DNA of 64,000 nucleotides from an uncultured Elusimicrobia bacterium. Its GTDB lineage: Bacteria; Elusimicrobiota; Elusimicrobia; 2-01-FULL-59-12. This document shows, piece after piece, positions 1-64,000 of this stretch (within the stretch, counting starts at the first letter, position 1; each line of letters begins with the position of its first letter). Location of the stretch: positions 9,894-73,893 of the forward strand of contig CAYTWA010000002.1 in the NCBI GenBank assembly GCA_964441955.1. The letters run 5' to 3'. The translations under genes were made by a program, and so were the position numbers. The notes beneath the pieces were generated by a model. The model was given only the letters and a program-made list of their open reading frames with translations, was not told the origin of the DNA and searched no databases.

Positions 1-3000
1 GCGGCGCGCTGCAAAGCGTTCATAGCCTGCAGGATTTAAACGCCCGGTTAAAAGGCGAAATTCAAGATTACCTTCACCGGGAAAAAGCGCTGAACGAGCG
101 CATGATCCGCCTTCAGCAGGAGCTTAACGACAGTTATTCCCGGCTTGACCAGCACACCTCCATTGACCGCGACCGCGAAGCCGCCGCGCGCGAAGCCCTC
201 CGGCAAGAAATCATCCTTGAACAAAATGCCAAGTGGCAAACCGAAATCGATGCGCTTCGTCAGTCGGTTCAAAACTGGAACGAGGTGCGCCGCCAGAAAG
301 AAACCGAACTGCGGATGATCAAAGAAGCCCTGCTACAAAAAGAAGCGGAAGTCTTCGCCCTGCAGAAAGAAAAAATCAGCAGCGAAGAAAAAGCTCATCG
401 CGATTTGGTTGAAGCCATCAGCAAAGCCCGCTCCGGCGTCCAAATGGCGATCGACGAAGTGGTTCGTTCCAAAGACCACGACATTCAAAACCTTAAAAAT
501 GAATTGGCCCAAGGCCCTATTGAGCTTGATCGCCGGCTGCAGCAAATCGAGCAGGACTACCGGAGAAAGGAACAAAATCTCCTCCATCAATTTCGCGAGC
601 GCCAGCAAGCGCTCGAACTCGATTGGACGCAGCGGGAAAAAGAACTCTGGGAACAAGTCTCCCGCTCCCGGCAAACCTTGGAGGCGGAGCTTAAGAAACA
701 ATGGGAAAACCGAACCCAGGAGTTAGAACGCAGTTTTGACCAGCGCCGTTCTTTCCTGGAAAACCAAACCCAGCAAAAAGAACATTTGATGGACCAGCGC
801 CTATCCGCGCGGGAGAATGAGCTCCTTTCGGTCTGGGCGGCCAAAGAATCGGCTCTGGTGCAGGATTGGGCCCGCAAGGAAAAAGCGCTGGCCGAACAAT
901 TCCAAAAAGCACTGGATGAAGAACGTCAAAGCGCGATGGCAGAAATTGCCCGCGTTAAAAAAGAATCCGAAACCTGGCGCGCGGCGCAGGAAGAAACGTG
1001 GCATTCCCGGGAAATCGAATTTAAGAAAGCCCAAAGCGAAACAGAGGACATGCTCCGGGACTCCTTCCGGCACCGTGAGGAAGACCTTCTAGCCAAGCAC
1101 CAAGACGCCTTAGGGAAGTCGCAAAAGCAAATCAGCGATTTATTGGCCCGCGCCAGTGAAAAAGACACCCAAGCCCGTGTGGCCATGGAAAAGCTGGCGA
1201 TGGTGGTAAAAGAACGCGACGCGCTTTCGGAAAGGCTTGAATCCACCACGCGCGACTCCCAGCAGCGCCTCATGATGGTTGAGCAGCAGCTTAAAACCCG
1301 TGAACGTGAGCTCCAGCAGCTGACCCAGCGCCTCGCATCGGAAGTGGAGGTTCGCGAGGCGCACATCCAGAATTTAACGCGCAAAAACACCGCTCAGGAA
1401 TCAGACGTGAAAGTGCTTCAGGAAAAAATTGAGCGCGCCGAAATCGACCGGGACGCAAGCCAGAAAAAGGCGGTGGAGCTTGAGACCGATTTCATGGCAC
1501 GCCGCCAGTCTTTGGAGCAGGCCTATCAAACAGAGATGTCTTCACTTCGGGAACGCTTAACCGTTCTATCTCAAACGACTTCGCAAAAAGAACAGACGTA
1601 TCAGCGCCGGGTGGCCGAACTTGAAACGGATTTATTGGAACGCGTCTCTCAGGCGCAAACGCTTTCCGACCAGCTTTCCGTGGCCCGGACAGATTTTCAG
1701 GAGCTGCTTCAAACGTCTACGACTCGCGACGACCGTCTGGCGAGTATCGAGCGGGAGTTGGCCAACGCCCTGGAAGAGGTCCGAAGTCTAACCCATCATT
1801 TAAAGCGCCAAGAAGAAGTTCGCGATGAACTCCAATCGAAGAATGAAGCGCTACAAGGCCAGCTTCGCGAAGAAACCCAACGATTTGAAGAACGTTTAGC
1901 CCACGCCGGCCACGAGGCCGACATGATGCGCGGCCGTCTGGAGCAACGTGTTGTTGAGCTCGAGGGATTGTTCCGCCAAAAAAGCACCGATGCCCAGACG
2001 CTGCAAATACGCTTAAACGAAGCGATGCAAGCGTTTAAAACGCTGGAAAGTGTTTCGAGCGAACGACAAACGGAACTCTCAGCTCGCCTTCAAGCTTTGG
2101 AACAGGCCTCGAACGCCGAAAAAGAGGCCTTTGACGTGCAGCTTCAGGGCCTGCGCCAAAAAGATCTAGCTCTCCAGCAATCTTTGGAGGCGCGTATTCG
2201 CGAACTTGAAACCGATATTGCCCGTCGCGCAGCCGTTCAAGCCGACTTGCAGGGACAAGTCCAAAGCTTGCAAGAAACCCGCCAAGATATCAGCGAGCGC
2301 TCGGCAGCGCGGGAAGCCCAGCTTTTGGACGAAGTTCACGATCTTAAAAACAAGATTCAGGTCCAAAAAGAGCAGCTCACCTCTCGCGTCTTGGGGCTGG
2401 AGCGCGAACGTCATCAAACCGAAGAGGCGCTTCATGCGAAAGCCCTCGAGTTGGAGCAGCGGCTAGGACAAAAGAGCACCACGCTAAAAACAGTTCAAGA
2501 TGAATTGAGCAAAGCCCATGAAACGACTGAGCAATTAGGGAAACGATTGACGACGGTTGAAGCCCATCTCCAGCGCGCGGAAGGGCAGCTTAAAGCCAAA
2601 GAGACGGAACTTCACGCTCTCATAAACGCTTCCCACAAACAAGCCGCGGAAACTCAAGAAACCTACCAGCGGCGTTTGCTTGATCTGCAAAATCAAAAAC
2701 TCAAGCTCGAAACTGATTTAAAGGGCGTCCAGGATCTGTTGGCGCGAACGGAAAGCGCCCGGGTGGCCATTGAAAAAGACGCCGCGCTTCTTGAGACGCA
2801 GCGGCTCAGCCAAGTGCAAAAGTTGGAAGAACGTTTGGTCGCGCAAGAGCGAGCCCATGAAGAGCGCTTCGCCCATGCCGATCAAGCCGCGCAAACCATG
2901 CGCGGCCAGTTGGAAAAAAGGATTTTGGATGTGGAAGGCCAGCTGCGTCAGAAAATGACCGATTTGCAAACGCTCGAAAGCCGCCTTAAAGAGGCTGTGG

Positions 3001-6000
3001 ACGAACGAAAATCCTTTGAAACGGCTTCGGACACCCGTAAAACCCAGCTTTCGAAGGAAGTCGATGAGCTTAAAGAGAAGGTCAAATTTCAAAAAGAGCA
3101 ACTCGCTTCCCGCGTCATGGGGCTTGAACGAGAACGCCATCAGATCGAAGACGCGTTACAGGCCAAAATTTTAGAACTCGAGCAAAGCGGCAGTCAGAAA
3201 ACAACCGCGATCAAAACCCTTCAAGAACAGCTCACCAAGGCGCGCGAACGCAGCGAACAGATGGAAAAGCGTCTGTCCACAGTGGAGGCCCACCTGCAGC
3301 GCGCGGAGGGGCAGCTAAAGGCCAAAGAAACGGAACTTCATTCCCTAATAAGCAGCTCGCACAAGGAATTAAACGAGTCCCAGGAGACGTATCAGCGGCG
3401 CATCTTGGAGCTGCAAAACAACAAACTCAAACTGGAGACCGACTTAAAAAGCCTTCAAGAATCGCTGGCGCGCGCCGATGGCTTGCGTGCGTCCCTTGAA
3501 AAAGAAGCCGCACAGCGTGAACGGACATGGCGCGCCGCGGAGGGTGAATGGAAGGGTGCCGCTGAAGCCAAGCAAAAGGAGGCAGGCCTCCAGCAGACGG
3601 CGCTGACGAAACGCATCGATGAATTAGAGAATCAAGTCCGCCAAAAAACGGTGGAACTCCAGACTTTCGAAGCGCGCCTTTCGGTCGCCGAAGACCAGCG
3701 AACGGCTTTTGAGAAAGACGTGCAAGCCGGCCGCAGCCAGATCGTTGCGATGCAAAAACAAATTTTGGATTTAAAGACCGGCCTTCAGGAACGTGAATCG
3801 GAGCTAAAAGAAAACCATCAGTCGCTCCTTTCGCTGCAAAAAGAACGGCAAACGCTATTGGACTCACTTGAGGCCGAGCGCAAAGGTGTTGCCTTGGAAC
3901 GCCAGGCCTGGGAATTCACCGCGGCACAAACCGATCAAGCGCGTCAGAAAGAAAACGCGGCCTTTGAGGACCGGCTGCTCGCGCTCCAGCAGGAACGCGC
4001 CCAGGTGGAACGGACACTTCAAAAACAGGTTACCGATCTTCAGGAAACGCTCACGCTTCGCGTCGCGGACCTTGAAGATGCCAAACAACAACTTCAAACC
4101 ACTCTCCAGGAGCGCCTGGCGTTTGACAAGGCGGTGGGGGTCAGGACGTCCGAGGCCCTCCAGCGGCACGATGAATTGGAAAAGCGCTATTTTGCAGAGC
4201 GCGACAAAGCGCAACTTGCCGAAACCACGCTGGCCGCGCAAGTCTCGGAACTTCAGTCCCTGCAAGCGGAGCTATCGGCCATCCGCGAAGAGCGCCAAAC
4301 GCTTATTTCCCAACTGGCCAGTGAAAGGCAGAAATCGCAGACGGATTTGCGCGCCGCGGCGAATGACCACGTGGAGCGTGCCGAAGCGCTTCAGAAGCGT
4401 ATCCAAAACCTCGAAATTAACCTTGGTGCGGAGCGCAGCCAATTTGAGCAGCGGATGGCCGCCGTGCAAAAAGACCGCGCCGAGAAAGAGGAAACCCTGC
4501 ATCGTCGCCTCTTAGAGCTTCAGGATGTGGCCTCAGGCCGCGCCGCGGAAATCCAGGGGCTTAAACAGAGGCTTCATGAAGCCGAACAAGCCCGTTTTTC
4601 TTTGGAGAAAACAACGGGCGAACAGCTTGGGAAAGCCCAGCAGAGCCAAACCGATCTCGAGAAGCGGTTTTTTGCCGAACGCGGCCGCGCAGAGCAGGCC
4701 GAGAGCCAATTAGCCGCTCAATTGTCTGAAATCAAAGAATTAAAGGAGGCTGTAGCCTCGGCGCGGCAAGACAGAGAGACGCTGCTTAAAACTCTCTCTG
4801 AGCAGCGCGAGAAAGCGATGTCGGATTTAAGCGCCCTCCAAAAGGCGGCCCAGACCTCCGAACAAGAGGCGCGCCGGCAGATGCATGTGCTTGAGAAGGA
4901 GTGGCGTGACCGGCTGAATGCGGCCGCCGCGCAATCCGCGGAGCGGGTTGCCACTTTACAATCCCAAGTGACGGTGCTTGAAAAGGCTCAAGTCGCCGAA
5001 AAGGCCGATTTTGAAAAGCGTTTGGCTCTTTTTGTGGAAGAACGCGCCCGCGCTGAAGAAGCGCTGCAGACCCGATTGATCAGCCTCCAAGAAGGGCTGG
5101 CGCGCCAGCAGACCTTGGCTACCGAATTGACCCAAAAATTAGACGCCTCCGAAAAAACTCGCGACATTCTTGAAAAGCTTTCGCGTCAAACAGGTGAGGA
5201 ATGGAAAGCCGATCGCCAGGCGCTCGCGCAGCAATTAAATGCGCAGCGCGAACAAATCGTGCGGCTTGAAAAACAGCTGTCGGCCCGTGAAGAAAACGTT
5301 CAAGACATCCAACAAGCGCTGGCGCAGGCCCAAAAAGACCGCCAAGCTTTGACCGAGTCGCTACAGCACGCAAAAGTCAGTTTTGATTTGGAACGAACCG
5401 GTCTAGAGTCACATTTTGAACGCTCCAGTGAAACGCTCCGCTTCAAGTTCATGGAAGCCCAAAAGCAGACTGCCGCTCAAGCTTTGATGCTCGAAGAGCA
5501 GCGGGCGCGTCTTATGCAGCTCGAGGAGCGTCTTAAAGACTCCGAACAGCGTCGCTCAATGATGGAAAAAGCAGGGACCCTTCAGTCCACGGAAGCTGAG
5601 AACCGTCGCCTCGATTTGGAAACGCATCTTCGGGCGGAACGTGAGCGGTCGGGTCATATGGAAACTCGCTTGACGGCCCAAGTCTCGGAGCTTAAGGAAC
5701 TTAAAGAAGCTCTCGCCGCTGCCCGGCAGGAACGCGAAAGCGTGCTAGTGACCCTCGCTAGTCAGCGGGACAAAGCCTCTCAGGATCTGGCCGATCAGCA
5801 AAAGGCGCTGCAGACGTCGGAGGCCGATTCCCGTCGACAAATTCAAGCGCTAGAGAAAGAATGGAAAGAGCGCTTAAGCGCAGCGTCCACGCATGCCTCA
5901 GAGCGTATCGACGCACTTCAAGCCCAGGTCGCGCAGCTCGAACAAACATTGTCCCGTGAAAGGCATGATTATGAAGTGCGCTTGGCGGGCTTGGTGGATG

Positions 6001-9000
6001 AGCGTGCGCGAGCCGAAGCAGCGCTTCAAGCCCGACTAAGCCAGATCCAAGATCAGTTGGCGCGCCAGCAGACGCTCGCGCAGGAGATGACGCTCCAAAT
6101 AGCCGCCTCTGAGAAAGAGCGCGAAAGTTTGGAAAAAGCGTCGCGCCAAAACGGGTCCAATTGGAAAGCGCAGCAGGCCGCTATTCAGACGCAACTGGAC
6201 GCCTACCGCGAACAGATTCGGGGGCTTGAAACGGAGCTTGCGGCCCGCCAAACAGATTTAAAGGATGTCCATGCGTCCTTAGCCGCCGCGCAAGCGGACC
6301 GGCAAGCGTTAATCGAGTCGCTCCAAACGCACAAGCAAGGGTTTAGTCTCGAGCGAAGCGCTCTCGAATCGCTCATGGAAAAGACCGTCACCGATTCTAC
6401 TCACGCCATGGACGTCTTACGTGCAAGGCTGGTAGAGGCGGAGAAGCAGGTGGCCGTTCACCTGAATGCGCTAGATGACCAGCGCTCACGCGTCGTGCAG
6501 TTGGAAGCGCGGCTTAAGGAATCTGAACAACGCCGTGTCTCTATAGAACAATTGGGAGCGACCCAGTTGGCCGAAGCCGAAAAATGCCGCCGCGATCTTG
6601 AAACGCGACTGAGCGCGGAACGCGACCGCGCCGGCCTCATGGAGACGAAACACGCAACTCAAGTGTCGGAGTTGAAAGAATTGCACAACGCGCTCGCCTC
6701 CGCGCGCCAGGAGCGCGAAACGCTTCTTGAAACATTGTCGGCTCAGCGTGAAAAAGCGACTGCCGACTTGATGGCTCAGCAAAAAATGCTTCAGACTGCG
6801 GAGTCCGAAGCGCGTCGGCAGACGCAGGCCCTTGAAAAAGAATGGCGGGATCGTTTAGCGGCGGCCTCCGCTCAATCCACGGATCGGATTACGGCGCTTC
6901 AAGCGCAGGTCACGCAACTTGAGCAAACATTGACCCAAGAGAGACACCAGGTCGAAAAACGGCTTGCGGCTCTGGTGGAGGAACGATATCAAGCCGAAGC
7001 AGCCCTCCAGGACCGCTTAACGGCCTTAAGCGAAAATTTAGCGCGTCAGCAAACGATGGCTCAAGAAATGGCGCTTAAACTAGCGGCCTCCGAGAAGGAG
7101 CGAGAAAGTCAGGAAAAAGCCGCCCGCATGGCGGGGTCCGATTGGAAAACACAACAAACCGCATTCCAAACGCAATTGGAAGGTCAACGCGACCACGTTC
7201 GGCAATTGGAAAAACAGCTGACGTCGCGTGAACACGATTTAAAAGAAGTTCAAGCCGCGTTGTCGGCGGTTCAAAAAGACCGTCAAATTCTAACGGAAAA
7301 GCTCGAATCGCAAAGACAAGGATTTGAGCTAGAACGGGCGGCCTTGGAAGTGAAGTTGGCGGAAGGACAAAAAGCCGCCAGCCAAGCCATCGCCAAACTC
7401 GAATCGCAGTGGCGCCAAAGGCTCGATACGGCCGCGGAGGAATCCACCCAAACGGTGGAAGCGCTGCGCCAACGAATCGTGGAAATTGAGCAGAAATGGG
7501 GCGAGCGGAATGCGGCGCTGGAAAAAGATTGGCGCGAGCGCTTAAGCGCCTCGGGCGTCCAATACACCGAACGCCTTGCCGGTCTTCGCTCGCAAATGGC
7601 TTCCTTAGAGGCGGCGCACCGAGACCAAACAGCCTCCTTAGAACAGGCGCTGGCAGCTCAGAAAGCCGATTTTGAAAAACGCATCACCGTTTTCCAGCAA
7701 GAGCGCACTAAAGAAGAATCGATTCTTCGGGAGCGTTTAATGTCGCTGCAAGACAAGGCCGGCCATAAAGAGGCGGACTTGTCCGCGCTGGCGAAGGATC
7801 TCGAAGGAGAGCTTGCAGCCGCCCGCCAGGAACGGGATGCATTGGCCAGTGAGCTTACGCTTCAGAGGGAAGAATCCGTCAAAGCCCTTCGTGCGGCCGA
7901 GGGCACCGCCAAAACTCTCGAAAGCCAGTGGCGCTCTCGTTTGGACGCCTTGGACAAATCGGCTCAAGAACGGGTCGCGCGCGTCACGACCGAAGCGGCT
8001 GAACGGCTGGAGGCCTTTGAAGCGCGCGTGGAAGAATTAGAAAAGCGTCTTGCCTCCGAGCGCAGTGATTTTCAAAAACGTTTAGAAGCCCAAACCGCTC
8101 AAGCCGAACGTGTCCAAGCCCCCCTGCAGCAGCGGTTGATCGAATTGGAGCGCGCCGTGGCCGAGCGCTCGGGCTCTCTTAAGGCCGTCCAAGAAAAGCT
8201 GTCGCGCTTAGAAGAGGCCAAGGCGCGCCTTGAAAAGACCGCGGCGACCGACGCCGCTCAGGCCGCCCGGACCTACCGGCAGATGGAAGAGCGTTTGGCC
8301 GCCGAAGGCGGTCGTGCGGAAGCGTTGGTCGGCCAGATTCAGGCGCATCAGCTGCAAATCAAGGAATTAGACGCCGTTTTATCCGCGGTGCGTGAAGAGC
8401 GTCAAGCCTTAAGTGAATCGCTCGAAGCGCAGCGCCAGAAATTTATGGCTGATATGAAGGACCAAGGGCAATCCCTCAGCCAGCGTGAGCGCATGGTCGC
8501 TCAGCAAATCCATGAATTGGAGAAGGAATACACTCAGCGCTTGAGCCAGCAGGAAAAAGATTTCAAATCGCAAAGCGAAGCGCTTCATGAACGGGCCCGT
8601 GCGCTGGAAGCGGACTTGGCCCGCCGGGAATCGGCCGCGCAAGCGATCGAAAAACAATTGCGCCGGGAATACGAAGCGCGCCTCCATGAAGAACGGGAAA
8701 AAGCGCGCAAACTTCAGACCGACTTGGCCGCGCTTAGTTCTTCCGTGAGCGACTTGGAAAGCCGCTGTGCCACTCTTCAGGGCCAGAAGGAAACCAACGA
8801 CGACCATTTCGAGCAGGAACGATTTCGATTTGCCGATCAAATAAAAGGTCTCGAAACGCGCCTTAAGGAACAAAAAGCGGAATCCAAACGGACAGTAGAG
8901 GCGTTGGAACTTGAACTTCGTTCCCAATCCGCGGGTGTTTCAAAGGAATCGGTCGACCGTCTGGAAAATGTCCAGCGCCGGGTGCGCGAGTTGGAGCAGC

Positions 9001-10028
9001 TTATGGACCGAAAGGATACTGAAATCGGCGTGCTTCGGGAACAAATGGACCATTTAGAAAAAGCCTCGGCTCATCGTGAGAAGGAAATGGTTCGTACTCA
9101 TGCGAAGGAATTAGAAGAAATGCAAAGCCGCTTCCTAGGCAAGATGAAAGAGATCCGCGCGGAGTCCGAGGAAGCCTTACGCCGCGTGCAAAATGAGTAT
9201 TTATCGCAAGAGTCTGTGGCAAGCCCGGATTTGCGTGGAATGGAAGAACGCCGAGTTTTAGAAGCAAAGCTTCGGGAGGCTCAAGCGGAACTGGAACAAG
9301 CGAAAGTCCGCGAGCCCGCACGCCTAGCGGATGCCGGAGTGTCCAAATCCTTGATGGAAGAATGGGTGTTTGGTTTTGCCCATCAAGTCCGCAACCCCCT
9401 AGGCATTATCCGAAGTGTTGCCGAATCGTTGAAATGCCAGGTGGCGCTCAGCCGCGGTGGTGGTGAGGCCATCGACGCCATTTTGAAGGCGGTCGATGGG
9501 TTAAATGGACGCCTTAAAGAATTTATCGAATTCTCCAAACCGGTTAAACCCTTCTGCCAAGCCTTGGATGTACGAACCACGGTGGAAAAAGCCTCTTCCG
9601 GGCTGCGCGAGCGAATGAAGCGGCAGCGGGTGGACTTCAAAATGGACATTCCACACAATTGTCCGACTCTGCCTTTGGACCCCGATCACATGCAAACGAT
9701 TTTGGTCAATTTGATGAGCAATGCCTTGGATGCCATGCCCGATGGCGGTAAACTGCGCGTGGAAGCGCGTTACGCGCCCTCAGGCGGAAAGCTGGAGCTG
9801 CGCGTTCAAGACACAGGCCGGGGAATTCCCAAAGAACATATGAAGGAAGTGGGTCGTCCGTTTTTCTCCACGAAACCGGGTGCCGTCGGTTTGGGGCTTG
9901 CTCTCGTCAAACGCCTGCTTCGCGCTTATCACGGCGACGTGGTGGTCGAAAGCAAACCTAACCAAGGCACGACGGTCCTATGCCGGCTCCAGGTTCTTGA
10001 TAAAGGAGAAACCGCATGGGCCGCGTAA
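1..10028 (+). CDS. Giant coiled-coil sensor histidine kinase (5' partial; >3,340 aa). About 3,100 aa of heptad-rich, SMC/myosin-tail-like coiled coil followed by HisKA (H-box FAHQVRNPL) and HATPase_c (N-box LVNLMSNALDA, G1 DTGRGIP, G2 GLGLALV)
   Basis: ORF 102..10028 continues in frame without a stop to base 3 (translated by hand upstream of the first ATG), so it is 5'-truncated. The C-terminal ~230 aa show canonical histidine-kinase motifs. The rest is E/Q/R/K/L/A-rich repeats with no TM segment. Confidence 0.85.
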   Translation, partial: GALQSVHSLQDLNARLKGEIQDYLHREKALNERMIRLQQELNDSYSRLDQHTSIDRDREAAAREALRQEIILEQNAKWQTEIDALRQSVQNWNEVRRQKETELRMIKEALLQKEAEVFALQKEKISSEEKAHRDLVEAISKARSGVQMAIDEVVRSKDHDIQNLKNELAQGPIELDRRLQQIEQDYRRKEQNLLHQFRERQQALELDWTQREKELWEQVSRSRQTLEAELKKQWENRTQELERSFDQRRSFLENQTQQKEHLMDQRLSARENELLSVWAAKESALVQDWARKEKALAEQFQKALDEERQSAMAEIARVKKESETWRAAQEETWHSREIEFKKAQSETEDMLRDSFRHREEDLLAKHQDALGKSQKQISDLLARASEKDTQARVAMEKLAMVVKERDALSERLESTTRDSQQRLMMVEQQLKTRERELQQLTQRLASEVEVREAHIQNLTRKNTAQESDVKVLQEKIERAEIDRDASQKKAVELETDFMARRQSLEQAYQTEMSSLRERLTVLSQTTSQKEQTYQRRVAELETDLLERVSQAQTLSDQLSVARTDFQELLQTSTTRDDRLASIERELANALEEVRSLTHHLKRQEEVRDELQSKNEALQGQLREETQRFEERLAHAGHEADMMRGRLEQRVVELEGLFRQKSTDAQTLQIRLNEAMQAFKTLESVSSERQTELSARLQALEQASNAEKEAFDVQLQGLRQKDLALQQSLEARIRELETDIARRAAVQADLQGQVQSLQETRQDISERSAAREAQLLDEVHDLKNKIQVQKEQLTSRVLGLERERHQTEEALHAKALELEQRLGQKSTTLKTVQDELSKAHETTEQLGKRLTTVEAHLQRAEGQLKAKETELHALINASHKQAAETQETYQRRLLDLQNQKLKLETDLKGVQDLLARTESARVAIEKDAALLETQRLSQVQKLEERLVAQERAHEERFAHADQAAQTMRGQLEKRILDVEGQLRQKMTDLQTLESRLKEAVDERKSFETASDTRKTQLSKEVDELKEKVKFQKEQLASRVMGLERERHQIEDALQAKILELEQSGSQKTTAIKTLQEQLTKARERSEQMEKRLSTVEAHLQRAEGQLKAKETELHSLISSSHKELNESQETYQRRILELQNNKLKLETDLKSLQESLARADGLRASLEKEAAQRERTWRAAEGEWKGAAEAKQKEAGLQQTALTKRIDELENQVRQKTVELQTFEARLSVAEDQRTAFEKDVQAGRSQIVAMQKQILDLKTGLQERESELKENHQSLLSLQKERQTLLDSLEAERKGVALERQAWEFTAAQTDQARQKENAAFEDRLLALQQERAQVERTLQKQVTDLQETLTLRVADLEDAKQQLQTTLQERLAFDKAVGVRTSEALQRHDELEKRYFAERDKAQLAETTLAAQVSELQSLQAELSAIREERQTLISQLASERQKSQTDLRAAANDHVERAEALQKRIQNLEINLGAERSQFEQRMAAVQKDRAEKEETLHRRLLELQDVASGRAAEIQGLKQRLHEAEQARFSLEKTTGEQLGKAQQSQTDLEKRFFAERGRAEQAESQLAAQLSEIKELKEAVASARQDRETLLKTLSEQREKAMSDLSALQKAAQTSEQEARRQMHVLEKEWRDRLNAAAAQSAERVATLQSQVTVLEKAQVAEKADFEKRLALFVEERARAEEALQTRLISLQEGLARQQTLATELTQKLDASEKTRDILEKLSRQTGEEWKADRQALAQQLNAQREQIVRLEKQLSAREENVQDIQQALAQAQKDRQALTESLQHAKVSFDLERTGLESHFERSSETLRFKFMEAQKQTAAQALMLEEQRARLMQLEERLKDSEQRRSMMEKAGTLQSTEAENRRLDLETHLRAERERSGHMETRLTAQVSELKELKEALAAARQERESVLVTLASQRDKASQDLADQQKALQTSEADSRRQIQALEKEWKERLSAASTHASERIDALQAQVAQLEQTLSRERHDYEVRLAGLVDERARAEAALQARLSQIQDQLARQQTLAQEMTLQIAASEKERESLEKASRQNGSNWKAQQAAIQTQLDAYREQIRGLETELAARQTDLKDVHASLAAAQADRQALIESLQTHKQGFSLERSALESLMEKTVTDSTHAMDVLRARLVEAEKQVAVHLNALDDQRSRVVQLEARLKESEQRRVSIEQLGATQLAEAEKCRRDLETRLSAERDRAGLMETKHATQVSELKELHNALASARQERETLLETLSAQREKATADLMAQQKMLQTAESEARRQTQALEKEWRDRLAAASAQSTDRITALQAQVTQLEQTLTQERHQVEKRLAALVEERYQAEAALQDRLTALSENLARQQTMAQEMALKLAASEKERESQEKAARMAGSDWKTQQTAFQTQLEGQRDHVRQLEKQLTSREHDLKEVQAALSAVQKDRQILTEKLESQRQGFELERAALEVKLAEGQKAASQAIAKLESQWRQRLDTAAEESTQTVEALRQRIVEIEQKWGERNAALEKDWRERLSASGVQYTERLAGLRSQMASLEAAHRDQTASLEQALAAQKADFEKRITVFQQERTKEESILRERLMSLQDKAGHKEADLSALAKDLEGELAAARQERDALASELTLQREESVKALRAAEGTAKTLESQWRSRLDALDKSAQERVARVTTEAAERLEAFEARVEELEKRLASERSDFQKRLEAQTAQAERVQAPLQQRLIELERAVAERSGSLKAVQEKLSRLEEAKARLEKTAATDAAQAARTYRQMEERLAAEGGRAEALVGQIQAHQLQIKELDAVLSAVREERQALSESLEAQRQKFMADMKDQGQSLSQRERMVAQQIHELEKEYTQRLSQQEKDFKSQSEALHERARALEADLARRESAAQAIEKQLRREYEARLHEEREKARKLQTDLAALSSSVSDLESRCATLQGQKETNDDHFEQERFRFADQIKGLETRLKEQKAESKRTVEALELELRSQSAGVSKESVDRLENVQRRVRELEQLMDRKDTEIGVLREQMDHLEKASAHREKEMVRTHAKELEEMQSRFLGKMKEIRAESEEALRRVQNEYLSQESVASPDLRGMEERRVLEAKLREAQAELEQAKVREPARLADAGVSKSLMEEWVFGFAHQVRNPLGIIRSVAESLKCQVALSRGGGEAIDAILKAVDGLNGRLKEFIEFSKPVKPFCQALDVRTTVEKASSGLRERMKRQRVDFKMDIPHNCPTLPLDPDHMQTILVNLMSNALDAMPDGGKLRVEARYAPSGGKLELRVQDTGRGIPKEHMKEVGRPFFSTKPGAVGLGLALVKRLLRAYHGDVVVESKPNQGTTVLCRLQVLDKGETAWAA
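1880..3500 (+). repeat. Second intragenic repeat pair (~410-nt conserved block QKEQL.SRV.GLERERHQ.E.AL.AK.LELEQ...TVEAHLQRAEGQLKAKETELH..I..SHK...E.QETYQRR.L.LQN.KLKLETDLK) at ~2350-2760 and ~3080-3490. A weaker ERF..HA..MRG.LE match lies at ~1880 and ~2860.
   Basis: Near-identical peptide blocks read in the translation of the giant ORF. Confidence 0.55.
4640..7380 (+). repeat. Three tandem intragenic repeats of ~960-980 nt (~325 aa). Conserved blocks LTAQVSELKELKEAL...ASQRDKAS.DL..QQK.LQTSE...RRQ.QALEKEW..RL.AAS...ER..ALQAQV.QLEQTL..ER
   Basis: Protein-level self-similarity read directly from the translation. Copies start near nt 4670, 5630 and 6610, with ~60-70% aa identity. Confidence 0.7.
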
Positions 10029-11182
10029 TGGTGGTGGACGATGAGGCCGACATGCGCATGGCGCTGCGACTCTTTCTTCAAAATAGCGGCCACGAAGTCG
10101 AAGAAGCGGAAAACGGCGAAGCCGCTTTGGCGAACCTTTCAAACGGTGCTTCTTACGATTTAGTTCTCATGGACATGCGCATGCCCGGGATGGACGGGCT
10201 CCAAACGCTGACGAAGCTGCGCGAAACGAAAAAAGATTTACCGGTGATCATGGTGACCGGCTACGGCAGCGTTGACCAAACAGCCGAAGTGCTCGAAAAA
10301 GGCGCCAACGGCTACATCACCAAGCCTTTCCAACACCAGGAATTGCAGGATGCCATGAGCCGAGTGGGCCTGGTATCGCAAGGAAGCGATGAAGCGAGTA
10401 AGCGTGTCAGCACAGACGGGACTAACTCGCCTAATCGCTCACTTGCTCACTCGCGCCGTTGGATAACGCTTGGCTCCGTCGCTCTTGCGATCATTGGTTT
10501 TAGCTGGCAGCGCGGATGGCTGACCAATGACGATTTTAAGCTGGCCTATTCCAACCCCGTCGACATGACCTGGAATGCAGGAAAACTCTGGGTGGGGGAT
10601 TGGTTTACACAATCCATTTATATTCACGACATCGCCAAATCGGGCGCACCCATTGTTAAAACCTATTATTTGCCCGATGTGCATGTGACTGGCGTGGCGG
10701 TGGCGGGGGATCGCCTCTACACCTCGGACTCCTGGGATAAGAAAATCCGCCGGCATAAAATGGACGAATACTTAACGATTGAGGCTGTCCTTCCCGCCCC
10801 GGGTCAAAATCCGACGAGCCTCTTTTTTGATGGGAAATATCTGTGGTCGATGGACTCGAAGGCCGCCCGAATTTATCAGCATCGCCTGGATGAAAAACTG
10901 ACTGTTGTGGCCGATTATAAAGCCCCGGGATCGGCGCCGGTCGGGTTTTTCAAAGATGAAAAGTTTGCCTGGGTGTCCGACAGTCAAACCCGCCGGCTTT
11001 ATAAGCTGCGTCTGGATGACCAATTAACGACACTCGAGTCCTATACGATTTCCGATCTGGAAGCTCGCCGCGAACCCCTGTCTTGTTTCCGCTGGATTAA
11101 CGGCAACCTTTGGTTTGCCCGCGACCGGCTCGGAACAATGTTCAAGCGAACCCCTCGCAGCCTAAAGCTAGCCGCGAAGTAA
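10016..11182 (+). CDS. Response regulator with N-terminal REC domain (D-D-...-K motifs: VVDDEADM, LVLMDMRMPGMDG, ITKPF), one predicted TM helix (WITLGSVALAIIGFSW) and a C-terminal ~230-aa domain of four to five ~42-aa repeats (..SDSWDKKIRRHKMD / ..MDSKAARIYQHRLD / ..SDSQTRRLYKLRLD) resembling beta-propeller blades
   Basis: Start ATG overlaps the stop of the giant kinase by 13 nt (translational coupling). The CheY-like receiver motifs are clear. The repeat periodicity was read from the sequence. Confidence 0.8.
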   Translation: MGRVMVVDDEADMRMALRLFLQNSGHEVEEAENGEAALANLSNGASYDLVLMDMRMPGMDGLQTLTKLRETKKDLPVIMVTGYGSVDQTAEVLEKGANGYITKPFQHQELQDAMSRVGLVSQGSDEASKRVSTDGTNSPNRSLAHSRRWITLGSVALAIIGFSWQRGWLTNDDFKLAYSNPVDMTWNAGKLWVGDWFTQSIYIHDIAKSGAPIVKTYYLPDVHVTGVAVAGDRLYTSDSWDKKIRRHKMDEYLTIEAVLPAPGQNPTSLFFDGKYLWSMDSKAARIYQHRLDEKLTVVADYKAPGSAPVGFFKDEKFAWVSDSQTRRLYKLRLDDQLTTLESYTISDLEARREPLSCFRWINGNLWFARDRLGTMFKRTPRSLKLAAK

Positions 11183-11267
11183 AGGCAAGACCCTTGCGTC
11201 ACTATTCCCATAAATACACACCCAAATAGCCCAGTGATTTACCGTTAGAGATGGAATAAACTATCGC

Positions 11268-14200
11268 ATGCGCGCTGTTTGCAATATAGGAATTATTTTT
11301 TGCTTGTTTGTTCAAGCCATCGATGGCGCACCTGGCGACTTCCGGTCGCCGGTCCGGCGTGATCCAACGGCTCTCCCCGCTTGGACCGTTCAAGCTCTGG
11401 CCTTAGAAAGCATCGCGGGCTTTTTTGGGCGTCTATTACCCCGAACGCCGCGTTACGTCCTATTAAAAGGACTTAGGCCAAACCCAGACCTGTTGCCCGT
11501 CATCGAAGGCCCGGGTCGCTTACACCCCGAGGCGCTAACAAAAGCGTTTGAAGAATATGCGAGGAATGTAGAGGAGGTCGGGTCGGACGCTTCGAATGCG
11601 TTTCCTCAAACCGCGTCCGCGCCGTCGAGCGCATTTTACGGGGTCATGCATTTCTTGAATAATCCACAACCCTTCAAAGACGAACAAGCCCGCTTTTTAG
11701 CGGCGCTTCACACGATCATCCAAGCCGACATGGGTGGCCATCCAAATTTCGACGGCATTTGGAAGGACGTAAAGTCTCATCTTATCGCGGTGCCCCCGGA
11801 AGGCTTGCACGTGACGCTGGCCGCACTGGCTAACGGGAAGAGCGATTTTCGCTCCATGAAATACTGGGTTTACCGTTACCAAATTGGGCAGTGGCTAAAT
11901 CGCCTGGGACCCTTTTTCCCGGAAAGCCATTGGCATTATGCCGGGGATATAAAGTTTTTTGATGCCTCCATCCCAGCTGTAGCCGCTGTCTTACGCCCGA
12001 ATTCGCCCGAGGATTTATTTACATTTCGTTCATTGGGAACAGCTATCGCTGGAAAATTATCACTCCGGTCCCATCTTGTCCATGTGACTCTATATTATGT
12101 GGACTATTCTTTACCCACGCCGAGCCATGCGAAGGAGTGGAGTGAGCAGCAGTTAAGACTTTGGATCAACGCGGCGGTTTTGAAATGCTCTGGCGACACA
12201 GTTAGCCCTGCCGCATTGGCCATCGATTCCATCACGCCAACAGCCTCCACAGCCCTAAATCAACTTCATCCTGACAAGCCAATCAAACTGAAAGATCGTC
12301 AAACCTTCGAAGATGCCGTTGCTAAAGGGAAAGCCGCCCTCGCTCGCGCGCTCATGCCTGGCGATTACCCGCAGGCGCTAGTGGCCGTGCTGGGGCTTTT
12401 TTACCAATACCATTTAAGCGACTTAAACGCCTTATTTATCGCCGTGGCGGAGGGGAAAATACCCATTTGGCGTATCGAACGACTTTTGTCAAGCCGTAAA
12501 ATGCTCGGTGTTGAGCTCCGGGAATGGAAGCCGTTGACAGGCACGGCGACAGCGAAAATTCGGGTGCGTCACGACCACCCGGGGCTATCGCTGGCCATTT
12601 CGCATACGATAGACCAGTCTCACGGTGTCGTGTCCCGTATGGGTAACGGAAAACAATTTGAAATTGTAATCGATCAAATTCAGGACGAGAATGAACTTCG
12701 GCAGCTAATGGCAGCGTTGAGCCAAATCCCGGACGTCGGCGTCCGGTTTTTCTGGCAATGGCCGATCTTGCACCGGATCCGAAATGCTCTCCATGGGACG
12801 ACAAGCGTTCGATTGACTGCGCTGCTCCCCACCCACCAAAAAGAAGCAGGGCAAATGAGTCAAAAAACTCGGTTATTACAGGCTCTGCTGGCGTTGGATC
12901 CAAATGCCAATTTAACGCATTTAGAGGTGGAGCGTCGCCCGCCTCTGGGGACTCAGCTTGAAATGAGCATCGATATTCGATCAGCCGTTGCGCCCTTTCT
13001 CGAAGAAACCTTGAACCGGGCTCTTGGCATCAAGGCGGTCCAATCCGTGCAAACGAATCACGATCGGCGCGGCCTGTCATCTCAATTGTCAGATTGGATC
13101 TGGTCCGATGGCTATGCGCTAATTCTTTTTAGCAGTTTGGCTTTGGCATTGCTGAGCAGCTTATGGGTTTTCGCCGCGTTTGGCCCAGACGGGATATTCG
13201 CGTATGGGAGTTTGTTGTTAAGCCCAATTTTGGCGCACCTCTACGTTTATGCGAATTTGCTGCAGCTAAAAATTTATCCTTCGGACAATTTGTCTCCTGG
13301 CCGCCTGGAAGATGCCCGGTTACCAGCCGTATGGCGGCAATGGGGATGGTCCGATCATGCCGCCTTATCCGTATCTTTCTTTTGTCTTCCATGGGTGGGT
13401 TACCTCGTAGCCGCCATTCCTTTTTTTCTCCACTTTCCAACCTGGCCCGGCGCCGCGATGGCGGTTGGACTACTAAGTTCTCTGGCTTTTCCTTTATGGA
13501 TTGGAGACTCGCTCCATCGAAGCGCCGTTTGGGCCATGTATTATGAAAAAGATCAAATCTTGGGGCGACTTAAGCGGTCAAGCCCGATTCGTGTCGGCGA
13601 CTTGTTGATCTTGGACGCCTCCCATCCCCTTAAACCCTCCGTCGTAGTGCTCCTGCCGCTCGATGGAGTACGCGTGCAGGACGATGACTCAAACAAGTTT
13701 TACGAGATCCGGGTTTGCTTTATGCCGAACAACTTCGTCCCATGGGAGCTTAAAGTTTACGAGGGTAAGAAGTGTATTCAAAGAATTGATTTGGAATTGG
13801 ATTACGAAAAGGAGCAGCTCTTGGTTCGGGGTTGGTTTAAGCTCGAAGACGATAAGGATTTCTCCAGCATGATTTTAAAAGTCCTTCATGAAAAAATGCC
13901 GGAGGGTTTTCGACTTTCGGGACCTTGGGAATACAGGCGAAAGGGCGCTTCCAACCCATCATCATCGTCATGGTTGGAGTCCTGGTGGCGTGCTCGTCCA
14001 TGGATGGGTCCCGAAGGGCTTATTTTTATCGACGAAAGTGCGCGGTTGGTACGAATAGACCATTCAAGAGATTTGACCGAGGAAGATATTTGCCGGATCG
14101 AAACCACCTTCTTCAGAGGGTACTTTCAAGAGGTGGGCGACGAGGCACCGCGATCCGTTAAACTATTGACGAGCTTGTGGTTGCGGCTTGGGCTGGTGGA

Positions 14201-14774
14201 CGAAGTGTCTTTGACGGATTACTTATTTAGTCTCGCCTCAACAAAACCCTCGAACGCAAATAAAGACACGTTTATCCGATTTATGAACGGCCAACACTTC
14301 ATCACGGGATTCAGACAAGGAAAACGCGACGTCGATCCCGCCACATTGACGTCGGACCCATCGTTGTTAAAAGAATTGGCCGCCCTCCAACCGGTCCAAC
14401 GTTATTGGCTCAGAACGCTCCTCGAGCGCGACGGTGTTGACCCGCGTGTAGCCGTTGGTTGGTTAACGCCGTCCATTTTTTTACATATGAATGAGCACAT
14501 TGAAATTATTCAGAAGGATGGTCGTTACCTTTTGAGATTATTGGGATTTATTTCGGGGGACGAGGGGAAATTCGCTCAAGCACTCTATGCGGGACATATC
14601 GAAGACAAGCCTCTCAACCTAAGAAAAGTGTCCGAGCGAAGGCGCTTCTTTCAACGTGTGAAACCAGATCAAATATCCACAGAAGCCCTTGCTTTATGGG
14701 CCGACGTCCTTCGTTGGATAAACCAATACGGATTTAAACCCGTTTCCTACTGGAAAACGACCACGGCCGCCTAA
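11268..14774 (+). CDS. Orphan 1,168-aa protein with a possible N-terminal signal/anchor (IGIIFCLFVQAI), a central cluster of 4-5 TM helices (aa ~610-760) and a ~400-aa C-terminal soluble region. The gene is markedly lower in GC (~45%) than its flanks.
   Basis: Long uninterrupted ORF. The GC drop is visible by eye (e.g. 12000-12120, 13700-13900). I recognise no domain signatures. Confidence 0.6.
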   Translation: MRAVCNIGIIFCLFVQAIDGAPGDFRSPVRRDPTALPAWTVQALALESIAGFFGRLLPRTPRYVLLKGLRPNPDLLPVIEGPGRLHPEALTKAFEEYARNVEEVGSDASNAFPQTASAPSSAFYGVMHFLNNPQPFKDEQARFLAALHTIIQADMGGHPNFDGIWKDVKSHLIAVPPEGLHVTLAALANGKSDFRSMKYWVYRYQIGQWLNRLGPFFPESHWHYAGDIKFFDASIPAVAAVLRPNSPEDLFTFRSLGTAIAGKLSLRSHLVHVTLYYVDYSLPTPSHAKEWSEQQLRLWINAAVLKCSGDTVSPAALAIDSITPTASTALNQLHPDKPIKLKDRQTFEDAVAKGKAALARALMPGDYPQALVAVLGLFYQYHLSDLNALFIAVAEGKIPIWRIERLLSSRKMLGVELREWKPLTGTATAKIRVRHDHPGLSLAISHTIDQSHGVVSRMGNGKQFEIVIDQIQDENELRQLMAALSQIPDVGVRFFWQWPILHRIRNALHGTTSVRLTALLPTHQKEAGQMSQKTRLLQALLALDPNANLTHLEVERRPPLGTQLEMSIDIRSAVAPFLEETLNRALGIKAVQSVQTNHDRRGLSSQLSDWIWSDGYALILFSSLALALLSSLWVFAAFGPDGIFAYGSLLLSPILAHLYVYANLLQLKIYPSDNLSPGRLEDARLPAVWRQWGWSDHAALSVSFFCLPWVGYLVAAIPFFLHFPTWPGAAMAVGLLSSLAFPLWIGDSLHRSAVWAMYYEKDQILGRLKRSSPIRVGDLLILDASHPLKPSVVVLLPLDGVRVQDDDSNKFYEIRVCFMPNNFVPWELKVYEGKKCIQRIDLELDYEKEQLLVRGWFKLEDDKDFSSMILKVLHEKMPEGFRLSGPWEYRRKGASNPSSSSWLESWWRARPWMGPEGLIFIDESARLVRIDHSRDLTEEDICRIETTFFRGYFQEVGDEAPRSVKLLTSLWLRLGLVDEVSLTDYLFSLASTKPSNANKDTFIRFMNGQHFITGFRQGKRDVDPATLTSDPSLLKELAALQPVQRYWLRTLLERDGVDPRVAVGWLTPSIFLHMNEHIEIIQKDGRYLLRLLGFISGDEGKFAQALYAGHIEDKPLNLRKVSERRRFFQRVKPDQISTEALALWADVLRWINQYGFKPVSYWKTTTAA

Positions 14775-14849
14775 GCCGTCTTCACTCCATGCGAGAGATT
14801 CGCGGATGACGACAAGGCGTTTAAGTAAGTTTTGTCTAACAGGCAGAAC

Positions 14850-15641
14850 TTAGGAAGGATTCGAAATTTCGGCGTCGGATAACGACGGGAAGGTGAGGGT
14901 GACGGTGGTTCCTATTTTGGGGATGCTTTGGAACTGGGTTTGCGCGTGGTGCTGTTCGATGATGCGTGCGGCGAAGAAAAGCCCGAGGCCCACCCCGCCT
15001 GGTTTTGTGGTTTTAAAAAGGGTTTTCCCGGGCTTTGGGAGTTTAAGGCCCGGCCCGGTATCCCTAATGAGAATTTGGACGGACCCCTTATTCGTCACCT
15101 GCGTCGACAACGTCAGTGTTCCGCCGGGAGTCATGGCCTCGATGGCGTTGACCGCGTAATTAAGGACCGCCTGTTCTAAGAGCTCCGCTTGAAAGAAAAC
15201 GTCCGGGAGTTTGGCTTCTTGGTGTTTTTCAAAGTGCAGACCTTTACGTTTGCAAAGTTCCTCCGCGTAGTCGGCCGCCGCGTTGACCACCGGGTTGATG
15301 GATCCGCAGTTCATCGGCGGTTGTTCCCCTTTGGCATAAAGCAGTAAATGGCTGACGATGCGCGAAAGCTTTCCGGCGCTTCGTTCAATCAAATCCAACG
15401 GCTGACGCTGCTCCGGGAGCAGTCCTTTTTGCCCCCGCAGTAATTCGGTGGTCGTTTGAATGGTTTGAAGCGGGGAGCGGAATTGGTGAACGAAGCCAGC
15501 CACCATCCGCCCGAGTGTCTTCCATTTTTCAACTTCAAGAGCAGCGGCAGAGGGAGTGAGAGTCAAGGTAGATTTCTTTTTAAAAAAAATTCCTTGACAC
15601 CCTCTCCCTCTGCCCTTGCTCTTCACGGTGTGATTGCCCAT
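14850..15641 (-). CDS. Soluble, sensorless histidine kinase: HisKA (FVHQFRSPL) + HATPase_c (N-box AVNAIEAMTPGG, G1 IRDTGPGL, G2 GGVGLGLFFA). The N-terminus contains an in-frame palindromic element.
   Basis: Motifs are present in the translation. The start ATG at 15639-15641 overlaps the stop of the upstream cNMP-patatin gene by 1 nt. Confidence 0.8.
   Translation of the reverse strand: MGNHTVKSKGRGRGCQGIFFKKKSTLTLTPSAAALEVEKWKTLGRMVAGFVHQFRSPLQTIQTTTELLRGQKGLLPEQRQPLDLIERSAGKLSRIVSHLLLYAKGEQPPMNCGSINPVVNAAADYAEELCKRKGLHFEKHQEAKLPDVFFQAELLEQAVLNYAVNAIEAMTPGGTLTLSTQVTNKGSVQILIRDTGPGLKLPKPGKTLFKTTKPGGVGLGLFFAARIIEQHHAQTQFQSIPKIGTTVTLTFPSLSDAEISNPS
15547..15613. repeat. Palindromic element copy A: arms GCAGAGGGAGTGAGAGTCAAGG / CCTTGACACCCTCTCCCTCTGC, core TTTCTTTTTAAAAAAAA. 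Lies in-frame within the 5' end of the small HK gene on the - strand (encodes KSKGRGRGCQGIFFKKKSTLTLTPSAAA).
   Basis: 22-bp imperfect inverted repeat. No stop codons in the HK frame. Confidence 0.75.
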
Positions 15642-17641
15642 TAGTACGCCCGCAGCGAGATGCCCAGCGGTACTTTGCAGTGGTCCGAAAAAAACGGCAG
15701 CAGGCTCTTGATTTTAGGCAGCGCTTCTTCCGCGGCGACGATGCCGGACTTTAAAATGTCATCCGAGCGGTGAAACTCCGTCCAGTTGTAGTCGCGTAAA
15801 TCCGGGGCAATTACGATGTGGGCAATTTCGACGCGCGCCTGGGCGATTTCGTATTGCATGGTGTAGAGCATCTTGAAAAACACTTCGGCCATATTCGGCG
15901 CCTCGGGTACGAGCGGCAGTATTTTCCGGCGCCCGGGAATTTTGCGAAGGGATGGCTTGGCCGTGAGATTGACTGAAATCAAAATGTCTGCGCCCATGTT
16001 GGACACAATGGAGGTAGGAACCGGGTTGACGAGCCCGCCATCCACCAAATAACGATCCCCGTATTTAAAGGGTTGGAAAAGAATCGGCAAGGATGTCGAC
16101 GCGCGCACGGCGTCGGCCACGCGGCCTTCGCGTAAAACCACCTCCTGTCCCGTGCGAATGTCGGTCGCTACGGTGGCAAAGGGGATGCGGAGTTGGTCGA
16201 ATTCAACGGTGCCTAAAACGCTGCGCAAAAATCCCGAAAGCGTCTGGCCGGCCATAAACCCCGAGTGGGGAAATGTGAGATCCCCAAACATGTTTTTTAA
16301 AAGCCATTTTTTCGTAATGCTGCGTGAGATGTCTTCAATTTTTGAGGGGGAATGGCCGGCGCAAAAAAAAGATCCTAGGAGTGCGCCCATGGACGTCCCG
16401 GCAACCACATCGATGGGAATGCCTTCCCGTTCAAAAATTTTGAGAATCCCCACGAGCGTATAACCAAACGCGGCCCCCGACCCCATGGCCAGGCCGACTC
16501 GCAGTTTGCCGAGTGCGCGCGCCACGCGTTCCAAGGCTTCAATGGCGGAGCCGCCCTGGTCGTGGGTTAAGTAGGGGGTCCCGGTGGCACGAAAAGGCTG
16601 ATGAAACGCTTCGCTCCAGGGGACGCGAAAATTGGCTTTAAAAGCGTTGCGGGACGAGGGATGGTGCAGATAAACCGTCGTAAACGGCACGGTTTCGTTA
16701 TCGGCCAACATACGCAGACGAGGCAAAGAAGTGTCCGCCAGCTCAATGGCTTGGTCCCATACGATGCCTAACGCCCGGTCGGATTCGCGCATCAAGATTG
16801 GAATCAAATCGTCTTCTTCCGTGGGGCTAACCAAGAGGGCAAAATCGTAATGGTCCTTAAGCAAACCCAAGAGCGAGGGAACAACGCCCAGCAAATGCTC
16901 TTTGACCAATTTGGGGTGAAGCGACAGCACTTCAAGTCCGCTGGGATGAACGGTGATCACCTGCCTAAGCGCGTGGATGTCGAGGAAATCTTGCTCACGA
17001 AGCATCGCATCCATCGACATCGGAGGGTTTAAGCCCAACGAGCGCGCCATATCCCCGCTGCGTGCGGTCAAGTCGACCAAAATCACTTTGCGGCGCGTTT
17101 GCTCGACGAGGGCCATCGCCAAATTGACGGTGGACAGAATCAGCGCCTCGTGCGGAAGTGCGGGAAACACCATGATGCGCTGCGGTTCTTTCGGTTTGTC
17201 GTGCGGCGGATGAAAGGATACCGCCAGGCGTTTGGACAGGGCGCGCGAAAGGTGAATGCCCACCAGCGGATGCGCTTCCAAAATTTGATCGAACTCGGAT
17301 TTTCCCAACGTCAATAGTTCGCAGGCGGTATCGGCCACCGCGCTAAAAGGATAGGGCTCTCCCGTTAAAAGCGAAAGTTCTCCCACGGCATCGCCTCGCC
17401 CTAAATACGCCACGGTGTTTTCTCCTTCCTTGCCAAACTGCGACGTGATACGGATGCGTCCAGACTTGATTAGAAAGAGCGCTTGGCCGGGGTCTCCTTC
17501 GCGCAAGATGGTGGCGCTGCGGTCGATTGTCAAGGACTGAAGCTTGCCGACGAGTTCCATGAGCACATCGTCCCCTAGAGGACTAAAGAGGGGGTTGCGT
17601 TTTAGAAAATACAATCCATCGCTGCGGTTCTGGCTATCCAC
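15641..17641 (-). CDS. Cyclic-nucleotide-binding domain (..GELSLLTGEPYPFSAVA) fused to a patatin-like phospholipase (GTSMG nucleophile elbow, DGG catalytic Asp motif YLVDGGLVNPVP). Bacterial NTE-like lipase.
   Basis: cNMP-binding and patatin GxSxG/DGG signatures read in the translation. Confidence 0.85.
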   Translation of the reverse strand: MDSQNRSDGLYFLKRNPLFSPLGDDVLMELVGKLQSLTIDRSATILREGDPGQALFLIKSGRIRITSQFGKEGENTVAYLGRGDAVGELSLLTGEPYPFSAVADTACELLTLGKSEFDQILEAHPLVGIHLSRALSKRLAVSFHPPHDKPKEPQRIMVFPALPHEALILSTVNLAMALVEQTRRKVILVDLTARSGDMARSLGLNPPMSMDAMLREQDFLDIHALRQVITVHPSGLEVLSLHPKLVKEHLLGVVPSLLGLLKDHYDFALLVSPTEEDDLIPILMRESDRALGIVWDQAIELADTSLPRLRMLADNETVPFTTVYLHHPSSRNAFKANFRVPWSEAFHQPFRATGTPYLTHDQGGSAIEALERVARALGKLRVGLAMGSGAAFGYTLVGILKIFEREGIPIDVVAGTSMGALLGSFFCAGHSPSKIEDISRSITKKWLLKNMFGDLTFPHSGFMAGQTLSGFLRSVLGTVEFDQLRIPFATVATDIRTGQEVVLREGRVADAVRASTSLPILFQPFKYGDRYLVDGGLVNPVPTSIVSNMGADILISVNLTAKPSLRKIPGRRKILPLVPEAPNMAEVFFKMLYTMQYEIAQARVEIAHIVIAPDLRDYNWTEFHRSDDILKSGIVAAEEALPKIKSLLPFFSDHCKVPLGISLRAY

Positions 17642-17666
17642 GGGGGGCCTCGCTATAATCCGCCGG

Positions 17667-18965
17667 ATGAAATTTCAATCGATCCGCGGCACCAAAGACA
17701 TGCTGCCCGCCTTTGCCTTGGGGGCTGCGGCCGGCGGTCCCTCCGACGCCGAGGCCGCTCAGCGATTGGAAAGCGGCGCGCGCGAAGTCTTTCGCCGTTT
17801 TGGTTTTCATGAAATTCGCACACCCACGTTTGAAGCTCTCGAATTGTTCCAGCGCTCGCTGGGCGAAACCACCGATGTCGTGCAAAAAGAAATGTATGCG
17901 TTTGAGGACCGCGGGGGCCGAAAACTAGCCCTGCGACCTGAAGGTACGGCGGGAGTCGTACGCGCTTTCATCGAGCATCATTTATCTCAAACGGCTCCAT
18001 TTTGCAAGCTGTTTTACATAGGCGCTATGTTTCGAGCCGAGCGCCCGCAAGCGGGTCGCTACCGAGAGTTTTGGCAGGTGGGGGCGGAAGCTTTCGGCAA
18101 CGCCGCCCCGGCAGCTGACGCCGAAATGCTCTTGATGCTGCAATCGCTGTTTGAGGCCTTGGGGCTTCAAAACATAGTTTTAAAAATCAACAGTTTGGGC
18201 GACAGTGCCTGTCGGCCGCAGTACCTTGAGGCGCTCAAGATCTATCTGCAAAGCAAAGCCTCCAGTCTCTGTGACGATTGTCAGCGCCGTATCGATAAAA
18301 ACCCGTTGCGCGCGTTAGACTGCAAAGTCGATGGGCAGAAGCTGCTCGACGCCCCTTTGATCGACCACTTCTGGTGTGAGCCGTGCCGCGCGCACTTCGA
18401 CCGAGTTAAAACCTATTTGGATGAGTCGAGGGGGCGCTATGAGGTGGTCCCTCGTCTGGTGCGGGGTCTTGATTATTATTCGCGGACCGTTTTTGAAGTC
18501 ACGTCTTCCGATTTGGGGGCTCAAGACGCTTTAGCGGCGGGGGGGCGTTACGATAAGCTCGTCAAAAATCTGGGTGGTCCGGATGTGCCGGCGATTGGTT
18601 TTGCGATGGGGTTGGAACGGGCGCTTGAAGCGATTAAAAAGTCAGGATCGGTGTCGGGACCAGAACCAAGGCACAAGGTGTTTGTCTGGGTGGCTGCGAT
18701 GGGTGAACGTCCGTCGGCCAAAGCGTTTGGGGTGCTGCAAGCGTTGCGCCGCGAGGGGGTTTCCGCCGATGGGGGATTCTTTGAAAAAAAGCTTGGGGCG
18801 CAGCTTCAAATCGCCGATAAAATCGGCGCGACCCACTGCGTCATTATCGGGGACGATGAAGTCAGTAAAGATGCCGCTACCGTTCGCTCCCTTAAAACCA
18901 GCACTCAAGAAAGTGTGGATTTTTCAAAGCTTTCAGGATATTTCCAGACCCTGTTGAATGCTTAA
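17667..18965 (+). CDS. hisS: Histidyl-tRNA synthetase
   Basis: Class II aaRS HisRS motifs (MKFQSIRGTKDMLP..., ...LRPEGTAGVVRAF..., GGGRYD). The start was moved to the ATG at 17667, because the track ORF from 17544 is an N-terminal over-extension. Confidence 0.9.
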   Translation: MKFQSIRGTKDMLPAFALGAAAGGPSDAEAAQRLESGAREVFRRFGFHEIRTPTFEALELFQRSLGETTDVVQKEMYAFEDRGGRKLALRPEGTAGVVRAFIEHHLSQTAPFCKLFYIGAMFRAERPQAGRYREFWQVGAEAFGNAAPAADAEMLLMLQSLFEALGLQNIVLKINSLGDSACRPQYLEALKIYLQSKASSLCDDCQRRIDKNPLRALDCKVDGQKLLDAPLIDHFWCEPCRAHFDRVKTYLDESRGRYEVVPRLVRGLDYYSRTVFEVTSSDLGAQDALAAGGRYDKLVKNLGGPDVPAIGFAMGLERALEAIKKSGSVSGPEPRHKVFVWVAAMGERPSAKAFGVLQALRREGVSADGGFFEKKLGAQLQIADKIGATHCVIIGDDEVSKDAATVRSLKTSTQESVDFSKLSGYFQTLLNA

Positions 18966-20997
18966 AACTCACTGGATCAGCCTCGCGCTCGCATTGATGG
19001 TTGGCGGCGCGCTGGCCGGCATGGAGTATCAACGCAACGCGGTGTATGTCGATCGCCGTGTTCATTCCACCGCCAAAATTTCGACTTTGGCTGAAACCAT
19101 GCAGCGTCTGGAATGGGCCGCGCTGGATGGACGTTTTAAAATCCGCGGTGCGCGTCAACCGCATCCCGACGTTGTGATCATCGGGATCGATGAGGGGTCG
19201 TTAGAAGAGGTTGGCGAATGGCCTTGGCCGCGCAGCATTCATGCCCGCCTGATTGATGTTCTAAAAAAAGAACCCCCGAAAGCTCTCCTCTTCGACATAT
19301 TGTTTTTAGAACCCTTTACGGCTCATCTCGAAGGGGATAAAGCGCTGATTCGTGCCACGAAAGAAAACCCCTGGGTGGTTCACAGCATGTTTTTAAACGT
19401 GAGCGATTCGGGGGTTCAAGGCGGCAAACTACCCATGAAAGCCTTGGCCGAGGCCGCTGGCCGAATTGGTTCCGTCAATGCGTTTCCTGACGATGACGGC
19501 GTGCTGCGCAGTGCGCCGCCTTGGATCAAACTAGACGATGTAGAAGTGCCTTTGTTATCTCTCGAGGGAGCAGCGCTTTACGGGGGCCTTACCCCCGCCC
19601 AAGTGGTCGATCGGATGCCCTTGGACGGGCGCGGCGAGCTTTTGGTTCAGTACGCGGGGCCCGAACATTCGTTTCGCTATTTGCCGTATTCCGATGTGCT
19701 CCGCGGCCAGGTGTCGGCCGAAGCGTGGCGCAACAAAGTGGTGTTGGTGGGCTCGCGTGCCACGGGGACGTACGATCACTACCCCACACCGCTTTCCAAA
19801 AACATGCCGGGGGTGGAGTTTCACGCCAACATAATTGACAACCTAATCAGCCGGTCGGCGCTGCGCTACCGGGGGGGTGCATGGACGACGGGAATCATCT
19901 TAGGGTTGTGCCTCTTTTCGGGAATTCTATTCGCTCGAGTCAAGCCGCTCTCCGGGGCGGTGGGGGTGCTCCTCTCTGGAGCGCTTTATTTTGGAGTGAC
20001 GCAGGTGCTTTTTACAAAACAGTTCATCGTTTTGGATTTGGCCGGGCCGGAAATGGCGCTTGGGTTGTCGTACCTGGTGATTGTCATCTACCGGTTTTTT
20101 GCCGAAGAGCGCGAAAAGCGGTGGGTCAAAGCCGCCTTCGGCCAGTACGTGTCGCCCAAAGTGCTGGATGTCTTGATGGCAAACCCCGAGGGACTCCATT
20201 TAGGGGGTGAACGTCATGACATGACGGTTTTTTTCTCCGATGTCGCGGGGTTCACGTCGATTTCAGAGCGGATGACTCCCGATGCGCTGGTGGTGCTACT
20301 CAACCGCTATTTGTCGGCTATGACCGAAGTAGTCTTTAAATACGACGGCTATTTAAACAAGTACATGGGCGATGGCATTATGGCGTTTTGGAACGCGCCC
20401 GTGAAACAGGCCGACCACGCCGAGCGGGCCTGTCGCTGCGCGCTCGAAAGTCGCACGGCTTTAGAGACCCTCAACCGGGAATTGGTGTCCCAGGGGTTTG
20501 TGCCCTTGGCGGCTCGCATTGGAATTAATTCCGGCACGATGGCTGTAGGAAACATGGGGTCACGCCAAAAATCAGACTACACCGTCATGGGTGACAACGT
20601 GAACTTGGCATCTCGCTTGGAGGGCGCCAACAAAGCCTACGGCAGTTCCATCATGATCAGCGAATTTACCTATGAAATGGTGCAGGACAAGTTTGAGGCC
20701 CGCTACCTGGACCGTTTGCGCGTTCCCGGGAAAGCCAAACCCGTGCGCACGTACGAGCTTTTGGCCGAAAAAGGCGCGTTAACGGCCGATTGGCAAAAAG
20801 CCATGGGGATATACCACGAAGCCATTCTGGCGTATGCCGAACGCGACTTCGAAAAAGCCCGTAATAAATTCCTTGAAGTTCAGCACATTTTGCCTCAGGA
20901 TAAACCCAGTGCCGTTTACGTGGCGCGGTGTGAGGCCTTTTTGGCTCACCCCCCGGAAAAAGATTGGGATGGCGTTTTCGAGGTAAAGTCGAAATAA
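18958..20997 (+). CDS. CHASE2 sensor domain (WPWPR signature) + TM region + class III adenylate/guanylate cyclase (FSDVAGFTSISE...YMGDGIMAFWNAP) + C-terminal TPR-like tail
   Basis: Domain signatures in the translation. Overlaps the hisS stop by 8 nt. Confidence 0.85.
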   Translation: MLKTHWISLALALMVGGALAGMEYQRNAVYVDRRVHSTAKISTLAETMQRLEWAALDGRFKIRGARQPHPDVVIIGIDEGSLEEVGEWPWPRSIHARLIDVLKKEPPKALLFDILFLEPFTAHLEGDKALIRATKENPWVVHSMFLNVSDSGVQGGKLPMKALAEAAGRIGSVNAFPDDDGVLRSAPPWIKLDDVEVPLLSLEGAALYGGLTPAQVVDRMPLDGRGELLVQYAGPEHSFRYLPYSDVLRGQVSAEAWRNKVVLVGSRATGTYDHYPTPLSKNMPGVEFHANIIDNLISRSALRYRGGAWTTGIILGLCLFSGILFARVKPLSGAVGVLLSGALYFGVTQVLFTKQFIVLDLAGPEMALGLSYLVIVIYRFFAEEREKRWVKAAFGQYVSPKVLDVLMANPEGLHLGGERHDMTVFFSDVAGFTSISERMTPDALVVLLNRYLSAMTEVVFKYDGYLNKYMGDGIMAFWNAPVKQADHAERACRCALESRTALETLNRELVSQGFVPLAARIGINSGTMAVGNMGSRQKSDYTVMGDNVNLASRLEGANKAYGSSIMISEFTYEMVQDKFEARYLDRLRVPGKAKPVRTYELLAEKGALTADWQKAMGIYHEAILAYAERDFEKARNKFLEVQHILPQDKPSAVYVARCEAFLAHPPEKDWDGVFEVKSK

Positions 20998-21004
20998 AAC
21001 GAAT

Positions 21005-21694
21005 ATGACGATTTTCTGGCGTTTAATTCTTGCGCATTTCATCGCAGACTTCACGCTGCAGACGAACAAGGTCGCGGAGTGGAAGCGTGTCAGCCAAATG
21101 GGCATGGGCGTGCATGTGATCGCCCATCCGCTCATGTCGATGCTGCTCGCGTGGCCCTTTTTGGGGGACATCTGGGTCACCCTCGGGCAGACGCCGCTTA
21201 CGGGCTGGGCGTGTGTTGGGATCATCACCTTGATCCACTGGGTGGAAGATGAATTTCGAATTTGGGCGATCCGAAAAGAAATTGTGGCGGACGGCAGCGC
21301 TTTTTTAGCCTGGGATCAAGCGGTGCATTTAGGAAGCATTTATTTGTTTTCCCCCGCGCGGTCCGGGGGGCCAGGCGAGGTGTGGGTGCTCGTGGCACTC
21401 TGCGCGGTGCTTTTAACCCATGTAACGTCGGTCGTCATTTATTTCTTGGAGACAGATTCCGGGACGGAATCCGCCGTTTTAGGTCCGGGCAAATACCGCT
21501 TGATGGCGGAGCGCTTAATGGGGGGTATTTTGGTGTCTTTGCCCGGCTATTTCACGACTTTTGGATTCGTTTGGGTGGCCGCCCAACTCTACCGCCAAAC
21601 CACCCGCCGCTCACCCCGCACCTGGGTACACACTCTAACCACCTGCACAGCGGTTCTCGTCTTAGGCCTTATCGCTCGAAAAATCCTTTTTTAA
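21005..21694 (+). CDS. Polytopic membrane protein, DUF3307-like (N-terminal LAHFIADFTLQ motif)
   Basis: Hydrophobic ORF with an HxxxDFxLQ N-terminal motif. Weak family assignment from memory. Confidence 0.5.
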   Translation: MTIFWRLILAHFIADFTLQTNKVAEWKRVSQMGMGVHVIAHPLMSMLLAWPFLGDIWVTLGQTPLTGWACVGIITLIHWVEDEFRIWAIRKEIVADGSAFLAWDQAVHLGSIYLFSPARSGGPGEVWVLVALCAVLLTHVTSVVIYFLETDSGTESAVLGPGKYRLMAERLMGGILVSLPGYFTTFGFVWVAAQLYRQTTRRSPRTWVHTLTTCTAVLVLGLIARKILF

Positions 21695-21732
21695 GTTAAA
21701 ATCACGGCGCGTCAATAATCCCCTCTTATTTC

Positions 21733-21807
21733 GGGCCCTTCGTTCAATGGATAGGACGCCGCCCTGCGAAGGCGGCAATGGCAGTTCGACTCTGCCAGGG
21801 CCCACCA
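21733..21807 (+). tRNA. tRNA, 75 nt with encoded CCA. Cloverleaf folds cleanly (acceptor GGGCCCU/AGGGCCC, T-arm GGCAG-UUCGACU-CUGCC). The anticodon loop CUGCGAA gives anticodon GCG (Arg, decoding CGC/CGU).
   Basis: Hand-folded from the sequence. All four stems pair (D-stem GUUC/GGAC, anticodon stem CCGCC/GGCGG), with U33 and A37 present. Confidence 0.7.
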
Positions 21808-21822
21808 CTTTCTCGTCGATTT

Positions 21823-22189
21823 GGGGCTGAATAGGATCGACAGGGTTGGACAGAATGGACGGTCGCAAGCCGTGGTTGGTCGGACCCACGCTAAAAATCG
21901 GCTAAATCATAACTGGCGAACCTCTCGCCCTCGCTGCCTAAACCGTAGCGAGTCCGGGCCTTTGGCCCGGCGTTCTCCCCGACCTCACCGGTGGGCGGGT
22001 CAAGAGCGTCATCATGCCGGTTAGGACGTCCGAGCGCGCCTTCGTGCGGACGTGCGAACCGCTTCAAGGCTCGTCCTTATGAAAGGGGTCTGCAGCTGAA
22101 ATAAGGACTAAAACCAATAGCAGACTACGCTTGTAGTGACGCTGTTCGGCTAACTTTGGACCCGGGTGCAATTCCCGGCAGCTCCACCA
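21823..22189 (+). ncRNA. ssrA: tmRNA (SsrA), ~367 nt. 5' GGGGCUGAAUAGGAUCGACAGGG..., 3' ...GGACCCGGGUGCAAUUCCCGGCAGCUCCACCA. The internal tag reading frame ends ...GEPLALAA-UAA.
   Basis: Conserved tmRNA 5' and 3' tRNA-like ends with encoded CCA, and a tag ORF ending in the canonical ALAA stop. Confidence 0.85.
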
Positions 22190-22199
22190 AATAAAAATA

Positions 22200-22226
22200 C
22201 CCAGCTTTGGCTGGGTTTTTTATTTT
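22200..22226 (+). terminator. Rho-independent terminator after ssrA (CCCAGCUUUGGCUGGG + U-tract)
   Basis: GC stem-loop followed by TTTTTTATTTT. Confidence 0.7.
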
Positions 22227-22246
22227 AGAGAGCTCTCTTTTGCATA

Positions 22247-22630
22247 ATGGCCCCCATGCGTTGGTTTATGGGTTTTGTTTTGGCGGTGGCGGTGGGGGTG
22301 GCTCTTTACACGTGGAGCACACTCAACTACGTTTACGCCCAAGGCGAGCGGGCTGGGTATGTGCAGAAGTTTTCAAAGAAGGGCTGGATCTTTAAAACCT
22401 GGGAGGGGGAATTGGCCATGGCCAACTTGCCTGGGGCCATGCCCGAGATTTTTAAGTTCTCGGTTCGAAACGCCGGTGCCGTTCAGCAAATACAAAATGC
22501 CTTAGGCCAACGCGTGGTGCTGCACTATAACCAGCACCGCGGCATTCCTACCAACGCGTTTGGGGAAACCTCCTATTTCGCAACGTCCGTTCAGCCAGTG
22601 CAAGACACCTCTCCTACGCCTCGCTCCTAA
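22247..22630 (+). CDS. Small hypothetical protein with an N-terminal TM/signal segment
   Basis: ORF only. Confidence 0.4.
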   Translation: MAPMRWFMGFVLAVAVGVALYTWSTLNYVYAQGERAGYVQKFSKKGWIFKTWEGELAMANLPGAMPEIFKFSVRNAGAVQQIQNALGQRVVLHYNQHRGIPTNAFGETSYFATSVQPVQDTSPTPRS

Positions 22631-22631
22631 T

Positions 22632-23405
22632 ATGTGCCGAATGATCGCCATGATTGGGCAGCCGCCCCTCCCCACCGCCGCCGCGCTCGAGGCTTTTTAC
22701 CCGCTGTGCCAAAAAGGAAAATGTGCGTCGGGGGATACCTCGGGGCATGGGGACGGATGGGGGCTTTCCGGCTATAACGGCACGCGCGCCGTTTATTTTG
22801 GTCGCCAGGCTGCCGATGCCGCCAAAAACCGCGCGGCGTACACGGAAAATGTGGCGCTAGCCGCCAAATCGAAGTCGCCCGTGGTTGTGGGGCATCTTCG
22901 TAAATCGTCGGGAACACCAGCGGCTATCGGCAACACTCATCCCTTCCATTACCGCGACTGGGTTTTTGCACATAACGGCACTATCTTTAACGCGAACCAA
23001 GTGCTGGCCTTACAAGGAAGCTCGCCGCAGGGCGAAACGGACAGCGAACGATTGGGGTTGTGGGTGATTGAGCGAGTTGTCCATGCGATGGATCCTACCG
23101 CCGAATTAATCCGAGCGATTCAAACTTTAAGGGAAAAAGCATCTTTTAGTTCGCTAACCTTTTTTTTAAGCAACGGAAAAACGTTATGGGCTTACCGGGA
23201 GTATGGAGAGTCTCACTTTGAAAAAGGAGAGTCCATTGAACTTCGGGATGCGTACTTTACGCTGGTATGGGCGCCGGTTGGAAAATCGTGGGTCGTGTGT
23301 TCGGAGCCTTTGGCGGAACTGGGAAACTTATGGAAGGCCCTCCCCCAGCGCACGCTCGCCGTTTTTACCCCCGCTGAGGCCGCGCCAGAGATCCTTCCGC
23401 TTTAG
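22632..23405 (+). CDS. Class II (Ntn-type) glutamine amidotransferase-domain protein (Met-Cys N-terminus MCRMIAMIG...)
   Basis: Start reassigned to ATG 22632 so that Cys2 is the N-terminal nucleophile. GATase-2-like motifs. Confidence 0.7.
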   Translation: MCRMIAMIGQPPLPTAAALEAFYPLCQKGKCASGDTSGHGDGWGLSGYNGTRAVYFGRQAADAAKNRAAYTENVALAAKSKSPVVVGHLRKSSGTPAAIGNTHPFHYRDWVFAHNGTIFNANQVLALQGSSPQGETDSERLGLWVIERVVHAMDPTAELIRAIQTLREKASFSSLTFFLSNGKTLWAYREYGESHFEKGESIELRDAYFTLVWAPVGKSWVVCSEPLAELGNLWKALPQRTLAVFTPAEAAPEILPL

Positions 23406-24181
23406 TCCAAATCCAAATCGCGAATGGGTTTTTGCCCCGGGCCTTCCGTTTTGGCTTTTTCCACGCTTTGTTTAAACAGCCGCTCGGCTTGTTCTTTCTT
23501 TCGGGCTTGTTCGGCGGCGGCTTTTTCGAAAAGTGTTTTACGGCCCTCTTTTTCCTGATCCAACTTTTTAAGAGTCACATCCATGCGGTCTTTGGCGGCG
23601 CTCGCCCCTTGGCTTAACGTCGCTCCGTCTGTTTCGCTGTACGTCCAACCGATTTCCGTCCCAGCACCTTGCACGTTCATCCAGCGGGCGAGCACGAACA
23701 AGAAATCCGACAAACGGTTTAGGTATGGAAGAGCGTCTTTGTCGACCCGTTCCTGGGCGGCAAGCCCCACGAGGCGCCGTTCCGCTCGACGCGCCGTGGC
23801 GCGGGCGGCGTGTGCGAAAGCGGCCGCGGGGACACCTTGCGGCAAAATGAAATGGTTTAAGGGGGAGAGGATTTCCTCCATGGCATCGATGCGCCGTTCT
23901 AAATCCACGACCCGGTCTAAAGGGAGCACCGCGCGTCGCTTGGGATCCGACGGCGGTGTCGCCAGTTGTGCACCCAGAATAAAAAGGTCGCTTTGGATTT
24001 TGTCGAGCCAGGCCCGGGCGTCGGAGGCGGAAGGCGGCAAGTGCGCCACGATTAAGCCGATCTGGGCGTTTAATTCATCCACCGCGCCGGTGACTTCCAA
24101 GCGTGGAATGTCTTTTCGGACCCGGACATTGCCTAGGAGTCCTGTGGAACCGTCATCGCCGGCGCGTGTGTAGATTTTCAT
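23402..24181 (-). CDS. ATP:cob(I)alamin adenosyltransferase, PduO/MMAB type (MKIYTRAGDDGSTGL...), with a ~70-aa charged C-terminal tail
   Basis: Characteristic PduO-type N-terminal motif. Confidence 0.8.
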   Translation of the reverse strand: MKIYTRAGDDGSTGLLGNVRVRKDIPRLEVTGAVDELNAQIGLIVAHLPPSASDARAWLDKIQSDLFILGAQLATPPSDPKRRAVLPLDRVVDLERRIDAMEEILSPLNHFILPQGVPAAAFAHAARATARRAERRLVGLAAQERVDKDALPYLNRLSDFLFVLARWMNVQGAGTEIGWTYSETDGATLSQGASAAKDRMDVTLKKLDQEKEGRKTLFEKAAAEQARKKEQAERLFKQSVEKAKTEGPGQKPIRDLDLD

Positions 24182-24453
24182 GGTTCATTCCCCTGGTAGA
24201 ATGCGCTCATGTTTCGCAAAGGGGTTTGGATCATCGCTGGCCTCACCCTCATCATGGGCGCCCCCTTCCCTAGCTTTTGGTACTCGCTGGCGCGGCTTGT
24301 GGCGAACCCCTTCGAGCGCCTCTTCGGGATCAAAAGCCCAGAAGCGCGTCTGTTGGTAAGTGAGCCCGCCGCGACGAGCCCCGTCCAATCCGCTACGCGG
24401 CGGTTGATGCAGCCTTTGGGCGCCGTGCGGCTTCTGCGGCGAATGGACGAATC

Positions 24454-25134
24454 TCAGCGCTGAACCAGCGCAAAAAAGCGGTCTTCGTATTCCTTAAAGT
24501 ACCCCGATTGATGCAAATATTCCCCTAAACGAGACACGGCGCTCGGGTCGCTTTGCGCCTGGGCAAAGCGTTTTTCAATTTCCCGCTTGGTCGCCGCTTG
24601 GGCGCGGCCCTCGGGGTCAAAGAGCCCGCGTTCTTCAAGTTCCCTCACATTTCCTTGGAATGACCTCATGCTGGTTTCCACAATAAATTTCATGACCGCA
24701 AGCCCCCACGCTTGGTCGGGGCCTTCTAATAAAGCCTTGCGAGGGGCGTTTTCCTTTTCCATTTGGTTGCGGGTGCGCTCGATCATCTCGGCGGGGGTCG
24801 TATGCTCAAGCGATGTATTGGAGAGGTCATTTCGAAAGGTATATTCAAGGCTTCTTAAGCCCTCCCCATAGGCCCGTTCCATGAGTTCACGGTAAGCGTC
24901 CATGTCCTCCCCGAACCCTTCAAAGCGCTGGCGAAACACGTCGGGGGTAATAATTTGCGGCCGTTGCGCCACAACCGACCCCTCGCGCAAACGGCAGACG
25001 TTTGGTTCATTAGGGATCGGGGAAAGCAGCACATAGGAAAGCGTGGTGGTGCCAAAGGTCGCTAAGGCATGCTTCGGAGGTTTTAGGATACGCGCTTGAC
25101 GAAGCGAATCGAAAAATCGATGGCTATTGTTCAT
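24454..25134 (-). CDS. Hypothetical protein
   Basis: ORF only. Confidence 0.45.
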   Translation of the reverse strand: MNNSHRFFDSLRQARILKPPKHALATFGTTTLSYVLLSPIPNEPNVCRLREGSVVAQRPQIITPDVFRQRFEGFGEDMDAYRELMERAYGEGLRSLEYTFRNDLSNTSLEHTTPAEMIERTRNQMEKENAPRKALLEGPDQAWGLAVMKFIVETSMRSFQGNVRELEERGLFDPEGRAQAATKREIEKRFAQAQSDPSAVSRLGEYLHQSGYFKEYEDRFFALVQR

Positions 25135-25276
25135 GGGGTTATTTTAACTTATGAAAATCACTTGACCGAACCCCCGCCGAATCTGCTATTTTTACTTCAC
25201 ACGACGTCGTGTAAGGAGGGCCAATGGAGGCGATCGCCAAAGCGGCGGTCGCTTTTTTTATGTCTGGACATGATCG

Positions 25277-25594
25277 ATGAAAAAAATTGAGTGCTACATT
25301 CGAGAATCCGATGTGCAGGCCGTCGTGGATGCCCTGGCGAAAACGGGCATCGGCGGCATGTCGGTTTATCCCATTCAAGGGTTTGGCCGTCAGCGCGGGA
25401 AAGGGGAAGGCGCGCTGATGCCTAAAATGAAGGTCGAAGTCTTTGCGCTCGATATTGAAACGGATTTTGTTTTGGGGACCATTTTAGAGATCACTAGAAA
25501 GGGGGGGTTTGGCGACGGTAAAATCGCCATTCTTCCAGTCGATGATGTGATACGGATCCGAACAGGGGAAAAAGGGGCTAAAGCCGTCTTTTAA
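25277..25594 (+). CDS. P-II (GlnB-like) family signal-transduction protein with a shortened T-loop (GFGRQRGKGEG..., GDGKIAILPVDDVIRIRTGE)
   Basis: P-II signature blocks GFGRQ, GDGKI and IRIRTGE. Strong SD AAGGAGG upstream of the next gene. Confidence 0.75.
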   Translation: MKKIECYIRESDVQAVVDALAKTGIGGMSVYPIQGFGRQRGKGEGALMPKMKVEVFALDIETDFVLGTILEITRKGGFGDGKIAILPVDDVIRIRTGEKGAKAVF

Positions 25595-25633
25595 AAGCGG
25601 TTAGCTTTTTTTCAATAAAAAAGGAGGACACAC

Positions 25634-26743
25634 ATGAGAAGCATGTCAAAAATAAGCATGGCGGCGATGGTGGCCGTTGCAGGGACGTTCGCGCTCTCCG
25701 CCACGGCCAAGGCCGACGGGCCGACGCTGGGCGGTTATGTGCAAGGTTCCTACCAAAAGAATCTCAATAAGCCAAAAACCTCAGCCGGTGCCCCAACGGG
25801 GAATCAGCTGCGGGTGTTCGACCAGAATCAATCCGATGATTTTGGTTTAAACGCGGTTCAACTGAAACTGAGCAAATCCATCGGGGACGAAAACTACGGG
25901 TACGGGGTAAAGTTGTTGGCGGGCGATGATGCGCGCATTCTAAACGGCAACGGAACCTACTCCACATCGAATGACCAGTTCTACGTGGAAGAGGCGTACG
26001 GAATGTTTTCGCTTTCCAATCTCAAAGCCTTGACCGTTACCGGCGGCCGGTTTGTCACGGCGGAAGGGGTGGAAGTCATCGAGTCTCCGCTCAACATGAA
26101 CATCTCCGAAGGCTTGTTGTTTGGATATGCGGAGCCGTTTACGCACACGGGCGTTAAGGCCAACTATGTGGTAAGCGACATGGCCAACGTGACCGCAGGC
26201 ATCGTCAATGGGTGGGACAATTCCAATACCTACTTAGACAACAACCGCGGCAAAACGATCATCTACCAGGTGGCGACGACACCGGCCAAAGGGTTGATTG
26301 CCAACCTCTCAGGCACGTACGGTCCCGAAGCCTCCAATCAAACGCACCAAAAGCGTACCTCCGTCGATTTGGTGTTAGGCTATACGGGCATTGAAAAACT
26401 CACCATCAACGGTCAATTGAACTGGGGCCAAGACAAACAGAAGAATACTTCAACCAATGTGTGGAAGGGTGCGGGTCTTTGGTTGGGTTATGCGGTGAGC
26501 GACTGGATCAACCCGGCCGTTCGCTACGAAGTGTTCAGTGACCAGCATGGGGGGAGTCGTACCGCCACCGCTCAGACGGTCAACAACTTCACCCTGACCA
26601 ACAAGTTCCAAGTGGCCAAAAACATGTTCCTTCGTGCCGAGTACCGACACGACTGGTCGAACATGCCCGCCTTCCAGAACAAGGTCGGCAATGCCGTTCG
26701 AGTGCAAAACACCATTGGCGCAGACTGGGTCGTGACGTTCTAA
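25634..26743 (+). CDS. Outer-membrane beta-barrel porin (signal peptide ...ALSATAKA, alternating amphipathic strands, C-terminal ...DWVVTF)
   Basis: Signal peptide and C-terminal aromatic residue typical of OMPs. Confidence 0.65.
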   Translation: MRSMSKISMAAMVAVAGTFALSATAKADGPTLGGYVQGSYQKNLNKPKTSAGAPTGNQLRVFDQNQSDDFGLNAVQLKLSKSIGDENYGYGVKLLAGDDARILNGNGTYSTSNDQFYVEEAYGMFSLSNLKALTVTGGRFVTAEGVEVIESPLNMNISEGLLFGYAEPFTHTGVKANYVVSDMANVTAGIVNGWDNSNTYLDNNRGKTIIYQVATTPAKGLIANLSGTYGPEASNQTHQKRTSVDLVLGYTGIEKLTINGQLNWGQDKQKNTSTNVWKGAGLWLGYAVSDWINPAVRYEVFSDQHGGSRTATAQTVNNFTLTNKFQVAKNMFLRAEYRHDWSNMPAFQNKVGNAVRVQNTIGADWVVTF

Positions 26744-26764
26744 GAAGCCGTTCGCAAAAATATG

Positions 26765-26801
26765 AGCGGGCGGTCTCCCCTTTGACCGCCCGCTCTTTTT
26801 T
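26765..26801 (+). terminator. Rho-independent terminator (AGCGGGCGGUC...GACCGCCCGCU + UUUUUU)
   Basis: Perfect 11-bp stem plus T-tract. Confidence 0.8.
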
Positions 26802-26848
26802 GCTCTAAAAATGGACACGTTCGTGCTTATTAGTTAAACTCCGCGCAG

Positions 26849-28894
26849 ATGATTGCCTTCGATAAGGATACGTGTACCGATTTCGAAACGGCGCAATCCA
26901 AAGAGTGGCTTGAAACTAACGGCCTGGGGGGTTTCGCCTCTTCTACCGTTATTAATTGCAACACCCGCCGTTACCACGGCCTGCTCATCGCGGCCACGCA
27001 GCCTCCCGCCGGGCGCACCGTGATGGTCAACGCTCTCGAAGAATGGGTTACATTAAATGACGTGCGATACGATTTGTCCTGCCATCAATACCCCGGCGTT
27101 TTGCATCCTCAAGGCCATAAAAATTTAATCGGATTTCGTTTAGACCCCTGGCCGATTTGGACGTATCGTTTGGGACCGCTGATTCTTGAAAAATCTCTCA
27201 CGATGATTCACGGTCAAAACACCGTGATTGTGACGTACAAGATGCGCAAGGAATGCCAAGGCGCGACCCTCATGGTGCGGCCTTTTATGACGGGCCGGGA
27301 GTTTCATGCGCTGCATAAAGAAAATCCGGCTTTATGCTCCGACGCCAAAGTTCAAGCCGGCGTGGTAACTCTTGCTCCCTACGACGGCTTGCCGCCGCTT
27401 TATTTCCATCACAGCGGCCGGTTTGTTCCGGGGTTTAACTGGTACCGCGAAATGGAATACACCCGCGAAGAGGAGCGAGGGCTGGATGCGCATGAGGATT
27501 GCTGGGCGGCCGGTGAATTTCAGTTTCCGCTTCAAGAGGGGCACGACGCGGTGTTCATTGCCACGAGTGAAGGATCCGGCTATTTCGACGCGCAATTTTT
27601 GTTGAACGCCGAGCGCAACCGCCGCCGGGCGCTACTGTCGGGGTGGGAAGCCACGGATGATGTGACGCACCACCTGGTTTTAGCCGCGGACCAATTTTTG
27701 GTGGGACCTGCCGCGAAGACGCCGGAGGTCCAAACGTCTCAAAACATTATCGCCGGCTATCCGTGGTTCGAAGAATGGGGACGGGATACCTTTATCGCGC
27801 TTCCAGGCCTGCTGTTAGCCACCAGCCGGTTTGAAGAAGCCCGCCAAATCCTTAAGTCCTATGCGCACTGGCTTAACGAGGGCATGGTGCCTAACCGCTT
27901 TCCGGAACACGGAGGCCAACCCGAATACAACTCGGTGGACGCGAGCCTGTGGTATCTGGTGGCCATCTTTCATTACCTTCGCTATACGAAAGATTTTGAT
28001 TTCGTCGCCCAACACCTGTGGCCGGTGATGAAAGACATCATTGCCGCCTACCAAAACGGCACGCGCTACCAGATCCACATGGATTTGGACGGCCTGCTCT
28101 TTGCGGGGCAACCCGGGGTGCAGCTAACGTGGATGGACGCACGCATCGGGGACTGGGAGGTGACCCCTCGCATCGGCAAGCCGGTGGAGATCCAGGCGCT
28201 TTGGTACAACGCGCTTCGCATCATGGAACAAGTGGCCGCTAAGCTTGAAGAAAAGGACGCCTCGCGGAAATGGGGCAGTTTGGCAGAAAAAGTGTGGGCC
28301 TCGTTTAATAAACAATTTTGGAACGAAGAGACCGGCACCCTCTGCGACGTCGTCCATGGGTCGGAGCGCGACGTGCTGATACGGCCGAACCAAATTTTTG
28401 CCATCAGCTTGCCGTTCGATACGCTTTCACCGGAGCGGGCGCTTCGCGTGGTGAATGCGGTTGAAGAAAAACTTTTAACCCCCTTTGGCCTTCGCACGCT
28501 CGATCCGCATGATTCCCATTACGCTTCGCGATACCAAGGAGATACCCGTACCCGAGACAGCGCATACCACCAAGGGACTGTGTGGCCGTGGCTCATGGGG
28601 CCTTTCTTGACGGCGTATCAAAAGGTGCACGGGAAATCGGCAAAGACCCAGTCGCAAATGCGCGCTCACTTAGCCCTTCTTCTCACGCATTTGTGGGAAG
28701 CGGGGCTTGGAACGATTTCTGAAATATTTGATGGGGATATGCCTCATGAGCCTCGCGGCTGCATCGCGCAGGCCTGGTCGGTGGGTGAAATTCTGCGCGT
28801 TCTGCGTGAAGAATTGGGTGTTACGTCTTCCTCCACCGCCATACGGCCGTCCTCTGAAAAGCCCACCACGCCCAGCGCACCGCTGCGCCGCTAA
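26849..28894 (+). CDS. Glycogen debranching enzyme / amylo-alpha-1,6-glucosidase family (GDE_N_bis + GDE_C six-hairpin)
   Basis: N-terminal ...WLETNGLGGFASSTV..RRYHGLL.. and C-terminal GDE_C-like region. Confidence 0.7.
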   Translation: MIAFDKDTCTDFETAQSKEWLETNGLGGFASSTVINCNTRRYHGLLIAATQPPAGRTVMVNALEEWVTLNDVRYDLSCHQYPGVLHPQGHKNLIGFRLDPWPIWTYRLGPLILEKSLTMIHGQNTVIVTYKMRKECQGATLMVRPFMTGREFHALHKENPALCSDAKVQAGVVTLAPYDGLPPLYFHHSGRFVPGFNWYREMEYTREEERGLDAHEDCWAAGEFQFPLQEGHDAVFIATSEGSGYFDAQFLLNAERNRRRALLSGWEATDDVTHHLVLAADQFLVGPAAKTPEVQTSQNIIAGYPWFEEWGRDTFIALPGLLLATSRFEEARQILKSYAHWLNEGMVPNRFPEHGGQPEYNSVDASLWYLVAIFHYLRYTKDFDFVAQHLWPVMKDIIAAYQNGTRYQIHMDLDGLLFAGQPGVQLTWMDARIGDWEVTPRIGKPVEIQALWYNALRIMEQVAAKLEEKDASRKWGSLAEKVWASFNKQFWNEETGTLCDVVHGSERDVLIRPNQIFAISLPFDTLSPERALRVVNAVEEKLLTPFGLRTLDPHDSHYASRYQGDTRTRDSAYHQGTVWPWLMGPFLTAYQKVHGKSAKTQSQMRAHLALLLTHLWEAGLGTISEIFDGDMPHEPRGCIAQAWSVGEILRVLREELGVTSSSTAIRPSSEKPTTPSAPLRR

Positions 28895-29478
28895 TGGCGC
28901 TGGAGACAACGGCCGCCCTCCTTCAAAATCTTCGCGCGCACGATGCCGCTACCTTGCGCGACATTATTGACACCTACACCGATCCTCTGCTCGGTGCGGC
29001 ATGGGGGCTTGGTTGGGTCGGCCCCGATGCGGAAGATTTGGTGCAAGACACCTTCGTCACCTTCCTTCAAAACCCAGGCCAATTTGAGGGTCGTTCGACG
29101 CTTAAAACCTATTTAACCGGCATCCTCTACCACAAATCGATGGAAAAACGGCGCGAAAATGCGCGCGAAACCCCCACCGACCCCGTGGACGACGTGTTTG
29201 AGCGCCGCTTCGGGTTGGGAGGCCTATGGCGTACATTCCCGCGCGGACCGGAGGATGAAGCACTCGCCAAAGACATCATGGAATTAGTTGAGCGTTGTGC
29301 CGAATCGCTCAGCGACGCGCAGCGAATGGCGTTCTATTTGCGGGAAGTCGACCATTCGACGACCGAGTCGGCCTGTAATATTCTTGGCGTCAGCGCCACT
29401 CATTTAGGCGTGCTGATCTTTCGAGCGCGTAATAAAATTCGAGAGTGCGTGGAGCGTCAATGGACGGCCCCATCCTAA
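28894..29478 (+). CDS. ECF-family RNA polymerase sigma factor (sigma-70 regions 2 and 4)
   Basis: DLVQDTFV..., ...LSDAQRMAFYLREVDHSTTESACNILGVS... Confidence 0.85.
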   Translation: MALETTAALLQNLRAHDAATLRDIIDTYTDPLLGAAWGLGWVGPDAEDLVQDTFVTFLQNPGQFEGRSTLKTYLTGILYHKSMEKRRENARETPTDPVDDVFERRFGLGGLWRTFPRGPEDEALAKDIMELVERCAESLSDAQRMAFYLREVDHSTTESACNILGVSATHLGVLIFRARNKIRECVERQWTAPS

Positions 29479-29714
29479 ACCCATTTAAGTGCCGTGAAAT
29501 CACGACCCAAATCGCTTTGGGGGGTATAGAGCGCGCGTCCTGGACGCGCCGCGCGGCGATTCGTTTTCATCTGGTTATTTGCTGGTTGTGCCGGAAATAC
29601 GAACGCCAGCTTCGGGTGATTTCCAAATCCTTTGCCTTAAATGAGCAAGCCTTTCGCCGGCGCTATCCGTCCACCGCCTTAAAAACTCGGCTGTACGATG
29701 CTTTCCATCTTTAG
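29445..29714 (+). CDS. Anti-sigma factor, ZAS-type (HLVICWLC = HxxxCxxC zinc motif), short (~85 aa)
   Basis: Overlaps the sigma gene's 3' end. A GTG start at 29445 or ATG at 29460 are both possible. Confidence 0.6.
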   Translation: MRGASMDGPILNPFKCREITTQIALGGIERASWTRRAAIRFHLVICWLCRKYERQLRVISKSFALNEQAFRRRYPSTALKTRLYDAFHL

Positions 29715-30813
29715 AGCCTTTCCTTTTTTGTGGCTGGCCCTTTCCTCGTTGACGCTTGGGCGAGCGCCGGCCAAACCATTATGGTACGTTCAACTGCTCG
29801 TCACCGAATGGCCGTTGGCCTTGACGGCCATAGGCTTCCTTTTTTGGTTCCTGTTGTCGCGTCGCGGGTCCTGGACAGGCCACGCGGCGTTTCTTTTAGC
29901 CCAGGCACTGCTTTTGGCGCCGGGGGTTCGCGCTTACGAACGCTCCAAAACACTGCCCGCCGAGCTAGCCCGTGCCTTTGCGCATGCAGTGCCCCCTGAT
30001 GAGCGCGCGTTTGCGTGGATGCCTTCTAAACCTGCCGTCGAGGCCGAGAAGCTCGACACACTGACCTTTTCATCCGGGGGACAAATGCTTTCCATCGACT
30101 ACTGGCGGCCGAAGGGATCAAAAGAAATTTTGCCGCTCGTCTTGATCGTCCATAGCGGGTCATGGCAAAGTGGACGGCGAGATGAACTGGGAGCTTTTCA
30201 GGGCCGCGTCGCCTCCAGGGGGTATGCCGTGGCCTCAACGGACTACCGATTCGCGCCTTCCCATCCATTTCCCGCTGCCCGGCAAGACGTTTTGGCGGCG
30301 GTCGCTTTTTTACGCGGTCGCTGGAAAGAGCTGGGGTTTGACCCGGCCAAAATCGTGCTGCTGGGGCGCTCGGCGGGCGGACAAATCGCCGTTTCGGCGG
30401 CGTACGCCGCAGGGGATCCAGGCATTAAAGGGGTGGTCTCCTTTTACGGCCCCATGGATTTAATGTGGGCCTACGCCAACCCCAGCAACCCACTCATTAT
30501 GGATTCACAAAAAGTTCTTTCCGATTATCTTGGCGGTGCGCCGCGCGAGAACCCCGGTGTTTATGAAAGCGCTTCTCCCGTTTTACACATCGGCCCGCGG
30601 ACCCCTGCGACGCTGCTTGTGCACGGCGGGATCGATTCGCTAGTCTGGCCGCACCACAGCCGTAAAATGAAACAGGCGCTGACGAAAGCCGGGCGAGCGC
30701 ATTTTTATCTTGAACTTCCCTGGGCGACTCATGCCTGTGAAGCGCATGTGGACGGTCCAAGCGGCCAACTGATGATGTATACGTTGGACTATTTTTTAAG
30801 GGGGGTCTTATGA
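29698..30813 (+). CDS. Alpha/beta-hydrolase (esterase/lipase fold; HSGSW oxyanion region, GRSAGG nucleophile elbow) with an N-terminal TM anchor
   Basis: GxSxG and catalytic-triad spacing. Confidence 0.75.
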   Translation: MLSIFRAFPFLWLALSSLTLGRAPAKPLWYVQLLVTEWPLALTAIGFLFWFLLSRRGSWTGHAAFLLAQALLLAPGVRAYERSKTLPAELARAFAHAVPPDERAFAWMPSKPAVEAEKLDTLTFSSGGQMLSIDYWRPKGSKEILPLVLIVHSGSWQSGRRDELGAFQGRVASRGYAVASTDYRFAPSHPFPAARQDVLAAVAFLRGRWKELGFDPAKIVLLGRSAGGQIAVSAAYAAGDPGIKGVVSFYGPMDLMWAYANPSNPLIMDSQKVLSDYLGGAPRENPGVYESASPVLHIGPRTPATLLVHGGIDSLVWPHHSRKMKQALTKAGRAHFYLELPWATHACEAHVDGPSGQLMMYTLDYFLRGVL

Positions 30814-31145
30814 GCAAGCGAGTGGCCTTGATGACGTGCATGGTAGCCATGTCGATGTACATGACGTATGTCGTGATCACAACCAGCTTAAAGAGTAACT
30901 TGTTCACCGAATGGTCCACCCTGGCGCAGATCCCCTGGATGACCGCCACCGTGAAAGATTTTTACCAAAACCTATTCATTCTTTGTTTATGGGTTCTTTA
31001 TAAGGAAGGCCGCGTACGCGGGATGCTTTGGAGTGTCTGTTTTGTTTTCTTGGGCAGCGTGGTCACGCCGCTTTATGTGCTTAAGGAACTCTGGGCATTA
31101 AAACCCGGTGAACCCCTAAGCCGCATTCTGGTTCGCAGGGCCTAG
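30810..31145 (+). CDS. Small polytopic membrane protein (DUF1475-like)
   Basis: ORF, hydrophobic. Confidence 0.45.
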   Translation: MSKRVALMTCMVAMSMYMTYVVITTSLKSNLFTEWSTLAQIPWMTATVKDFYQNLFILCLWVLYKEGRVRGMLWSVCFVFLGSVVTPLYVLKELWALKPGEPLSRILVRRA

Positions 31146-31148
31146 CGC

Positions 31149-31943
31149 GTGTTTTGGGAAATGGTGTTGGCACAGCTAACGAATGGCCTCATTTTGATGG
31201 GTCTGTGGATGACGCTTCTATGGCTGATCCAGCTTAAGACGCATAACGCCGCGATTGTGGATGTCGGCTGGGCCGTTTCTTTTTTGGCGTTAACCTTGTT
31301 GTATGTCGGGGTCATGCCGTCTCACCCGCGGCGTCATGCGGTGCTCTTGGCGATGGTTGGAATCTGGAGTTTACGCCTAGCCTTTCACTTGTGGATTGAC
31401 CGGGTTTGGAGAAAGCCCGAGGACCCGCGTTATCACGCGCTTCGGATAAAATGGACGACCCGCCGGCCGCTTAAATTCTTTATTTTGTTTCAATTCCAGG
31501 CGGGGCTAGCCGTTTTGGTCTCACTGCCGTTTCTTTTGACGGCGATGAACAGCCAGCGTTCGCTGAGCGCTTGGGAATGGCTCGGGGCAAGCCTGTGGCT
31601 TGTCGCCTTGATCGGGGAGTCCGTGGCGGATGCCCAGCTCAAACGGTTTAAGGCCGACGCCTCCCATCAAGGCCAAACGTGCCGGGTGGGGCTTTGGAAT
31701 TACTCGCGTCACCCCAATTATTTTTTTGAGTGGCTCGTATGGGTGGCCTTTGCCGTGTTCGCCTTGGGCGGCCCCTGGGGATGGACCGCGGCGGCCTCAC
31801 CGGCGATTATGCTCTTTCTCCTTCTAAATTTAAGCGGCATCCCTTTGACGGAAGCACAGGCAATGAAGTCCCGTGGGGACGACTACCGGCACTACCAACA
31901 AACCACCTCGATGTTTATCCCCTGGTTTAAAAAAACGGCATGA
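31149..31943 (+). CDS. DUF1295 / steroid-5-alpha-reductase-like membrane protein (NYSRHPNYFFEW motif)
   Basis: Motif read in the translation. Confidence 0.7.
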   Translation: MFWEMVLAQLTNGLILMGLWMTLLWLIQLKTHNAAIVDVGWAVSFLALTLLYVGVMPSHPRRHAVLLAMVGIWSLRLAFHLWIDRVWRKPEDPRYHALRIKWTTRRPLKFFILFQFQAGLAVLVSLPFLLTAMNSQRSLSAWEWLGASLWLVALIGESVADAQLKRFKADASHQGQTCRVGLWNYSRHPNYFFEWLVWVAFAVFALGGPWGWTAAASPAIMLFLLLNLSGIPLTEAQAMKSRGDDYRHYQQTTSMFIPWFKKTA

Positions 31944-32962
31944 TTTCCGCGCTTCTTGAGCAAGACCTTTTGCCGGACTGGTTGATTCGTATCGGCATCC
32001 GCCGCCTCTTGGCCAGGCGCCTGCGGGATGAAGACCAAGGATCGCCGCAGGCGCAGAATGCTCACGAAAAAGCTTTGGTCGAAACGCTAAGCGGCGGGCC
32101 GCTAGCGGTCGACACCCGCTCGGCCAACGAACAGCATTACGAAGTCCCCACCGAATTTTTTCAGCACATTCTTGGAAAACATATGAAATACAGCTGTGGG
32201 TTGTGGAGCGAGGATGGGCTGCTCGACCTTTCCGAAGAACGGATGTTGGAATTGACCTGCGAGCGTGCGGAATTATCCGATGGGCAGCGTATTCTCGAGT
32301 TGGGGTGCGGCTGGGGCTCTTTGTCGTTATGGATGGCGCAGCGCTACCCCAAAAGCCGCATTACCGCCGTTTCCAATTCCAGAAGTCAGCGCGCCTTTAT
32401 CGATGGCCAGGCCATTCAGCGCGGTTGTAAAAATTTAGAAGTCGTCACGGCCGACATCAATTTTTTCGAAGCCTCCGGCACGTATGACCGCGTGGTGTCG
32501 GTTGAGATGTTTGAACATCTGCGCAACCATGAGTTGCTGTTTTCCCGCATCGCCTCGTGGCTTAAACCCGGCGGCAAACTGTTTGCCCACGTGTTCACGC
32601 ACCGGCAATTCACGTATCTCTTCGAGGTCAAAGACGCGAGCGATTGGATGTCGCGTCACTTTTTTTCAGGCGGCATGATGCCCTCGCAGGCCTACCTTAC
32701 GCGCTTTCAACGCGACCTTCAACTGGAAAAGCAGTGGACCGTGGAAGGCACGCATTACCAGCGTACCGCGGAAGCGTGGCTCGCGCGCATGGATCAAAAC
32801 CGTGAGAAACTCACCCCCGTTTTGGAAGCGGTTTACGGCAAAAGCCGCGTTCGCCAATGGCGTGCGTATTGGCGCGTGTTTTTTATGTCCTGCGCGGAGC
32901 TTTGGGGGTATCGAAATGGGACCGAGTGGCTCGTAAGCCACTACCGTTTTCGGAAACCATGA
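31940..32962 (+). CDS. SAM-dependent methyltransferase of the cyclopropane-fatty-acyl-phospholipid synthase family (ILELGCGWGSL)
   Basis: SAM-binding motif I and CFA-family C-terminus. Confidence 0.8.
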   Translation: MISALLEQDLLPDWLIRIGIRRLLARRLRDEDQGSPQAQNAHEKALVETLSGGPLAVDTRSANEQHYEVPTEFFQHILGKHMKYSCGLWSEDGLLDLSEERMLELTCERAELSDGQRILELGCGWGSLSLWMAQRYPKSRITAVSNSRSQRAFIDGQAIQRGCKNLEVVTADINFFEASGTYDRVVSVEMFEHLRNHELLFSRIASWLKPGGKLFAHVFTHRQFTYLFEVKDASDWMSRHFFSGGMMPSQAYLTRFQRDLQLEKQWTVEGTHYQRTAEAWLARMDQNREKLTPVLEAVYGKSRVRQWRAYWRVFFMSCAELWGYRNGTEWLVSHYRFRKP

Positions 32963-34191
32963 AATCCTTGGCGATTATCGGCACAGGCATCGCGGGGATG
33001 TATTGCGGGTATGCCCTTCACACGCGCTATCGACTAACCGTTTACGAAAAAAACGATTACGCCGGGGGTCATACTCATACCGTGGACGTCCCCGAGGGGG
33101 ACCGCCCGCTTTCTATGGATACCGGGTTTATGGTGTTTAACGAGGTGACGTACCCGAACCTGGTTCGATTATTTCAGGAGCTTCACGTCAAGGTGAAGGC
33201 GGCGCCCATGTCGTTTAGCGTTCAGCATCGGCCGACGGGTCTCGAGTTTTGCGGGTCAGGCTGGAACGGGCTTTTCGCCCAACGGCGCAATTTGTTTCGC
33301 TGGACGTATTGGCTGCTTTTGTCGGAGATCGGACGCTTTAACCGAACCGCCCTGGAAGTGCTGGGAGACCCGCGCTTTGCCGGGATGACGCTTGCGCAAT
33401 ACGCCCGCCAACGCGGTTACTCCGCCGATTTTTTAAATTTCTACTTGGTGCCGATGAGCTCGGCGGTCTGGTCCACGCCGCCGGATGTGATGCTTGAGTT
33501 TCCGGTGGCGACACTTGTTCAGTTTTTCAAAAACCATGGGTTTTTAGGGCTTTACACCCAGCATCCATGGCTCACGGTGGAGGGGGGAAGCCGCGTTTAC
33601 CGAGACAAAATCATCGCGCCGTACCGCGACCGTATTCGCCTCTCCTGCCGCGCCCTTCGCGTGGCCCGCCGAGATGGGCGGGTGTGGGTGACGGACACCT
33701 CGGGGAAAACGGATTCTTTCGATGTCGTGATTATGGCCTCCCATGCCGATGAAACGCTTCAGATGCTCGAAAACCCCACGCCGCGGGAAGCAAAACTTTT
33801 ATCGCCCTTTGCCTATCAACTCAACCGCGCGACGGTTCACACCGATGATCGTGTGATGCCCCGCACCCCTGGCTGCTGGTCGTCTTGGAATTACGCACAG
33901 ACCACAAGCGGCGCTTATACGGTCTATTGGATGAACCGCTTACAGGGCGTTTCGAAGAACAAGAACTACTTTGTTTCGATCAACGACCCCGATTTGGTGC
34001 GCCCAGAGCATGTGCTGCGTCAAATCGATTACACGCACCCCATTTTTTCTCCCCGGGCCATCGCGGCCCAGATCGATTTACCGCTTTTAAACGAAGAAGG
34101 CCCGGTGTATTTTTGCGGGAGCTACTTTCGTTATGGGTTTCACGAAGATGCGCTGACGTCGGCGGTGGATGTGGTGGCCAAACTCGTATGA
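32959..34191 (+). CDS. FAD/NAD(P)-binding amine-oxidase-like oxidoreductase (GxGxxG: IIGTGIAG)
   Basis: Start at ATG 32959 (ATGA overlap with the upstream stop). Rossmann motif. Confidence 0.8.
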   Translation: MKSLAIIGTGIAGMYCGYALHTRYRLTVYEKNDYAGGHTHTVDVPEGDRPLSMDTGFMVFNEVTYPNLVRLFQELHVKVKAAPMSFSVQHRPTGLEFCGSGWNGLFAQRRNLFRWTYWLLLSEIGRFNRTALEVLGDPRFAGMTLAQYARQRGYSADFLNFYLVPMSSAVWSTPPDVMLEFPVATLVQFFKNHGFLGLYTQHPWLTVEGGSRVYRDKIIAPYRDRIRLSCRALRVARRDGRVWVTDTSGKTDSFDVVIMASHADETLQMLENPTPREAKLLSPFAYQLNRATVHTDDRVMPRTPGCWSSWNYAQTTSGAYTVYWMNRLQGVSKNKNYFVSINDPDLVRPEHVLRQIDYTHPIFSPRAIAAQIDLPLLNEEGPVYFCGSYFRYGFHEDALTSAVDVVAKLV

Positions 34192-34955
34192 ACTCCTGTC
34201 TTTATCGCTGCGACGTGATGCATGAGCGCTTAAGCCCCATTCGGCGGCGCTTTGACTACCGCGTCTTCATGTGGGCTCTGGATGTGGACGAACTGGACGC
34301 GTTAGCCGAAAAATTATGGTTGATGAGCCGAAATCGGTGGAATATTTTTAGTTTTTGGGACCGCGACCACATTCCTCGTTCAGGCGGGCAGGTCAAAGAG
34401 AATGTGATAGCTTTTTTGAAAGAAAAAGGCCTCACGAGTGAAATATCCAAGGTGGTTTTAGTCACTCATTTGCGAACCATGGGATATCTGTTTAACCCAA
34501 TTTCCTTCTATTTCTGCTTCGGCCCGGACGGGGGGCCGGTCTGTGCCGTGGCCGAAGTGGGCAATACCTTTGGGGAAATGAAGCCGTTTCTACTGGGGCC
34601 TTCGACATTAAAGGAGAATACGTTTCAAGGCCGTCAAACGAAATATTTTTACGTCTCGCCTTTTCTAGACCACGACCTGCAATTCGATTTTCGCTTGAGC
34701 GTTCCAGGGGAACGGTTAAACGAAGCGGTCCATACCTTAAAGCACGATCAGCCGGTGCTGGTCGCCGTGATGACCGGCATGCGCCGCCAATTGACCAATG
34801 CCCGGCTGCTAGGCTACGCGCTTCGTTTTCCGCTGATGCCGCTTCAGGTGATGTTTCTGATTCAGTGGCAGGCGCTTAAACTGTTTTTAAAACGTCTGCC
34901 GTATCACAAAAAAACATCAAATCCGCATCTTCAACGGGGGACTTACCATGCCTGA
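34188..34955 (+). CDS. DUF1365 family protein
   Basis: Start at ATG 34188 (ATGA overlap). Conserved position between the FAD oxidoreductase and cfa. Confidence 0.65.
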   Translation: MNSCLYRCDVMHERLSPIRRRFDYRVFMWALDVDELDALAEKLWLMSRNRWNIFSFWDRDHIPRSGGQVKENVIAFLKEKGLTSEISKVVLVTHLRTMGYLFNPISFYFCFGPDGGPVCAVAEVGNTFGEMKPFLLGPSTLKENTFQGRQTKYFYVSPFLDHDLQFDFRLSVPGERLNEAVHTLKHDQPVLVAVMTGMRRQLTNARLLGYALRFPLMPLQVMFLIQWQALKLFLKRLPYHKKTSNPHLQRGTYHA

Positions 34956-36210
34956 GACATTGCTTTCTAATGAACAGACCACCACGAGCTATCGTCCTTA
35001 CAATCGTTTCTTTGAAACGCTGGTGCAGCGTTCACTTCAAGGAATGAATAAAGGTTTTCTGCGGGTGACGCTTCCTGATGGGCGCCGATGGGTGTTCGGG
35101 GAACCGGGGACGGAAGTAGAAGCTTCGATCGTTATCCGAGACCCTGAACTTTTCCGCCAATGCGTGCTTTTCGGCGATGTGGGGTTCGGAGAATCCTTTG
35201 TGGATGGCCATTGGGAGACAGACCAATTAACCAACGTGATCCGTTGGATGATTTTAAACGTAGAGATGAACCCGTCGATGTCCGGGTCGCGTCGGCGGCT
35301 CTCCCCGGTCAATTGGCTACAAAGCATCAACCGCTTGCTGCATACGTTCCGGTCCAACACCCGCCGCGGAAGCCGGAAAAATATCCGTGCACATTACGAT
35401 TTAAGCAATGAATTCTTTCAGCTGTTCCTCGACCCCTCCATGACCTATTCCGCGGGCCTGTTTGAACGTGCGGATGAGTCGCTTGAACGCGCTCAGTGGC
35501 GCAAGTACGACCGGCTTTGCCGGAAACTCCAACTTAAAAATACCGACCATGTGCTCGAAATCGGCTGTGGTTGGGGAGGATTTGCGCTTCATGCCGCGCG
35601 CCACTACGGATGCCGCGTCACGGGCATCACCGTGTCCACGGAGCAGCTGGAGTATGCCAAAGCCCGTGTTCAAAATGAAGGGTTGTCGGATCAAATCGAG
35701 ATTCGCTTCCAGGATTACCGCTCGCTCCAAGGGTCGTTCGACAAAATCGTTTCCATTGAGATGTTGGAGGCGGTGGGGCATGAGTTTTTACCGGTTTACT
35801 TCGCCAAGTGCCATGAGGTGCTCAAACCCCATGGTTTAGTCGGGCTTCAAGTGATCACCTGTCAAGACAGCCGCTATAACGAGTTGCGCCAAAGTGTGGA
35901 CTGGATTCAAAAACACATTTTTCCCGGGTCGCTTCTGCCTTCCGTGTCGGCGCTTAATGCCGCGGTCCACAAGACGGGGGACATGGTTCTGCATCATTTG
36001 GAAGATTTGGCGCCGCATTACGTCAAGACGCTGCGTACGTGGCGGGCCAATTTAAAAACACGAGCGGTGGATGTGCGCCGGTTGGGGTTTGATGAGAGGT
36101 TCGAGCGCAAGTGGGAGTATTACTTCAGCTACTGCGAGGCGGCCTTTGCGATGCGCAACATTGCCGTGCTGCAGATGGTTTATACTCGCCCCAACAATTG
36201 GACGCTTTAA
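34948..36210 (+). CDS. cfa: Cyclopropane-fatty-acyl-phospholipid synthase
   Basis: VLEIGCGWGGFALHAARHYGCRVTGITVS..., full-length CFA synthase architecture. Confidence 0.85.
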   Translation: MPETLLSNEQTTTSYRPYNRFFETLVQRSLQGMNKGFLRVTLPDGRRWVFGEPGTEVEASIVIRDPELFRQCVLFGDVGFGESFVDGHWETDQLTNVIRWMILNVEMNPSMSGSRRRLSPVNWLQSINRLLHTFRSNTRRGSRKNIRAHYDLSNEFFQLFLDPSMTYSAGLFERADESLERAQWRKYDRLCRKLQLKNTDHVLEIGCGWGGFALHAARHYGCRVTGITVSTEQLEYAKARVQNEGLSDQIEIRFQDYRSLQGSFDKIVSIEMLEAVGHEFLPVYFAKCHEVLKPHGLVGLQVITCQDSRYNELRQSVDWIQKHIFPGSLLPSVSALNAAVHKTGDMVLHHLEDLAPHYVKTLRTWRANLKTRAVDVRRLGFDERFERKWEYYFSYCEAAFAMRNIAVLQMVYTRPNNWTL

Positions 36211-36653
36211 AGCAAAAAATTTCGGCTTTTTTAAAACAGGGGCTTTCTCCCGAGAAGCTGGCGTTGTGCGTGGCGCTCGGCGTCATGATTGGCGTGATCC
36301 CGATGTTAGGGACTACGATCCTCTTATCCTGTCTTGTCGCCTGGCTGCTTCGACTTAATCAGCCGGCGATCCAAGCCGCGCATTGGGTCGTCTACCCCTT
36401 TCAATTCGTCCTGCTTATTCCCTGGTACCGCGCCGGGGAATGGTTGTTTAACGACCCCCGGCTCGATGTTTCCCTGGCCACGGTCAAGGCGTTTTATGAG
36501 CAGGGGTGGGCGTTTATGTTTCATGAACTCTGGACCACCACCTGGCATGCCACCGTGGCGTGGCTCATCGCCCTTCCTTTTGTGGTCGGGCTTCTTTATT
36601 TGATCCTTCTGCCGCTTTTTCGCCACCTGTCGATCCGCTTTGAACTTCATTAG
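36198..36653 (+). CDS. DUF2062 family membrane protein
   Basis: ...LSPEKLALCVALGVMIGVIPMLGTT... The start is uncertain (TTG at 36198 overlapping the cfa stop, or an upstream GTG). Confidence 0.5.
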   Translation: MDALKQKISAFLKQGLSPEKLALCVALGVMIGVIPMLGTTILLSCLVAWLLRLNQPAIQAAHWVVYPFQFVLLIPWYRAGEWLFNDPRLDVSLATVKAFYEQGWAFMFHELWTTTWHATVAWLIALPFVVGLLYLILLPLFRHLSIRFELH

Positions 36654-36966
36654 AAAAAGATCAGCGGCGGGTGGCCAGCGAGGCGGGAATGGCCAGTACG
36701 GCCGCGTTAGGAACTCTGTTTAAATAAATCACCATTCGCCGTCGTTTTGGCCATTCCCGCCGTATGGGTCCCCCGCTTTTGACGGCCGTGACCATGATCG
36801 TTTTGGAACTCTTTAGAGGGACGGGCCCGCAGGAACCCTGCTTGAATTGAGCAACCATTGCCGTTTGAGGGTTTACGGCGTGGTCGTGATCCAAGCGTTT
36901 GATCATCGAAAGTGGAACCTAGGGAAAATATTCCCGGGGACTGGGTCTGATAAAATAGCGGCCTGG

Positions 36967-39900
36967 ATGAAACCGAAATTCCACCTTAAACACGATGCAT
37001 TTGTGATTGAAAATTATCACGCGTCCCGGCCGTTTGCGGGGTTTTTGCCGGGGATTGCAGGCGAGTACGGCAAGCCGATGTGGGTGTTTACGACGAACCG
37101 CGGTCAGGGCATCTCCAGCTTTGGAATTCGCAACAAAAACGCGGCGATGCTCGAGTTTTACCCCGCCAACAAAGCCTATACCATGACGCCGATCACCGGT
37201 TTTCGCACTTTCGTTCGGCTTCAGGAAGGCAAAAAAGTGTCTATTAACGAACCTTTTCGCCCGCATGCCCTAGAAAGCGTGCGGCAGGTCATGCGTGTGC
37301 GGCCCCATGAGTTAGAAATCGAAGAAGTCAATCACGCGAACCGAATCGAGATTCGCGTCGTCTACTTTACAGCGCCCAATGAAACACTCCCGCTTTTGGT
37401 GCGGCGCGTGACGGTCAAAAACCTCGCGTCTAAAACCCGCCGCATGGATATCCTCGATGGTTTGCCGCAGGTCGTGCCGTTTGGGCTGAGCGAATTTTTG
37501 CTTAAAAGCATGTCGCGGACGATGGAGGCCTTTTCCGAAACCCTTCATACGGATGAGCATTTGCCTTTTTTCAAAATGAAGGTGGAGCCTTCCGATCGTC
37601 CGGAAATGGAACGTATTGATGGCGGTTTTTTTGCCTTTACGCTCCAAAACCGGCAACCCATTCGGCTGGCGGTGGACGCCCAAGGTGTCTTCGGCGCGGA
37701 CACGAGCTTCGGGTATCCCTCCGTGTGGGCCGCTTCGGGCCGCCTGTCGCGTCACGAGCAAACCGAATCCACCACCGCCTGTGCTTTTGCCTGTCTTTCG
37801 TTTGCGCTGCCCGCCCAAGGCGAGCAAACGTTCACGTCGTATTTTGGCCAGGCGAATCATTGGGAAGAAGCTTTGGCGCTTCGCCGCCGGGTTCAAGAGT
37901 CCGCGGCATACGCCGAAACAAAACGCGCCGAAAACGCCGCCACCCTCCAACAATTAACCGACCCATTTGCCATCCATTCTTCCCAGAAACGCTTAGACCC
38001 TTATTCCCGCCAAGCGTTTTTAGATAACACGCTGCGTGGCGGACAACCGCGCGTCGACAAAACCCATGGTCATGCCAGCGTGTTTCACTATTACACCCGC
38101 AAACACGGGGACATGGAGCGCGATTACAACGCATTCGAGGTGGCCCCCACTTATTTTTCGCAGGGAAACGGCAATTTTCGTGATGTGAACCAAAATCGTC
38201 GCTGCGAACCTTTTTTGTTTCCAGGGGTGGGCGCCGACAGCCTGCAGACATTTTTTAACTTAATCCAGTTGGACGGTTTTAATCCGCTCGTCATCCAATA
38301 CGAGACGTTTGTGGTGCGGCCGGAAAAATTAAACAGCCTGAAAACGCTGCTCGACCACTTGGGGTGGGACTCTTGGAAATTGTTTCTCACGCAGCCTTTT
38401 AAACCCGGCGTCCTCTATGAACGGTTATGGACGGGGCATGGGCAAGTTCAGGAATCGGCCCAGGAGAGTTTCGAACGGATCCTCACTGTCGCGGAGAAAA
38501 CGCAAGAAGCCGCCCATGGGGAAGGCTTTTGGGTGGACCACTGGATTTATAACCTCGACTTGTTGGAATCCTTTGCCGCTGTTTACCCCGATCAACTGAA
38601 GGCCGTTTTAACCGAGGCCCACTCCTCCACCTATTTCGATAACGACCACGTGGTGCAGCCGCGCCAGCGTAAAACCATTCTTCGTCACGATGGGCGGGTG
38701 CGGCAGATGAACGCCGTGATTCGCGATACCGAAAAAGCATCCCTCCTTAAAGCACGTAAAACCGACCCTTTTAAAGTGCGAACCCAATACGGCGAGGGGG
38801 AAATTTATCGGACCTCGCTTTTGGCCAAACTGGTTGGTTTGTTTGCGGTAAAAGCAGCTTCCTTAGATCCCTTTGGTGTCGGGTTGGAAATGGAAGCGGA
38901 TAAGCCCGGGTGGTGTGATGCGCTAAACGGTCTTCCGGGGCTTTTTGGTTCTTCCGTCAACGAAGCCTTGGCGCTGCGCCGCGGGGTTGGCTTTCTCCAA
39001 GAGCGTCTCCCTTCCCTCTTAAGCGACAGGGAGACGCTCCAACTTCCCGTGGAAGTGGCCGATTTTGTTCGTGATGTGAAAGATGCTTTAAGTGGGGCAA
39101 GCGGCCCTCTTTTTTATCGCACTTGGGATGCTTTGTCGTCCCGTAAGGAAGCGTTTCGTGAACGCACGCGGCTCGGGGTAAGCGGCGAGGAAGCAGTCTT
39201 ATCGCTCAAAGACCTGCAGGCGTTTTTAGGCAGCGTCCAGCAAACGCTCGACCGGGGGCTTTTGCATGCCGTGACAAAAGACGGGCTCGTCACCACGTAT
39301 TACATAAACGAAGTGGATGAGTACGAAAAGCTGCCGCCCATTCACTCCGACGCGAGTGGAACCGAGGCCAAATCCCTGCAGGCGGTACGCGCCATGCGCT
39401 TTAAGCAAACGCCCGTGGTCCCTTTTTTGGAGGGGCCCATGCACGCCCTGCGCTTGGCTTCGCCCCAAGAGGCGCGCGCGCTTTATTCCGCGGTTCGGGG
39501 CTCTTCTCTTTACGACAAAAAGTTGGGCATGTATCGCCTCAATACGCCCTTAGACAGCGAAAGTTTTGAAATCGGCCGGGCCAAAATTTTTACGCCGGGA
39601 TGGCTTGAAAACGAATCGATATTTCTGCACATGCACTACAAATTTTTGCTTGAAACGCTTCGCAGCGGTCTGCACGCCGAATTTTTCAAGGACTTTAAAA
39701 AAGGGCTCGTGGCCTTTCAAGACCCGGCGGTGTACGGCCGTTCCGTTTACGAAAACAGCTCTTTTATTGCCTCGAGTCGTTTTCCGGATGCGCGGCTGCA
39801 CGGCAATGGGTTTGTCGCGCGGTTAAGCGGTGCGACGGCCGAGTGGATTTCGATGGTGATCTACATGGGCCTTGGGGCCAAACCCTTTGAATGGGTTAAA

Positions 39901-40197
39901 GGAGAGCTTCGATTTTCTCCGGCGCCCGTTTTAGCCGGATGGTTGTTTGAGGCAAAGCCTGTCGATGGGTTTGAAAAAGACACCTTCGGATTCAAAGTGT
40001 TCGGCGGAACATGGATCGTGTACCGAAACCCAGGCCGGCGCGACACCTATGCGGGAAAAGGGCTGGCTCCTAGCAGCTACCGGTTAGTCGCGCGGGATGG
40101 CCGAGAAGAGGTTGTCGAAGGCCGCTTTTTAAACGGCCGTTTGGCGCACGATTTGCGCGAGGGCCGGCTGGCGCGTGTCACCATTCATTTGGCATGA
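36967..40197 (+). CDS. Large (~1,076 aa) uncharacterised cytoplasmic protein. Possibly a six-hairpin glycoside hydrolase/phosphorylase-like enzyme (low-confidence guess).
   Basis: Start reassigned to ATG 36967 (the track ORF from 36847 spans a 300-nt leader). No motif was recognised with confidence. Confidence 0.5.
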   Translation: MKPKFHLKHDAFVIENYHASRPFAGFLPGIAGEYGKPMWVFTTNRGQGISSFGIRNKNAAMLEFYPANKAYTMTPITGFRTFVRLQEGKKVSINEPFRPHALESVRQVMRVRPHELEIEEVNHANRIEIRVVYFTAPNETLPLLVRRVTVKNLASKTRRMDILDGLPQVVPFGLSEFLLKSMSRTMEAFSETLHTDEHLPFFKMKVEPSDRPEMERIDGGFFAFTLQNRQPIRLAVDAQGVFGADTSFGYPSVWAASGRLSRHEQTESTTACAFACLSFALPAQGEQTFTSYFGQANHWEEALALRRRVQESAAYAETKRAENAATLQQLTDPFAIHSSQKRLDPYSRQAFLDNTLRGGQPRVDKTHGHASVFHYYTRKHGDMERDYNAFEVAPTYFSQGNGNFRDVNQNRRCEPFLFPGVGADSLQTFFNLIQLDGFNPLVIQYETFVVRPEKLNSLKTLLDHLGWDSWKLFLTQPFKPGVLYERLWTGHGQVQESAQESFERILTVAEKTQEAAHGEGFWVDHWIYNLDLLESFAAVYPDQLKAVLTEAHSSTYFDNDHVVQPRQRKTILRHDGRVRQMNAVIRDTEKASLLKARKTDPFKVRTQYGEGEIYRTSLLAKLVGLFAVKAASLDPFGVGLEMEADKPGWCDALNGLPGLFGSSVNEALALRRGVGFLQERLPSLLSDRETLQLPVEVADFVRDVKDALSGASGPLFYRTWDALSSRKEAFRERTRLGVSGEEAVLSLKDLQAFLGSVQQTLDRGLLHAVTKDGLVTTYYINEVDEYEKLPPIHSDASGTEAKSLQAVRAMRFKQTPVVPFLEGPMHALRLASPQEARALYSAVRGSSLYDKKLGMYRLNTPLDSESFEIGRAKIFTPGWLENESIFLHMHYKFLLETLRSGLHAEFFKDFKKGLVAFQDPAVYGRSVYENSSFIASSRFPDARLHGNGFVARLSGATAEWISMVIYMGLGAKPFEWVKGELRFSPAPVLAGWLFEAKPVDGFEKDTFGFKVFGGTWIVYRNPGRRDTYAGKGLAPSSYRLVARDGREEVVEGRFLNGRLAHDLREGRLARVTIHLA

Positions 40198-41354
40198 GGC
40201 GGTGGCAGCGTTTCGGTATTCTTTTTTTGCCCCTTTTTTTTCCGCTTGCTTTGCTTCAGGCGCAAAAAGAGGTTCCTGTTTTGCGTGCGTATTATGAAGA
40301 AACCCTCTATATCGCGATTGCCCAAGCGGCTCGGCTCCTGAAAGGGGCCGTGTCATGGCGGGCGACGTCGGAGCAGGTGGAACTTCGCGTGCGCGGCCAT
40401 TCTTTTCGTTTTTTTTATGATTCCCCGCTCGTGTTGGTGGATGGAAAGCGAAAAATGCTGGAACGTCAAACGATTAATAATGCAGAAGGCTTTTGGGTTC
40501 CGGCACGCTTTTTTGCGGATGACGCGTTTTTTGCGCTGACCCATGCGAGGCTGGAGTTGCCTACAAAAGCAGTGGGAGAGGGAGTGGGAGTTAAGGAAGT
40601 CTTTATTAAAAAAGGAAATACCTCGACTGCCACTCCCTCTCCCTCTGCCGTGTCTTCACGCGCGATTCGCCGCATCGTCATTGACCCCGGCCATGGGGGA
40701 AAAGACCCGGGCGCCGAAGGGCCGCGCGGAGTGTTCGAAAAAAGTATCACCTTGGCGTTAAGCCAAGAAACCGCCGAGTTGCTTCGCGAAAAAGGCGATT
40801 ACGAAGTACTCATGACGCGCATGGACGACACCTTTGTCCCGCTCGCCGAGCGCGCCCGTTTAGCCAACCGTCACGAGGCGGATTTGTTTATTTCCATTCA
40901 TTGCAACGCGTCCACGTCGTCAAAACTTCAAGGGTTTGAGGTGTATTTCCTCTCCGAAAAAGCTTCCGACCCGCGCGCGGACGCCGCCGCGCGTTTTGAA
41001 AACGCGCCGCTTGCCTTGGAAGGACAAAGCGTCCCCGCCCCGAACCCGCTCAATCGCGTGCTTCGCTCATTAGTGAAAACAGCTAACATCAACGAATCAT
41101 CGGAGATGGGCGCTCTCCTGCATCAAAAATTAAGCCGTCAAATTTCGAGTGAAGCACTTGGCGTCAAGCAGGCGTCGTTTTATGTGCTGCGCGGCGCAGA
41201 AATGCCATCGGTGTTAATTGAGGTCGGATTTTTGACGAACCCCCGCGAAGAAAAAATGCTGACCAAGCCGGCTTACCGGCACAAAATTGCCCAAGGCATC
41301 TTCGAAGCGGTTCAAGCGTATGACTTACGCAAACAAAAGGCGCGCGGCCGATGA
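40194..41354 (+). CDS. N-acetylmuramoyl-L-alanine amidase, AmiC-like (N-terminal AMIN domain + Amidase_3 catalytic domain: IDPGHGG...EADLFISIHCNA). The linker carries an in-frame palindromic element.
   Basis: Amidase_3 motifs present. ATGA overlap with the upstream gene. Confidence 0.8.
   Translation: MRRWQRFGILFLPLFFPLALLQAQKEVPVLRAYYEETLYIAIAQAARLLKGAVSWRATSEQVELRVRGHSFRFFYDSPLVLVDGKRKMLERQTINNAEGFWVPARFFADDAFFALTHARLELPTKAVGEGVGVKEVFIKKGNTSTATPSPSAVSSRAIRRIVIDPGHGGKDPGAEGPRGVFEKSITLALSQETAELLREKGDYEVLMTRMDDTFVPLAERARLANRHEADLFISIHCNASTSSKLQGFEVYFLSEKASDPRADAAARFENAPLALEGQSVPAPNPLNRVLRSLVKTANINESSEMGALLHQKLSRQISSEALGVKQASFYVLRGAEMPSVLIEVGFLTNPREEKMLTKPAYRHKIAQGIFEAVQAYDLRKQKARGR
40569..40648. 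repeat. Palindromic element copy B: arms GCAGTGGGAGAGGGAGTGGGAGT / ACTGCCACTCCCTCTCCCTCTGC, core TTTATTAAAAAA. Lies in-frame inside the amidase ORF (encodes AVGEGVGVKEVFIKKGNTSTATPSPSA).
   Basis: 23-bp near-perfect inverted repeat. Translated in the frame of ORF 40194..41354 without stops. Confidence 0.8.
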
Positions 41355-42166
41355 GCGATCCGCGTCCCATTGGGTTGTTTGATTCCGGCGTAGGCGGCTT
41401 GACTGTGCTGCGCGAAGTCATCTGCCAACTTCCCTTCGAATCCACAACCTATTTTGGCGATACCGCGCGCGTGCCGTATGGGTCCAAATCGCGTGATGTT
41501 ATCGAACGGTTTTCGCTTGAAATCGGTCAATTCCTTTTGAAACAAGACGTCAAAATGATCGTCGTGGCCTGCAACACCGCCAGCGCCTTTGCTTTGCCGG
41601 CGCTTAAAAACCGTTTTTCCGTCCCCATCATTGGTGTGATCGAGCCCGGCGCGCGCGCCGCATTGGGCGCCACGCGCAGTGGACGCATCGGTGTGATTGG
41701 AACCGAGGGCACCATCGAAAGCCAGGCGTATACGGAAGCCCTTCACCGGCTAAAAAAGGATGTTCAGGTGATGGGGCAGGCTTGCCCGCTCATCGTTCCC
41801 CTGGTGGAAGAAGGCTGGATTGAAAAAGCGGTCGCGGTCGATATCGTGCGCGAATATTTAGTGTCGCTCCTAGAGCAAAATATCGATACGCTGGTCCTGG
41901 GATGTACGCATTACCCGCTTCTTAAAACCGTTTTGTCTAAAGTGGCGGGCCCCCATGTCCGGTTGATTGATTCGGCCGAAGAAACAGCGCGTTCAGTGGG
42001 CGCCTCTTTAATGGAGCTGAAGCTTGCTTCGGACCCTAATAACACCAATCGCCATCGACATTATTTCGTCAGCGACTCGCCGGCTAAGTTTCAAAAGGTG
42101 GGGGAACGCTTTTTGGGCCATTCCATTAGCGAAGTCAAAACCGTCGATATAGGCCATTGGTTATGA
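41351..42166 (+). CDS. murI: Glutamate racemase
   Basis: IGLFDSGVGGLTVL..., two catalytic Cys regions (VVACNTAS, LGCTHYP). Confidence 0.9.
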   Translation: MSDPRPIGLFDSGVGGLTVLREVICQLPFESTTYFGDTARVPYGSKSRDVIERFSLEIGQFLLKQDVKMIVVACNTASAFALPALKNRFSVPIIGVIEPGARAALGATRSGRIGVIGTEGTIESQAYTEALHRLKKDVQVMGQACPLIVPLVEEGWIEKAVAVDIVREYLVSLLEQNIDTLVLGCTHYPLLKTVLSKVAGPHVRLIDSAEETARSVGASLMELKLASDPNNTNRHRHYFVSDSPAKFQKVGERFLGHSISEVKTVDIGHWL

Positions 42167-42540
42167 GCACGTACGAAGTCTTAGTCCAGGATACGTTTTG
42201 CAGCGCGCACGCTTTGCGTCATTATTACGGCCAAACCGAGCCTTTGCATGGCCACAACTACCGCGTCGAGGTCGTCGTCCGATCTAAAAGACTTCAAAAC
42301 AAAGTAAAATATGTCACCGATTTTGTTGCGCTCAAGGCCGCTTTACGCGGCATTATTCAGCCCATGGACCATGTCAATTTAAACGAACTCCCGCCTTTTG
42401 ACCGGGACAATCCCAGCGCGGAGAATGTGGCGCGATTTATAGGCATGGAATTGAAAAAGCGCTGGAAAGAACCGGGAGTTCGCATCAGTTCCGTGACCGT
42501 CTGGGAAACCGACGAAACGGGCGCGCGCTACATTCCGTGA
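42157..42540 (+). CDS. queD: 6-carboxy-5,6,7,8-tetrahydropterin synthase
   Basis: CSAHALRHYYGQTEPLHGHNY motif (PTPS family Cys/His). Confidence 0.85.
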   Translation: MVMSTYEVLVQDTFCSAHALRHYYGQTEPLHGHNYRVEVVVRSKRLQNKVKYVTDFVALKAALRGIIQPMDHVNLNELPPFDRDNPSAENVARFIGMELKKRWKEPGVRISSVTVWETDETGARYIP

Positions 42541-43226
42541 TAGCCTCCGTTTTGGAGGTTTTCCGCAGCCGGCAAGGCGAGGGAATTCTAGTCGGCGACC
42601 CGATGATTTTTGTCCGTTTCGGCGGGTGTAACTTGGTCTGTGATTACTGCGATACGCCGGAGAGCATCCCGGCTAAATCAGGCCGAAAAATAGAGCTGAA
42701 TGATTTGCTAGCACAGGTCGATGCGCTGCGGCAAAGCGGCCCGCCGCTCCCGGTTTCAATTACGGGGGGGGAACCGCTCCTGCAAGCGGAGTTTCTTTTG
42801 GCGTTGCTGCCGGCCTTAAAAGCACGCGGGCACCGCATCTATTTGGAAACAAACGGCACCTTGCCTCAAGCCTTGGCAAAAGTGCTGGATCACTGCGATT
42901 GGGTGGCGATGGACATCAAGCCGCCCAGCGCCGTAAAACGAGAGCTTTGGGAGGCACAGCAATGGTTTCTGGAAACGGGAGCAAAAAAGATCTTCCTAAA
43001 GATGGTTCTCACAGCGGACACAACCGACGCGGAAGTGAAGCGCGCCGTCGCTTTGATCAGTGGCGTGCGTCGCAGCGTGCCGCTGGTGCTGCAGCCGGTC
43101 ACGCCGGTGGGGGCGGTCATGGGCGTGCCCATGGCGCGTCTGGCGGCGTGGTGGGCGGAAGCGGCGCAGACGCTTTTGGACGTACGGGTGCTGCCCCAGG
43201 TGCATCCGGTGTGGCAAATACCGTAA
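42537..43226 (+). CDS. queE: 7-carboxy-7-deazaguanine synthase (radical SAM)
   Basis: CNLVCDYCDT radical-SAM cluster motif. Translationally coupled to queD. Confidence 0.85.
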   Translation: MIASVLEVFRSRQGEGILVGDPMIFVRFGGCNLVCDYCDTPESIPAKSGRKIELNDLLAQVDALRQSGPPLPVSITGGEPLLQAEFLLALLPALKARGHRIYLETNGTLPQALAKVLDHCDWVAMDIKPPSAVKRELWEAQQWFLETGAKKIFLKMVLTADTTDAEVKRAVALISGVRRSVPLVLQPVTPVGAVMGVPMARLAAWWAEAAQTLLDVRVLPQVHPVWQIP

Positions 43227-43744
43227 CCCGGTTTCTATTCGTGGTTGGTTCCCCCGGTGTAGGCAAAACCAAGATGATTCGCGATTTGACCGTCTCCAGG
43301 CGCGATCACATCGGCGGGTTTTATACCGAGCCGATCATGGCCGGCCGCATCCGTCGCGGGGTGCGCATTTTTACCTTTGACGGCCAGGAGAGAATGCTGG
43401 CCCAAAAGGGCCTTAAAAGCAATCTTTTCCTAGGCAAATTCGGACTCGACCTAAACGCGCTCGAAAACGTGGGCGTGCCCGCGTTAAAGCTGGGTCTTAT
43501 GACCAAACAGCTCATGGTGATTGACGAAGTGGGGATGCTCGAGTCGATGTCGGAACGCTTCAAAGATACTGTTCAAGAGGTTCTTGACTCCGACAAGCCC
43601 GTGCTCGCCACGCTGCGTCCCGGCGCCAAACCGCATTCCGACATGATCAAAAAGTTAGGGGATTGCCGAATCCTGACGCTTTCCAGCTCCAACTACGCCG
43701 CCATTAAGCAGCAGGTGCGCAAGTGGCTGGATGCGCATATTTAA
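43211..43744 (+). CDS. P-loop NTPase of the THEP1/NTPase-1 family (FLFVVGSPGVGKTK Walker A, LMVIDEVG Walker B)
   Basis: The track ORF 42899..43744 is over-extended into queE. The likely GTG start at 43211 overlaps the queE 3' end. Confidence 0.6.
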   Translation: MANTVTRFLFVVGSPGVGKTKMIRDLTVSRRDHIGGFYTEPIMAGRIRRGVRIFTFDGQERMLAQKGLKSNLFLGKFGLDLNALENVGVPALKLGLMTKQLMVIDEVGMLESMSERFKDTVQEVLDSDKPVLATLRPGAKPHSDMIKKLGDCRILTLSSSNYAAIKQQVRKWLDAHI

Positions 43745-44920
43745 TTGATCCCCAGTCTCACGCTAAAACCAAAAGAAGAAGGCCGGCTTTCCGGCGGTCA
43801 CCTCTGGGTGTTCTCCAACGAACTCGAAAAAATTCCAACCGATATCCCCGCCGGCGCAATTGCTGATCTCTATACCGCGAAGAAAACGTACGTAGGCCGC
43901 GGGTTTTTTAACCCAAATTCCTTGATCGCGTTTCGTTGTCTTACCACGGAACGAGAAGAGCTGACCGATTCCTTTTTCGAATCGCGTTTGGCGGATGCGC
44001 TGCTATTGCGCGAGAGCCTTTATCCCAATACTCGGGCGTATCGCTGGGTTCACGGGGAAAGCGACCGCCTGCCGGGGCTCGTGGTAGACCGGTTTGGCGA
44101 TTATCTTTCTGTGCAAGCGGTCTCGGCAGGCATGGATTGTTTGAAGGATCGCTTGGTGGCGCTCTTGGTAAGCCTTTCGCAGGCAAAAGGTGTGGTCTGG
44201 CGTACGGACTCCTCCCTGCGGCTGATGGAAAAACTTCCGCAAGAAAAACCCGAGATCGTTACCGGAAACCTGCCGGAAGACGTCCTCATCGAGAACGAAA
44301 ACGGCCGTTTCCGCGTCGATTTAATCGGTGGACAAAAAACCGGCTTCTATTTCGATCAACGCGATAATCGCCAAGTGTTTGCATCTCTTTGCAAAGGAAA
44401 GAAAGTCTTGGACGCCTACTGCTACTCGGGTGGATTTGGTATCGCGGCGGCTCGCGCGGGAGCACGCGAAGTGGTGTTCAACGACAGCTCGGAAACGGCG
44501 TTGGGTTTGGCCGAAGAGAACGTTCAGTTAAACGGCTTAACGCTTCCCACCGCCTTTGTGGAAGGCGACAGCGAAAAACTTTTAGAGCGTGTGCCCCCGG
44601 GCGGGGCGTTTGAAGCCATTTCGATCGACCCGCCCGCCTTCGCCAAATCCAAGAAACATCTGCCGATGGCGCTGAAAGCCTATGAACGGTTGAACGCGTT
44701 GGCGATGACGGCGGTGGCCAAGAACGGGTTGCTGGCCACCTCCTCTTGCTCACATCATGTGACGCGCGACCTTTTCTTAGAGGTGTTGCGCCGCGCCGCC
44801 CGCAAAGCTCGCCGCCACGTTCGACTGCTCGACTTACGCTCGCAAGCCAAAGACCACCCGGTTTTGCTGGCGATGCCCGAGACTGACTATTTGAAATGTG
44901 CCATACTTCGCGTGAGTTAA
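43745..44920 (+). CDS. rlmI: 23S rRNA (cytosine-C5) methyltransferase RlmI-like (PUA + class I SAM MTase; LDAYCYSGGFG)
   Basis: Domain order and SAM motif. Confidence 0.75.
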   Translation: MIPSLTLKPKEEGRLSGGHLWVFSNELEKIPTDIPAGAIADLYTAKKTYVGRGFFNPNSLIAFRCLTTEREELTDSFFESRLADALLLRESLYPNTRAYRWVHGESDRLPGLVVDRFGDYLSVQAVSAGMDCLKDRLVALLVSLSQAKGVVWRTDSSLRLMEKLPQEKPEIVTGNLPEDVLIENENGRFRVDLIGGQKTGFYFDQRDNRQVFASLCKGKKVLDAYCYSGGFGIAAARAGAREVVFNDSSETALGLAEENVQLNGLTLPTAFVEGDSEKLLERVPPGGAFEAISIDPPAFAKSKKHLPMALKAYERLNALAMTAVAKNGLLATSSCSHHVTRDLFLEVLRRAARKARRHVRLLDLRSQAKDHPVLLAMPETDYLKCAILRVS

Positions 44921-46305
44921 TGTTCAAGAAAATTCAGCACATCCATTTCGTTGGGATTGGCGGGTCCGGGATGTCGGGCATCGCGGAAGTGCTGCTGAGT
45001 TTAGGTTATAAAGTGTCCGGTTCCGATTTGAAAGGCAGTCCCGTCACCGAACGCTTGGCCAAGTTGGGTGCCCGGATCTGCGCCGGGCATAAAGCGGAGA
45101 ATGTTCAAGAGGCGCAGGTGGTCGTAACCTCCACCGCGGTTTCTCCAGATAACCCCGAAGTGATTCAAGCCCGGAAGTCCGGTGTTCCTGTTATTCCTCG
45201 CATTGAGATGCTGGCGGAAATTGCCCGGCTTAAATACACCGTGGCTGTCGCCGGTACCCACGGTAAAACCACGACCACGTCGATGGTGGCAAGCGTCCTG
45301 CAGTCGGGGGGACTTGATCCCACGGTGGTCGTGGGCGGAAAGCTTAAACATTTGGAGTCGGGGGCCCACTTGGGGAAAGGGGATTTTCTAGTCGCCGAAG
45401 CGGATGAGTCCGACGGGTCATTCCTTAAGCTTTCTCCGGCCATTGAAATCATCACCAATATCGATAACGACCATCTGGATTACTACGGCACGTTCAACAA
45501 TATCGTTGAAGCGTTCGTGCAGTATTCGGGGCGCGTGCCCTTTTATGGCTGCGTGATCGCCTGTCTCGATGACCCCCATGTGAAAAGCATCCTCTCGCGG
45601 ATGACGCGGCGCGTGTTGACCTATGGTTTTGACTCAGGCGCTCAGATTCGCGCCGACTCGCTGAAAACGGATGAGAGCGGATCCTCGTTTGAGGTGTTCG
45701 CGGGGGCAGCGCCTTTAGGCCCGGTTCGGCTTCAAGTGGCGGGGCGGCACAACGTATTGAATGCGTTGGCGTCGGTGGGTGTCGGGCTTGAGATTGGGAT
45801 TTCATTTACCAAGATCGCCGAAGGGCTGGCCGCCTTTGAAGGTGTCGGCCGCCGGATGGAAATAAAAGGTGAGACGGGGGGTGTCACGGTCGTGGACGAT
45901 TACGGCCACCATCCCACCGAGATCAAAGCCACGCTCGCGGCCCTTCGCGCGCGATACGCCGGACGACGAATTGTGGCCCTATTTCAGCCGCATCGTTTTA
46001 GTCGAACGCAGTCGTTATGGAAAGAGTTTTCCGAAAGCTTTAAAGAGGCGGACGTCGTTTATTTGCTGGATGTGTACCCGGCCGGGGAAGCGCCTATGGC
46101 GGGGGTAAGTTCCGCATTAATTTTAGAGCCGCTTAAGAAAAATCACCTTTCGGCCCACGCGTTGCCCTCGCCGCTTAATTTGTCTTCCGTGCAAAAAAAC
46201 CTTCGCCAAGGCGACGTAGTGATCACCTTGGGCGCGGGCGACGTGTGGAAGTGCGGCGATTTACTTCTGGCGAGTAAGAGAATAAGAGATGAAGTGAGGA
46301 AGTAA
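44920..46305 (+). CDS. murC: UDP-N-acetylmuramate--L-alanine ligase
   Basis: FVGIGGSGMSGIA..., GTHGKTTTTSM. Confidence 0.9.
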   Translation: MFKKIQHIHFVGIGGSGMSGIAEVLLSLGYKVSGSDLKGSPVTERLAKLGARICAGHKAENVQEAQVVVTSTAVSPDNPEVIQARKSGVPVIPRIEMLAEIARLKYTVAVAGTHGKTTTTSMVASVLQSGGLDPTVVVGGKLKHLESGAHLGKGDFLVAEADESDGSFLKLSPAIEIITNIDNDHLDYYGTFNNIVEAFVQYSGRVPFYGCVIACLDDPHVKSILSRMTRRVLTYGFDSGAQIRADSLKTDESGSSFEVFAGAAPLGPVRLQVAGRHNVLNALASVGVGLEIGISFTKIAEGLAAFEGVGRRMEIKGETGGVTVVDDYGHHPTEIKATLAALRARYAGRRIVALFQPHRFSRTQSLWKEFSESFKEADVVYLLDVYPAGEAPMAGVSSALILEPLKKNHLSAHALPSPLNLSSVQKNLRQGDVVITLGAGDVWKCGDLLLASKRIRDEVRK

Positions 46306-47225
46306 TGGTTCCTCCCACTCCATCTCCTCATCACTTACTCTTTCACTCTCTAAAAAGCGCCTGTCCTGGCGTGCGCGAACAAGAACCGCTCGCCAAGCGC
46401 ACCACGCTTCAAATCGGCGGCCCCGCCGATTTTTTTGCCGATGTCCAAACCGTTTCGGAACTAACCGCGCTGCGCCACGTGGTCGAAGCAAGTCTATTAC
46501 CCGTGTTTTTTTTGGGCGCGGGCTCTAATTTGCTTATTTCGGACAAAGGCATTCGCGGGCTTGTCCTTCATCTGGGGGGGGATTTTAAACGGGTGGACTT
46601 CCAGGAGTCGACACTCTCCGCCGGGGCTGGCGCCTTGATGCCGACGCTCGCCCGTCAAGCCGCGCAGCGAGGCCTTTCCGGCGTGGAATCACTGATCGGC
46701 GTGCCCGGCACCGTGGGCGGCGGTTTAGTGATGAATGCAGGCACGCGCGAAGGCTGGATCGGGGATGTGACGACCGAGATCGAAGCGCTTGCGGCCGGCG
46801 GCAAAATTCACACGATCAGCCGGGAGGACTGGGGCTTTTCCTACCGGCACTCGAAACTGGAAGGCCTTTGGATTACGGGCGCTACGCTCACGCTCAAAAA
46901 AGAAGACCCTATCGCGGTGCAAAAGAAAGTCGACGACCTTCTAGCCTATCGAACCAAAACCCAGCCGCTAACCACCTCCAATTGCGGTTCTGTCTTTAAA
47001 AATCCACCCGAAGGCGCGGCGGCTAAGTTTGTCGAAGAATGCGGCATGAAGGGGCAAGCCGTCGGTCGTGCGCGCGTATCCAACCGCCATGCCAATTTTA
47101 TTCTCAATGAAGGCGGCGCCACGGCGGCGGAGGTTCGCTCGCTGATCGATACGATCCAGATGAAAGTTCAAAAACAGTTCAACGTTTGCCTCGAACCCGA
47201 GGTGAAATTCGCAGGCGAGTGGTGA
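46305..47225 (+). CDS. murB: UDP-N-acetylenolpyruvoylglucosamine reductase
   Basis: FAD-binding ...TTLQIGGPADFF..GAGSNLL... Confidence 0.9.
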   Translation: MVPPTPSPHHLLFHSLKSACPGVREQEPLAKRTTLQIGGPADFFADVQTVSELTALRHVVEASLLPVFFLGAGSNLLISDKGIRGLVLHLGGDFKRVDFQESTLSAGAGALMPTLARQAAQRGLSGVESLIGVPGTVGGGLVMNAGTREGWIGDVTTEIEALAAGGKIHTISREDWGFSYRHSKLEGLWITGATLTLKKEDPIAVQKKVDDLLAYRTKTQPLTTSNCGSVFKNPPEGAAAKFVEECGMKGQAVGRARVSNRHANFILNEGGATAAEVRSLIDTIQMKVQKQFNVCLEPEVKFAGEW

Positions 47226-47283
47226 TGGGTAGTAGAATCGGACGCGTCGTGTACGATCGGCGGCGGACGCTCCTTTAAAACAA

Positions 47284-48225
47284 ATGAATCTCCTTAAAAA
47301 CGAAAAAATTGGCGTGTTGATGGGCGGGCGTTCCGCGGAACGTTCGATCTCAATAAAAACGGGGCAAGCGATTCTAGCGTCCCTTAAACGCCAGGGCTTT
47401 GCGGCGGTGGCGATTGATCCCCATCAAGACTTGCCCAAACAGCTGCGCTCACAAAAAATAGATTTTGCCTATATCGCGCTTCATGGCCCTGGCGGAGAAG
47501 ATGGAAAAGTGCAAGGGCTTCTCGACTGGATGCAAATCCCTTACACCGGAAGCGGCGTGCTGGCGTCGGCGGTGGCGATGGATAAGGCGGTGTGCAAAAG
47601 TGTGCTTCAAAAAGCGGGTCTGCCGGTGGCCAAAGGTGTGGTTCTTACGAAAAAAGATACGCTTCCGCGTCTTTCATTCCCCGTGGTGGTCAAACCCGTC
47701 TCTCAGGGGTCGGCGGTGGGTGTATCGCTGGTGCGATCACCCAAAGATCTTAAGCCGGCTTTGCAAGCCGCGTTCCGGTATGACGAGCGCGTACTGGTCG
47801 AACATTTTTTGAGTGGACCGGAAGTCACGGTGGGTGTTTTAGGGGATGAAGCGCTTCCGGTGATCGAAATTGTACCCGCGGCCGAGCGTCCGTTCTACGA
47901 TTTTCAAGCGAAATATGCGCCTGGAGGCTCTCTCCATATTCTGCCCGCCCGTTTGACGTCGTCTGTGGCAGCAAAAATTCAGCGCTTAGCACTCGACGCC
48001 TGCCATGCGATTGGAGTGCGCGCGGTCGCCCGAGTGGATGGAATTGTGGATCGCCGGCTGGGGCCTGTGATATTAGAAATCAACACCATTCCGGGAATGA
48101 CGGAAACATCGCTTCTCCCCGAAGCGGCGCAGGCGGTGGGCCTATCGTTTGATGCACTCGTGCTTAAAATTGCCGAGCTGTCTTTGTCTGCCGGTCGTCC
48201 GACGGGCCTTCACACCAATGGCTAA
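47284..48225 (+). CDS. ddl: D-alanine--D-alanine ligase
   Basis: ATP-grasp motifs. Canonical position in the dcw cluster. Confidence 0.9.
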   Translation: MNLLKNEKIGVLMGGRSAERSISIKTGQAILASLKRQGFAAVAIDPHQDLPKQLRSQKIDFAYIALHGPGGEDGKVQGLLDWMQIPYTGSGVLASAVAMDKAVCKSVLQKAGLPVAKGVVLTKKDTLPRLSFPVVVKPVSQGSAVGVSLVRSPKDLKPALQAAFRYDERVLVEHFLSGPEVTVGVLGDEALPVIEIVPAAERPFYDFQAKYAPGGSLHILPARLTSSVAAKIQRLALDACHAIGVRAVARVDGIVDRRLGPVILEINTIPGMTETSLLPEAAQAVGLSFDALVLKIAELSLSAGRPTGLHTNG

Positions 48226-49006
48226 ACGCCGCCGTCCACGCGTCCAGCGGGTCGCCCTGCGAGAACGGCGCCGCGAGTGGATTCGCCGGCGTCTGGGCGG
48301 CATGGTGCGCCGCGGCGTCGTCGCGAGCGCGGCGGTCGGGCTTTCACTTGGGCTTCTTTCCCAAGGAGACGCCCTTTTGGCCTCACGCTTGGCGGAGTGG
48401 TCGCCGCGTGTAAGCGTAGACGCCCCAGCGGCTTTAACTGCCCTTCCCCTGGCCGCTGATTTTCCGTCCAATCGTTTGTGGCTTTGGACTCCTTGGGTCA
48501 CGGCGCGACTGGAGTCGCGTTGGAAGAAAAAATTTCCGGTGATACGAAAGGTGGAGTTTAACCGTCAGTTGGGAGAGCGCACGCTGCGAATTCAATTGCA
48601 GCCGCGCAAACCACTCGTGCGTTTAAACGAGACGACCGCGATGGATGAAGACGGAGTCCCCTTCGCGTATTCCACGCTGTCCCTCGGGCCTGCACTACCC
48701 AAATTAGAGCTGCAAAGCGTCGCCGCACGGCTTGAAACGGCACGCTGGCTTCAAGCGATGGCGCGTCAAAGTGTCTTGTGGGGCAAAATCGTTTCCATTC
48801 GGCAAGACCGGTTGGGTTTTTATAGTTTGGAACTTCAGTCCGGCACTAAAATCGTATGGGGGCCGCCGATTGAAGCCGAAGCAGGTCCAAAAGCCCAAGT
48901 CGCGCTTCGTGCGTTGTCGGACGCGCAGGATCATTTCAAAGGGACGTCACTGGCCGATTTGCGATTTTTCTCCGAGGGGCGTATCATAGTCACGCCGAAG
49001 CGGTAA
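48218..49006 (+). CDS. ftsQ: Cell division protein FtsQ/DivIB (TM + POTRA)
   Basis: Start at ATG 48218 (MAKRRRP...). Position between ddl and ftsA. Confidence 0.75.
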   Translation: MAKRRRPRVQRVALRERRREWIRRRLGGMVRRGVVASAAVGLSLGLLSQGDALLASRLAEWSPRVSVDAPAALTALPLAADFPSNRLWLWTPWVTARLESRWKKKFPVIRKVEFNRQLGERTLRIQLQPRKPLVRLNETTAMDEDGVPFAYSTLSLGPALPKLELQSVAARLETARWLQAMARQSVLWGKIVSIRQDRLGFYSLELQSGTKIVWGPPIEAEAGPKAQVALRALSDAQDHFKGTSLADLRFFSEGRIIVTPKR

Positions 49007-49031
49007 AAACTTTTGGGGTTACGAGGACATT

Positions 49032-50276
49032 ATGTCTAAACCAGACATCGTAGCGGGGCTGGATATTGGCAGCGCGCAAGTCGCCTGCGTCATTGGGCGC
49101 CGCGACGAGCAAACCGGCCAGGTTGAAATTTTAAGCGGTGCAAAAAGCGCGTGCCCCGGGGGCCTTAAGGGCGGCGTGGTCATCAATATCGATGAGACGG
49201 CTCGCGCGGTCACCCGTATCTGTGAAGAAGCGGAAGATGCGGCCAAAGAGATGGTAAAAGAGCTCACCATCGCCATCCGCGGCACTCACCTCCAAACGTT
49301 TAATAACCACGGCGCTTTAAACATCGCCCGCACGGACAAAGAAATTACGGCGGAGGATGTGGAGAAGGCCATCGAAAGCGCTCAAGCCGTGCACATGTCG
49401 CCGGACCGAGAGATCATCCACACCATTCCTCAAGGTTTTACGCTCGACCGCCAGCAGGGCGTGCCCAATCCCGTTGGAATGGAAGGGTCGCTCCTGGAAG
49501 TCGACGTGCATATCGTCACGGCGTCACGCTCGCACTTAAATAATATTTTTAAAGCGATCAATGCGGCTGGGTTTACGGTGACCGAGCCCGTGTATGGCTT
49601 GCTGGCCTCGGGCGATGTCGTCATGACGCAGGAAGAACGCGATTTAGGGTCGCTTTTGCTTGACATCGGCGGCCAAACGACCGACATGGCCGTCTACTTT
49701 GACGGCAGCGTTCACTTTACGGACAAATTGCCGCTGGGTGCCGATGCGATTACGCGAGATTTGGCTTACGGACTGCGCACATCATTATCCCAAGCCCAGC
49801 AAATCAAAGAAAATCACGGGGTCGCCTTAACCAGTCTTTTAGAGCAGGGGGAAAGTGAAATCAGTTTTACTGCCATGGACGGCCGCACGTTTCGAAAGGT
49901 CAGCCGTCGTTTTCTGATCGACATGGTGGAGCCTCGCGTGGAAGAGATTTTCACACTCGTTCAAGAAAAATTGCAGGATTCCGGGTATGCCGACCGAGTG
50001 GTGCCTGGAGGCGTGGTGTTAACCGGCGGCGGTTCACTGCTTAAAGGCATCGAACAAGCCGCGGAGCGCATCCTTCAACTTTCGTCTCGCGTGGGGCTGC
50101 CCCAGGGGATCATCGGCCGCAGCGAAATTATTAGCCACCCCAGTTACGCGACCGCCATCGGCCTTTTAGCCTTCCAAACACGAAGCCACTCGCCTTGGGC
50201 CGGCCCCGCACGCCGCCGCACTCGAACGGCCTCCGTCGCATCGCGTTTGCGCGAATGGGTTGAGGAGACATTTTGA
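49032..50276 (+). CDS. ftsA: Cell division protein FtsA
   Basis: Actin-like ATPase motifs (VAGLDIGS..., VVLTGGGS). Confidence 0.9.
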
Positions 50277-51445
50277 GCCGTTTTAAGCTCGCCGAGGACG
50301 TTCGCGAACAACCCGCTGTCATCCGCGTCATTGGCGTGGGTGGGGGCGGGGGAAATGCCATTAACCGCATGATTGAGTCTGGCTTGCGTCACGTGGAATT
50401 TTGTGCCGCCAATACCGACGCACAAGCGCTACGCCGCAGCAAAGCCCCGCTCATGATTCAGCTCGGCGAAAAGCTCACACGCGGTTTAGGCGCCGGCGGC
50501 AACCCCAACATGGGCCGCCAGGCGGCGGAAGAAAGCACGGAAAAAATTAAAGAGCTCTTGATGGGTTCGGACATGGTGTTTGTGACGGCCGGGATGGGGG
50601 GCGGAACCGGGACCGGTGCGGCGCCGCTTGTCGCGCGGATTGCCAAAGAAGAATGCAAAGCGTTAACCGTCGGTGTGGTCACGCGGCCCTTTCAGTTTGA
50701 AGGGCGCGTTAAGCTTGGCCAAGCCGAAACGGGTCTAAAAGAGCTTAAAGCCCACTGCGATACGCTAATTGTTATTCCCAACGACCGGTTGCTCTCTGTT
50801 GTAGAGCCAACCACGCGCTTTGAAGACGCCTTCCGCATCGCCGACGATGTGCTGCGCCAAGCGGTCCAAGCGATTTCCAACGTTATTACGCATCCTGGCG
50901 AAATCAACATGGACTTTGCCAACGTGCGCACCATCATGACCGGGGCCGGGGAGGCATTGATGGGCATCGGCGAGGCGCGAGGTCCAGACAGAGCCCTACG
51001 CGCAGCCCAGCTGGCTATTCAAAACCCGTTGCTTGAGGAAATCTCCATCGATGGCGCCAAAGGGGTGATTACCAACATCGTGGGAAGCCGCGATATCACC
51101 CTGCATGAAGTCGGTGAGGCGATGAATTTCATCTACAGCGCTTGCCCCGAGGCTCATGTGTTCTACGGCCATGCCTTTGATGAGACTTTGGAAGACCGTA
51201 TCCAGATCACCGTCATTGCCACAGGCTTTCCGGCCATCCGAGCGACTTCTGCGGCGATCAAAGGTCGGCAGCCTGCCCTCGCGTCCAAGTCCAAACCGGG
51301 GGTCGAGCGCCGTCAGTCGCTTCGTTCGAACGGGCTCCCGATAGACCCGGAAACGTCGGAGGCCGCTTTAAAGCGTAAAAACCAGGAAGACGAGCTCCAA
51401 AAACCCGCATTTCTCCGCTTGAAATCTTCCCGATTACGCCCATAA
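50273..51445 (+). CDS. ftsZ: Cell division GTPase FtsZ
   Basis: GVGGGGGNA tubulin signature. TTG start overlapping the ftsA stop. Confidence 0.95.
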
Positions 51446-51461
51446 TTAGTCCAGGTCGTTT

Positions 51462-52562
51462 ATGGATTTAAAACTACTCCTTCAGATGATGGTGGAAAAG
51501 GGCGCTTCCGACCTGCATCTTCGTTCCAACAAACAAGCGGTTTTCCGCGTGGACGGAAACCTCTCGTTTCGAAGCCCTCAGCCAATCCCGGGAGAGGTCA
51601 TCGATCAATGGATTAAAAGCATTCTCTCCGACCATCAAAGCCAAATTTTTCAGCAGCGTATGGAATGCGACTTGGCCATTACCGTGGATGGTCTCGGGCG
51701 GTTTCGCGTCAATGTGTATCGTCAGCGGGGGGTGGTCAATGTGGCCTTTCGCGTGGTGCCCACGAAAATTCCTACCTTTGAGGAGTTAAAGCTCCCGGCG
51801 GTCGTCAAAAAAATTGCCGATGAACCCCGGGGGCTCGTCCTCTTAACCGGGACCACTGGAAGCGGAAAATCGACCACCCTGGCGGCCATGATCGATTACA
51901 TCAACGCCACGCGAAGCCGTCACATTATCACGATAGAAGACCCCATCGAATACGTCCACGAAGACAAACAATCGATTGTGTCCCAGCGGGAACTGCAGTC
52001 GGATACGTTGGATTACACGGAAGCGCTTAAATACGTCGTCCGGCAGGACCCGGACGTTGTGCTACTCGGGGAAATGCGAAATTTGGAAACGATGTCGGCG
52101 GCGTTAACGGCCGCTCAAACGGGCCACTTGGTCCTTTCAACCATTCATACGATCGATGCCATCCAGACGGTCAACCGCATCATTGACGTTTTTCCGCCTC
52201 ATCAGCAAAACCAAGTGCGCTACATGCTGGCGGATACGCTGCGCGGCGTGATTTCCCAGCGCCTCCTTCCGCATGCCTCCGGAACCGGGCGGGTCCCCGC
52301 CGTAGAAGTGATGGTGGTCACCCCGATTATTCGCAAATATATGTTCGACAACACCTTGGGCGAAATTTCAGAAGTGATGAAGCAGGGCCAGTATTACGGC
52401 ATGCAGACGTTCCAGCAGTCGTTCATCGATTTAATTAAACGCGACGAAATTACCCTGGAAACAGCTCTTGAAGCCTCCTCCAACCCCGAAGAAGTCATGA
52501 TGGCGATACGAGGCGTCCAAACCGGGACCGACAGCAGCACTGGCTTCTTCCAACAACACTAA
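51462..52562 (+). CDS. pilT: Type IV pilus retraction ATPase PilT
   Basis: GTTGSGKSTT Walker A, Asp box, His box. Confidence 0.9.
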   Translation: MDLKLLLQMMVEKGASDLHLRSNKQAVFRVDGNLSFRSPQPIPGEVIDQWIKSILSDHQSQIFQQRMECDLAITVDGLGRFRVNVYRQRGVVNVAFRVVPTKIPTFEELKLPAVVKKIADEPRGLVLLTGTTGSGKSTTLAAMIDYINATRSRHIITIEDPIEYVHEDKQSIVSQRELQSDTLDYTEALKYVVRQDPDVVLLGEMRNLETMSAALTAAQTGHLVLSTIHTIDAIQTVNRIIDVFPPHQQNQVRYMLADTLRGVISQRLLPHASGTGRVPAVEVMVVTPIIRKYMFDNTLGEISEVMKQGQYYGMQTFQQSFIDLIKRDEITLETALEASSNPEEVMMAIRGVQTGTDSSTGFFQQH

Positions 52563-52567
52563 ATCCC

Positions 52568-53185
52568 TTGCGTGTTCTTTGGACTTTTCTTTTTTGGGCC
52601 TCCATCGCCTATGCCAAGAGCAGTTCCTCATCACCCATCGTTCGTTCGCAAAATGGTACCGAAAGCATTGGTTGGAGCGAGGCCGGGTGCGCGTGGGAAG
52701 TTTCGAGCACCGGGCCATCCAACTTAAAAGTCAGTGTTCAGTCCGAAGCCTGCGATCCCGCCGCGGCGGACGTTCAAGGGGCCTTGGTTCAAAACGTCTA
52801 TCGATTGATGGGCAAACGGGTGGGAAAAGCGGGACTGACTTTCGATATTTATTTACCGCACAGCCCGACACTTTTAACGCGGTGGGGGGTTATCCTCAAG
52901 AGTTCCGACGAATGGGAAAAAAGACGAACCTCCCCTCAATCGTCGGTCATTTCGGATAACGAATTCTTCTCAAAACTCATGGATCAAGGCCAGCTCTTTG
53001 GCGCGTATCAGTCGCTTTTTGACAAACTGGGAGGCCTCTATGAAACAGTTGAGATTGACAAGGTCGTCTACCCGCCCGCCGGTGATTTTTCCTTTTACGA
53101 GACGGCGCTTAAAATTCGCGGCTATGGGCCTCAGGACGCCTTTCCCATCCCTTTGGTAACCCATATCAAACTTATTTCGCGCTAA
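52568..53185 (+). CDS. Secreted hypothetical protein (signal peptide MRVLWTFLFWASIAYA)
   Basis: ORF plus signal peptide. 5 nt downstream of pilT. Confidence 0.5.
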   Translation: MRVLWTFLFWASIAYAKSSSSSPIVRSQNGTESIGWSEAGCAWEVSSTGPSNLKVSVQSEACDPAAADVQGALVQNVYRLMGKRVGKAGLTFDIYLPHSPTLLTRWGVILKSSDEWEKRRTSPQSSVISDNEFFSKLMDQGQLFGAYQSLFDKLGGLYETVEIDKVVYPPAGDFSFYETALKIRGYGPQDAFPIPLVTHIKLISR

Positions 53186-53290
53186 AACCGCATGGAAAGG
53201 CACTTTTGTTTACAATCGCGCCATGTCCCGTAACTCCATGAAATCAATTCGGCGGGACATACCGGATATGAAATTGAAAAAAGGAACCGT

Positions 53291-54691
53291 ATGACTTTAA
53301 TTCATCGCACCAAAATTATCGGGACATTAGGCCCGGCAACCGAACAGCCGGGCGTATTAGAAAAGCTTTTGGAAGCCGGCATGGATGTAGTCCGCATCAA
53401 TGCCGCGCACGGCAATGAAGCGATCCATGGCGCCCGATTGGCGAAGGCCCGTGAAGCCGCCCAGCGGATGGGCGTTCCACTGGCAGCCCTCCTTGACCTT
53501 CCTGGCCCCAAACATCGCCTGGGGGTCTTGCGTGAACCCTCGCTGCGAATGCGTGCCGGGGATGAAATTTCCCTTGGAGGGTCTTCCGAAGGGGCCCTTC
53601 CATTAGAAGAGCCCCATTTGGTCAAAGACCTGCGCCCGAAAGAACCGATTTATTTAGCCGACGGCAGCGTGCGCCTTATCGTGCTGCGCGTGTCGGGTTC
53701 CCAGGCGCTCTGTCGGGTGGACATTGGCGGCATCGTGCGCTCGCACTCAGGGTTAAATTTGCCGGAGTCCCAACTGTCGCTTCGCCTTCCGACACTGGAA
53801 GACCGGCGGTGGATTCAATTTGGTTGCGAGCAGCGCATCGACTGGTTTGGAATTTCTTTTGTTCGAAACGCCGAAGACGTGGTCCGCGTGCGCAAGGCGC
53901 TGACCCCCATGTCGGACCCTCCCTTGCTCATGGCCAAAATTGAAAAGCGCGATGCCCTGACGAATTTAGGCGCCGTGATCGCGGCCGCCGATGGCGTCAT
54001 GGTGGCGCGCGGCGATTTAGGAGTGGAAACGCCGCTTGAGCAAGTGCCGCTCGCACAAAAAAGGATCATCGCGGAAGCCACTCGCCAAGGAAAACCCGTC
54101 GTGACCGCGACTCAGATGCTGGAATCAATGGTCGAAAACCCATCCCCGACCCGCGCGGAGGTGACCGATATTGCCAACGCTATATTGGATGGGACGGATG
54201 CGATCATGCTTTCGGCGGAAACGGCGATTGGCAAAAACGGCCCACGGGCGGTTAAAACCATGACCGCCATTATTGGCGCCACGGAAGCCCAATACCCGCA
54301 TGCCAAAATGCTGGAGCGTCTTTCAAAAACCTCTTGGGGTTCTACCGCGGATGCGCTAAGTTTGTCGATTGCCCGGCTTTCATTTGATCTAGGAAAACAT
54401 AGTGTCATTGTGGTGTCGGCAGAGGCGGCCACAAGCGCCTATCGCATTGCGCGGTTTCGCCCCAGCGCTCCGATCTATGTGCTAAGCCCCAATCCACGTC
54501 ATGCCCAACGGTTTAATTTGGTTTGGAACGTGCGCCCGCTCGTGATGACGAATGCCTCAGACCCCGTGGCCGTTCGCCGAAAGCTCAAATCTTTGGGCGA
54601 AATCAAAGCCGGGTCGCCGATCATTTTCATTTCCACCAACCCCCGCCAAAGCGCCGATACCACCGATACGCTGCGAATATTGCGTTTATAG
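53291..54691 (+). CDS. pyk: Pyruvate kinase
   Basis: TKIIGTLGPA..., MVARGDLG. Confidence 0.9.
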   Translation: MTLIHRTKIIGTLGPATEQPGVLEKLLEAGMDVVRINAAHGNEAIHGARLAKAREAAQRMGVPLAALLDLPGPKHRLGVLREPSLRMRAGDEISLGGSSEGALPLEEPHLVKDLRPKEPIYLADGSVRLIVLRVSGSQALCRVDIGGIVRSHSGLNLPESQLSLRLPTLEDRRWIQFGCEQRIDWFGISFVRNAEDVVRVRKALTPMSDPPLLMAKIEKRDALTNLGAVIAAADGVMVARGDLGVETPLEQVPLAQKRIIAEATRQGKPVVTATQMLESMVENPSPTRAEVTDIANAILDGTDAIMLSAETAIGKNGPRAVKTMTAIIGATEAQYPHAKMLERLSKTSWGSTADALSLSIARLSFDLGKHSVIVVSAEAATSAYRIARFRPSAPIYVLSPNPRHAQRFNLVWNVRPLVMTNASDPVAVRRKLKSLGEIKAGSPIIFISTNPRQSADTTDTLRILRL

Positions 54692-54699
54692 GATTTAAA

Positions 54700-54741
54700 A
54701 TAGTTATTGACTTAGTCCATATTCAAGACTAGACTAAGTCC
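54700..54741 (+). promoter_or_regulatory. Putative vapBC promoter/operator: TTGACT -17 bp- TAGACT with overlapping ACTTAGTCCA / ACTAAGTCCA repeat and GACTAG palindrome
   Basis: Read in the intergenic sequence 5' of the antitoxin gene. Confidence 0.35.
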
Positions 54742-54975
54742 ATGAAAGTGAATATTCATGAAGCCAAAACCCACTTTTCCAAGCTGATTGAAAAAGTCGA
54801 AGGTGGAGAAGAGATTATTATCGCTCGGGGCGGGAAACCAGTGGCCAAATTAGTGGGGCTAGGGGGTGCCAAAGCGTTGCGACAGCCCGGAACCGCTCGG
54901 CATGATTCGGTCTTTGTGTCGGAGGATTTTGATGCCCCGCTTCCAGATGATGTACTTCGTGATTTTCATTCGTGA
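54742..54975 (+). CDS. vapB: Type II antitoxin (Phd/YefM or VapB-like)
   Basis: 77 aa, MKVNIHEAKTHFSKLIEKVEGGEEIII.. antitoxin-like N-terminus. Overlaps the toxin by 4 nt. Confidence 0.75.
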   Translation: MKVNIHEAKTHFSKLIEKVEGGEEIIIARGGKPVAKLVGLGGAKALRQPGTARHDSVFVSEDFDAPLPDDVLRDFHS

Positions 54976-55361
54976 ATTATCTTCTTGATACCCATGTTTT
55001 TATCTGGTGGATCACTGGCGAATCTCGGCTTCCCCAGACCGTGCAAAAAGTCTTAAGTGAAGCGGCCGGGTCCGTCTGGGTTAGCGCCGCCAGCCTTTGG
55101 GAAATGGCCTTAAAAATAAAGCTCGGAAAACTCAAAATGCCCGAGCCGTTCGACACGTATGTTTTGCGACAGATTCAGATCAACCGAATGGAAGTCCTGC
55201 CTATCCATGCGCCCCACGTGCTTGAAACGATGAAGCTCCCAGCCCACCACCGCGATCCTTTCGACCGACTCTTGGTCGCCCAAGCACGCCGGGAAGAGCT
55301 AACTCTTATTAGCGGCGACTCAGCCATGCGTTCATATGATGTAGCGATCTTATGGGGCTGA
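54972..55361 (+). CDS. vapC: PIN-domain ribonuclease toxin VapC
   Basis: LLDTHVFIWW (first acidic residue) and other PIN motifs. Confidence 0.85.
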   Translation: MNYLLDTHVFIWWITGESRLPQTVQKVLSEAAGSVWVSAASLWEMALKIKLGKLKMPEPFDTYVLRQIQINRMEVLPIHAPHVLETMKLPAHHRDPFDRLLVAQARREELTLISGDSAMRSYDVAILWG

Positions 55362-55362
55362 T

Positions 55363-56007
55363 ATGGCTATTCGATGGTTTGTGACCGACCGGCGGCATGG
55401 CAATGCGCGTGCGCGGGGCGCCCTTTATAAACTTCTTAAGAAACGAAAATGGCCGCATGCGGCGGCCATCGGTGAGCAAGTTCATGGCGATCGGATCGCC
55501 ATCATCCAGAGTCCGCGCGATCGTCGGCTTTGGAAAGGAGTCGACGGGTTTTTAACAGACCAGCCGGACATTCCGCTCGGGATTTATACAGCCGATTGTC
55601 TTTCTGTTTTTGTTACGAGCCGCGATGAGCGTGTGGTTGGGGTGCTTCATGCAGGGTGGAGAGGGCTGGCGGCGGGAATTTTAGGGAAGGCCGCGCGGCT
55701 GATGCGCCAAAAATGGGGAATTGCGGCTTCTCAGGTTCGTGTGTGGGCAGGCCCCGCCATTGGACCTTGTTGTTTCGAGGTAGGGTGGGACGTGGCACGG
55801 GTTTTTCCTTTGACGCGGCGCCGAAAAGGCGTCAAATGGCATGTGGATTTACGCCGCGAGCTTCAGGCCCAGGTCAAAAAACGCGGGCTGCAGTGGATGC
55901 GTCACAGCGATATTGCGCACTGCACCCATCACCAAAAACGCTATCATTCGTTCCGGCGCGATGGCACGAGCCACCGCCAAGTCTCAGTTATCCTAAAAAC
56001 ACGATAA
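55363..56007 (+). CDS. pgeF: Peptidoglycan editing factor PgeF / YfiH (DUF152, laccase-domain purine nucleoside phosphorylase)
   Basis: YTADCLSVF, HAGWRG motifs. Confidence 0.85.
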   Translation: MAIRWFVTDRRHGNARARGALYKLLKKRKWPHAAAIGEQVHGDRIAIIQSPRDRRLWKGVDGFLTDQPDIPLGIYTADCLSVFVTSRDERVVGVLHAGWRGLAAGILGKAARLMRQKWGIAASQVRVWAGPAIGPCCFEVGWDVARVFPLTRRRKGVKWHVDLRRELQAQVKKRGLQWMRHSDIAHCTHHQKRYHSFRRDGTSHRQVSVILKTR

Positions 56008-56009
56008 AT

Positions 56010-57086
56010 ATGGCTTCTTTAGAACATTTACGTCGTCAAATTGACCGCCTGGATGGCGCGCTTTTGGAACTATTAAACAAGCGCGGCCGCCTGGTCCAGC
56101 AAGTCGGCGCCGAAAAGGCGCGCAGGAACCAGTCCGTTTTCGCTCCCGGACGTGAACGGGATCTTCTCAGGCGGCTGAAAGATTTAAACCACGGGCCGCT
56201 GACCGCCGAGGCGGTCGATGCGGTGTTTCGCGAAGTCGTTTATGCCTGCCGCGCGCTTCAGAAAGATTTTAAGATCGCCTATTTCGGCCCGGAAGCGACC
56301 TTCACGCACCAAGCCGCCCTTCGGCAGTTCGGCCGCCGGGCGCACCTCGTGGCTTGCCGTACGATTTCCGATGTCTTTGTGGAAGTGGAAAAAGACCGGG
56401 CCGATTACGGGGTTGTCCCCATCGAAAATTCCACGGAAGGCATCGTGAACCACACGCTTGATATGTTTGTCGATTCGCGTTTGTCGATCTCAGCCGAGTT
56501 GGAGATGCCGATTCACCACTATCTCCTGGGCCGCGCCGTAGGCTACAAGAAAGGCCGCGGGGTTCGAACCCTTTATGTTTTTCCACAGGCCCTGGCCCAG
56601 TGCCGCGCCTGGGTCGAAGCTCATGTGCCTCACGCCAATGTTGTGGAAGCCTCTTCGACCGCCGAATCGGCACGCCTGGCGTCGAAAACACGGGGTGCGG
56701 CGGCGATTGCCTCGCGACTGGCGGCCGAGATGTACGGGTTAGATGTTTTAGAGTCGCGTATCGAAGATGTGTCCAGCAATTTCACGCGTTTCTTGGTGAT
56801 TGGAAAAAGCGAGCCGGCGCCTACCGGGCGTGATAAAACCACGGTGATGTTCTCCGTCAAAGATCGCGTGGGCGCCCTGCACGATATTTTGGTGCCGTTT
56901 AAGAAGTTGCGCTTAAACCTCACCAAAATCGAATCGCGTCCGACCCGGCAGCGCGCTTGGGAATACGTTTTCTTCGTTGACATCCTCGGCCACCGGGCCG
57001 AGCCGCGCATGCAAAAGGCTTTAGCGGAACTTGAGCGTTACTGCAGCTTTCTTAAAATTTTAGGGTCTTACCCTCGGACAGAATAG
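56010..57086 (+). CDS. pheA: Bifunctional chorismate mutase / prephenate dehydratase (CM_2 + PDT + ACT)
   Basis: Start at ATG 56010 (the track ORF 55656.. is over-extended across pgeF). ESRP and TRF motifs. Confidence 0.9.
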   Translation: MASLEHLRRQIDRLDGALLELLNKRGRLVQQVGAEKARRNQSVFAPGRERDLLRRLKDLNHGPLTAEAVDAVFREVVYACRALQKDFKIAYFGPEATFTHQAALRQFGRRAHLVACRTISDVFVEVEKDRADYGVVPIENSTEGIVNHTLDMFVDSRLSISAELEMPIHHYLLGRAVGYKKGRGVRTLYVFPQALAQCRAWVEAHVPHANVVEASSTAESARLASKTRGAAAIASRLAAEMYGLDVLESRIEDVSSNFTRFLVIGKSEPAPTGRDKTTVMFSVKDRVGALHDILVPFKKLRLNLTKIESRPTRQRAWEYVFFVDILGHRAEPRMQKALAELERYCSFLKILGSYPRTE

Positions 57087-57160
57087 AGAGGGGAAGGGAG
57101 TGGGAGTTCAGGAAATTTTTATTAAAAAAACATTCCTCGACTCCCACTCCCTCTACCACT
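57087..57160. repeat. Palindromic element copy C (intergenic): arms AGGGAGTGGGAGT (57095-57107) / ACTCCCACTCCCT (57140-57152) around an AT-rich core TTTTTATTAAAAAAA, followed by TGTTTTTT. Terminator-like.
   Basis: Perfect 13-bp inverted repeat read in the sequence. Related copies at 15547-15613 and 40569-40648. Confidence 0.8.
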
Positions 57161-57167
57161 GTTTTTT

Positions 57168-58289
57168 ATGAACCCACTCGATAATCTCATCCGTCCCCAA
57201 GTGCGCGGTTTTGAGCCGTACTTGCCCGGACGCTCCATTGAAAGCGTGAAGCGTGAGCGCGGTTTAAAGCGCGTCATTAAATTGGCGTCCAATGAAAATG
57301 CGCTCGGGCCCTCGCCCCAAGCCATTCGCGCGATGAAGGCGACCGGCCCACAGCTTTTTCGCTATCCCGATGGCGCGAGCACGCGGCTGCGCGCGGCCCT
57401 AGCTCAGAACGCCAACGTGCCAGCGGAGCGGGTCATCATCGGCGCGGGGAGTGATGAGCTGATCGAAATTTTGGGAAAAACGTACCTCAACCCCACGGAT
57501 TCGATGGTTGTTTCCGCGCACGCCTTCACGCGCTACAAAATGGCGGGGGATTTGATGGGTTCCGAAGTGATCACTGTTCCCATGAAGGACTACCGCCACG
57601 ACCTTTCGGCGATGAGCAGGGCCATTCAAGCCAATACCAAACTGGTTTTCGTGGCCAATCCCAATAACCCCACCGGGACTTACAACACGGCGGCCGAATT
57701 GGAAACTTTTTTATCCCGTATCGCGACGATGGCCAATGCCCATCCACTGGTTGTCGTAGACGAGGCGTATTACGAGTACGCCAAAGCCTTTGCGCCGGAT
57801 TATCCGGATACGTTAGCACTTCAGAAGCGGTTTAACTTTCTTGTCACCTTGCGAACCTTTTCCAAAGCCCATGCGTTGGCGGGGCTTCGTATTGGGTACG
57901 GGTTTGCTGACCCGTCCGTCATTGAGGCGTTAGACCGAGTTCGCCCGCCGTTTAACGTCAGTGTGGCGGCCCAAGCGGCCGGTGTAGCCAGTTTGACGGA
58001 TACGACGCACATCCGCAAGAGCATTGCCTTGGTGGCTGCTGAGCGCAAGAAGATCCTCCGGGCGGTGACGGCTTTGGGCTACCGGGTACTGCCTTCGGTG
58101 GGTAATTTTTTCCTCATGGTGGTGGCTCCCAGGGGGGGAAAAGACGTAACGGAAGCTCTTCTTTCTCGTGGTATTATTGTCCGCTCGATGCAGGAATATG
58201 ACTTTCCGAACCACGTGCGGGTGACCTACGGGTTACCGGCCGAAAACGCGGCCTTTATCAAAGCCTTGACGGAGATTGCGAAGCGATGA
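57168..58289 (+). CDS. hisC: Histidinol-phosphate / aromatic aminotransferase (class II PLP)
   Basis: [12 protein letters not shown]..., PLP-lysine region ...[15 protein letters not shown]. Confidence 0.9.
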
Positions 58290-59302
58290 TCATCACCCTT
58301 AAAACCGACGCCACCAAAGCCCAGGTCGATGCGATTTTGCATAAAATCAAGGACCTCAAATTTACGCCGCATGCCACCCAGGGAAAAGAATTCAAAACCA
58401 TCGGCGTATTAGGCGAAAACGCCATCCAAACCCGCGACATTTTTGAGGCGATGGAAGGGGTTGAAAGTATCGCGGCCATCTCCAAGCCGTATAAACTCGT
58501 CAGCCGCGAATTTAAAAAAGAAAACACGATCGTCAAAGTGGGCAACGGTGTTGAAATCGGCGGTGAACGCATCGTGGTGATGGCGGGACCTTGTTCAGTG
58601 GACACCAAAGAGCGGCTGATGTTTACGGCCGAAGCCGTCAAAAATGCCGGGGCTTTAATATTGCGCGGCGGCGCTTTTAAACCCCGAACGTCGCCTTATG
58701 CCTTCCAAGGCCATGGAGAAAAAGCCCTCCGTTTCCTGGCGGATGCCCGGAAACAAACGGGCCTACCGGTCATTACGGAAGTGATGAATTTAAACGATGT
58801 CAAGCTCGTCGAAGAATATGCCGACATCATCCAAGTGGGTGCGCGCAATACGCAAAATTTCGATCTTTTAAAAGAAGTGGGCAAGGCTAAAAAGCCCGTG
58901 CTTCTGAAGCGCGGCTTGGCCACCACGATTCAAGAATGGCTGATGAGCGCGGAATACATCGTGATGAACGGCAACCACAATGTCATTCTCTGCGAACGCG
59001 GCATCCGCACGTTTGAAACGGCGACGCGCTTTACGCTCGACTTAAATGCCGTTCCCGTGCTGCGCCACTTAACACACCTGCCGATCATTGTGGATCCGTC
59101 GCATGGCGTGGGCATCCGCGATTTCATTCCGCCGATGGCTAAAGCCAGCATCGCCGCAGGGGCCGATGGCCTCATTTTGGAAGTTCACCCGAAGCCCGAA
59201 GAAGCCCTTTCCGATGGCCCTCAGTCGCTCCTCCCCGACCAGTTTTCTCACTTAATGGGAGAACTCCGAGCAGTGGCCTTGGCTGTAGGTCGTTCGCTCT
59301 AG
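58286..59302 (+). CDS. aroF: 3-deoxy-D-arabino-heptulosonate-7-phosphate synthase, type I-beta, with an N-terminal ferredoxin-like regulatory domain
   Basis: ...VMAGPCSVD..., KPRTSPY.FQG. The context with pheA/hisC favours DAHPS over KDO8PS. Confidence 0.75.
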
Positions 59303-59350
59303 GAGACATACCGCCTTTCACTCCTAGAGCTATAATGGGCTTGCACCCTC

Positions 59351-60007
59351 ATGAGCTCTGATCACCTTCATTCCGATACTGGTGAGCGCGAAAAATTCGA
59401 AGTCCACCAGGCTGAATTTTCACAGGGGACAGCCGTCCTCTTACCCGAAGAATATGGGGACGACCGTTTGGTGGCCATGGTGCGCGATCCCCGCTGCATG
59501 TTTGCTTACTGGGAGTTTACACCCGCCAATGCCGAGCGCTTGCGTCGCGAGGGCGGAGGCGATATTTGGGAAAATTCCGACTTTATTTTGCGCGTGTATG
59601 ACGATTTTGGCTCTTTTTTTGATGTGGGGGTTGCTCGAGAAGCGCGCCAAACTTATATCCATTTAGGCCGCGACGGAGGGGCGTACGTCGTGGATCTCGG
59701 GCTTCGTCGCCGCGACGGCGTTTTCTTCTCTCTCCTTCGGTCCAACCGGGTACAGCTGCCGGCGGGGCACGTGTCTCATGAAGTGGATTCGCAATTTGCC
59801 CGCCTTCACGTCTCGACCGTGGAAAACGGTGCCGGCCCAGAGGCGCTTTTGCAGGGATTCGAGCACATTGGCCGCGGCTCCGCGGAATTTTCAAAATCGA
59901 TGGCCCAGCGCTGGGAGTTTTTAAAGGCGGTTTTCTCCGGTTCTCCGTGGGGGGCGGTTTCCTCGCATTCCATTCCCAGTTCCAGCGCCTCTGGTAACAA
60001 GCCATGA
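59351..60007 (+). CDS. DUF4912 domain protein (characteristically encoded next to GH57 genes)
   Basis: ATGA overlap with the GH57 gene. A TATAAT-like box lies at 59331-59336. Confidence 0.6.
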   Translation: MSSDHLHSDTGEREKFEVHQAEFSQGTAVLLPEEYGDDRLVAMVRDPRCMFAYWEFTPANAERLRREGGGDIWENSDFILRVYDDFGSFFDVGVAREARQTYIHLGRDGGAYVVDLGLRRRDGVFFSLLRSNRVQLPAGHVSHEVDSQFARLHVSTVENGAGPEALLQGFEHIGRGSAEFSKSMAQRWEFLKAVFSGSPWGAVSSHSIPSSSASGNKP

Positions 60008-61620
60008 GCGAAAAGGGCTATCTGGCGCTCGTCCTCCATGCGCACTTGCCTTTTGTCCGGCATCCCGAATACGACGATTTTTTAGAAGAAGACTGGCTCT
60101 TCGAGGCGATAACCGAGACGTACTTACCTCTGTTGGACATGATGTCGCGTCTGGTATCGGAAAAAATCTATTTCCGGCTGGCGATGTCGCTGACCCCCCC
60201 GCTGTGCGCGATGCTGTCGGACCCTTTGCTTCAATCGCGTTACCGCCGCCACCTGTATAAGCTAATTGAACTCTCTAACCTTGAAGTTCATCGCACGCGT
60301 GATACTCCCTTTCAGGCCTCGGCGCTTATGTACCAGCGCAAACTCGCGCGCTGTCGTGAGCTCTATGACGACTGGTACCGGGGAAATCTCCTCCAAGCCT
60401 TTCGCCAATTGCAAGACGAGGGGGTGCTTGAAATCATCACGTGCGGCGCCACCCATGGTTATTTGCCGCTCATGAATCAGCGGCAAGCCGCGCGGGCCCA
60501 AATCCGCATGGCCGCCGATGACTATCAACGGAATTTTGGCCGCCGCGCGCGCGGCATCTGGCTTCCAGAGTGCGCTTACAACCCCGGAGATGACCAGCTG
60601 CTCCAGGAGTCGGGCATTCGATTTTTCTTTATGGAAGCGCACGGCCTTTTGTATGGACGGCCTCGCCCGCGTTACGGGGTCTATGCGCCCATCTATACGC
60701 CCAGCGGCGTCGCGGCCTTTGGCCGGGACATGGAGTCGGCGCACCAAGTGTGGTCTGGTGAGACCGGCTATCCCGGGGACCCTCGATACCGCGAGTTTTA
60801 CCGCGATGTGGGCTATGACGTAGACGATTACGACTACATCAAACCGTACCTCCATTCCGATGGGGTCCGCCGCAATGTGGGGCTTAAATATTTCCGCATC
60901 ACCGGGAAAGTGCCTTTAAACGCCAAACAACCCTATAACCCAGACGAAGCGCGGGATTTGGCAGCAAATCACGCGGGCAATTTCATCTTTAACCGGCAAA
61001 AACAAGCGGAGCACCTCGGCGGAGTTTTGGGCCGCAAACCTCTCGTCGTGTCCATGTATGACGCGGAGCTCTTTGGGCATTGGTGGTATGAAGGCCCTGA
61101 TTTTCTCGAATTCTTATTTCGAAAATTGCATAGTGATCAAAAAGAACTGCGAACGATTACGCCCAGTGAATACTTGGCCGAAAACCCTTCCCTTCAAATA
61201 CTTCAACCGGAAATGTCGTCATGGGGCGATAAGGGCTACCACGAGGTGTGGTTGAATGGCGCCAACGACTGGATCTACCGGCATCTCCATAAAGCCGCGG
61301 AACGGATGATCGAGTTGGCCAGAAAACACCCTTCGGCCCATGGTGTTCAGGAACGGGCCTTAAACCAAGCCGCCCGAGAACTGTACTTGGCGCAATCGTC
61401 CGATTGGGCATTTTTGATGACGGTGGGCACGGCAACGTCTTATGCCAACAAACGAACGCGCGACCATTTGTCTCGTTTCCAAACGCTGTACGACCAAATT
61501 CAATGCCATAGCGTCGATGAGGGGTTTTTGGCGGAAGTCGAGCGCCGCGATACGATTTTTCCGCATATCGATTACCGGATTTTTTTAGAACACGCCAACA
61601 CTCCGGCGTTGGTCGGTTAA
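60004..61620 (+). CDS. Glycoside hydrolase family 57 (alpha-amylase/branching-enzyme-like)
   Basis: LALVLHAHLPFVRHPEY... GH57 N-terminal signature. Confidence 0.85.
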   Translation: MSEKGYLALVLHAHLPFVRHPEYDDFLEEDWLFEAITETYLPLLDMMSRLVSEKIYFRLAMSLTPPLCAMLSDPLLQSRYRRHLYKLIELSNLEVHRTRDTPFQASALMYQRKLARCRELYDDWYRGNLLQAFRQLQDEGVLEIITCGATHGYLPLMNQRQAARAQIRMAADDYQRNFGRRARGIWLPECAYNPGDDQLLQESGIRFFFMEAHGLLYGRPRPRYGVYAPIYTPSGVAAFGRDMESAHQVWSGETGYPGDPRYREFYRDVGYDVDDYDYIKPYLHSDGVRRNVGLKYFRITGKVPLNAKQPYNPDEARDLAANHAGNFIFNRQKQAEHLGGVLGRKPLVVSMYDAELFGHWWYEGPDFLEFLFRKLHSDQKELRTITPSEYLAENPSLQILQPEMSSWGDKGYHEVWLNGANDWIYRHLHKAAERMIELARKHPSAHGVQERALNQAARELYLAQSSDWAFLMTVGTATSYANKRTRDHLSRFQTLYDQIQCHSVDEGFLAEVERRDTIFPHIDYRIFLEHANTPALVG

Positions 61621-61673
61621 GCCCGAGGGGTATATAATAGGGCCGTACGGGCAATGTAAATGGGAGGACCACT

Positions 61674-62099
61674 ATGGGCGTTACACCATCTACGCATATC
61701 GAGGCCGGTTCGGTTCTAGCCAACACCAAAAGCGTCAGGAGAAAAGCGACGGCAAAACCCTTGGCCGTTAAAAAAGTTTCCGCACCGGCGGAAATTCTCT
61801 TTGAGCAAGCTCCCAACCCGCTTCGCGAACCCGTGCCTCCCTATATTTGGATCGACTACCCGACCCAAAATGAACAGCTGAAAGCCCCCGCTTATGTGGT
61901 TCGCCTGGGGGTGGGTGGGGCGACATCGGTTGAAATCAAAATCAATAAAAGTACTTGGCAGCCTTGCCGTTTGACGTCTGGCTATTGGTGGTTTGACTGG
62001 GACGCCATACGCCCTGGGAAACACACTCTGACGGCACGGATGCGAACCGTGGATGGCCGAAGGTATCGCACGCCGCCCACACACTGCCAATACCGGTAG
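61674..62099 (+). CDS. Hypothetical protein (141 aa, basic, Trp-rich C-terminus)
   Basis: ORF with an upstream GGGAGG SD. Confidence 0.45.
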   Translation: MGVTPSTHIEAGSVLANTKSVRRKATAKPLAVKKVSAPAEILFEQAPNPLREPVPPYIWIDYPTQNEQLKAPAYVVRLGVGGATSVEIKINKSTWQPCRLTSGYWWFDWDAIRPGKHTLTARMRTVDGRRYRTPPTHCQYR

Positions 62100-62109
62100 T
62101 TCCAACCCG

Positions 62110-64000
62110 TTGAAAACCGCTGACATCCGTTCGGCTTTTCTGAATTTCTTTAAGGAAAGACAGCATTCCATTGTGGCGTCTGATTCCTTGATCCCTTCGA
62201 CGGATCCCACGCTCCTTTTTACCAGTGCAGGGATGGTGCAGTTTAAGCCCAATTTCCAAAACCCGGACACGAGCCCTTACAAGCGGGCGGCCACTTGCCA
62301 GAAATGTTTGCGAACCTCCGACATCGAGCGCGTGGGCCAGACGCTGCGCCACCTCACTTTCTTTGAGATGCTGGGGAATTTTTCGTTCGGCGATTACTTT
62401 AAAAATGATTCCATCCAATGGGGCTGGGAGTTTTTAACCCAAACCATGAAGCTGCCCAAAGACCGCTTGATCGTCTCGGTGTATAAAGAAGACGACGACG
62501 CCTTCCATATTTGGAAAAAAATAGTCCCGGAAAGCCGCATCGTCCGTTTAGGCGAAGACAGCAACTTCTGGACGATGGGGCCCACCGGCCCTTGCGGCCC
62601 TTGCTCGGAAATTTTATTCGACCGCGGCGACGCCTGGGGGCACGCCGGCGATTACGACGGTGATCGCTACCTCGAAATTTGGAACCACGTGTTCACCCAG
62701 TTCGATAAGCAAGCAGACGGCGTGCTCGTGGCCCTTCCGCGCAAAAACATCGACACAGGGATGGGGTTGGAACGTCTTTCACTTCTCTGCCAGGGCGTCG
62801 ACAGTGCTTTTGATACGGAGGGCTTTCAAACCCTTTTTGACGTCTTGGCCGAAGCCGCCAAACGCACAAAACCGCGCCCCATGGCGGCGGGAGCTGTCCC
62901 ATCGGCGGAGTTGGTGTCCTTCCGTCGCGTGGCGGATCACGCCCGCGCCGTCACGTTCATGATGGCTGACGGCATTTTGCCTTCCAACGAAGGCCGCGGC
63001 TATGTGCTGCGCCGTCTTCTGCGCCAAGCGGTGCGCGCGGGAAAAACCTTGGGTTTACAAGAGCCTTTCTTGTTTAGTCTGACGGGCACGGTGGTGGATT
63101 TGATGAAAGGGGCGTACCCGGAGCTCGTGCAGCGCCGCGACATTGTGGCCGCCATGGTCAAAGGGGAAGAGGAAAAGTTTTTGGAAACCCTGGGGACGGG
63201 AACCCGCCGTTTGGAAGAGCTCGTGACGACAGCCAAGGTCCAAAAAGCCCAAACGCTTTCCGGAAGAGACGTCTTTCAACTTTACGACACCTTTGGATTT
63301 CCCTACGAACTCACGAAGGAAATGGCCGAAGGCATGGGCTTTGGCGTGGAAGAAAAGGCTTTTAAGGAAGCGCAGCAAGCCGCCGTCGCGCTCGCCCGTC
63401 AAGGCTGGAAGGGCTCGGGCGTTCAAGAGGTGGAGCATTACCGATCATGGAAGGCGTCCGCCGGGGTTTCGACCGTCTTTAAAGGCTACGAAACGAAGGA
63501 CATGGATTCCGTGCTGGTCAAACCGTTCTATAAGAAAACGGAAAAGGGCTGGGTTGAAACCGACACCTTGTTGGCCGGGGATGAAGCCGAGGTGGTCTGC
63601 CAAGAAACCCCGTTTTTTGCCGAGCGAGGCGGCCAAATCGGCGATACGGGCTGGTTTGAAACAGGGGAGGGGAAAGCCGAAATTTTAGATACCCAGTGCC
63701 CCGTCCCCGATTTTAACGTGCACCGCTTGAAGGTCACAAGCGGCACATTGAAAGCAGGTGCCAAAGTTCGCCAAAAGGTGGATGCGCCGCGCCGAGAAGC
63801 GATCATGCGTCATCATACGGCCACCCACTTGCTGCATCAAACCCTGCGCGACCTCTTCGGCAAGCAGCTCACGCAGGCCGGCTCGTTGGTGGCCCCCGAC
63901 CGCTTACGTTTCGATTTTACGCACAACGCGCCGCTTACCAAAGAGGAGCGCCAGAAAGTGGAAGACTTAATCAATGAGCACATCATGAACGATATCCCCG
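62110..64000 (+). CDS. alaS: Alanyl-tRNA synthetase (3' partial)
   Basis: Hand translation ...LKTADIRSAFLNFFKERQHSIVASDSLIPSTDPTLLFTSAGMVQFKP... matches the AlaRS N-terminus. The start is either TTG 62110 or an upstream ATG at 62053. The frame continues to the window end. Confidence 0.85.
   Translation, partial: MKTADIRSAFLNFFKERQHSIVASDSLIPSTDPTLLFTSAGMVQFKPNFQNPDTSPYKRAATCQKCLRTSDIERVGQTLRHLTFFEMLGNFSFGDYFKNDSIQWGWEFLTQTMKLPKDRLIVSVYKEDDDAFHIWKKIVPESRIVRLGEDSNFWTMGPTGPCGPCSEILFDRGDAWGHAGDYDGDRYLEIWNHVFTQFDKQADGVLVALPRKNIDTGMGLERLSLLCQGVDSAFDTEGFQTLFDVLAEAAKRTKPRPMAAGAVPSAELVSFRRVADHARAVTFMMADGILPSNEGRGYVLRRLLRQAVRAGKTLGLQEPFLFSLTGTVVDLMKGAYPELVQRRDIVAAMVKGEEEKFLETLGTGTRRLEELVTTAKVQKAQTLSGRDVFQLYDTFGFPYELTKEMAEGMGFGVEEKAFKEAQQAAVALARQGWKGSGVQEVEHYRSWKASAGVSTVFKGYETKDMDSVLVKPFYKKTEKGWVETDTLLAGDEAEVVCQETPFFAERGGQIGDTGWFETGEGKAEILDTQCPVPDFNVHRLKVTSGTLKAGAKVRQKVDAPRREAIMRHHTATHLLHQTLRDLFGKQLTQAGSLVAPDRLRFDFTHNAPLTKEERQKVEDLINEHIMNDIP

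Follow-up and report, generated by a model that had tools for sequence, protein, structure and literature searches.

The first 11,182 nucleotides of the window, a stretch of 64,000 nucleotides from an uncultured Elusimicrobia bacterium, encode a giant coiled-coil histidine kinase and a receiver protein that together form a genuine two-component pair. The explanation we favour, to which we assign a probability of roughly 0.45, is inside-out signalling, in which a kinase tethered by a long rod governs a complex that spans the envelope. Full-text literature searches returned no description of this architecture, and the homologues are named in the databases only as 'hypothetical protein' or 'ATP-binding protein', in line with the impression gained from the sequence alone that the architecture had not been described. 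The pair may represent a new wiring of two-component signalling to the cell envelope.

The kinase gene occupies positions 1..10028 on the forward strand, as do all features given below unless stated otherwise, and is in frame from position 3. Frame 3 is open over 3..10028 (3,341 codons), with the stop codon at 10026-10028. The deposited full-length protein (P0001; 3,366 aa, 100% identical) begins MDPLENNP..., so that only 25 codons lie to the left of the window edge; according to the AF2 model these residues are part of a short disordered tail before the first helix. The sequence-only reading had anticipated a substantially larger protein whose N-terminus, hidden beyond the window edge, might be a sensor or an anchor. 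Since P0001 adds no more than these 25 residues, there is no such hidden sensor or anchor. At the orthologous locus L001 the stop-to-stop frame begins one codon upstream of the called start, which makes a longer N-terminus impossible there. The giant reading frame itself is real, as had been proposed: an independent ENA metagenome assembly (L003) matches positions 335..14243 of the window at 99.986% identity with 0 gaps, no repeated 20-mers were found inside the gene, and TRF detected no DNA tandem repeat in it. The gapless agreement and the lack of 20-mer repeats argue against a frameshift, a fusion or a collapsed repeat. The product, 3,366 residues long, is soluble and cytoplasmic; it is made up of a tail of ~15 residues, a helical head of ~430, a rod of ~2,650, a Pro/Gly linker and a DHp+CA core.

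The C-terminal HisKA and HATPase_c domains that had been recognized from the letters were recovered by profile searches. The HATPase_c catalytic domain lies at 9678..9992 (PF02518, residues 3226-3330; 1e-23 and 84 bits, with the cut-off at 26.4), and the NCBIfam AtoS model aligns over DHp and CA, the C-terminal ~235 residues, at 4.9e-47. The DHp/HisKA phospho-acceptor domain spans 9375..9539, with the codon for His3152 at 9381-9383. When the last 258 aa were scanned alone, the Pfam HisKA model scored 9.1e-5 and 22.9 bits, below its cut-off of 26.9, whereas some orthologues exceed that cut-off (28.5-31.9 bits). The H (FAHQVRNPL), N, G1 (DTGRG), F (PFFSTK) and G2 (GAVGLGL) boxes are legible and conserved in all orthologues. 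The core is an intact DHp+CA unit of the NtrB/AtoS type, predicted from these matches and motifs to be competent. The class I kinases NtrB, AtoS and HydH, which share the five boxes, are its nearest named relatives (about 35% identity). These relatives, however, possess TM, HAMP or PAS inputs of a few hundred residues, whereas the input region of the giant kinase is a coiled coil of ~3,100 residues with none of these domains. They are paired with NtrC-type transcription factors, whereas the partner found here has no DNA-binding or AAA+ domain. The giant kinase is further set apart by the Pro/Gly linker EPARLADAGVS (9312..9344, read from the sequence), which lies between the rod and the DHp helix; every clade examined has an equivalent linker, placed 12-30 residues before the phospho-His.

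The partner gene (10016..11182, 388 aa) overlaps the kinase gene by 13 nt (10016-10028), and its Shine-Dalgarno sequence AAGGAG (10003..10008) falls within the last codons of the kinase gene and precedes the ATG at 10016 by 7 nt. A receiver (REC) domain was identified at 10025..10354 (6e-34), with the codon of the phospho-acceptor Asp53 at 10172-10174. The D-D-D-T-K set is conserved, and together with the domain match and the AF2 model it predicts that the receiver can be phosphorylated. The AF2 model of the partner (pLDDT 91.7) comprises the receiver (residues 1-116), a disordered linker (128-145), a single transmembrane helix (148-168; 10457..10519) and a five-bladed β-propeller of 20 strands (172-388; 10529..11179) with YWTD/NHL-like blades. 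The sequence at the helix reads SRRWITLGSVALAIIGFSWQRGWLT, and the basic residues SRR on its N-terminal side suggest, by the positive-inside rule, an N-in, C-out topology; with only a single helix, the propeller is predicted to be periplasmic. The combination of receiver, transmembrane helix and repeat domain, the 13-nt overlap and the lack of a DNA-binding output were thus all read correctly at first sight. The blades display YWTD-type similarity to LRP6 and LRP4 (about 1e-8) and the propeller gave no match above threshold to enzyme families, which suggests that it serves as a binding module. None of the Pfam propeller families reaches threshold. The nearest known folds are the YWTD (LDL-receptor class B) and NHL propellers and the bacterial five-bladed glutaminyl cyclase and YjiK folds; the model counts five blades instead of six, and the fold matches are 11-16% identical to it. 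A fusion of REC, transmembrane helix and propeller was not found outside the partner family in the homologue search.

At the other end of the kinase lies a conserved head (3..1247, protein residues 26-440). Five orthologues are 57-73% identical in the head and 53-61% identical in the kinase core, but 27-34% in the rod. The head bears the family hallmark ...DIETARLALRGALQS... and, in addition, periodic Trp motifs. Among 1.84 billion proteins, a profile search with the head matched only 52 representatives, and almost all of these align from their own first residue. AF2 predicts helices at residues 16-185, 198-408 and 416-436; the loop between the two long helices (residues 186-197, 483..518) is marked by the DSSP assignment and a dip in pLDDT, and ends in Pro197, which is invariant in the orthologue alignment A1. 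In one clade the kinase is divided into two genes and most of the rod resides on a separate polypeptide. There the ETARLALR motif of the head also opens the separate coiled-coil gene, which overlaps the kinase gene. The N-terminal position in nearly all matches and the occurrence on a gene of its own suggest that the head is a functional module.

The rod (1248..9311) is marked by its hydrophobic periodicity and heptad score; it contains one Pro and no Pfam domain. Head and rod together amount to about 3,080 residues, predicted to be largely helical; the first ~3,070 residues contain only 2 Pro, and the composition is 13.6% E, 12.4% L, 12.4% A, 10.9% Q and 10.0% R. No Pfam domain was found in head or rod and no hydrophobic stretch of at least 15 residues in the kinase, confirming that no TM, PAS, GAF or HAMP domain precedes the core. 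The uninterrupted heptad coiled coil of the sequence-only reading holds in part. A purpose-written heptad score averages 0.43, against 0.25 for shuffled sequences, but is weak at residues 201-400, 1301-1400, 1801-1900 and 2101-2300, and helix breaks are predicted at residues 186-197 and 409-415. Moreover, the Fourier peak of hydrophobicity lies at 3.555 residues, not 3.50 (~126x the median power and ~10x the best shuffle). The peak falls at 3.53-3.60 in every 210-aa window of the rod, and at 3.55-3.565 in all five orthologues (about 3-11x the shuffled maximum). The rod is coiled-coil-like, as these periodicity statistics and the AF2 monomer of the head indicate, yet neither strictly heptad nor literally uninterrupted. 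It contains two families of diverged tandem repeats, detected by chunked self-BLASTP: family A (2184..3713, residues ~753-1262) has two copies of ~242 aa with 54-67% identity at offset 242, and family B (4425..7547, residues ~1500-2540) three copies of ~320-327 aa with 50-64% identity at offsets 320 and 327. Weaker half-units of ~160 aa surround family B over residues 1284-2920.

SMC-type models match regions of the coiled-coil arm, yet with scores far below their cut-offs (TIGR02168, 55 bits against 567; NF045487, 30 bits against 300). The giant kinase lacks a Walker A/B ATPase head, a hinge and an antiparallel fold-back signature. An SMC or archaeal SMC-related identity was rejected on account of these scores and the missing ATPase head and hinge. 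PDB sequence searches with the rod and with the head matched nothing, and the likeness to an SMC arm or a myosin tail that had been put forward is one of composition only.

About 80 full-length homologues of the partner were found, and all 19 of those in the genome collection come from Elusimicrobia or Elusimicrobiota MAGs (two of them labelled only 'bacterium'). In total 23 loci were compared, 19 from Elusimicrobia-type or unclassified MAG genomes and four on metagenome contigs. The partner is kept alongside its kinase: at 21 of the 23 loci a coiled-coil kinase-type ORF (0.9-4.6 k aa) ends between -13 and +18 nt from the partner start. HisKA and HATPase_c were confirmed by Pfam in seven of these 21 ORFs. 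At L014 and L022 a short non-coiled-coil ORF adjoins the partner gene instead, and two other loci are too short to judge. Kinases encoded by a single gene range from about 930 to 4,581 aa across loci; single-ORF orthologues from other samples (2,040-3,956 aa, with gene calls up to 4,581 aa) display the same order of head, rod and kinase. Where upstream DNA is available, the operon also encodes an fn3 surface protein and a β-barrel of the outer-membrane type that carries a peptidoglycan-binding domain, LysM. The LysM/β-barrel neighbours are present in all clades, and the fn3 gene, with a CHU_C/FlgD_ig-type C-terminal domain, is located upstream in two. In this genome the LysM and fn3 genes are expected upstream of the window, judging from the orthologous loci. 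No transcriptional output domain was found anywhere in the operon.

In the proposed mechanism the kinase would dimerize via DHp and the rod would form a parallel two-stranded coiled coil, reaching about 0.45 µm when fully extended (taking a rise of about 0.148 nm for each of about 3,085 helical residues). We expect the rod to act as a scaffold or spacer and not to sense through its conformation, because its sequence and length drift freely and the flexible linker uncouples the DHp helix. This is in line with the low identity of the rod (27-34%) relative to the head (57-73%), the length range of ~930-4,581 aa, the repeat expansion and the linker in every clade. At the far end of the rod, the conserved head would receive the input or offer a docking site, while the kinase end would dock onto the membrane-bound receiver and phosphorylate Asp53. 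The phosphorylation state of the receiver might be passed on to the periplasmic propeller through the transmembrane helix or by oligomerization, and would alter the binding of the propeller to envelope partners, for which the co-encoded LysM β-barrel and fn3 proteins are the best candidates. The direction of the information flow, from cytoplasm to envelope, is assumed. If this is correct, a large cytoplasmic scaffold is coupled to a trans-envelope assembly, for instance in envelope organization, adhesion, or polar or septal positioning.

Inside-out signalling by c-di-GMP is an established mechanism in LapD (PMC3032553). As is proposed here, a cytoplasmic input on an inner-membrane protein controls binding by a periplasmic domain. 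LapD, however, has two TM helices, a HAMP domain, a degenerate GGDEF-EAL module and a periplasmic domain of the LapD_MoxY type, whereas the partner has one TM helix, a REC domain and a β-propeller. In FrzS and AglZ of Myxococcus xanthus a receiver is fused to a long coiled coil of between a few hundred and about 1,200 residues. Likewise, two-component chemistry is combined with a long cytoplasmic coiled-coil rod tied to polar or envelope machinery. In those proteins, however, the coiled coil is part of the receiver protein, whereas here it is part of the kinase and 3-10 times longer, and the receiver is anchored in the membrane and bears a domain predicted to be periplasmic. The kinase and its partner showed no sequence relationship to FrzS or AglZ.

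Crescentin is a long coiled-coil scaffold protein of bacteria (PMC10873595). Scaffolds of this kind are about 430-1,700 aa in length, compared with 3,366-4,581 aa in the clade of the giant kinase, and no homology of the latter to bacterial cytoskeletal or landmark coiled-coil proteins was detected. Long coiled-coil rods also act as scaffolds or landmarks in Scy/FilP, PodJ, TipN and HubP/FimV; PodJ and HubP/FimV are linked to peptidoglycan (HubP/FimV via LysM) and recruit proteins of signalling pathways, histidine kinases among them. To our knowledge none of these proteins, crescentin included, has a histidine-kinase domain of its own. In the PodJ and HubP/FimV-type landmarks the peptidoglycan-binding part belongs to the same polypeptide, whereas here it is found in separate operon partners. 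The resemblance raises the somewhat unlikely alternative that the giant protein is mainly structural, an intermediate-filament-like or polar-landmark scaffold in which the kinase end and the receiver act as a membrane anchor or assembly switch. The size and composition of the rod, repeat expansion of a type typical of structural spacers, the operon without a transcriptional output domain and the LysM-anchored envelope partners, reminiscent of HubP/FimV-type landmarks, would all agree with such a role. The strict conservation of the kinase motifs and of the receiver phospho-acceptor set, however, suggests that phosphotransfer is under selection, and the structural role overlaps with inside-out signalling rather than excluding it.

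It is improbable that the rod itself senses temperature, tension, membrane curvature or crowding and passes a helical rearrangement into DHp, in the manner of signalling helices or HAMP linkers. The protein has no other sensor domain, and in all orthologues the hydrophobic periodicity keeps its phase along about 3,100 residues, which suggests selection on rod geometry. Yet the non-helical Pro/Gly linker shortly before the phospho-His renders the helix discontinuous into DHp, which argues against a rigid signalling helix. Besides, rod identity is low, rod length varies about five-fold, and in the clade with the divided kinase most of the rod lies on another polypeptide.

More doubtful still is a flow from outside to inside, with the propeller binding an envelope or environmental ligand, the receiver altering the state of the kinase and of its rod or head, either as a docking site or as a sink for phosphate under regulation, and rod and head forming the output. 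The nearest sequence relatives of the propeller are ligand-binding YWTD propellers, no other domain of the pair is predicted to lie outside the cytoplasm, and the kinase lacks a recognizable input domain. Such a flow, however, reverses the usual His-to-Asp logic and has no precedent in the literature searched; moreover, the head is conserved to the same degree as the core, in keeping with a function in input or docking. Finally, giant repetitive genes are prone to misassembly and one clade does have separate genes for the kinase and for the coiled coil that bears the head, but with two gapless independent assemblies, no DNA repeat and an identical domain order in single-ORF orthologues from other samples, it is highly improbable that a frameshift, chimeric assembly or collapsed repeat joined the gene of a small kinase to that of an unrelated coiled coil.

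On the reverse strand, 14850..15641 encodes a further kinase, small and sensor-less (263 aa; HisKA+HATPase_c by Pfam), whose gene overlaps the end of the upstream cNMP-binding/patatin gene by 1 nt. For the receiver, this protein may act as a second kinase or as a phosphatase, and it could be the true or an additional phosphodonor. A gene for this small kinase is also found near the pair in L001, L002, L004 and the JGI 3300050046 contig (42-46% identity), and the protein is 31-35% identical to the PAS-kinase whose gene immediately precedes the giant one in L005 and L010.

The gene for the giant coiled-coil histidine kinase extends over positions 1-10028 of the window, its frame 3 (+) being open from position 3 to the stop at 10026-10028 (3,341 codons), while the ORF listing takes an internal ATG (position 102) as its start. 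The sequence-only reading had described the gene as truncated at the window edge and had left room beyond that edge for a sensor or anchor. A truncation is indeed present: the full-length protein at NCBI (P0001, from a 539,981-nt contig) counts 3,366 aa, is 100% identical across the entire window frame and begins with MDPLENNPGQEREVTDIETARLALR, followed by the window's first residues, so that only 25 kinase codons are missing. A hidden N-terminal sensor is contradicted by these mere 25 residues and by the orthologue at the related locus L001, whose N-terminus cannot be longer because its stop-to-stop frame opens just one codon upstream of the called start.

The C-terminal HisKA and HATPase_c core was recovered as proposed. 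In a scan of the whole protein HATPase_c (PF02518, window-protein residues 3226-3330; 1e-23, 84 bits, cut-off 26.4) was the only Pfam domain found, and HAMP was not found. When the last 258 aa were scanned alone HisKA scored 9.1e-5 and 22.9 bits, below its cut-off of 26.9; in four relatives (L008, L019, L021 and L025) it is above the cut-off (28.5-31.9 bits). The AtoS model of NCBIfam spans both the DHp and the CA part (4.9e-47). The H-box FAHQVRNPL (His codon 9381-9383) and the motifs LVNLMSNALDAM, DTGRG, PFFSTK and GAVGLGL of the GHKL ATP-binding domain are readable, and the orthologues show no variation in the H, N, G1, F and G2 boxes. The closest named relatives of the core are of the NtrB/AtoS/HydH type, at ~35% identity. 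Judged by this core, the protein would be a class I histidine kinase. The single Pfam domain and the absence of any hydrophobic stretch of at least 15 residues agree with the earlier statement that no TM, PAS, GAF or HAMP domain is seen, and the kinase is predicted to be soluble and has no known sensor domain.

Nearly all of the remainder is rod. The first ~3,070 residues contain two prolines, and 59% of the protein is accounted for by E, L, A, Q and R. By a crude heptad score the mean is 0.43, versus 0.25 in shuffled sequences. The Fourier spectrum of hydrophobicity has a single dominant peak at 3.555 residues (~126x the median power). A peak at 3.55-3.565 is found in all five orthologues of the window's clade, at ~3-11x the best of 30 shuffles, and their spectra rise no higher than background at exactly 3.50 or 3.667; over the first ~400 residues the peak lies at 3.61-3.67. 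The rod thus resembles a coiled coil but is not purely heptad. The value 3.556 equals 32/9, which would correspond roughly to three heptads plus one hendecad. Periodicity, composition and the helices modelled by AF2 are those of an extended coiled-coil rod as in intermediate-filament-like or coiled-coil-rich cytoskeletal proteins (crescentin, FilP, Scy, Ccrp), by our own statistics rather than a dedicated predictor. Of the uninterrupted heptad coiled coil initially proposed, the coiled-coil character thus stands, but the periodicity of 3.555 is not that of heptads and a break in the helix is predicted at residues 186-197.

Chunked self-BLASTP revealed internal repeats, namely two of ~242 aa (residues 753-1262, 54-67% identity) and three of ~320-327 aa (residues ~1500-2540, 50-64% identity), with weaker half-units of ~160 aa reaching residue ~2920. 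Since the repeat lengths of ~160 and ~320 aa correspond to 45 and 90 hydrophobic periods, the coiled-coil register seems to have been kept through the repeat expansion. For more than 3,000 residues the hydrophobic periodicity keeps its phase, at 3.55-3.565 residues per turn-pair unit, both in the window (3-9311) and in the four orthologues P0002-P0005. Identity between orthologues is strongly bimodal (57-73% in the head and 53-61% in the kinase core, versus 27-34% in the rod), so that a conserved head contrasts with a rod that drifts and can expand.

An AF2 model of the head (33-sequence alignment, pLDDT 80.8) consists of a disordered tail (1-15) and helices at 16-185, 198-408 and 416-436; the loop at 186-197 holds the invariant Pro197. 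The head profile retrieved only 52 representatives among 1.84 billion, mostly fragments and nearly all matching from their own first residues. Neither the head profile nor a 700-aa segment of the rod matched any PDB sequence, and Foldseek with the head model was likewise without a match. The likeness to an SMC arm or myosin tail that had been remarked upon turned out to be compositional only: matches to the SMC family are confined to the arm region and reach 55 bits against a cut-off of 567, and SMC_N and the hinge are absent in Pfam. With neither head nor hinge, and a score so far under the cut-off, the protein does not belong to the SMC family.

Between rod and DHp, 13-23 residues ahead of the His, lies the Pro/Gly linker EPARLADAGVS, and all clades examined have an equivalent Pro/Gly linker 12-30 residues ahead of the phospho-His. 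This linker is predicted to be flexible. It interrupts the continuous helix that in signalling-helix and HAMP kinases runs from the coiled coil into DHp helix 1, and the giant kinase is not a kinase of the HAMP or S-helix type.

The partner gene (ORF2, 10016-11182, +; 388 aa) shares 13 nt with the end of the kinase gene, and an AAGGAG lies 7 nt ahead of its ATG; if translation began at the second in-frame ATG (10028), stop and start would overlap as TAATG. Coordinates, Pfam and modelling agree with its first description as an overlapping REC-TM-propeller regulator without a DNA-binding output. The N-terminal receiver domain is recognised at 6.1e-34, and D8, D9, D53, T81 and K103 are conserved among 74 partner homologues. 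The protein has the CheY-like (βα)5 fold with acidic pocket, phospho-Asp, Thr/Ser and Lys, and belongs to the REC superfamily. In the AF2 model (pLDDT 91.7) the receiver (1-116) is followed by a disordered linker, a TM helix (148-168) and 20 β-strands that form five blades. None of the known output classes (OmpR, NarL, NtrC, LytTR, GGDEF, CheB etc.) was found in the partner, which past the receiver consists of just the TM helix and the β-propeller. The model thus suggests a membrane-anchored protein with a propeller in place of a DNA-binding output, and the basic residues N-terminal to the TM helix (SRRW...) would put the propeller in the periplasm. The blades resemble those of LRP6/LRP4 (~1e-8), with five blades modelled versus the standard six of the YWTD/LDL-receptor class B propellers, and Pfam Ldl_recept_b did not match the propeller. 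A role as glutaminyl cyclase was discarded, as the resemblance is one of fold only and a family-level sequence match is absent. The 90%-identity cluster that holds the partner has as its representative a 47-aa Ruminococcus fragment that looks unrelated, apparently a clustering oddity rather than biology.

A first homology search yielded only four giant relatives (3,751-4,482 aa). The impression that just five homologues exist was an artefact created by prefiltering on words: many more members emerged from context look-ups and from scanning genomes with the partner, among them single-gene forms of 2,040-2,860 aa and a split two-gene form. Complete single-gene kinases range from ~930 to 3,956 aa, and gene calls of 4,512 and 4,581 aa are found on two further metagenome contigs. 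A 2,859-aa protein of Elusimicrobia GWA2_69_24 matches P0001 in the head (residues 1-396, 4e-22) and in the kinase core (3e-45). Family members are named 'hypothetical protein' or 'ATP-binding protein' at NCBI. The partner has ~80 full-length homologues, the named ones all from Elusimicrobia/Elusimicrobiota MAGs and at most ~46% identical to that of the window. All 19 full-length partner matches in the genome collection likewise come from such MAGs, two of which are labelled only 'bacterium'. From these homologues we infer that the window's clade lies in or near the Elusimicrobiota.

Conservation of the partner beside coiled-coil kinases, which had been suggested as a check, was found in most loci: in 21 of 23 an E/A/R/L/Q/K-rich, kinase-type ORF ends -13 to +18 nt from the partner start. 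L007 and L015 have only a very short ORF upstream of the partner, and L014 and L022 a short ORF without coiled coil. The upstream protein ends in HisKA and HATPase_c in each of the seven loci scanned with Pfam. Kinase core and receiver appear to be intact, and the two are translationally coupled and co-inherited.

In a more distant clade (L018-L025, Elusimicrobiales) head plus rod and rod plus kinase are encoded by two overlapping genes, followed by the partner (in L018 at 2485-5988 and 5973-9992). The coiled-coil gene encodes ~1,000-1,285 aa and the coiled-coil kinase gene ~880-1,340 aa. The former starts ...NDVETARLALRWALDK, the same motif as in the window's DIETARLALRGALQS; the shared ETARLALR was recognised by eye, and in the head proteins of the split clade hmmsearch with the head profile gave nothing below E = 1. 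The arrangement could represent a natural split, or else a fusion in the window's clade, and could be exploited experimentally. A scan of 185,579 species representatives with the head alignment gave no match, because the patterns used fit the window's own clade only; this clade appears to be missing from these representatives. The same alignment found only three more loci in a metagenome scan.

In every clade the neighbouring genes include one for a TraF_2/PorP-like β-barrel protein that ends in a LysM domain. At locus L087 an fn3 plus FlgD_ig/CHU_C protein, the barrel-LysM protein and the giant kinase follow each other with overlapping stops and starts, and L024, from the distant split clade, has the same gene order. 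The genes upstream of the kinase (L087 605-4962; L024 301-2472; L001 2-2080; L002 3-1730) bear weak signatures of a type-IX-secretion flavour, namely a CHU_C/FlgD_ig C-terminal domain on the fn3 protein and PorP/SprF-, PorV- and TraF_2-like β-barrels fused to LysM. A link to type IX secretion was noted but not adopted, the PorP/SprF, PorV and CHU_C matches being weak, and to our knowledge no such system is known in the Elusimicrobiota.

We infer the function of kinase and partner as follows. The kinase would be a parallel dimer whose rod, a two-stranded coiled coil, would measure ~0.45 µm when fully extended (~3,085 residues at ~0.148 nm each) and act as a spacer or scaffold. The head may be a docking or input site, and the kinase end would phosphorylate the receiver at the membrane. 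The phosphorylation state of the receiver would then alter what the periplasmic propeller binds, probably LysM-barrel or fn3 proteins. Such inside-out signalling would be functionally comparable to that of LapD (PMC3032553).

A mainly structural role, in which the kinase is a filament or landmark protein with putative self-assembly, is compatible with this phosphorylation-driven inside-out reading. A further rival is outside-in signalling, in which the signal would enter through the propeller. The idea that the rod is a mechano- or thermosensor is weakened by the Pro/Gly linker, by the sequence drift of the rod and by the split clade. That the giant gene is an artefact, one condition under which the sequence-only reading would have fallen, is effectively excluded: the independent ENA assembly of the region (L003) agrees with window positions 335-14243 with two mismatches and no gaps, and neither recurring 20-mers nor DNA tandem repeats (TRF) are found in the gene, which rules out tandem repeats as a source of misassembly and makes a frameshift, chimera or repeat collapse very unlikely. 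The finding recurs in separate assemblies, and the arrangement is conserved within a lineage.

Two-component systems usually pair a membrane sensor kinase with a soluble transcription factor. Here this layout is inverted: the kinase appears to be soluble and without recognisable sensor, ~90% of its mass being a rod comparable to the cell in length, and the response regulator is predicted to be a membrane protein with its output domain outside the cytoplasm. In FrzS and AglZ the coiled coil is found on a receiver, whereas here it belongs to the kinase; the scaffold proteins PodJ, HubP/FimV, crescentin and Scy, for their part, have no kinase domain. In line with the initial impression of novelty, and with the generic database names, the literature covered holds no description of a giant coiled-coil kinase or a REC-TM-propeller regulator, though many subscription-journal papers are outside that coverage. 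The pair is an undescribed architectural variant of two-component signalling within a conserved, wholly uncharacterised envelope operon of a poorly studied phylum with few cultured members. If the proposed mechanism is true, it would be a phosphorylation-driven route for inside-out signalling and the first known kinase to form part of a scaffold on the scale of a cytoskeleton. The gene pair is compact enough for direct testing, the relevant parts being the last ~260 kinase residues and a receiver of 120 residues.

A more far-reaching proposal, which we hold to be unlikely, is that the operon (fn3 surface protein, LysM β-barrel, REC-TM-propeller protein and giant kinase) encodes an unrecognised trans-envelope machine of Elusimicrobia-type bacteria. 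The in-phase rod of 0.3-0.65 µm would then be a mechanical element, a ruler or tension-bearing strut spanning much of a very small cell, in which the conserved head and the kinase are fixed at different sites. Cell geometry or envelope strain would be turned directly into His-Asp phosphorylation of a membrane receiver, and this receiver would remodel the periplasmic side.

Downstream of the partner, ORF3 (11268-14774, +; 1,168 aa) has a signal-peptide-like N-terminus and several hydrophobic segments. It was rejected as a third component, as it has no Pfam or NCBIfam match and is not conserved at its position, where related loci have a 589-aa gene, Fic/toxin-like genes or nothing; its 90% cluster has one other member, a 301-aa fragment. 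A small sensor-less histidine kinase (14850-15641, -) is conserved nearby and resembles the PAS-kinase whose gene immediately precedes that of the giant protein in L005 and L010. It is part of a block (14850-17641, -; 17544-20997 and 21005-21694, +) that is syntenic with the kinase/receiver pair in related contigs. In this block a cNMP-binding plus patatin phospholipase gene shares 1 nt with the start of the small kinase gene, the other products being HisS, a CHASE2 adenylate/guanylate cyclase and a DUF3307 protein. This cyclic-nucleotide module may feed the same signalling node as the kinase/receiver pair. Further on, a tRNA-Arg(GCG) gene (21733-21807, +) is directly followed by a tmRNA gene (21823-22189, +) with the tag peptide GEPLALAA.

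Follow-up and report, generated by a model that had tools for sequence, protein, structure and literature searches.

The window, a stretch of 64,000 nucleotides from contig CAYTWA010000002.1 of an uncultured Elusimicrobia bacterium (assembly GCA_964441955.1), contains two overlapping genes on the forward strand, one for a histidine kinase and one for a response regulator with a predicted transmembrane (TM) helix and a beta-propeller. The features are listed below.

1-10028, forward strand: partner histidine kinase gene with its 5' end beyond the window edge (open frame, kinase domains at the C-terminus)
9375-9539, forward strand: HisKA (DHp) phospho-acceptor domain of the kinase with H-box FAHQVRNPL (Pfam)
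9678-9992, forward strand: HATPase_c catalytic domain of the kinase (Pfam)
10003-10008, forward strand: Shine-Dalgarno AAGGAG for the response regulator, within the 3' end of the kinase gene (direct sequence reading)
10016-11182, forward strand: response regulator gene (388 aa), encoding a receiver (REC), a linker, a TM helix and a five-bladed propeller
10025-10354, forward strand: REC, residues 4-113 (Pfam Response_reg, PF00072)
10172-10174, forward strand: codon for the phospho-acceptor D53 of the response regulator
10364-10438, forward strand: flexible cytoplasmic linker, residues 117-141 (AlphaFold2 pLDDT, alignment)
10439-10510, forward strand: predicted TM helix, residues 142-165 (hydrophobicity, AlphaFold2, comparison with relatives)
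10460-10507, forward strand: uncharged core of the predicted TM helix, W149-W164 (16 residues)
10529-11173, forward strand: five-bladed beta-propeller, residues 172-386, predicted periplasmic (AlphaFold2, Foldseek, profile search), with blades at residues about 176-218, 219-260, 261-302, 303-344 and 345-388

The first 13 nt of the response regulator gene lie within the end of the upstream kinase gene (stop at 10028), an overlap that is consistent with translational coupling of the two genes, and the AAGGAG sequence stands 7 nt upstream of the response regulator ORF. REC was recovered at residues 4-113 with E=6.1e-34 (117 bits against a Pfam cut-off of 30.2), which bears out the earlier assignment of this 388-aa ORF, made in a sequence-only reading of the window, to the response regulators. 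The residues D8, D9, D53, T81 and K103 are all present and at least 90% conserved among 36 homologues, and Y100 occupies the aromatic switch position; both the receiver and its partner kinase look functional. No DNA-binding family was detected in the response regulator with Pfam and NCBIfam, and its cytoplasmic part consists of REC alone. The combination of REC, TM helix and propeller was also identified in 41 close homologues, at 33 genome loci and in no fewer than 84 of the 187 proteins examined from the family, mostly from Elusimicrobiota, and because of this recurrence it does not represent a chance arrangement.

According to its sequence, the partner kinase is a giant soluble coiled coil whose C-terminus carries the kinase core. 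The window encodes at least 3341 aa of it and lacks about 30 aa; from base 3 on, the frame stays open and reaches ATG102 without an in-frame stop, and the first window residues, SLQDLNARLKGEIQD, match about residues 28-42 of the N-terminus of the kinase at a related locus, L035. The amino acids E, Q, K, R, L and A account for about 66% of the residues, as is typical of coiled coils, and internal repeats of about 242 aa (two copies) and about 320 aa (three copies) were recognized. The window kinase has no TM-like segment (the maximum Kyte-Doolittle value in a 19-residue window, KD19, is 0.93), and no sensor domain was found by Pfam in the scanned parts. In the translation of positions 8400-10025, HATPase_c was matched at residues 427-531 (E=9.6e-25) and HisKA at residues 326-380 (E=2.4e-5), the latter with 24.8 bits, just below the cut-off of 26.9 bits. 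Orthologous kinases are 217 to 4512 aa long, with the closest relative's at 4512 aa. Those that were checked have no TM-like segment and contain 50-70% coiled-coil-type residues, except for three short kinases (217-231 aa) that consist of the core only. A kinase gene is located immediately upstream in all 22 Elusimicrobiota genome loci with an intact REC and in none of the pseudo-REC or REC-less loci. Both the giant sensor-less coiled-coil kinase and the operon that is conserved in relatives had been missed in the earlier reading.

Between REC and the TM helix, the family alignment is poor and the linker varies in length from 17 to 97 aa (median 35.5); in the window copy, residues 128-141 of the linker were modelled with a pLDDT below 50. 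The hydrophobic segment that follows was modelled by AlphaFold2 as a helix of 24 residues at 142-165. It had previously been described as a strongly hydrophobic segment of 20 aa. The segment is present, but in the window copy only the 16 residues W149-W164 are uncharged (mean Kyte-Doolittle value 1.68) and KD19 is only 0.97, which is under the usual threshold of 1.6 and the lowest among 36 aligned homologues, most others having values of 1.5-2.6. In 143 family proteins, the segment has a median length of 19 aa and a mean Kyte-Doolittle value of 2.14, and stops a median of 4 aa ahead of the propeller profile. A membrane-spanning length is thus clearly indicated for the family and marginal for the window copy.

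These modest values for the window copy, along with a simple Hessa-scale sum that is slightly positive (+0.67), would suit a protein that is cytoplasmic in its entirety, with the hydrophobic stretch as a buried or peripheral helix or hinge in an ordinary regulator composed of REC and a protein-binding domain. We consider such a protein extremely unlikely. At the same position, the homologues retain hydrophobicity and not sequence, whereas the reverse would be expected of a packed helix; the window helix lacks amphipathic character (Eisenberg muH 0.12, <H> 0.75), and a re-entrant hairpin is impossible for a helix of such length. The amphipathic helix and the membrane-embedded hinge that had been raised as alternatives were rejected on account of the low muH and the conservation of hydrophobicity without conservation of sequence. 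In addition, the N-side flank of the segment contains 3.7 K+R and the C-side flank 2.2 (138 relatives; Wilcoxon p=5e-14), a positive-inside bias that places the N-terminus inside, with 3 against 2 in the window copy itself. Minimal relatives, such as P0160 and P0153, consist of an N-terminal signal anchor and a propeller and nothing else, while L032 encodes a signal peptide, a propeller and a transglutaminase core, and most multi-repeat relatives carry signal or lipoprotein peptides at their N-termini. We infer that the response regulator is very probably bitopic with an N-in/C-out orientation and the propeller on the periplasmic side of the inner membrane, and the conserved segment, the charge bias and the signal-bearing relatives support the earlier suggestion of a REC in the cytoplasm and a propeller across the membrane, joined by a single helix.

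The propeller-type repeats of about 42 aa, for which a number of four to five had been given, were counted as five. They are marked by LWVGD191, LYTSD234, LWSMD276, AWVSD318 and LWFAR365, with a spacing of 43, 42, 42 and 47 aa. In agreement with the repeat pattern, AlphaFold2 predicted a five-bladed beta-propeller with 21 strands (domain-only pLDDT 94.0 and pTM 0.90; full-length pLDDT 90.4), in which the N-terminal strand 172-175 is predicted to close blade 5. The family searches were less informative, in that no Pfam or NCBIfam family reached its threshold in the propeller of the window protein and 18 family members, and the matches that point to a propeller were weak, with 18.6-21.3 bits against 26.3 for SGL and sub-threshold NHL matches in 5 of the 18 members. 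To judge from these profiles, the domain amounts to a subfamily not described before. Propellers of the YWTD (LDL-receptor class B), NHL and SGL types share with it the blade pattern hydrophobic-W-x-x-D ... I-Y ... L-D, but have six blades instead of five, and the matches to them stay below gathering scores.

The residues Y178, N180, Q199, H223, K274 and R332 are conserved outside the repeat pattern of the propeller and could equally mark the active site of an enzyme. Such an enzyme, glutaminyl-cyclase-like or another NHL/SGL-type hydrolase or lyase, would be anchored in the inner membrane, act in the periplasm and be tuned by the receiver. Five-bladed glutaminyl cyclases of plants and bacteria are exported proteins, and were the best full-length Foldseek matches to the propeller, which they resemble in blade number and overall fold (3mbr, 3nok, 2iwa, 2faw and 3nol; query-normalised TM-scores 0.73-0.79, E down to 5e-11). 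The weak matches to SGL, NHL and Vgb_lyase and the invariance of the polar residues N180, Q199, H223, K274 and R332 point in the same direction. However, the propeller and the cyclases are only 12-14% identical in sequence, and the high TM-scores are explained by the equal blade number alone. Furthermore, Glu_cyclase_2 (PF05096) was matched by neither the window protein nor any of the 18 family members, and a profile search of PDB sequences returned no cyclase even at E<=10, whereas it did find non-enzymatic propellers, namely the YWTD propellers of LRP6 (E=2.3e-4). An enzymatic function is accordingly rated as quite unlikely.

In some relatives, the TM-propeller module occurs without REC; it then stands alone or is preceded by a pseudo-receiver or a fused coiled coil. 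Since it is found in such contexts, and since the linker between REC and the TM helix is disordered and variable, the module appears to behave as an autonomous periplasmic module or anchor and not as a classical "output domain." The protein encoded at L006 consists of a kinase-type N-terminal motif, 640 aa of coiled coil, the TM helix and the propeller, and L019 combines a coiled coil with the TM helix and the propeller. By eye, P0078 appears to contain a coiled coil, a degenerate DHp-like stretch, a pseudo-REC, the TM helix and the propeller. These "Rosetta-stone" fusions suggest that the module is coupled to a coiled coil, and we put the chance that the coiled coil is coupled to the envelope at about even.

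Genes for envelope proteins are located upstream in the related loci. One encodes a PorV/PorQ-like outer-membrane barrel with a periplasmic coiled coil and a LysM tail. The barrels scored 26-81 bits with PorV_fam against the NCBIfam cut-off of 90 (E down to 1e-22), and the full profile was covered in three of the four barrels scanned. No other neighbour is as constant as this outer-membrane protein gene. A secreted protein with a CHU_C/FlgD_ig tail (T9SS-CTD-like) is encoded upstream in about 20 loci, kinase-less pseudo-REC loci among them; this tail passes the cut-off for Pfam CHU_C (30.5 against 27) and fails that for TIGR04131 (26.4 against 35). The arrangement of barrel and secreted protein was also identified in one member of the clade to which the window belongs. 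Because the kinase gene runs past the left edge, the barrel and cargo genes would lie outside the window, and for its source they are extrapolated from the relatives.

The best overall explanation, which we hold with moderate confidence, is that a bitopic regulator connects the coiled-coil kinase in the cytoplasm with a module of the envelope. The kinase core would dock on REC and phosphorylate D53. Given that the REC-TM linker is floppy, a rigid piston movement or rotation is an unlikely way for the signal to cross the bilayer, and a disordered linker of 17-97 aa argues against any rigid conformational coupling from REC across the membrane. Instead, phospho-dependent REC-REC or REC-kinase association could alter how the TM-propeller units oligomerise or cluster, and REC-kinase association could also fix the long cytoplasmic coiled coil to a set site on the envelope. 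The propeller would serve as the envelope-binding end of the regulator, with the PorV/PorQ-like barrel and its LysM tail, peptidoglycan or the T9SS-CTD-like secreted protein as likely partners; that its periplasmic partner is indeed a product of the upstream operon or peptidoglycan is put forward tentatively. [quoted passage not shown] That phosphorylation controls the extracytoplasmic propeller, as the sequence-only reading had it, should be taken as a proposal and in the qualified form given here.

In a bolder version, which we find unlikely, the coiled-coil kinase would be several hundred nanometres long and serve as a cytoskeletal ruler or scaffold, and phosphotransfer to the membrane-spanning receiver would directly govern a periplasmic propeller that engages the PorV-like channel and peptidoglycan. 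With a rise of about 0.15 nm per residue, on which the estimate is based, the length of the kinase coiled coil would be comparable to that of these very small cells. It is similarly improbable that the signal runs in the opposite direction, with the periplasmic propeller as the sensor for the sensor-less kinase, such that binding changes the association of the TM helices or RECs and gates the gain or loss of phosphate at REC. The input could then be the state of the PorV-like barrel or of its cargo, and the regulator might act as a ligand-controlled phosphate sink or an allosteric modulator of the kinase, with the output via the kinase coiled coil or another regulator. Sensing from the outside would fit a kinase with no TM-like segment and no sensor domain in the scanned parts, as well as a regulator that alone is predicted to reach the periplasm, and an outer-membrane protein gene as the most constant neighbour. 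The layout also parallels that of the bitopic sensors ToxR/CadC and FecR, and an additional soluble REC protein, encoded at L013 and L006, could be the true output. On the other hand, no second regulator adjoins the kinase-regulator pair in the window or in L034, the floppy and variable linker is a poor transmitter of conformational change in either direction, and the existence of minimal relatives without any cytoplasmic domain implies that the propeller has a periplasmic task of its own.

We also compared the coupling of kinase and envelope by a bitopic regulator to known systems; the literature search gave no match. In textbook two-component systems, the sensor kinase is located in the membrane, the regulator is cytoplasmic and the outputs under receiver control are taken to be cytoplasmic as well. 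The pair in the window resembles these systems in its full receiver with the Asp, acidic, Thr and Lys residues, in the overlapping kinase gene directly upstream and in the HATPase_c and near-threshold HisKA matches of that kinase. It differs in that a membrane helix separates REC from the second domain, for which an extracytoplasmic location is predicted, and in that the layout is reversed, with a soluble kinase and a regulator that is predicted to reach the periplasm. If phosphorylation acts across the membrane, the family would represent a new extracytoplasmic output class for response regulators, a bacterial form of inside-out signalling and the first Asp-phosphorylated receiver that controls an extracytoplasmic domain. 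If the pair is a regulated tether, a giant cytoplasmic coiled coil would be linked to the envelope in a phylum that has received little study. In both cases, an undescribed five-bladed propeller domain, predicted to be periplasmic, has been defined, and the natural fusion variants make the hypothesis testable.

One-component regulators of the ToxR/CadC type and anti-sigma factors such as FecR/RseA have an N-in signalling domain, a single TM helix and a periplasmic domain, and FecR-type proteins work with an outer-membrane protein encoded nearby. The bitopic N-in plan is common to these proteins and the window regulator, which, however, has a phosphorylatable receiver and its own kinase instead of a winged-helix or anti-sigma domain; no sequence relationship between them was found. 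A precedent for a REC protein with a membrane-anchored, uncharacterised output region is provided by archaeal response regulators with a "membrane-anchored MetOD3" output domain, which form a very small family of undescribed structure (Galperin et al., 2018, PMC5847659).

The PorX/PorY pair of the T9SS is similar in that PorX is a response regulator without a DNA-binding domain that contacts an envelope-spanning machine, where it binds PorL at its cytoplasmic domain (PMC5445135), and in that both a PorV/PorQ-like barrel and a protein ending in a T9SS-like domain are encoded at the related loci. PorX, however, lies entirely in the cytoplasm and has a PglZ-type output, while PorY is membrane-bound (PMC5445135), whereas the window regulator itself is predicted to span the membrane, and the NCBIfam matches of the barrel and tail are below the curated cut-offs. 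The PorX model NF052313 matched residues 3-108, the REC part only, with 70.6 bits against a cut-off of 300, and an identity as a PorX-type regulator was rejected. The T9SS has been described as limited to the Bacteroidetes or FCB group (PMC5445135, PMC12398890). If the receiver does control the propeller across the membrane, a continuous linkage from the cytoplasm to the outer membrane would regulate surface-protein sorting outside the Bacteroidota; in either case, the related loci contain a PorV-like/CTD-like operon outside the lineages with known T9SS parts.

The response regulator is encoded by an open reading frame of 388 aa at positions 10016-11182 on the forward strand, preceded by a ribosome-binding site (AAGGAG) 7 nt upstream, and, starting at its ATG, it overlaps by 13 nt with the preceding gene, which encodes the partner kinase. 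No convincing terminator or promoter was identified around the gene. An identical regulator was also found on a 13.9-kb ENA contig, the end of which falls inside the kinase. Residues 4-113 represent a canonical receiver domain, REC (Pfam Response_reg, E = 6.1e-34), and every one of the many NCBIfam matches was confined to the receiver part. The active site residues D8, D9, D53, T81 and K103 are all found here, with a conservation of 90% or more in an alignment of 36 homologs, and the receiver therefore looks phosphorylatable, as judged from its sequence. This is a genuine REC protein, and it has a cognate kinase. The AlphaFold2 model, built on the alignment of 36 homologs (pLDDT 90.4), contains the following parts:

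Residues 1-116, REC domain
Residues 128-141, disordered stretch (pLDDT <50)
Residues 142-165, single helix
Residues 172-386, 21 beta-strands

The repeats that the sequence-only reading had attributed to beta-propeller blades are real and five in number (LWVGD191, LYTSD234, LWSMD276, AWVSD318, LWFAR365), and they form a five-bladed propeller in the predicted structure. Structure prediction of the C-terminal domain alone, which had been proposed as a check, also gave a confident propeller (pLDDT 94.0, pTM 0.90). No Pfam or NCBIfam family reached the threshold for residues 165-388, for which the sub-threshold matches were to SGL, NHL, Vgb_lyase, PWWP and LolA only, and a single-sequence search of PDB gave nothing significant. 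A profile of the domain matched the YWTD propellers of LRP6 among the PDB sequences (E = 2.3e-4). The best full-length structural matches were to five-bladed glutaminyl cyclases from bacteria and plants (3mbr, 3nok, 2iwa, 2faw, 3nol), with query-normalized TM-scores of 0.73-0.79, which would favor the minor alternative that the propeller is a periplasmic enzyme. However, the identity to these proteins is only 12-14% and no glutaminyl cyclase was recovered in the sequence searches with the propeller, and we consider this alternative improbable. Membership of the cyclase family was rejected at the sequence level and, because of the lack of cyclases in these searches, the resemblance is taken to reflect a common blade number rather than a common enzymology. 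The invariant residues of the propeller are mostly the W, D and Y of the repeat pattern; Y178, N180, Q199, H223, K274 and R332 are invariant outside this pattern and may constitute a putative binding or active site.

A single hydrophobic segment precedes the propeller, as the earlier reading had noted, but it consists of 16 uncharged residues (W149-W164, mean KD 1.68) rather than 20. Its best 19-residue window has a KD of only 0.97, a modest value that is borderline if taken alone and that would favor the stretch not being a membrane span. Against this possibility, which we regard as very remote, stands the pattern across the relatives. At the same position in 35 close homologs, KD19 is mostly 1.5-2.6 and the sequence is not conserved; hydrophobicity kept without sequence conservation is consistent with a helix that is exposed to lipid rather than packed. 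When the propeller profile was run against 1.84 billion representatives, the number of matching proteins was 4308 at E <= 1e-3 and 233 at E <= 1e-30. Of 157 family proteins examined that have a complete propeller, 141-143 contain a hydrophobic segment (median length 19 aa, mean KD 2.14); the distance from its end to the propeller profile is 4 residues (median), regardless of the N-terminal part. The 15 residues before the segment contain on average 3.7 K and R and the flank that follows it 2.2 (Wilcoxon p = 5e-14 for 138 relatives), and this excess on the N-terminal side is the positive-inside signature of an N-in/C-out topology. Some minimal members (P0160, P0153, P0051) consist of an N-terminal signal anchor and a propeller and nothing else, a relative in Clostridia has a cleavable-looking signal peptide followed by the propeller and a transglutaminase core, and most multi-repeat relatives start with signal or lipoprotein peptides. 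The segment, the charge bias and these signal-anchor and secreted forms argue that the regulator very probably adopts an N-in/C-out topology with a predicted periplasmic propeller, and the placement of the propeller beyond the membrane in the sequence-only reading is thereby upheld as likely. The membrane-embedded hinge that it had offered as an alternative was rejected, as was an amphipathic helix, since the segment is not amphipathic (Eisenberg muH 0.12, <H> 0.75).

The partner kinase gene ends at position 10028 on the forward strand and encodes a HATPase_c domain (E = 1e-24); HisKA also matches, at a score slightly under the Pfam threshold (24.8 bits versus 26.9, E = 2.4e-5). Its start is listed at ATG102, yet the frame stays open back to base 3 at the window edge, and the first residues in the window match residues ~28-42 of the kinase N-terminus in the related locus L035; the window edge therefore truncates the gene, which lacks only ~30 codons. 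The protein, a giant coiled-coil histidine kinase, spans at least 3341 aa within the window, where it contains no TM-like segment (maximum KD19 0.93), and no sensor domain was identified in the parts scanned (first 533 and last 542 aa). The residues E, Q, K, R, L and A account for ~66% of the sequence, which includes internal repeats of ~242 aa in two copies (residues ~628-1170) and ~320 aa in three copies (~1500-2450) at 41-67% identity. These were seen at the protein level only, with no repeats in the kinase gene at the DNA level. In the closest relative, in which the propeller region of the regulator is 79% identical, the kinase is 4512 aa long, and the kinase orthologs range from 217 to 4512 aa. 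A coiled coil rises ~0.15 nm per residue, at which the coiled coil of the kinase would be comparable in length to the cell.

The propeller family is essentially restricted to Elusimicrobiota, with the addition of one member in Firestonebacteria and a few in unclassified MAGs. The window also belongs to Elusimicrobiota: its MurC is identical to an NCBI protein encoded on a 540-kb contig, and the named neighbors all fall within this phylum. Each of the 22 genome loci in which REC is intact has the kinase directly upstream of the regulator, and it is absent from every locus with a pseudo-REC or no REC. The natural variants are:

L026, L027, L028 and L030 (about 9480-10640 in each), degenerate pseudo-receiver that has lost the acidic pair as well as Asp, Thr and Lys, before the TM-propeller, without kinase
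L006, kinase-type N-terminal motif and ~640 aa coiled coil fused directly to the TM-propeller
L019, coiled coil fused directly to the TM-propeller
Class of ~690 aa (for example P0078), and P0080, a single chain in which a coiled coil, a DHp-like stretch that is degenerate and a pseudo-receiver precede the TM-propeller, as judged by eye

The pseudo-receiver loci and P0078 and P0080 look like two-component pairs that have become "dead" or fused in nature. The existence of such fusions speaks for the coiled coil acting together with the TM-propeller as a single physical unit. In the version in the window, the contact between kinase and receiver would stand in for the covalent link of the fusions.

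Two further genes are located upstream of the coiled-coil gene(s) in about 20 loci, including the pseudo-REC loci without kinase, in which the barrel gene abuts the regulator gene. One encodes a secreted protein of 640-750 aa with fn3 and a T9SS-CTD-like C-terminal CHU_C/FlgD_ig domain (Pfam CHU_C, 30.5 bits versus a cut-off of 27). The other encodes an outer-membrane barrel of 450-500 aa that matches the PorV/PorQ family model and has a C-terminal LysM domain, preceded in at least two barrels by a coiled-coil-like stretch. Of four barrels scanned, three cover the model over its full length; the lowest E value is 1e-22, and the scores of 26-81 bits are below the cut-off of 90. The conserved upstream operon was located in Elusimicrobiota at:

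L017, 432-4011
L035, 340-7545
L002, 339-4743
L037, 436-5425

At these four loci, the operon contains several small secreted paralogs with a common N-terminal motif, "(D)ATITITPVANVSL", and no family match, along with a large protein that carries fn3 and a T9SS-CTD-like (CHU_C/FlgD_ig) tail, and a PorV/PorQ-like barrel ending in LysM. Searching for homologs of the kinase N-terminus yielded one match, which led to L037. A frameshift-ridden contig from the same clade as the window encodes, with the gene order of the other relatives, an fn3/FlgD_ig protein, a TraF_2-type barrel, a kinase region of ~14.8 kb and the regulator, followed, as in the window, by the small kinase, patatin and HisRS genes. 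The window begins inside the kinase, and the barrel and secreted-protein genes thus fall outside it; scans of metagenome contigs, based on DNA patterns and proteins, recovered no copy of the DNA upstream of its start. Such T9SS-like sorting parts are unexpected outside Bacteroidota and the FCB group.

On the 3' side of the regulator gene, the window contains, among others, these genes:

11268-14774, forward strand, ORF of 1168 aa directly downstream of the regulator, matching no Pfam family, several hydrophobic segments mid-protein
14850-15641, reverse strand, small soluble HisKA/HATPase kinase
15641-17641, reverse strand, cNMP-binding patatin-like phospholipase
18958-20997, forward strand, CHASE2 adenylate/guanylate cyclase
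36847-40197, forward strand, ORF of 1116 aa without Pfam match at E <= 1e-5

In L034, the closest relative locus, a Fic gene and a small ORF take the place of the 1168-aa ORF, after which the flanking synteny resumes; the gene is therefore a lineage-specific insertion and was rejected as part of the system. The cyclic-nucleotide signaling cluster at 14850-21694 flanks the HisRS gene and is conserved in L034 and L039. In L023, a type IV pilin-like gene (10715-11173, reverse strand; N-terminal GFTLLELLVV motif) is located immediately downstream of the regulator.

The domains, the kinase-regulator synteny and the variants are established observations, and with middling confidence we read the regulator as an anchor that acts from the inside out. 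The bitopic protein would expose its propeller to the periplasm as a binding module for an envelope partner, for which the barrel-LysM protein of the operon, peptidoglycan or cargo are candidates, and its cytoplasmic REC would be the site at which the coiled-coil kinase docks under the control of phosphorylation. The linker between REC and the TM helix is disordered and 17-97 aa long in the family, and for any effect across the membrane, phospho-dependent association or clustering is therefore a more likely route than a rigid piston. In the main competing reading, sensing runs from the outside in, and the regulator would provide the sensor that the kinase lacks in the parts scanned. We find this rather unlikely: the forms with nothing but a signal anchor show that the propeller fulfills a role in the periplasm by itself, and this shifts the balance to the anchor.

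Bitopic proteins such as ToxR/CadC and the FecR-type recall the layout of the regulator, but they have no domain in common with it. Full-text searches of the literature gave nothing relevant on membrane-bound response regulators or REC-TM-propeller proteins, and nothing on giant coiled-coil kinases in Elusimicrobia. The sole precedent found for a membrane-anchored response regulator output is the uncharacterized archaeal MetOD3 (PMC5847659). A functional parallel is provided by PorX/PorY of the T9SS, in which a regulator is in contact with an envelope machine, although PorX is cytoplasmic (PMC5445135) whereas the regulator described here is predicted to span the membrane.

Follow-up and report, generated by a model that had tools for sequence, protein, structure and literature searches.

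A protein of 1168 residues encoded in an Elusimicrobiota genome is, in the reading that we modestly favour, a membrane-tethered, ACT-regulated predicted 2H phosphodiesterase, lineage-specific, in which a rare N-terminal module is joined to a unique C-terminal half. This apparent orphan is thus an orphan in one half only, and from the other half follows a concrete biochemical hypothesis that can be tested; neither a new mobile element nor a toxin is revealed.

The gene was analysed within a stretch of 64,000 nucleotides, hereafter the window, and coordinates are collected in Table 1. A preliminary description had placed it between a response regulator and a convergent kinase gene, and the domains found there agree (REC in the former, HisKA and HATPase in the latter). 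The genes of the giant kinase and the response regulator overlap by 13 nt, and both are candidate operon partners of the target gene, possibly co-transcribed with it. The small-kinase gene lies directly downstream of a gene for a cNMP-binding patatin, both on the minus strand.

Table 1. Position of the target gene, of the segments of its product and of the neighbouring genes in the window.
Feature	Position	Strand	Remarks
Giant coiled-coil histidine kinase, 3308 aa	102..10028	+	upstream, same strand as target
Response regulator, 388 aa	10016..11182	+	REC, one TM helix, propeller-like domain; directly upstream of target
Spacer, response-regulator gene to target gene	11183..11267	+	85 bp, GC 43.5%
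Target ORF	11268..14774	+	1168 aa, complete, stop codon included, uninterrupted
Hydrophobic N-terminal helix (aa 3-20) and leader, aa 1-120	11268..11627	+	hydropathy peak 1.84
Predicted 2H phosphoesterase domain (LigT/ThpR-like), aa ~121-340	11628..12287	+	HVTL at aa 181-184 and 272-275
Helical linker like the RelA/SpoT AH segment (LGLFYQYHLSDLNALFIAVAEGKIPIWRI), aa ~341-413	12288..12506	+	model helices 344-408
Two ACT-like (beta-alpha-beta-beta-alpha) domains, aa ~414-590	12507..13037	+	model secondary structure, pLDDT 80-89
Four-helix TM block, aa ~591-770	13038..13577	+	hydropathy peaks 617, 642, 699, 728
Orphan C-terminal region, aa ~771-1168	13578..14771	+	beta-rich, then helical; lowest-GC segment of the gene, 49%
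Small histidine kinase, HisKA and HATPase_c	14850..15641	-	convergent, downstream of target

Word-index homology searches with the protein or the family alignment returned no match, and the whole protein matched nothing in Pfam, NCBIfam, PADLOC, PHROGs or the PDB sequences. A reading as a defence-system or phage protein was dropped in the absence of any PADLOC or PHROGs match. It was an exhaustive search of 1.84 billion representative proteins that revealed the family. Seven distant relatives, P0002 to P0008, align with the target at 25-32% identity, over aa 136-590 only (E-values from 3e-4 to 5e-27). The GTDB genomes and JGI metagenomes, scanned with the target protein, gave no relative, and when the closer sub-alignment A6 was used instead, only the contigs of P0005, already known, came up. 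A full-length relative was found neither among the 1.84 billion representatives nor in the GTDB species genomes or JGI metagenomes, which fits a lineage-specific gene and the undescribed function suggested earlier. Judging from these searches, the N-module family is very rare, with about eight representatives in public sequence data, and undescribed.

All seven relatives are annotated as "hypothetical protein". They have the N-module in common with the target, namely the leader motif, the 2H-like domain, the helical linker and the two ACT-like domains, whereas their C-terminal extensions are unrelated to its TM block and C-terminal domain. Their genes are surrounded by housekeeping or glycan genes and the target gene by two-component genes, so that the neighbourhoods are unlike and give no consistent functional hint. 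A comparison of the relatives' contigs with the Elusimicrobiota loci likewise yielded nothing on their taxonomic position. Genes for HisRS, tRNA-Arg and tmRNA are found in the vicinity of the target, and some relatives lie near TyrRS and MnmA. A tRNA-related role was considered on account of this vicinity and rejected, the association being weak and inconsistent (it is absent at loci L089 and L090).

By definition, members of the 2H superfamily carry a pair of H-x-T/S-x motifs in which x is hydrophobic (PMC5434554). Just two motifs of the form H-phi-[TS]-phi occur in the 1168 residues, where 0.6 would be expected by chance; both read HVTL, both fall at family-conserved columns, and the pair agrees with the definition. 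Among the 17 invariant columns of the family are T183, A185, H272 and L275, within the two HxTx motifs. The first histidine, H181, is kept in seven of the eight family members, P0008 being the one that lacks it. The two motifs are 91 residues apart in the target, against 82 in E. coli ThpR.

An AlphaFold model of the N-module, built on the family alignment, reached a pTM of 0.67 and a pLDDT of 66. With this model, Foldseek retrieved USB1, LigT, CPDase and YjcG from the PDB (probability 0.82-1.0, E-values 5e-3 to 0.18, target-normalised TM-score 0.44-0.54), and the 2'-5' RNA ligase superfamily, DUF1868 and Acb1 from BFVD. Most of the matches in these two independent libraries were 2H enzymes or ACT pairs. 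The bilobed alpha+beta fold of the superfamily is thus recognised with moderate confidence, in a predicted structure whose pLDDT falls below 50 over the stretch that carries the first HxT motif (aa 181-195). The same holds for the leader (pLDDT below 50 for aa 1-89), in which a motif alignment reveals a degenerate copy of the family motif, TVQALALESIAGFFGRLL, the relatives having QALAAEPAGGRY. Sequence profiles stayed below significance. Pfam LigT_PEase was hit by one of the eight members (E = 0.038), and hhalign against the E. coli ThpR family co-aligned both motifs (P = 0.03). Searches of PDB sequences gave no 2H match, whether the query was the entire protein, a profile of the N-module or one of the 2H segment, and no sequence-profile method (Pfam, PDB profile search, hhalign) placed the domain significantly in the 2H superfamily.

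The known 2H enzymes (E. coli ThpR/LigT, B. subtilis YjcG, Deinococcus CPDase, human and yeast USB1 and phage Acb1) share with the target a distance of about 90 residues between two H-phi-T-phi motifs, which lie on predicted beta-strands. They are also the top structural matches to the predicted alpha+beta fold of the target in the PDB and BFVD. The domain of the target is larger (about 220 residues, versus about 170-190 in the known enzymes). To our knowledge, all characterised bacterial 2H phosphoesterases are small soluble enzymes. They consist of a single domain, whereas the 2H-like domain of the target is part of an 1168-aa multidomain membrane protein, in which the ACT domains come next, then the four TM helices and last the orphan domain. 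If the assignment is true, the membrane anchor and ACT sensors would represent a new regulatory architecture for 2H chemistry.

Downstream of the 2H-like domain, the linker and the ACT-like domains recall the C-terminal region (AH-RIS-ACT/RRM) of the RelA/SpoT (RSH) enzymes, in which a helical segment of pattern L..Y.L.....L..A.G.G.I likewise precedes an ACT-type domain. The Pfam matches are weak and recurrent in the family: RelA_AH_RIS in four of eight members (best E-value 0.029), ACT_4 in five (best 1.5e-5) and ACT in three, the ACT matches all staying below the 27-bit Pfam cut-off, with an E-value of 0.12 for the target itself. The family profile also gave weak matches in the PDB to RelA 526-562 and 673-738. 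In contrast to RSH enzymes, the target lacks (p)ppGpp synthetase, HD hydrolase, TGS and zinc-finger domains. It was therefore not taken for an RSH enzyme, as no RelA_SpoT, HD or TGS match was found in Pfam or NCBIfam, and the likeness is limited to the AH-ACT-like part. By Foldseek, the top matches of the model include the ACT pairs of IlvA (threonine deaminase) and aspartate kinase, made like that of the target of two consecutive beta-alpha-beta-beta-alpha units, but attached to a different catalytic domain. The preliminary description had seen no assignable motif in either soluble region. For the N-terminal half, the twin HxT motifs, the predicted 2H fold and the ACT-like domains speak otherwise.

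The overall layout that had been described, a hydrophobic N-terminus, a central TM block and large soluble flanks, was recovered, with four hydrophobic helices (~614-636, 642-664, 698-720 and 728-750) where "4-5" had been claimed. Lysines and arginines number 2, 4 and 6 before TM1, in the TM2-3 loop and after TM4, and 0 and 0 in the two short loops. By the positive-inside rule, these counts place both large domains on the cytoplasmic side, which is most likely where they face. Residues 591-1168, that is the four TM helices and the following ~400 aa, matched nothing known. For the C-terminal region itself (aa ~771-1168), no relative other than itself was found among the 1.84 billion representatives, nor did BLAST and phmmer detect any similarity between the C-terminal half and the family members, the neighbour ORF at L004 or all frames of the window. 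An apparent MAFFT match of the target C-terminus to that of P0005 was discarded as not significant. A fold search had been proposed for both ends. The N-terminal model led to the 2H enzymes and ACT pairs; for aa 591-1168, AlphaFold run on the single sequence gave an unusable model (pLDDT 43.5).

2H phosphoesterases heal or trim 2',3'-cyclic ends of RNA, and phage Acb1 and the viral 2-5A phosphodiesterases are 2H enzymes that destroy 2'-5' and cyclic oligonucleotide signals. In the mechanism that we propose, H181 and H272 of the HVTL motifs would serve as general acid and base in the hydrolysis of a phosphodiester, either a 2',3'-cyclic phosphate or one related to it, carried by a nucleotide or an RNA end. 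A small ligand bound by the tandem ACT domains may tune this activity, the four TM helices would anchor the predicted enzyme at the inner membrane, and the C-terminal domain of ~400 aa could contribute an additional function. A bolder version, which we put forward as a long shot, sees the protein as a new type of membrane-integrated, ACT-gated 2H phosphodiesterase, through which the adjacent signalling cluster would exert its output or feedback. It would degrade either a nucleotide second messenger or a 2',3'-cyclic-phosphate signal on RNA; its C-terminal domain would couple this activity to a membrane process, and the N-terminal QALAAEPAGGRY motif shared by the family would be a sorting or docking signal not recognised before. 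The cluster invoked here comprises the 3308-aa kinase, the membrane-bound regulator, the cNMP-binding patatin and a CHASE2 cyclase.

Among the alternatives, one that we regard as possible, although rather unlikely, is that the 2H-like domain is non-hydrolytic, and that the protein is a membrane sensor or transducer. Ligand binding would then fall to the ACT domains, perhaps also to the 2H-like cleft, and the output to the C-terminal domain, working together with the giant kinase and the membrane-bound regulator. ACT domains are ligand sensors, the regulator is membrane-bound as well, and the target gene comes after those of the kinase and the regulator in the same orientation, behind an 85-bp spacer that has neither a promoter-like nor a terminator-like site on the + strand and whose RNA folding is not stable (z = 0.09). 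The histidine missing in P0008 moreover indicates that at least one relative can do without catalysis. However, both HxT motifs are intact in the target and in seven of the eight members, as expected for an active site, and the relatives do not adjoin two-component genes. Nor did Pfam and NCBIfam detect a kinase, receiver, HAMP, PAS or other signalling domain in the target: the HisKA/HATPase and receiver domains belong to its neighbours, and the target is thus not itself a two-component protein.

Whether the module works inside the cell has also to be considered, because the signal-peptide-like N-termini of P0002, P0004, P0005 and P0006 conflict with the cytoplasmic topology deduced for the target. 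Together with the hydrophobic N-terminus of the target, they would fit an exported module, whose substrate, periplasmic or extracellular, would be either 2',3'-cyclic nucleotides or a phosphodiester-linked glycoconjugate of the envelope. So would the position of relatives beside, or fused to, sugar-nucleotide or glycan genes (NTP_transferase, GH123, epimerase, Bac_transf with methyltransferase). We find export improbable: 2H, ACT and RelA-like domains are cytoplasmic as a rule, the positive-inside count of the TM block assigns the module to the cytoplasm, and P0008 has no signal peptide, its module being followed by a two-helix hairpin and then a cytoplasmic Bac_transf domain.

The membrane-tethered phosphodiesterase that we favour also differs from what the preliminary description had proposed, an island of one gene that was acquired recently and codes for a new protein, possibly an effector, toxin or receptor. 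To this we give little credence. That proposal started from a drop in GC to ~43-47%, against ~60% in the flanks and exactly bounded by the gene and its spacer. A dip does exist, and beyond chance. Among 604 sliding windows of 3.67 kb, the region 11183-14849 ranks second from the bottom, at most 0.2 points above the minimum and about 3 sd below the mean. Its size is only about 4 points, with 51.2% for the gene and 51.0% for the region, against 55.0% for the window, 55.5% for the left flank and 55.6% for the right flank. The lowest 500-bp value inside the gene is 47.6% (flanks 52-57%), so that only the spacer gets as low as had been stated. The dip is deepest across the last 1.3 kb, and its 5' edge is gradual rather than exact, the 3' part of the regulator gene being already at 51.8-52.4%; a sharp compositional break at both edges is therefore not seen. 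The target has the lowest GC3 (0.547, most genes being at ~0.59-0.70) and the lowest codon-usage index (0.66, versus ~0.75) of 34 genes, and its tetranucleotide correlation, 0.83 versus 0.905, is low by about 2 sd, but its dinucleotide signature is typical (delta* 57.9, window mean 59.0).

The locus was also compared with that of L008, the nearest relative genome compared. At the syntenic position the right-hand genes are kept and the target is missing, as it is from every species genome scanned. Nor does L008 have the giant kinase, the regulator or the small kinase at this locus, so that the difference is not a one-gene insertion, and L008 is distant from the host (HisRS 63-65% identical), so that the absence of the target there says little. 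No integrase, transposase or edge tRNA was found at the locus, its flanking repeats are short and at chance level, and no similarity to plasmids or phages was found for the target. Integration at the tmRNA gene was considered, and rejected since the target lies upstream of tmRNA and genes with synteny in L008 intervene; the tRNA-Arg and tmRNA are 7 kb away, past these genes. Mobility genes, flanking direct repeats and a border tRNA-tmRNA site are thus all lacking. The closest relatives, at 25-32% identity, mark no donor lineage, and nothing in Pfam, NCBIfam, PADLOC or PHROGs pointed to an effector or toxin. Recent transfer of the gene is not supported. Its modestly low GC3 and its poor fit in codon usage are most plausibly those of a fast-evolving, weakly expressed lineage-specific gene, and not of a recent foreign insertion.

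The ORF at 11268-14774 is a real gene. That it could be an artefact of annotation or assembly, or a pseudogene in decay, as the lack of relatives for half of the protein and the poorest codon fit in the window might suggest, is extremely improbable, because a stop-free frame of 1168 codons is impossible by chance, the N-terminal half aligns with a family having conserved motifs, and the exact 3' part was recovered from an independent read set, the Logan assembly L001 (SRR7369924), at 100% identity across 1140 bp that include the 3' junction with the small kinase. An identical protein, P0009, is present in NCBI on a 540-kb contig.

The target gene is real: its protein is identical to an NCBI protein (P0009) encoded on a 540-kb contig, and an independent Logan assembly, that of run SRR7369924, contains a 1140 bp exact match that includes the junction between the target and the small kinase. 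ORF and domain calls confirmed the gene order of the preliminary description, in which the target lies between a response regulator and a convergent kinase, and the layout proposed there (hydrophobic N-terminus, central transmembrane block, large soluble ends) agreed with the hydropathy profile. Hydrophobic stretches were found at aa 3-20 and as four transmembrane (TM) helices within aa 614-750. The giant kinase and regulator genes overlap by 13 nt. The spacer ahead of the target was searched for a terminator, a promoter-like site and a stable fold, and none was found; co-transcription of the target with the kinase and regulator genes is possible.

Features of the target locus and its surroundings
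Feature	Position	Strand	Remarks
Giant kinase	102-10028	+	3308 aa
REC-domain response regulator, upstream of target	10016-11182	+	domain match
Target ORF	11268-14774	+	1168 aa; 85-bp spacer in front
Small HisKA/HATPase kinase, downstream of target, convergent	14850-15641	-	domain match
Inverted repeat	15530-15630	- (transcript)	49-nt arms; -56.2 kcal/mol, z = -7.5
cNMP-binding patatin-like phospholipase (-) and CHASE2 adenylate/guanylate cyclase, on either side of HisRS	15641-20997		cyclic-nucleotide signalling genes
Overlap of longest HisRS ORF with 5' end of opposite-strand patatin ORF	17544-17641		~100 nt; HisRS ORF begins at TTG
tRNA-Arg(GCG), then tmRNA gene 16 nt on	21733-22189	+	short predicted tag peptide GEPLALAA

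The whole target gave no match in standard domain, structure-sequence, defence and phage libraries. An exhaustive HMMER search over 1.84 billion representative proteins yielded one fragment at 100% identity and seven distant relatives (25-32% identical, E 3e-4 to 5e-27), all of them metagenomic singletons annotated "hypothetical protein", which align to aa ~136-590 of the target only. Residues 591-1168 matched none of these representatives, none of the relatives and nothing else in the window.

In the alignment of this family (the target and its seven relatives), 17 columns are invariant, T183, A185, H272 and L275 among them, and H181 is kept in seven of the eight members. These residues make up two HVTL motifs, 91 residues apart; the target has no further H-phi-[TS]-phi motif, and chance would give 0.6 in all. 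Two H-x-T/S-x motifs are the defining feature of the 2H phosphoesterase superfamily (PMC5434554). An AlphaFold2 model of the N-module (aa ~120-590), built from the eight-sequence alignment (pTM 0.67, pLDDT 66), was compared by Foldseek with the PDB, and human and yeast USB1, E. coli LigT, Deinococcus CPDase and B. subtilis YjcG were retrieved; in BFVD, an independent library, the matches were "2'-5' RNA ligase superfamily" proteins, DUF1868 and Acb1. The sequence-profile evidence for 2H membership is weak: Pfam LigT_PEase matched one family member (E 0.038), a PDB search with the family profile retrieved no 2H enzyme, and hhalign against an alignment of relatives of E. coli ThpR (reference sequence checked against PDB 4QAK/5LDI) gave P = 0.03 only, with both motifs in register (H181/H43 and H272/H125).

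Pfam ACT_4 matches five of the eight members and ACT three (best E 1.5e-5), all of them below the Pfam cut-off, and RelA_AH_RIS matches four (best E 0.029); the family profile aligned weakly with RelA at residues 526-562 and 673-738. The model contains two beta-alpha-beta-beta-alpha units (pLDDT 80-89), and Foldseek also picked up the IlvA and aspartate kinase ACT pairs in the PDB. The predicted architecture runs from a hydrophobic N-terminus and a leader with a family motif through the 2H-like domain and RelA-AH-like helices to two ACT-like domains, four TM helices and an orphan domain. An unrelated ORF, also of 1168 aa, lies beside the relative P0003 (locus L004, 12758-16264, and likewise L005-L007) and shares with the family just the N-terminal motif 'TQALAAEPAGGRYPLILSVSARPRTLR', which there sits behind a signal-peptide-like segment and is 74% identical over 27 aa to that of P0002. 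A degenerate copy is present in the target and none in other ORFs of the window; the motif may serve in sorting or docking.

The best-supported reading, which we favour with moderate confidence, is that the target is a membrane-tethered, ACT-regulated 2H phosphodiesterase, as predicted from motifs and fold, with an unexplained C-terminal domain. The chemistry and the single domains are already known. No Pfam or NCBIfam model covers the combination of 2H, RelA-like helices, two ACT domains and membrane block, and a full-text literature search returned no paper naming both "2H phosphoesterase" and "ACT domain". Alternatively, the N-module could be non-catalytic and act as a sensor coupled to the adjoining kinase and regulator. 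We regard this as unlikely, since no two-component genes were found beside the relatives at the loci inspected. There, P0003 and P0005 are flanked by NTP_transferase/TyrRS and MnmA/cysteine desulfurase genes, P0006 lies just ahead of an epimerase gene, and P0008 is a fusion protein that also contains a sugar-phosphate transferase and a methyltransferase. These neighbours hint at a glycan link, too inconsistent to build on.

As to the side of the membrane on which the predicted phosphodiesterase would work, Lys+Arg counts in the target are 2 before TM1, 4 in the TM2-3 loop, 6 after TM4 and 0 in both short loops, and because of this concentration both large domains are predicted to face the cytoplasm. 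P0008 supports this placing: it has no signal peptide, and its module is followed by a hairpin of two helices and then by Bac_transf, a domain whose catalytic part is cytoplasmic. Signal-peptide-like N-termini in four relatives (P0002, P0004, P0005 and P0006) conflict with a cytoplasmic N-module and speak for an exported enzyme; given the charge pattern of the target and P0008, however, we consider export improbable.

The target had also been described as a low-GC island with flanks at 60%. The dip exists, the region ranking second-lowest among 604 sliding 3.67-kb windows, ~3 sd under the mean, but it is smaller than proposed: 51.2% for the gene versus 55.0% for the window and 55.5% and 55.6% for the flanks. 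Within the target no 500-bp window is under 47.6% (flanks 52-57%), and the spacer alone gets down to 43.5%. The 5' edge is not sharp, and GC is lowest in the final 1.3 kb. Among 34 genes the target is lowest in GC3 (0.547) and codon-usage index (0.66); its tetranucleotide correlation is ~2 sd low and its dinucleotide signature ordinary (delta* 57.9 versus a mean of 59.0). A fast-evolving lineage-specific gene, probably with weak expression, would explain this weak deviation no less well than transfer would.

A HisRS-anchored scan identified the complete MAG chromosome OY969767.1 (L008) as the best relative (HisRS 63-65% identical, versus 46-52% for Elusimicrobiaceae genomes), which puts the window in Elusimicrobiota. 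L008 retains the order cNMP-patatin(-), HisRS, CHASE2 cyclase, DUF3307 at 47-63% identity. At this locus the target is missing, as a recent gain would have it, but so are the regulator and small kinase, all three having been sought; the difference is therefore one of a multi-gene block rather than a one-gene insertion, and L008 is too distant for dating any gain or loss. The giant kinase has there a weak 28% coiled-coil match and nothing more: a 387-aa ORF beside the patatin gene (L008, 6306-7469), 28% identical to aa 4-265, a likeness perhaps caused by coiled-coil composition alone. Around the target, no meaningful flanking repeats and no plasmid or phage similarity were found, and the tRNA-Arg and tmRNA genes lie 7 kb away, on the far side of the syntenic genes. 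With a small GC shift, ordinary dinucleotides and no signs of mobility, a recently acquired effector or toxin, as first suggested, has little support and is improbable.

The giant kinase is unusually large for a cytoplasmic kinase and has no TM segment; coiled coil accounts for ~3000 residues (E 13.6%, Q 10.9%, R 10.0%, P 0.5%) and yields SMC-like profile matches, and the C-terminal HisKA/HATPase is the sole recognised part. The regulator has an odd layout, REC, one TM helix (aa ~149-164) and a C-terminal domain weakly matching SMP-30/gluconolactonase-like beta-propellers; domain searches returned no DNA-binding or enzymatic output domain. The inverted repeat, which may function as a terminator or attenuator or else be a repeat element, lies directly past the patatin stop and inside the 263-aa small-kinase ORF at its annotated 5' end, so that this kinase probably starts at Met46. 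Similarly, the Pfam match of HisRS begins only at residue 65 of its longest ORF, which suggests that the true start is probably downstream of the TTG.

Follow-up and report, generated by a model that had tools for sequence, protein, structure and literature searches.

The window analyzed in our work (the whole stretch of 64,000 nucleotides) carries, within the reading frame of an N-acetylmuramoyl-L-alanine amidase, a palindromic sequence of about 80 bp. This arrangement raises the question as to whether the palindrome is an ordinary linker-encoding segment of the gene, or whether it represents a copy of a dispersed repeat that is read through and has become part of the protein.

A palindromic repeat is read through in the amidase frame

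A sequence-only reading had placed a palindrome at positions 40569-40648, and this was borne out by the folding analysis. The sequence, designated copy B, is an imperfect palindrome in which two 28-nt arms, 86% complementary to each other, surround a 24-nt loop, and its RNA fold of -54.4 kcal/mol corresponds to a z-score of -8.3, with none of 200 dinucleotide shuffles being equally stable. When compared with shuffles that preserve the composition of each half, the z-score ranges from -8.4 to -8.9. Every arm of copy B is a string of GGGAGN hexamers, and the ends of the element are AGCAG...CTGC(C/T) (see Table 1 for the positions of all features).

A codon of the amidase ORF (40194..41354) begins at position 40569, and positions 40569-40649 specify 27 codons (126-152) that are free of stops. 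Their translation is AVGEGVGVKEVFIKKGNTSTATPSPSA, in agreement with the earlier claim of a stop-free read-through in the amidase frame. The element peptide is rich in G/E/V/K in its first half and in T/S/P/A in its second. Considering that nine of the 18 frames over the three copies of the repeat described below are open (four of six in the case of copy B), the lack of stops is weak evidence and read-through as such is unremarkable; what counts for read-through is a length that is a multiple of three, combined with a tolerant site in a linker. It had also been proposed that the symmetry of the palindrome explains the similar peptide encoded by copy A. This holds for the right arm, which in copy A (kinase frame) and copy B is read in the same frame to specify T-x-T-x-T-P-S, but not for the left arms, which are read in different frames, while the G-x-G pattern present in both peptides follows from the hexamer periodicity.

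Table 1 Repeat copies, amidase features and amidase linkers. Positions refer to the window, or to the respective locus for the linkers of related loci; z-scores of linkers are relative to shuffles preserving the composition of each half.
Feature	Positions	Strand	Remarks
Copy A of palindromic repeat	15540..15620 (palindrome spans 15530-15630)	-	nhmmer profile match
N-acetylmuramoyl-L-alanine amidase, 386 aa	40194..41354	+	same 386 aa protein in source annotation
N-terminal domain, residues about 30-120	40281..40553	+	Cu_amine_oxidN1-like fold; pLDDT about 90 or more
Copy B of palindromic repeat	about 40568..40649	+	nhmmer E about 1e-23, translation, RNA fold
Left arm, copy B	40569..40596	+	28-nt inverted repeat; purine-rich GGGAGN hexamers: GCAGT GGGAGA GGGAGT GGGAGT TAAGG
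A/T-rich loop, copy B	40597..40620	+	24 nt; codes for EVFIKKGN
Right arm, copy B	40621..40648	+	pyrimidine-rich; codes for TSTATPSPS
Amidase_3 catalytic domain, residues 161-374	40674..41315	+	PF01520 E = 3.4e-57
Copy C of palindromic repeat	57086..57163	+	nhmmer profile match
Window linker			z = -8.4; arms GGGAGAGGGAGTGGGAGT
L038 (P0001) linker	10412-10570		z = -3.7; arms GAGACGAGGGACAAGGGA
L039 (P0002) linker	10412-10582		z = -3.6 whole linker, -6.9 hairpin proper; unrelated GCCACTGTCGGGGTCCCATCAAC
L046 (P0007) linker	10421-10549		z = -3.35; arms GGGACGAGGGACGAGT
L043 (P0003) linker	2555-2674		z = -3.2; arms GGGAGAGGGGAGA
L044 linker			z = +0.5, without signal
L045 linker			z = +1.5, without signal
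L047 linker			z = -0.55, without signal

Three copies of the repeat are dispersed over the window

Scanning of the 64-kb window with an nhmmer profile of the three copies identified exactly three matches, each with an E value of about 1e-23 on both strands, the next match having an E value of 0.19, and a two-arm 24-base pattern was similarly found three times versus 0.00 expected. Copies A, B and C, which constitute the sole dispersed repeat family within the window, display a pairwise identity of 76-81%, possess inverted-repeat arms of 28-49 nt, and all form very stable folds. One compensatory pair (G-C versus C-G) distinguishes copy A from copy B.

Copy C occupies the whole spacer from the pheA stop codon (57084-57086) to the hisC ATG (57168), with a T6 run next to it. 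Mycobacterial MIRUs are direct repeats that fill short operon spacers, in contact with the stop and start codons on either side; copy C resembles these in filling the spacer between pheA and hisC, the difference being that a MIRU is not palindromic. Copy A corresponds to codons 8-34 of a called histidine-kinase ORF (14850..15641), or is part of a 5' leader instead if Met46 is the true start. Its assignment as coding or leader sequence is ambiguous, since several short kinase homologues begin at the equivalent of Met46, and since the closest histidine-kinase homologue is at most 32% identical. The copy A region is present at 100% identity in a separate ENA assembly.

With regard to coding status, copy B is thus certain, copy A ambiguous and copy C intergenic, the latter showing that the repeat sequence is no protein module. 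A search with nine concatenated open-frame peptides, which is of low sensitivity and blind to diverged copies, returned no further in-frame copies save that in the histidine kinase. The data support the view that copy B belongs to a dispersed family of palindromic repeats rather than being ordinary linker sequence.

The called histidine-kinase gene belongs to a signalling cluster (window 14850-21000) that codes, besides the kinase, which is short and sensor-less, for a patatin-like phospholipase with cNMP binding and for an adenylate/guanylate cyclase of the CHASE2 type; hisS is located between the genes of the latter two. The start codon (ATG) of the kinase gene shares bases with the TAA of the patatin/cNMP gene upstream of it. 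A giant ORF (3308 aa) elsewhere in the window, at 102-10028, harbors internal repeats at 981 bp spacing (families D3, D4 and D9).

The repeat family is lineage-restricted and non-autonomous

An exact-pattern search for the left-arm core in 185,579 species genomes (GTDB representatives) resulted in 36 scattered chance matches, none of which was palindromic or located in Rickettsia. The two-arm 24-base pattern retrieved one unrelated GC-rich hairpin from the JGI metagenome contigs, and nothing else, while the element was not found in IMG/VR. Rfam returned sub-threshold eukaryotic miRNA hairpin look-alikes only, with no matching family, and a Pfam scan of 23 window ORFs (of those downstream of the amidase, this set includes only pheA) revealed no transposase. 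Based on these distribution searches, and on the transposase and Rfam results, the repeat family is therefore lineage-restricted and non-autonomous.

A target-site duplication was sought across the three copies, and no combination of boundary and length yielded direct repeats matching at 80% or more. Such duplications may have eroded, as the copies are old (judging from their identity of 76-81%).

The host gene encodes an amidase with two intact domains

The amidase has a hydrophobic, signal-peptide-like N-terminus (as judged by eye), and its catalytic domain is nearest to AmiA/AmiC/AmiB of E. coli in a Foldseek comparison (8C2O, 4BIN). The description of the protein as an AmiC-type amidase with an AMIN domain, as given in the sequence-only reading, is correct with respect to the Amidase_3 domain, which is of the AmiA/B/C kind (PF01520, Foldseek), but not with respect to the N-terminal domain. 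The latter was without match to AMIN (PF11741) and yielded in Pfam just a sub-threshold match to Cu_amine_oxidN1 (PF07833; 22.3 bits versus a cut-off of 24.2), a family that is present in the amidase orthologues. In the Foldseek comparison, the match of this domain was the N-terminal domain of the copper amine oxidase of E. coli (1OAC), and its identification as AMIN was rejected in favor of a copper-amine-oxidase-N1-like fold.

Residues H167, E182, H236 and E343 are among the invariant columns of the orthologue alignment, and we take them to be the zinc ligands and the catalytic Glu of the amidase family. On this basis the amidase gene looks functional, and both domains that flank copy B are conserved and intact. 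Within Amidase_3, residues 256-330 (SEKASDPRADAAARFENAPLALEG...) are well conserved among the orthologues, yet have a pLDDT below 50. In the predicted model, this segment may correspond to the regulatory/autoinhibitory insert of AmiA/B/C-type amidases.

The amidase is preceded by a protein of approximately 1000-1100 aa without Pfam match, the stop codon of which overlaps the amidase start, and this applies to the window (36847-40197) as well as to the related loci L038, L039 and L045-L047, with L039 carrying two tandem paralogues. The spacer between this gene and a DUF2062 gene contains a GC-rich hairpin with 40-nt arms (36667-36776; -66.8 kcal/mol, z = -5.8), which occurs once in the window. 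In the protein database, 90% clustering has placed the amidase (P0153) under the unrelated 47-aa protein P0154, derived from a DUF2336-bearing JGI contig, and this clustering glitch, i.e. the 47-aa representative, makes the amidase invisible to the homologue search.

The element constitutes the linker between the two domains

For comparison, seven related loci were available in which the gene order is conserved, being the ~1100-aa protein, amidase, murI, PTPS and QueE, onward to murC, murB, ddl, ftsA and ftsZ. The best amidase orthologues are 59-63% identical to the amidase of the window.

The element had been proposed to add 27 aa to the linker between the domains. Its 27 codons are indeed located in the linker, but the linker is not longer than those of the orthologues, the element being the linker. 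In the window the linker comprises 33 aa, to which the element contributes 27, leaving approximately six non-element residues. The spacing from the GFWVP to the DPGHGG motif is 65 residues, compared to 49-96 (median 72) among 61 orthologues; when the element is subtracted, this spacing becomes 38, which is below that of every one of these 61 orthologues. The flanking sequences (LELP-TK ... VSSR-AIRRIV) align with those of the orthologues, for example with ...SPSSR-TIRRIV in P0001. The element therefore constitutes the linker, given that it supplies 27 of the 33 residues, that the spacing of 65 residues is normal, and that the flanks align. In the AlphaFold model, residues 127-151 are coil with a pLDDT below 50 between two confident domains. 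This disordered coil coincides exactly with the element, so that the location of the inserted peptide fits the fold of the host protein.

The linkers of the orthologues are hypervariable (24-56 aa), and most are composed of a charged or G-rich half followed by a P/S/T-rich half. The element peptide was found in none of 120 homologues, and no copy of the element was detected by the nhmmer profile in the syntenic loci L038, L039, L043 and L044 (the scan covered these four loci, with L045-L047 outside it). The alignment with orthologues, which had been put forward as a check on the insertion, thus gives a twofold result. The segment is not conserved, as expected for an insertion, but four of the seven orthologous linkers form palindromes of their own that differ in sequence, which places the outcome in a grey zone.

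Linkers of several related amidases also form hairpins

The DNA of each linker was folded, and the result was judged against shuffles in which the composition of each half is maintained, which controls for the codon pattern of a purine-rich followed by a pyrimidine-rich part. These shuffles, together with a calibration, were used instead of a ranking of sliding-window MFE values, which is confounded by GC content. Among 200 random 130-nt windows of the same loci, the z-score had a mean of -0.14, a standard deviation of 0.98 and a minimum of -2.61, so that none of the 200 reached -3. Four of the seven syntenic orthologous linkers are significantly hairpin-forming by this measure (z -3.2 to -3.7), with sequences unlike that of the window element.

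In a gapless inverted-repeat scan, the linker ranks first within its own locus in L038, L043, L044 and L046, and second in L039 and in the window, the top-ranked pair of L038 overlapping just the 3' end of the linker and reaching into the sequence encoding the catalytic domain. This ranking is inflated by the purine-then-pyrimidine composition, as is evident from L044, which ranks first though its z-score is +0.5.

No extra copies of the orthologue hairpins were found within the 9-21 kb flanks, with the exception of a 14-mer in L043, and copies are demonstrable only for the hairpin of the window. The 14-mer occurs both in the L043 linker and in a small CCCTCTCCC/GGGAGAGGG hairpin that is located beside an inserted DUF559 gene. 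In L043, this gene (4170-4648; nuclease-like, Pfam E = 8e-38) has its insertion site between murI and PTPS, and the flanking CCCTCTCCC-N-GGGAGAGGG hairpins are at positions 4196-4216 and 4601-4621. Another DUF559 gene is located before murC in L046 (15002-15298), near small GGGAGAGGG hairpins, whereas none is present in the window. The DUF559 nuclease is a possible candidate partner of the GGGAG-type palindromes.

The amidase linker thus looks like a recurrent landing site for palindromic DNA, or like a site that was anciently occupied and repeatedly renewed. Repeated colonization or renewal accounts for the data more easily than one ancient event, because the amidases are diverged and a neutral old hairpin should have decayed, and because copy B is still 76-81% identical to the copies elsewhere. 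A broader proposal, which we advance tentatively and regard as rather doubtful, is that the amidase linker of this clade is made and repeatedly renewed by selfish hairpins of the GGGAG/CTCCC type, which would provide its raw material in many lineages, or else that the hairpin is a conserved mRNA-level feature of the domain boundary.

The same observations bear on an alternative origin of copy B, in which the hairpin is an ancestral, selected mRNA or DNA feature of the clade's amidase, with copies A and C either being secondarily derived or sharing a function. Such a hairpin might act as a translational pause between domains, as an RNase III or stability site, or as a recombination-prone spacer. 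It would agree with the significant linker hairpin in five of eight genomes despite differing sequences, with the linker holding the strongest or second strongest inverted repeat in six of eight loci (gapless scan), with the charged/G-rich-then-P/S/T-rich order common to most orthologue linkers, and with the compensatory pair between copies A and B. However, three of the eight genomes are without a hairpin (z = +0.5, +1.5 and -0.55), including L044, a close relative of the hairpin-bearing L043, and copy B is 76-81% identical to two other copies that reside at unrelated loci, of which one is intergenic. Moreover, the rank statistic is inflated by composition, as indicated by L044, and covariation is minimal with three copies. 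A selected ancestral hairpin is for these reasons considered unlikely.

Two further palindromes are located at Mur gene junctions. In the window, a weaker palindrome (46265-46355; 39-nt arms ~72% complementary, z = -2.7) straddles the overlap of the murC stop and the murB start (TAATG, 46303-46307), with its purine-rich arm encoding the MurC tail (LASKRIRDEVRK) and its pyrimidine-rich arm the MurB N-terminus (MVPPTPSPHHLLF). In L043, a (GCGAGCA)n hairpin is found at the junction of a Mur-ligase gene and murB (8790-8845).

Origin of copy B

Copy B is probably a selfish palindromic repeat, similar to an RPE or a MITE, that was kept in frame within a disordered tether and now supplies that tether. 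In the sequence of events that we consider, copy B would be a member of a lineage-restricted, non-autonomous palindromic family of ~80 bp, with arms of GGGAGN hexamers and an A/T-rich loop, and would have entered the amidase gene at the one place where extra sequence is harmless, namely the tether between the putatively wall-binding N-terminal domain and Amidase_3. The survival of copy B in the gene is explained by its length of 3n (81 nt), by the stop-free frame of the host, and by a peptide that is flexible and linker-like. Over time, the element may then have come to make up the linker, with ~6 non-element residues left. As neither an empty site nor a target-site duplication was found, we infer, rather than observe, that copy B arrived by insertion, that ancestral linker codons were later lost or replaced, and that the peptide now is the spacer.

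A second alternative holds that all three copies have a regulatory function as palindromes, in the manner of REPs, terminators or mRNA stabilizers, and that copy B controls expression of the amidase. Such a role would be compatible with the very stable folds of all copies and with copy C, which takes up the spacer between two operon genes and has a T6 run behind it. A simple terminator scan and a promoter scan, in contrast, flagged no copy, copy B is located mid-gene without a T-run, and the Rfam matches are sub-threshold, miRNA-shaped hairpins only. The size of 80 bp and the absence of a GTAG/CGTC tag are, in addition, unlike REPs (PMC3733652). Regulation by this repeat family is accordingly regarded as improbable.

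It is scarcely credible that the element was placed in the amidase gene by an error of assembly or binning, through a repeat-induced chimaera: the source is a metagenome-assembled genome, in which repeats can cause misjoins, and no independent assembly was found over copy B (ENA contig L041, which carries murI, begins downstream of the element, and a search via the upstream 1076-aa protein found nothing on record), but the reading frame is exactly kept, the normal domain spacing needs the element, both flanks are syntenic with the orthologues, and copy A is exactly reproduced in a separate assembly.

Comparison with known repeats

The reading of copy B as a selfish repeat retained in frame can be related to several known systems. 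In-frame palindromes had been portrayed in the sequence-only reading as rare outside Rickettsia, which is overstated, since in-frame fusions of small repeats have been called not unusual (PMC10969869, PMC3184786). Host ORFs fused in frame to such repeats have been described for RPEs, ERIC, BOX, QMITEs and others (PMC10969869, PMC3184786, PMC5896051).

According to PMC10969869 and PMC3184786, RPEs (Ogata et al. 2000, 2002) are dispersed palindromes that are found in frame in housekeeping genes and are also intergenic. The element resembles RPEs in being a dispersed palindrome that specifies an in-frame peptide at a structurally permissive place and that has intergenic copies too. It differs in its length (~80 bp versus about 105-150 bp) and in its host, as Elusimicrobiota, the phylum to which the names of the amidase homologues point, is unrelated to Rickettsia, and a sequence relation was not found by the exact-pattern search. 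Of the three copies of the element in 64 kb, one is certain to be coding, where a large share of in-frame copies would be expected for RPEs. An RPE adds a surface loop, whereas the element replaces a linker.

Like the MITE-type repeats (intragenic ERIC, pneumococcal BOX, and Coxiella QMITE1/2; PMC10969869, PMC5896051), the element is small, non-autonomous, hairpin-forming and multi-copy, with an occasional in-frame fusion; it has ~80 bp without a transposase gene of its own, and inverted-repeat arms of 28-49 nt. It differs from MITEs in that no target-site duplication was detected, in that no cognate IS was identified among the 23 window ORFs, and in being palindromic over its whole length, whereas the palindromy of MITEs is limited to their terminal repeats. 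In addition, copy B is fused internally, unlike the QMITEs, which join functional genes at the 3' end. REPs, which are associated with RAYT transposases, are 20-40 bp, carry a GTAG/CGTC tag at one end and are extragenic (PMC3733652). The element shares with REPs and BIMEs that they are interspersed stable hairpins, often between operon genes as is copy C, and differs from them in being 80 bp long and tag-free, and in having one intragenic copy.

The kind of event is therefore known, being an RPE/MITE-like in-frame insertion, and it is the lineage that is new. What goes beyond the routine is the geometry of linker replacement, together with the recurrence of palindromes in the same linker of related genomes.

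Significance

With this finding, RPE-like 'coding palindromes' become known from a further phylum, which is free-living and poorly studied. The finding also provides a clean example in which a repeat is now a functional part of an enzyme of an essential pathway, i.e. the tether of a cell-division amidase, with the spacing of the domains unchanged. Such elements can mislead gene callers, clustering and alignments of linker regions.

If either version of the broader proposal were true, whether linkers renewed by selfish hairpins or a conserved feature of the domain boundary, it would explain why five of eight genomes have a significant palindrome, of differing sequence, at exactly this place and why most of the orthologue linkers are charged/G-rich and then P/S/T-rich. 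If the recurrence among orthologues is borne out, it would show that selfish hairpin DNA can build disordered linkers and cause their turnover, which would constitute a concrete route to new peptide sequence in bacteria.
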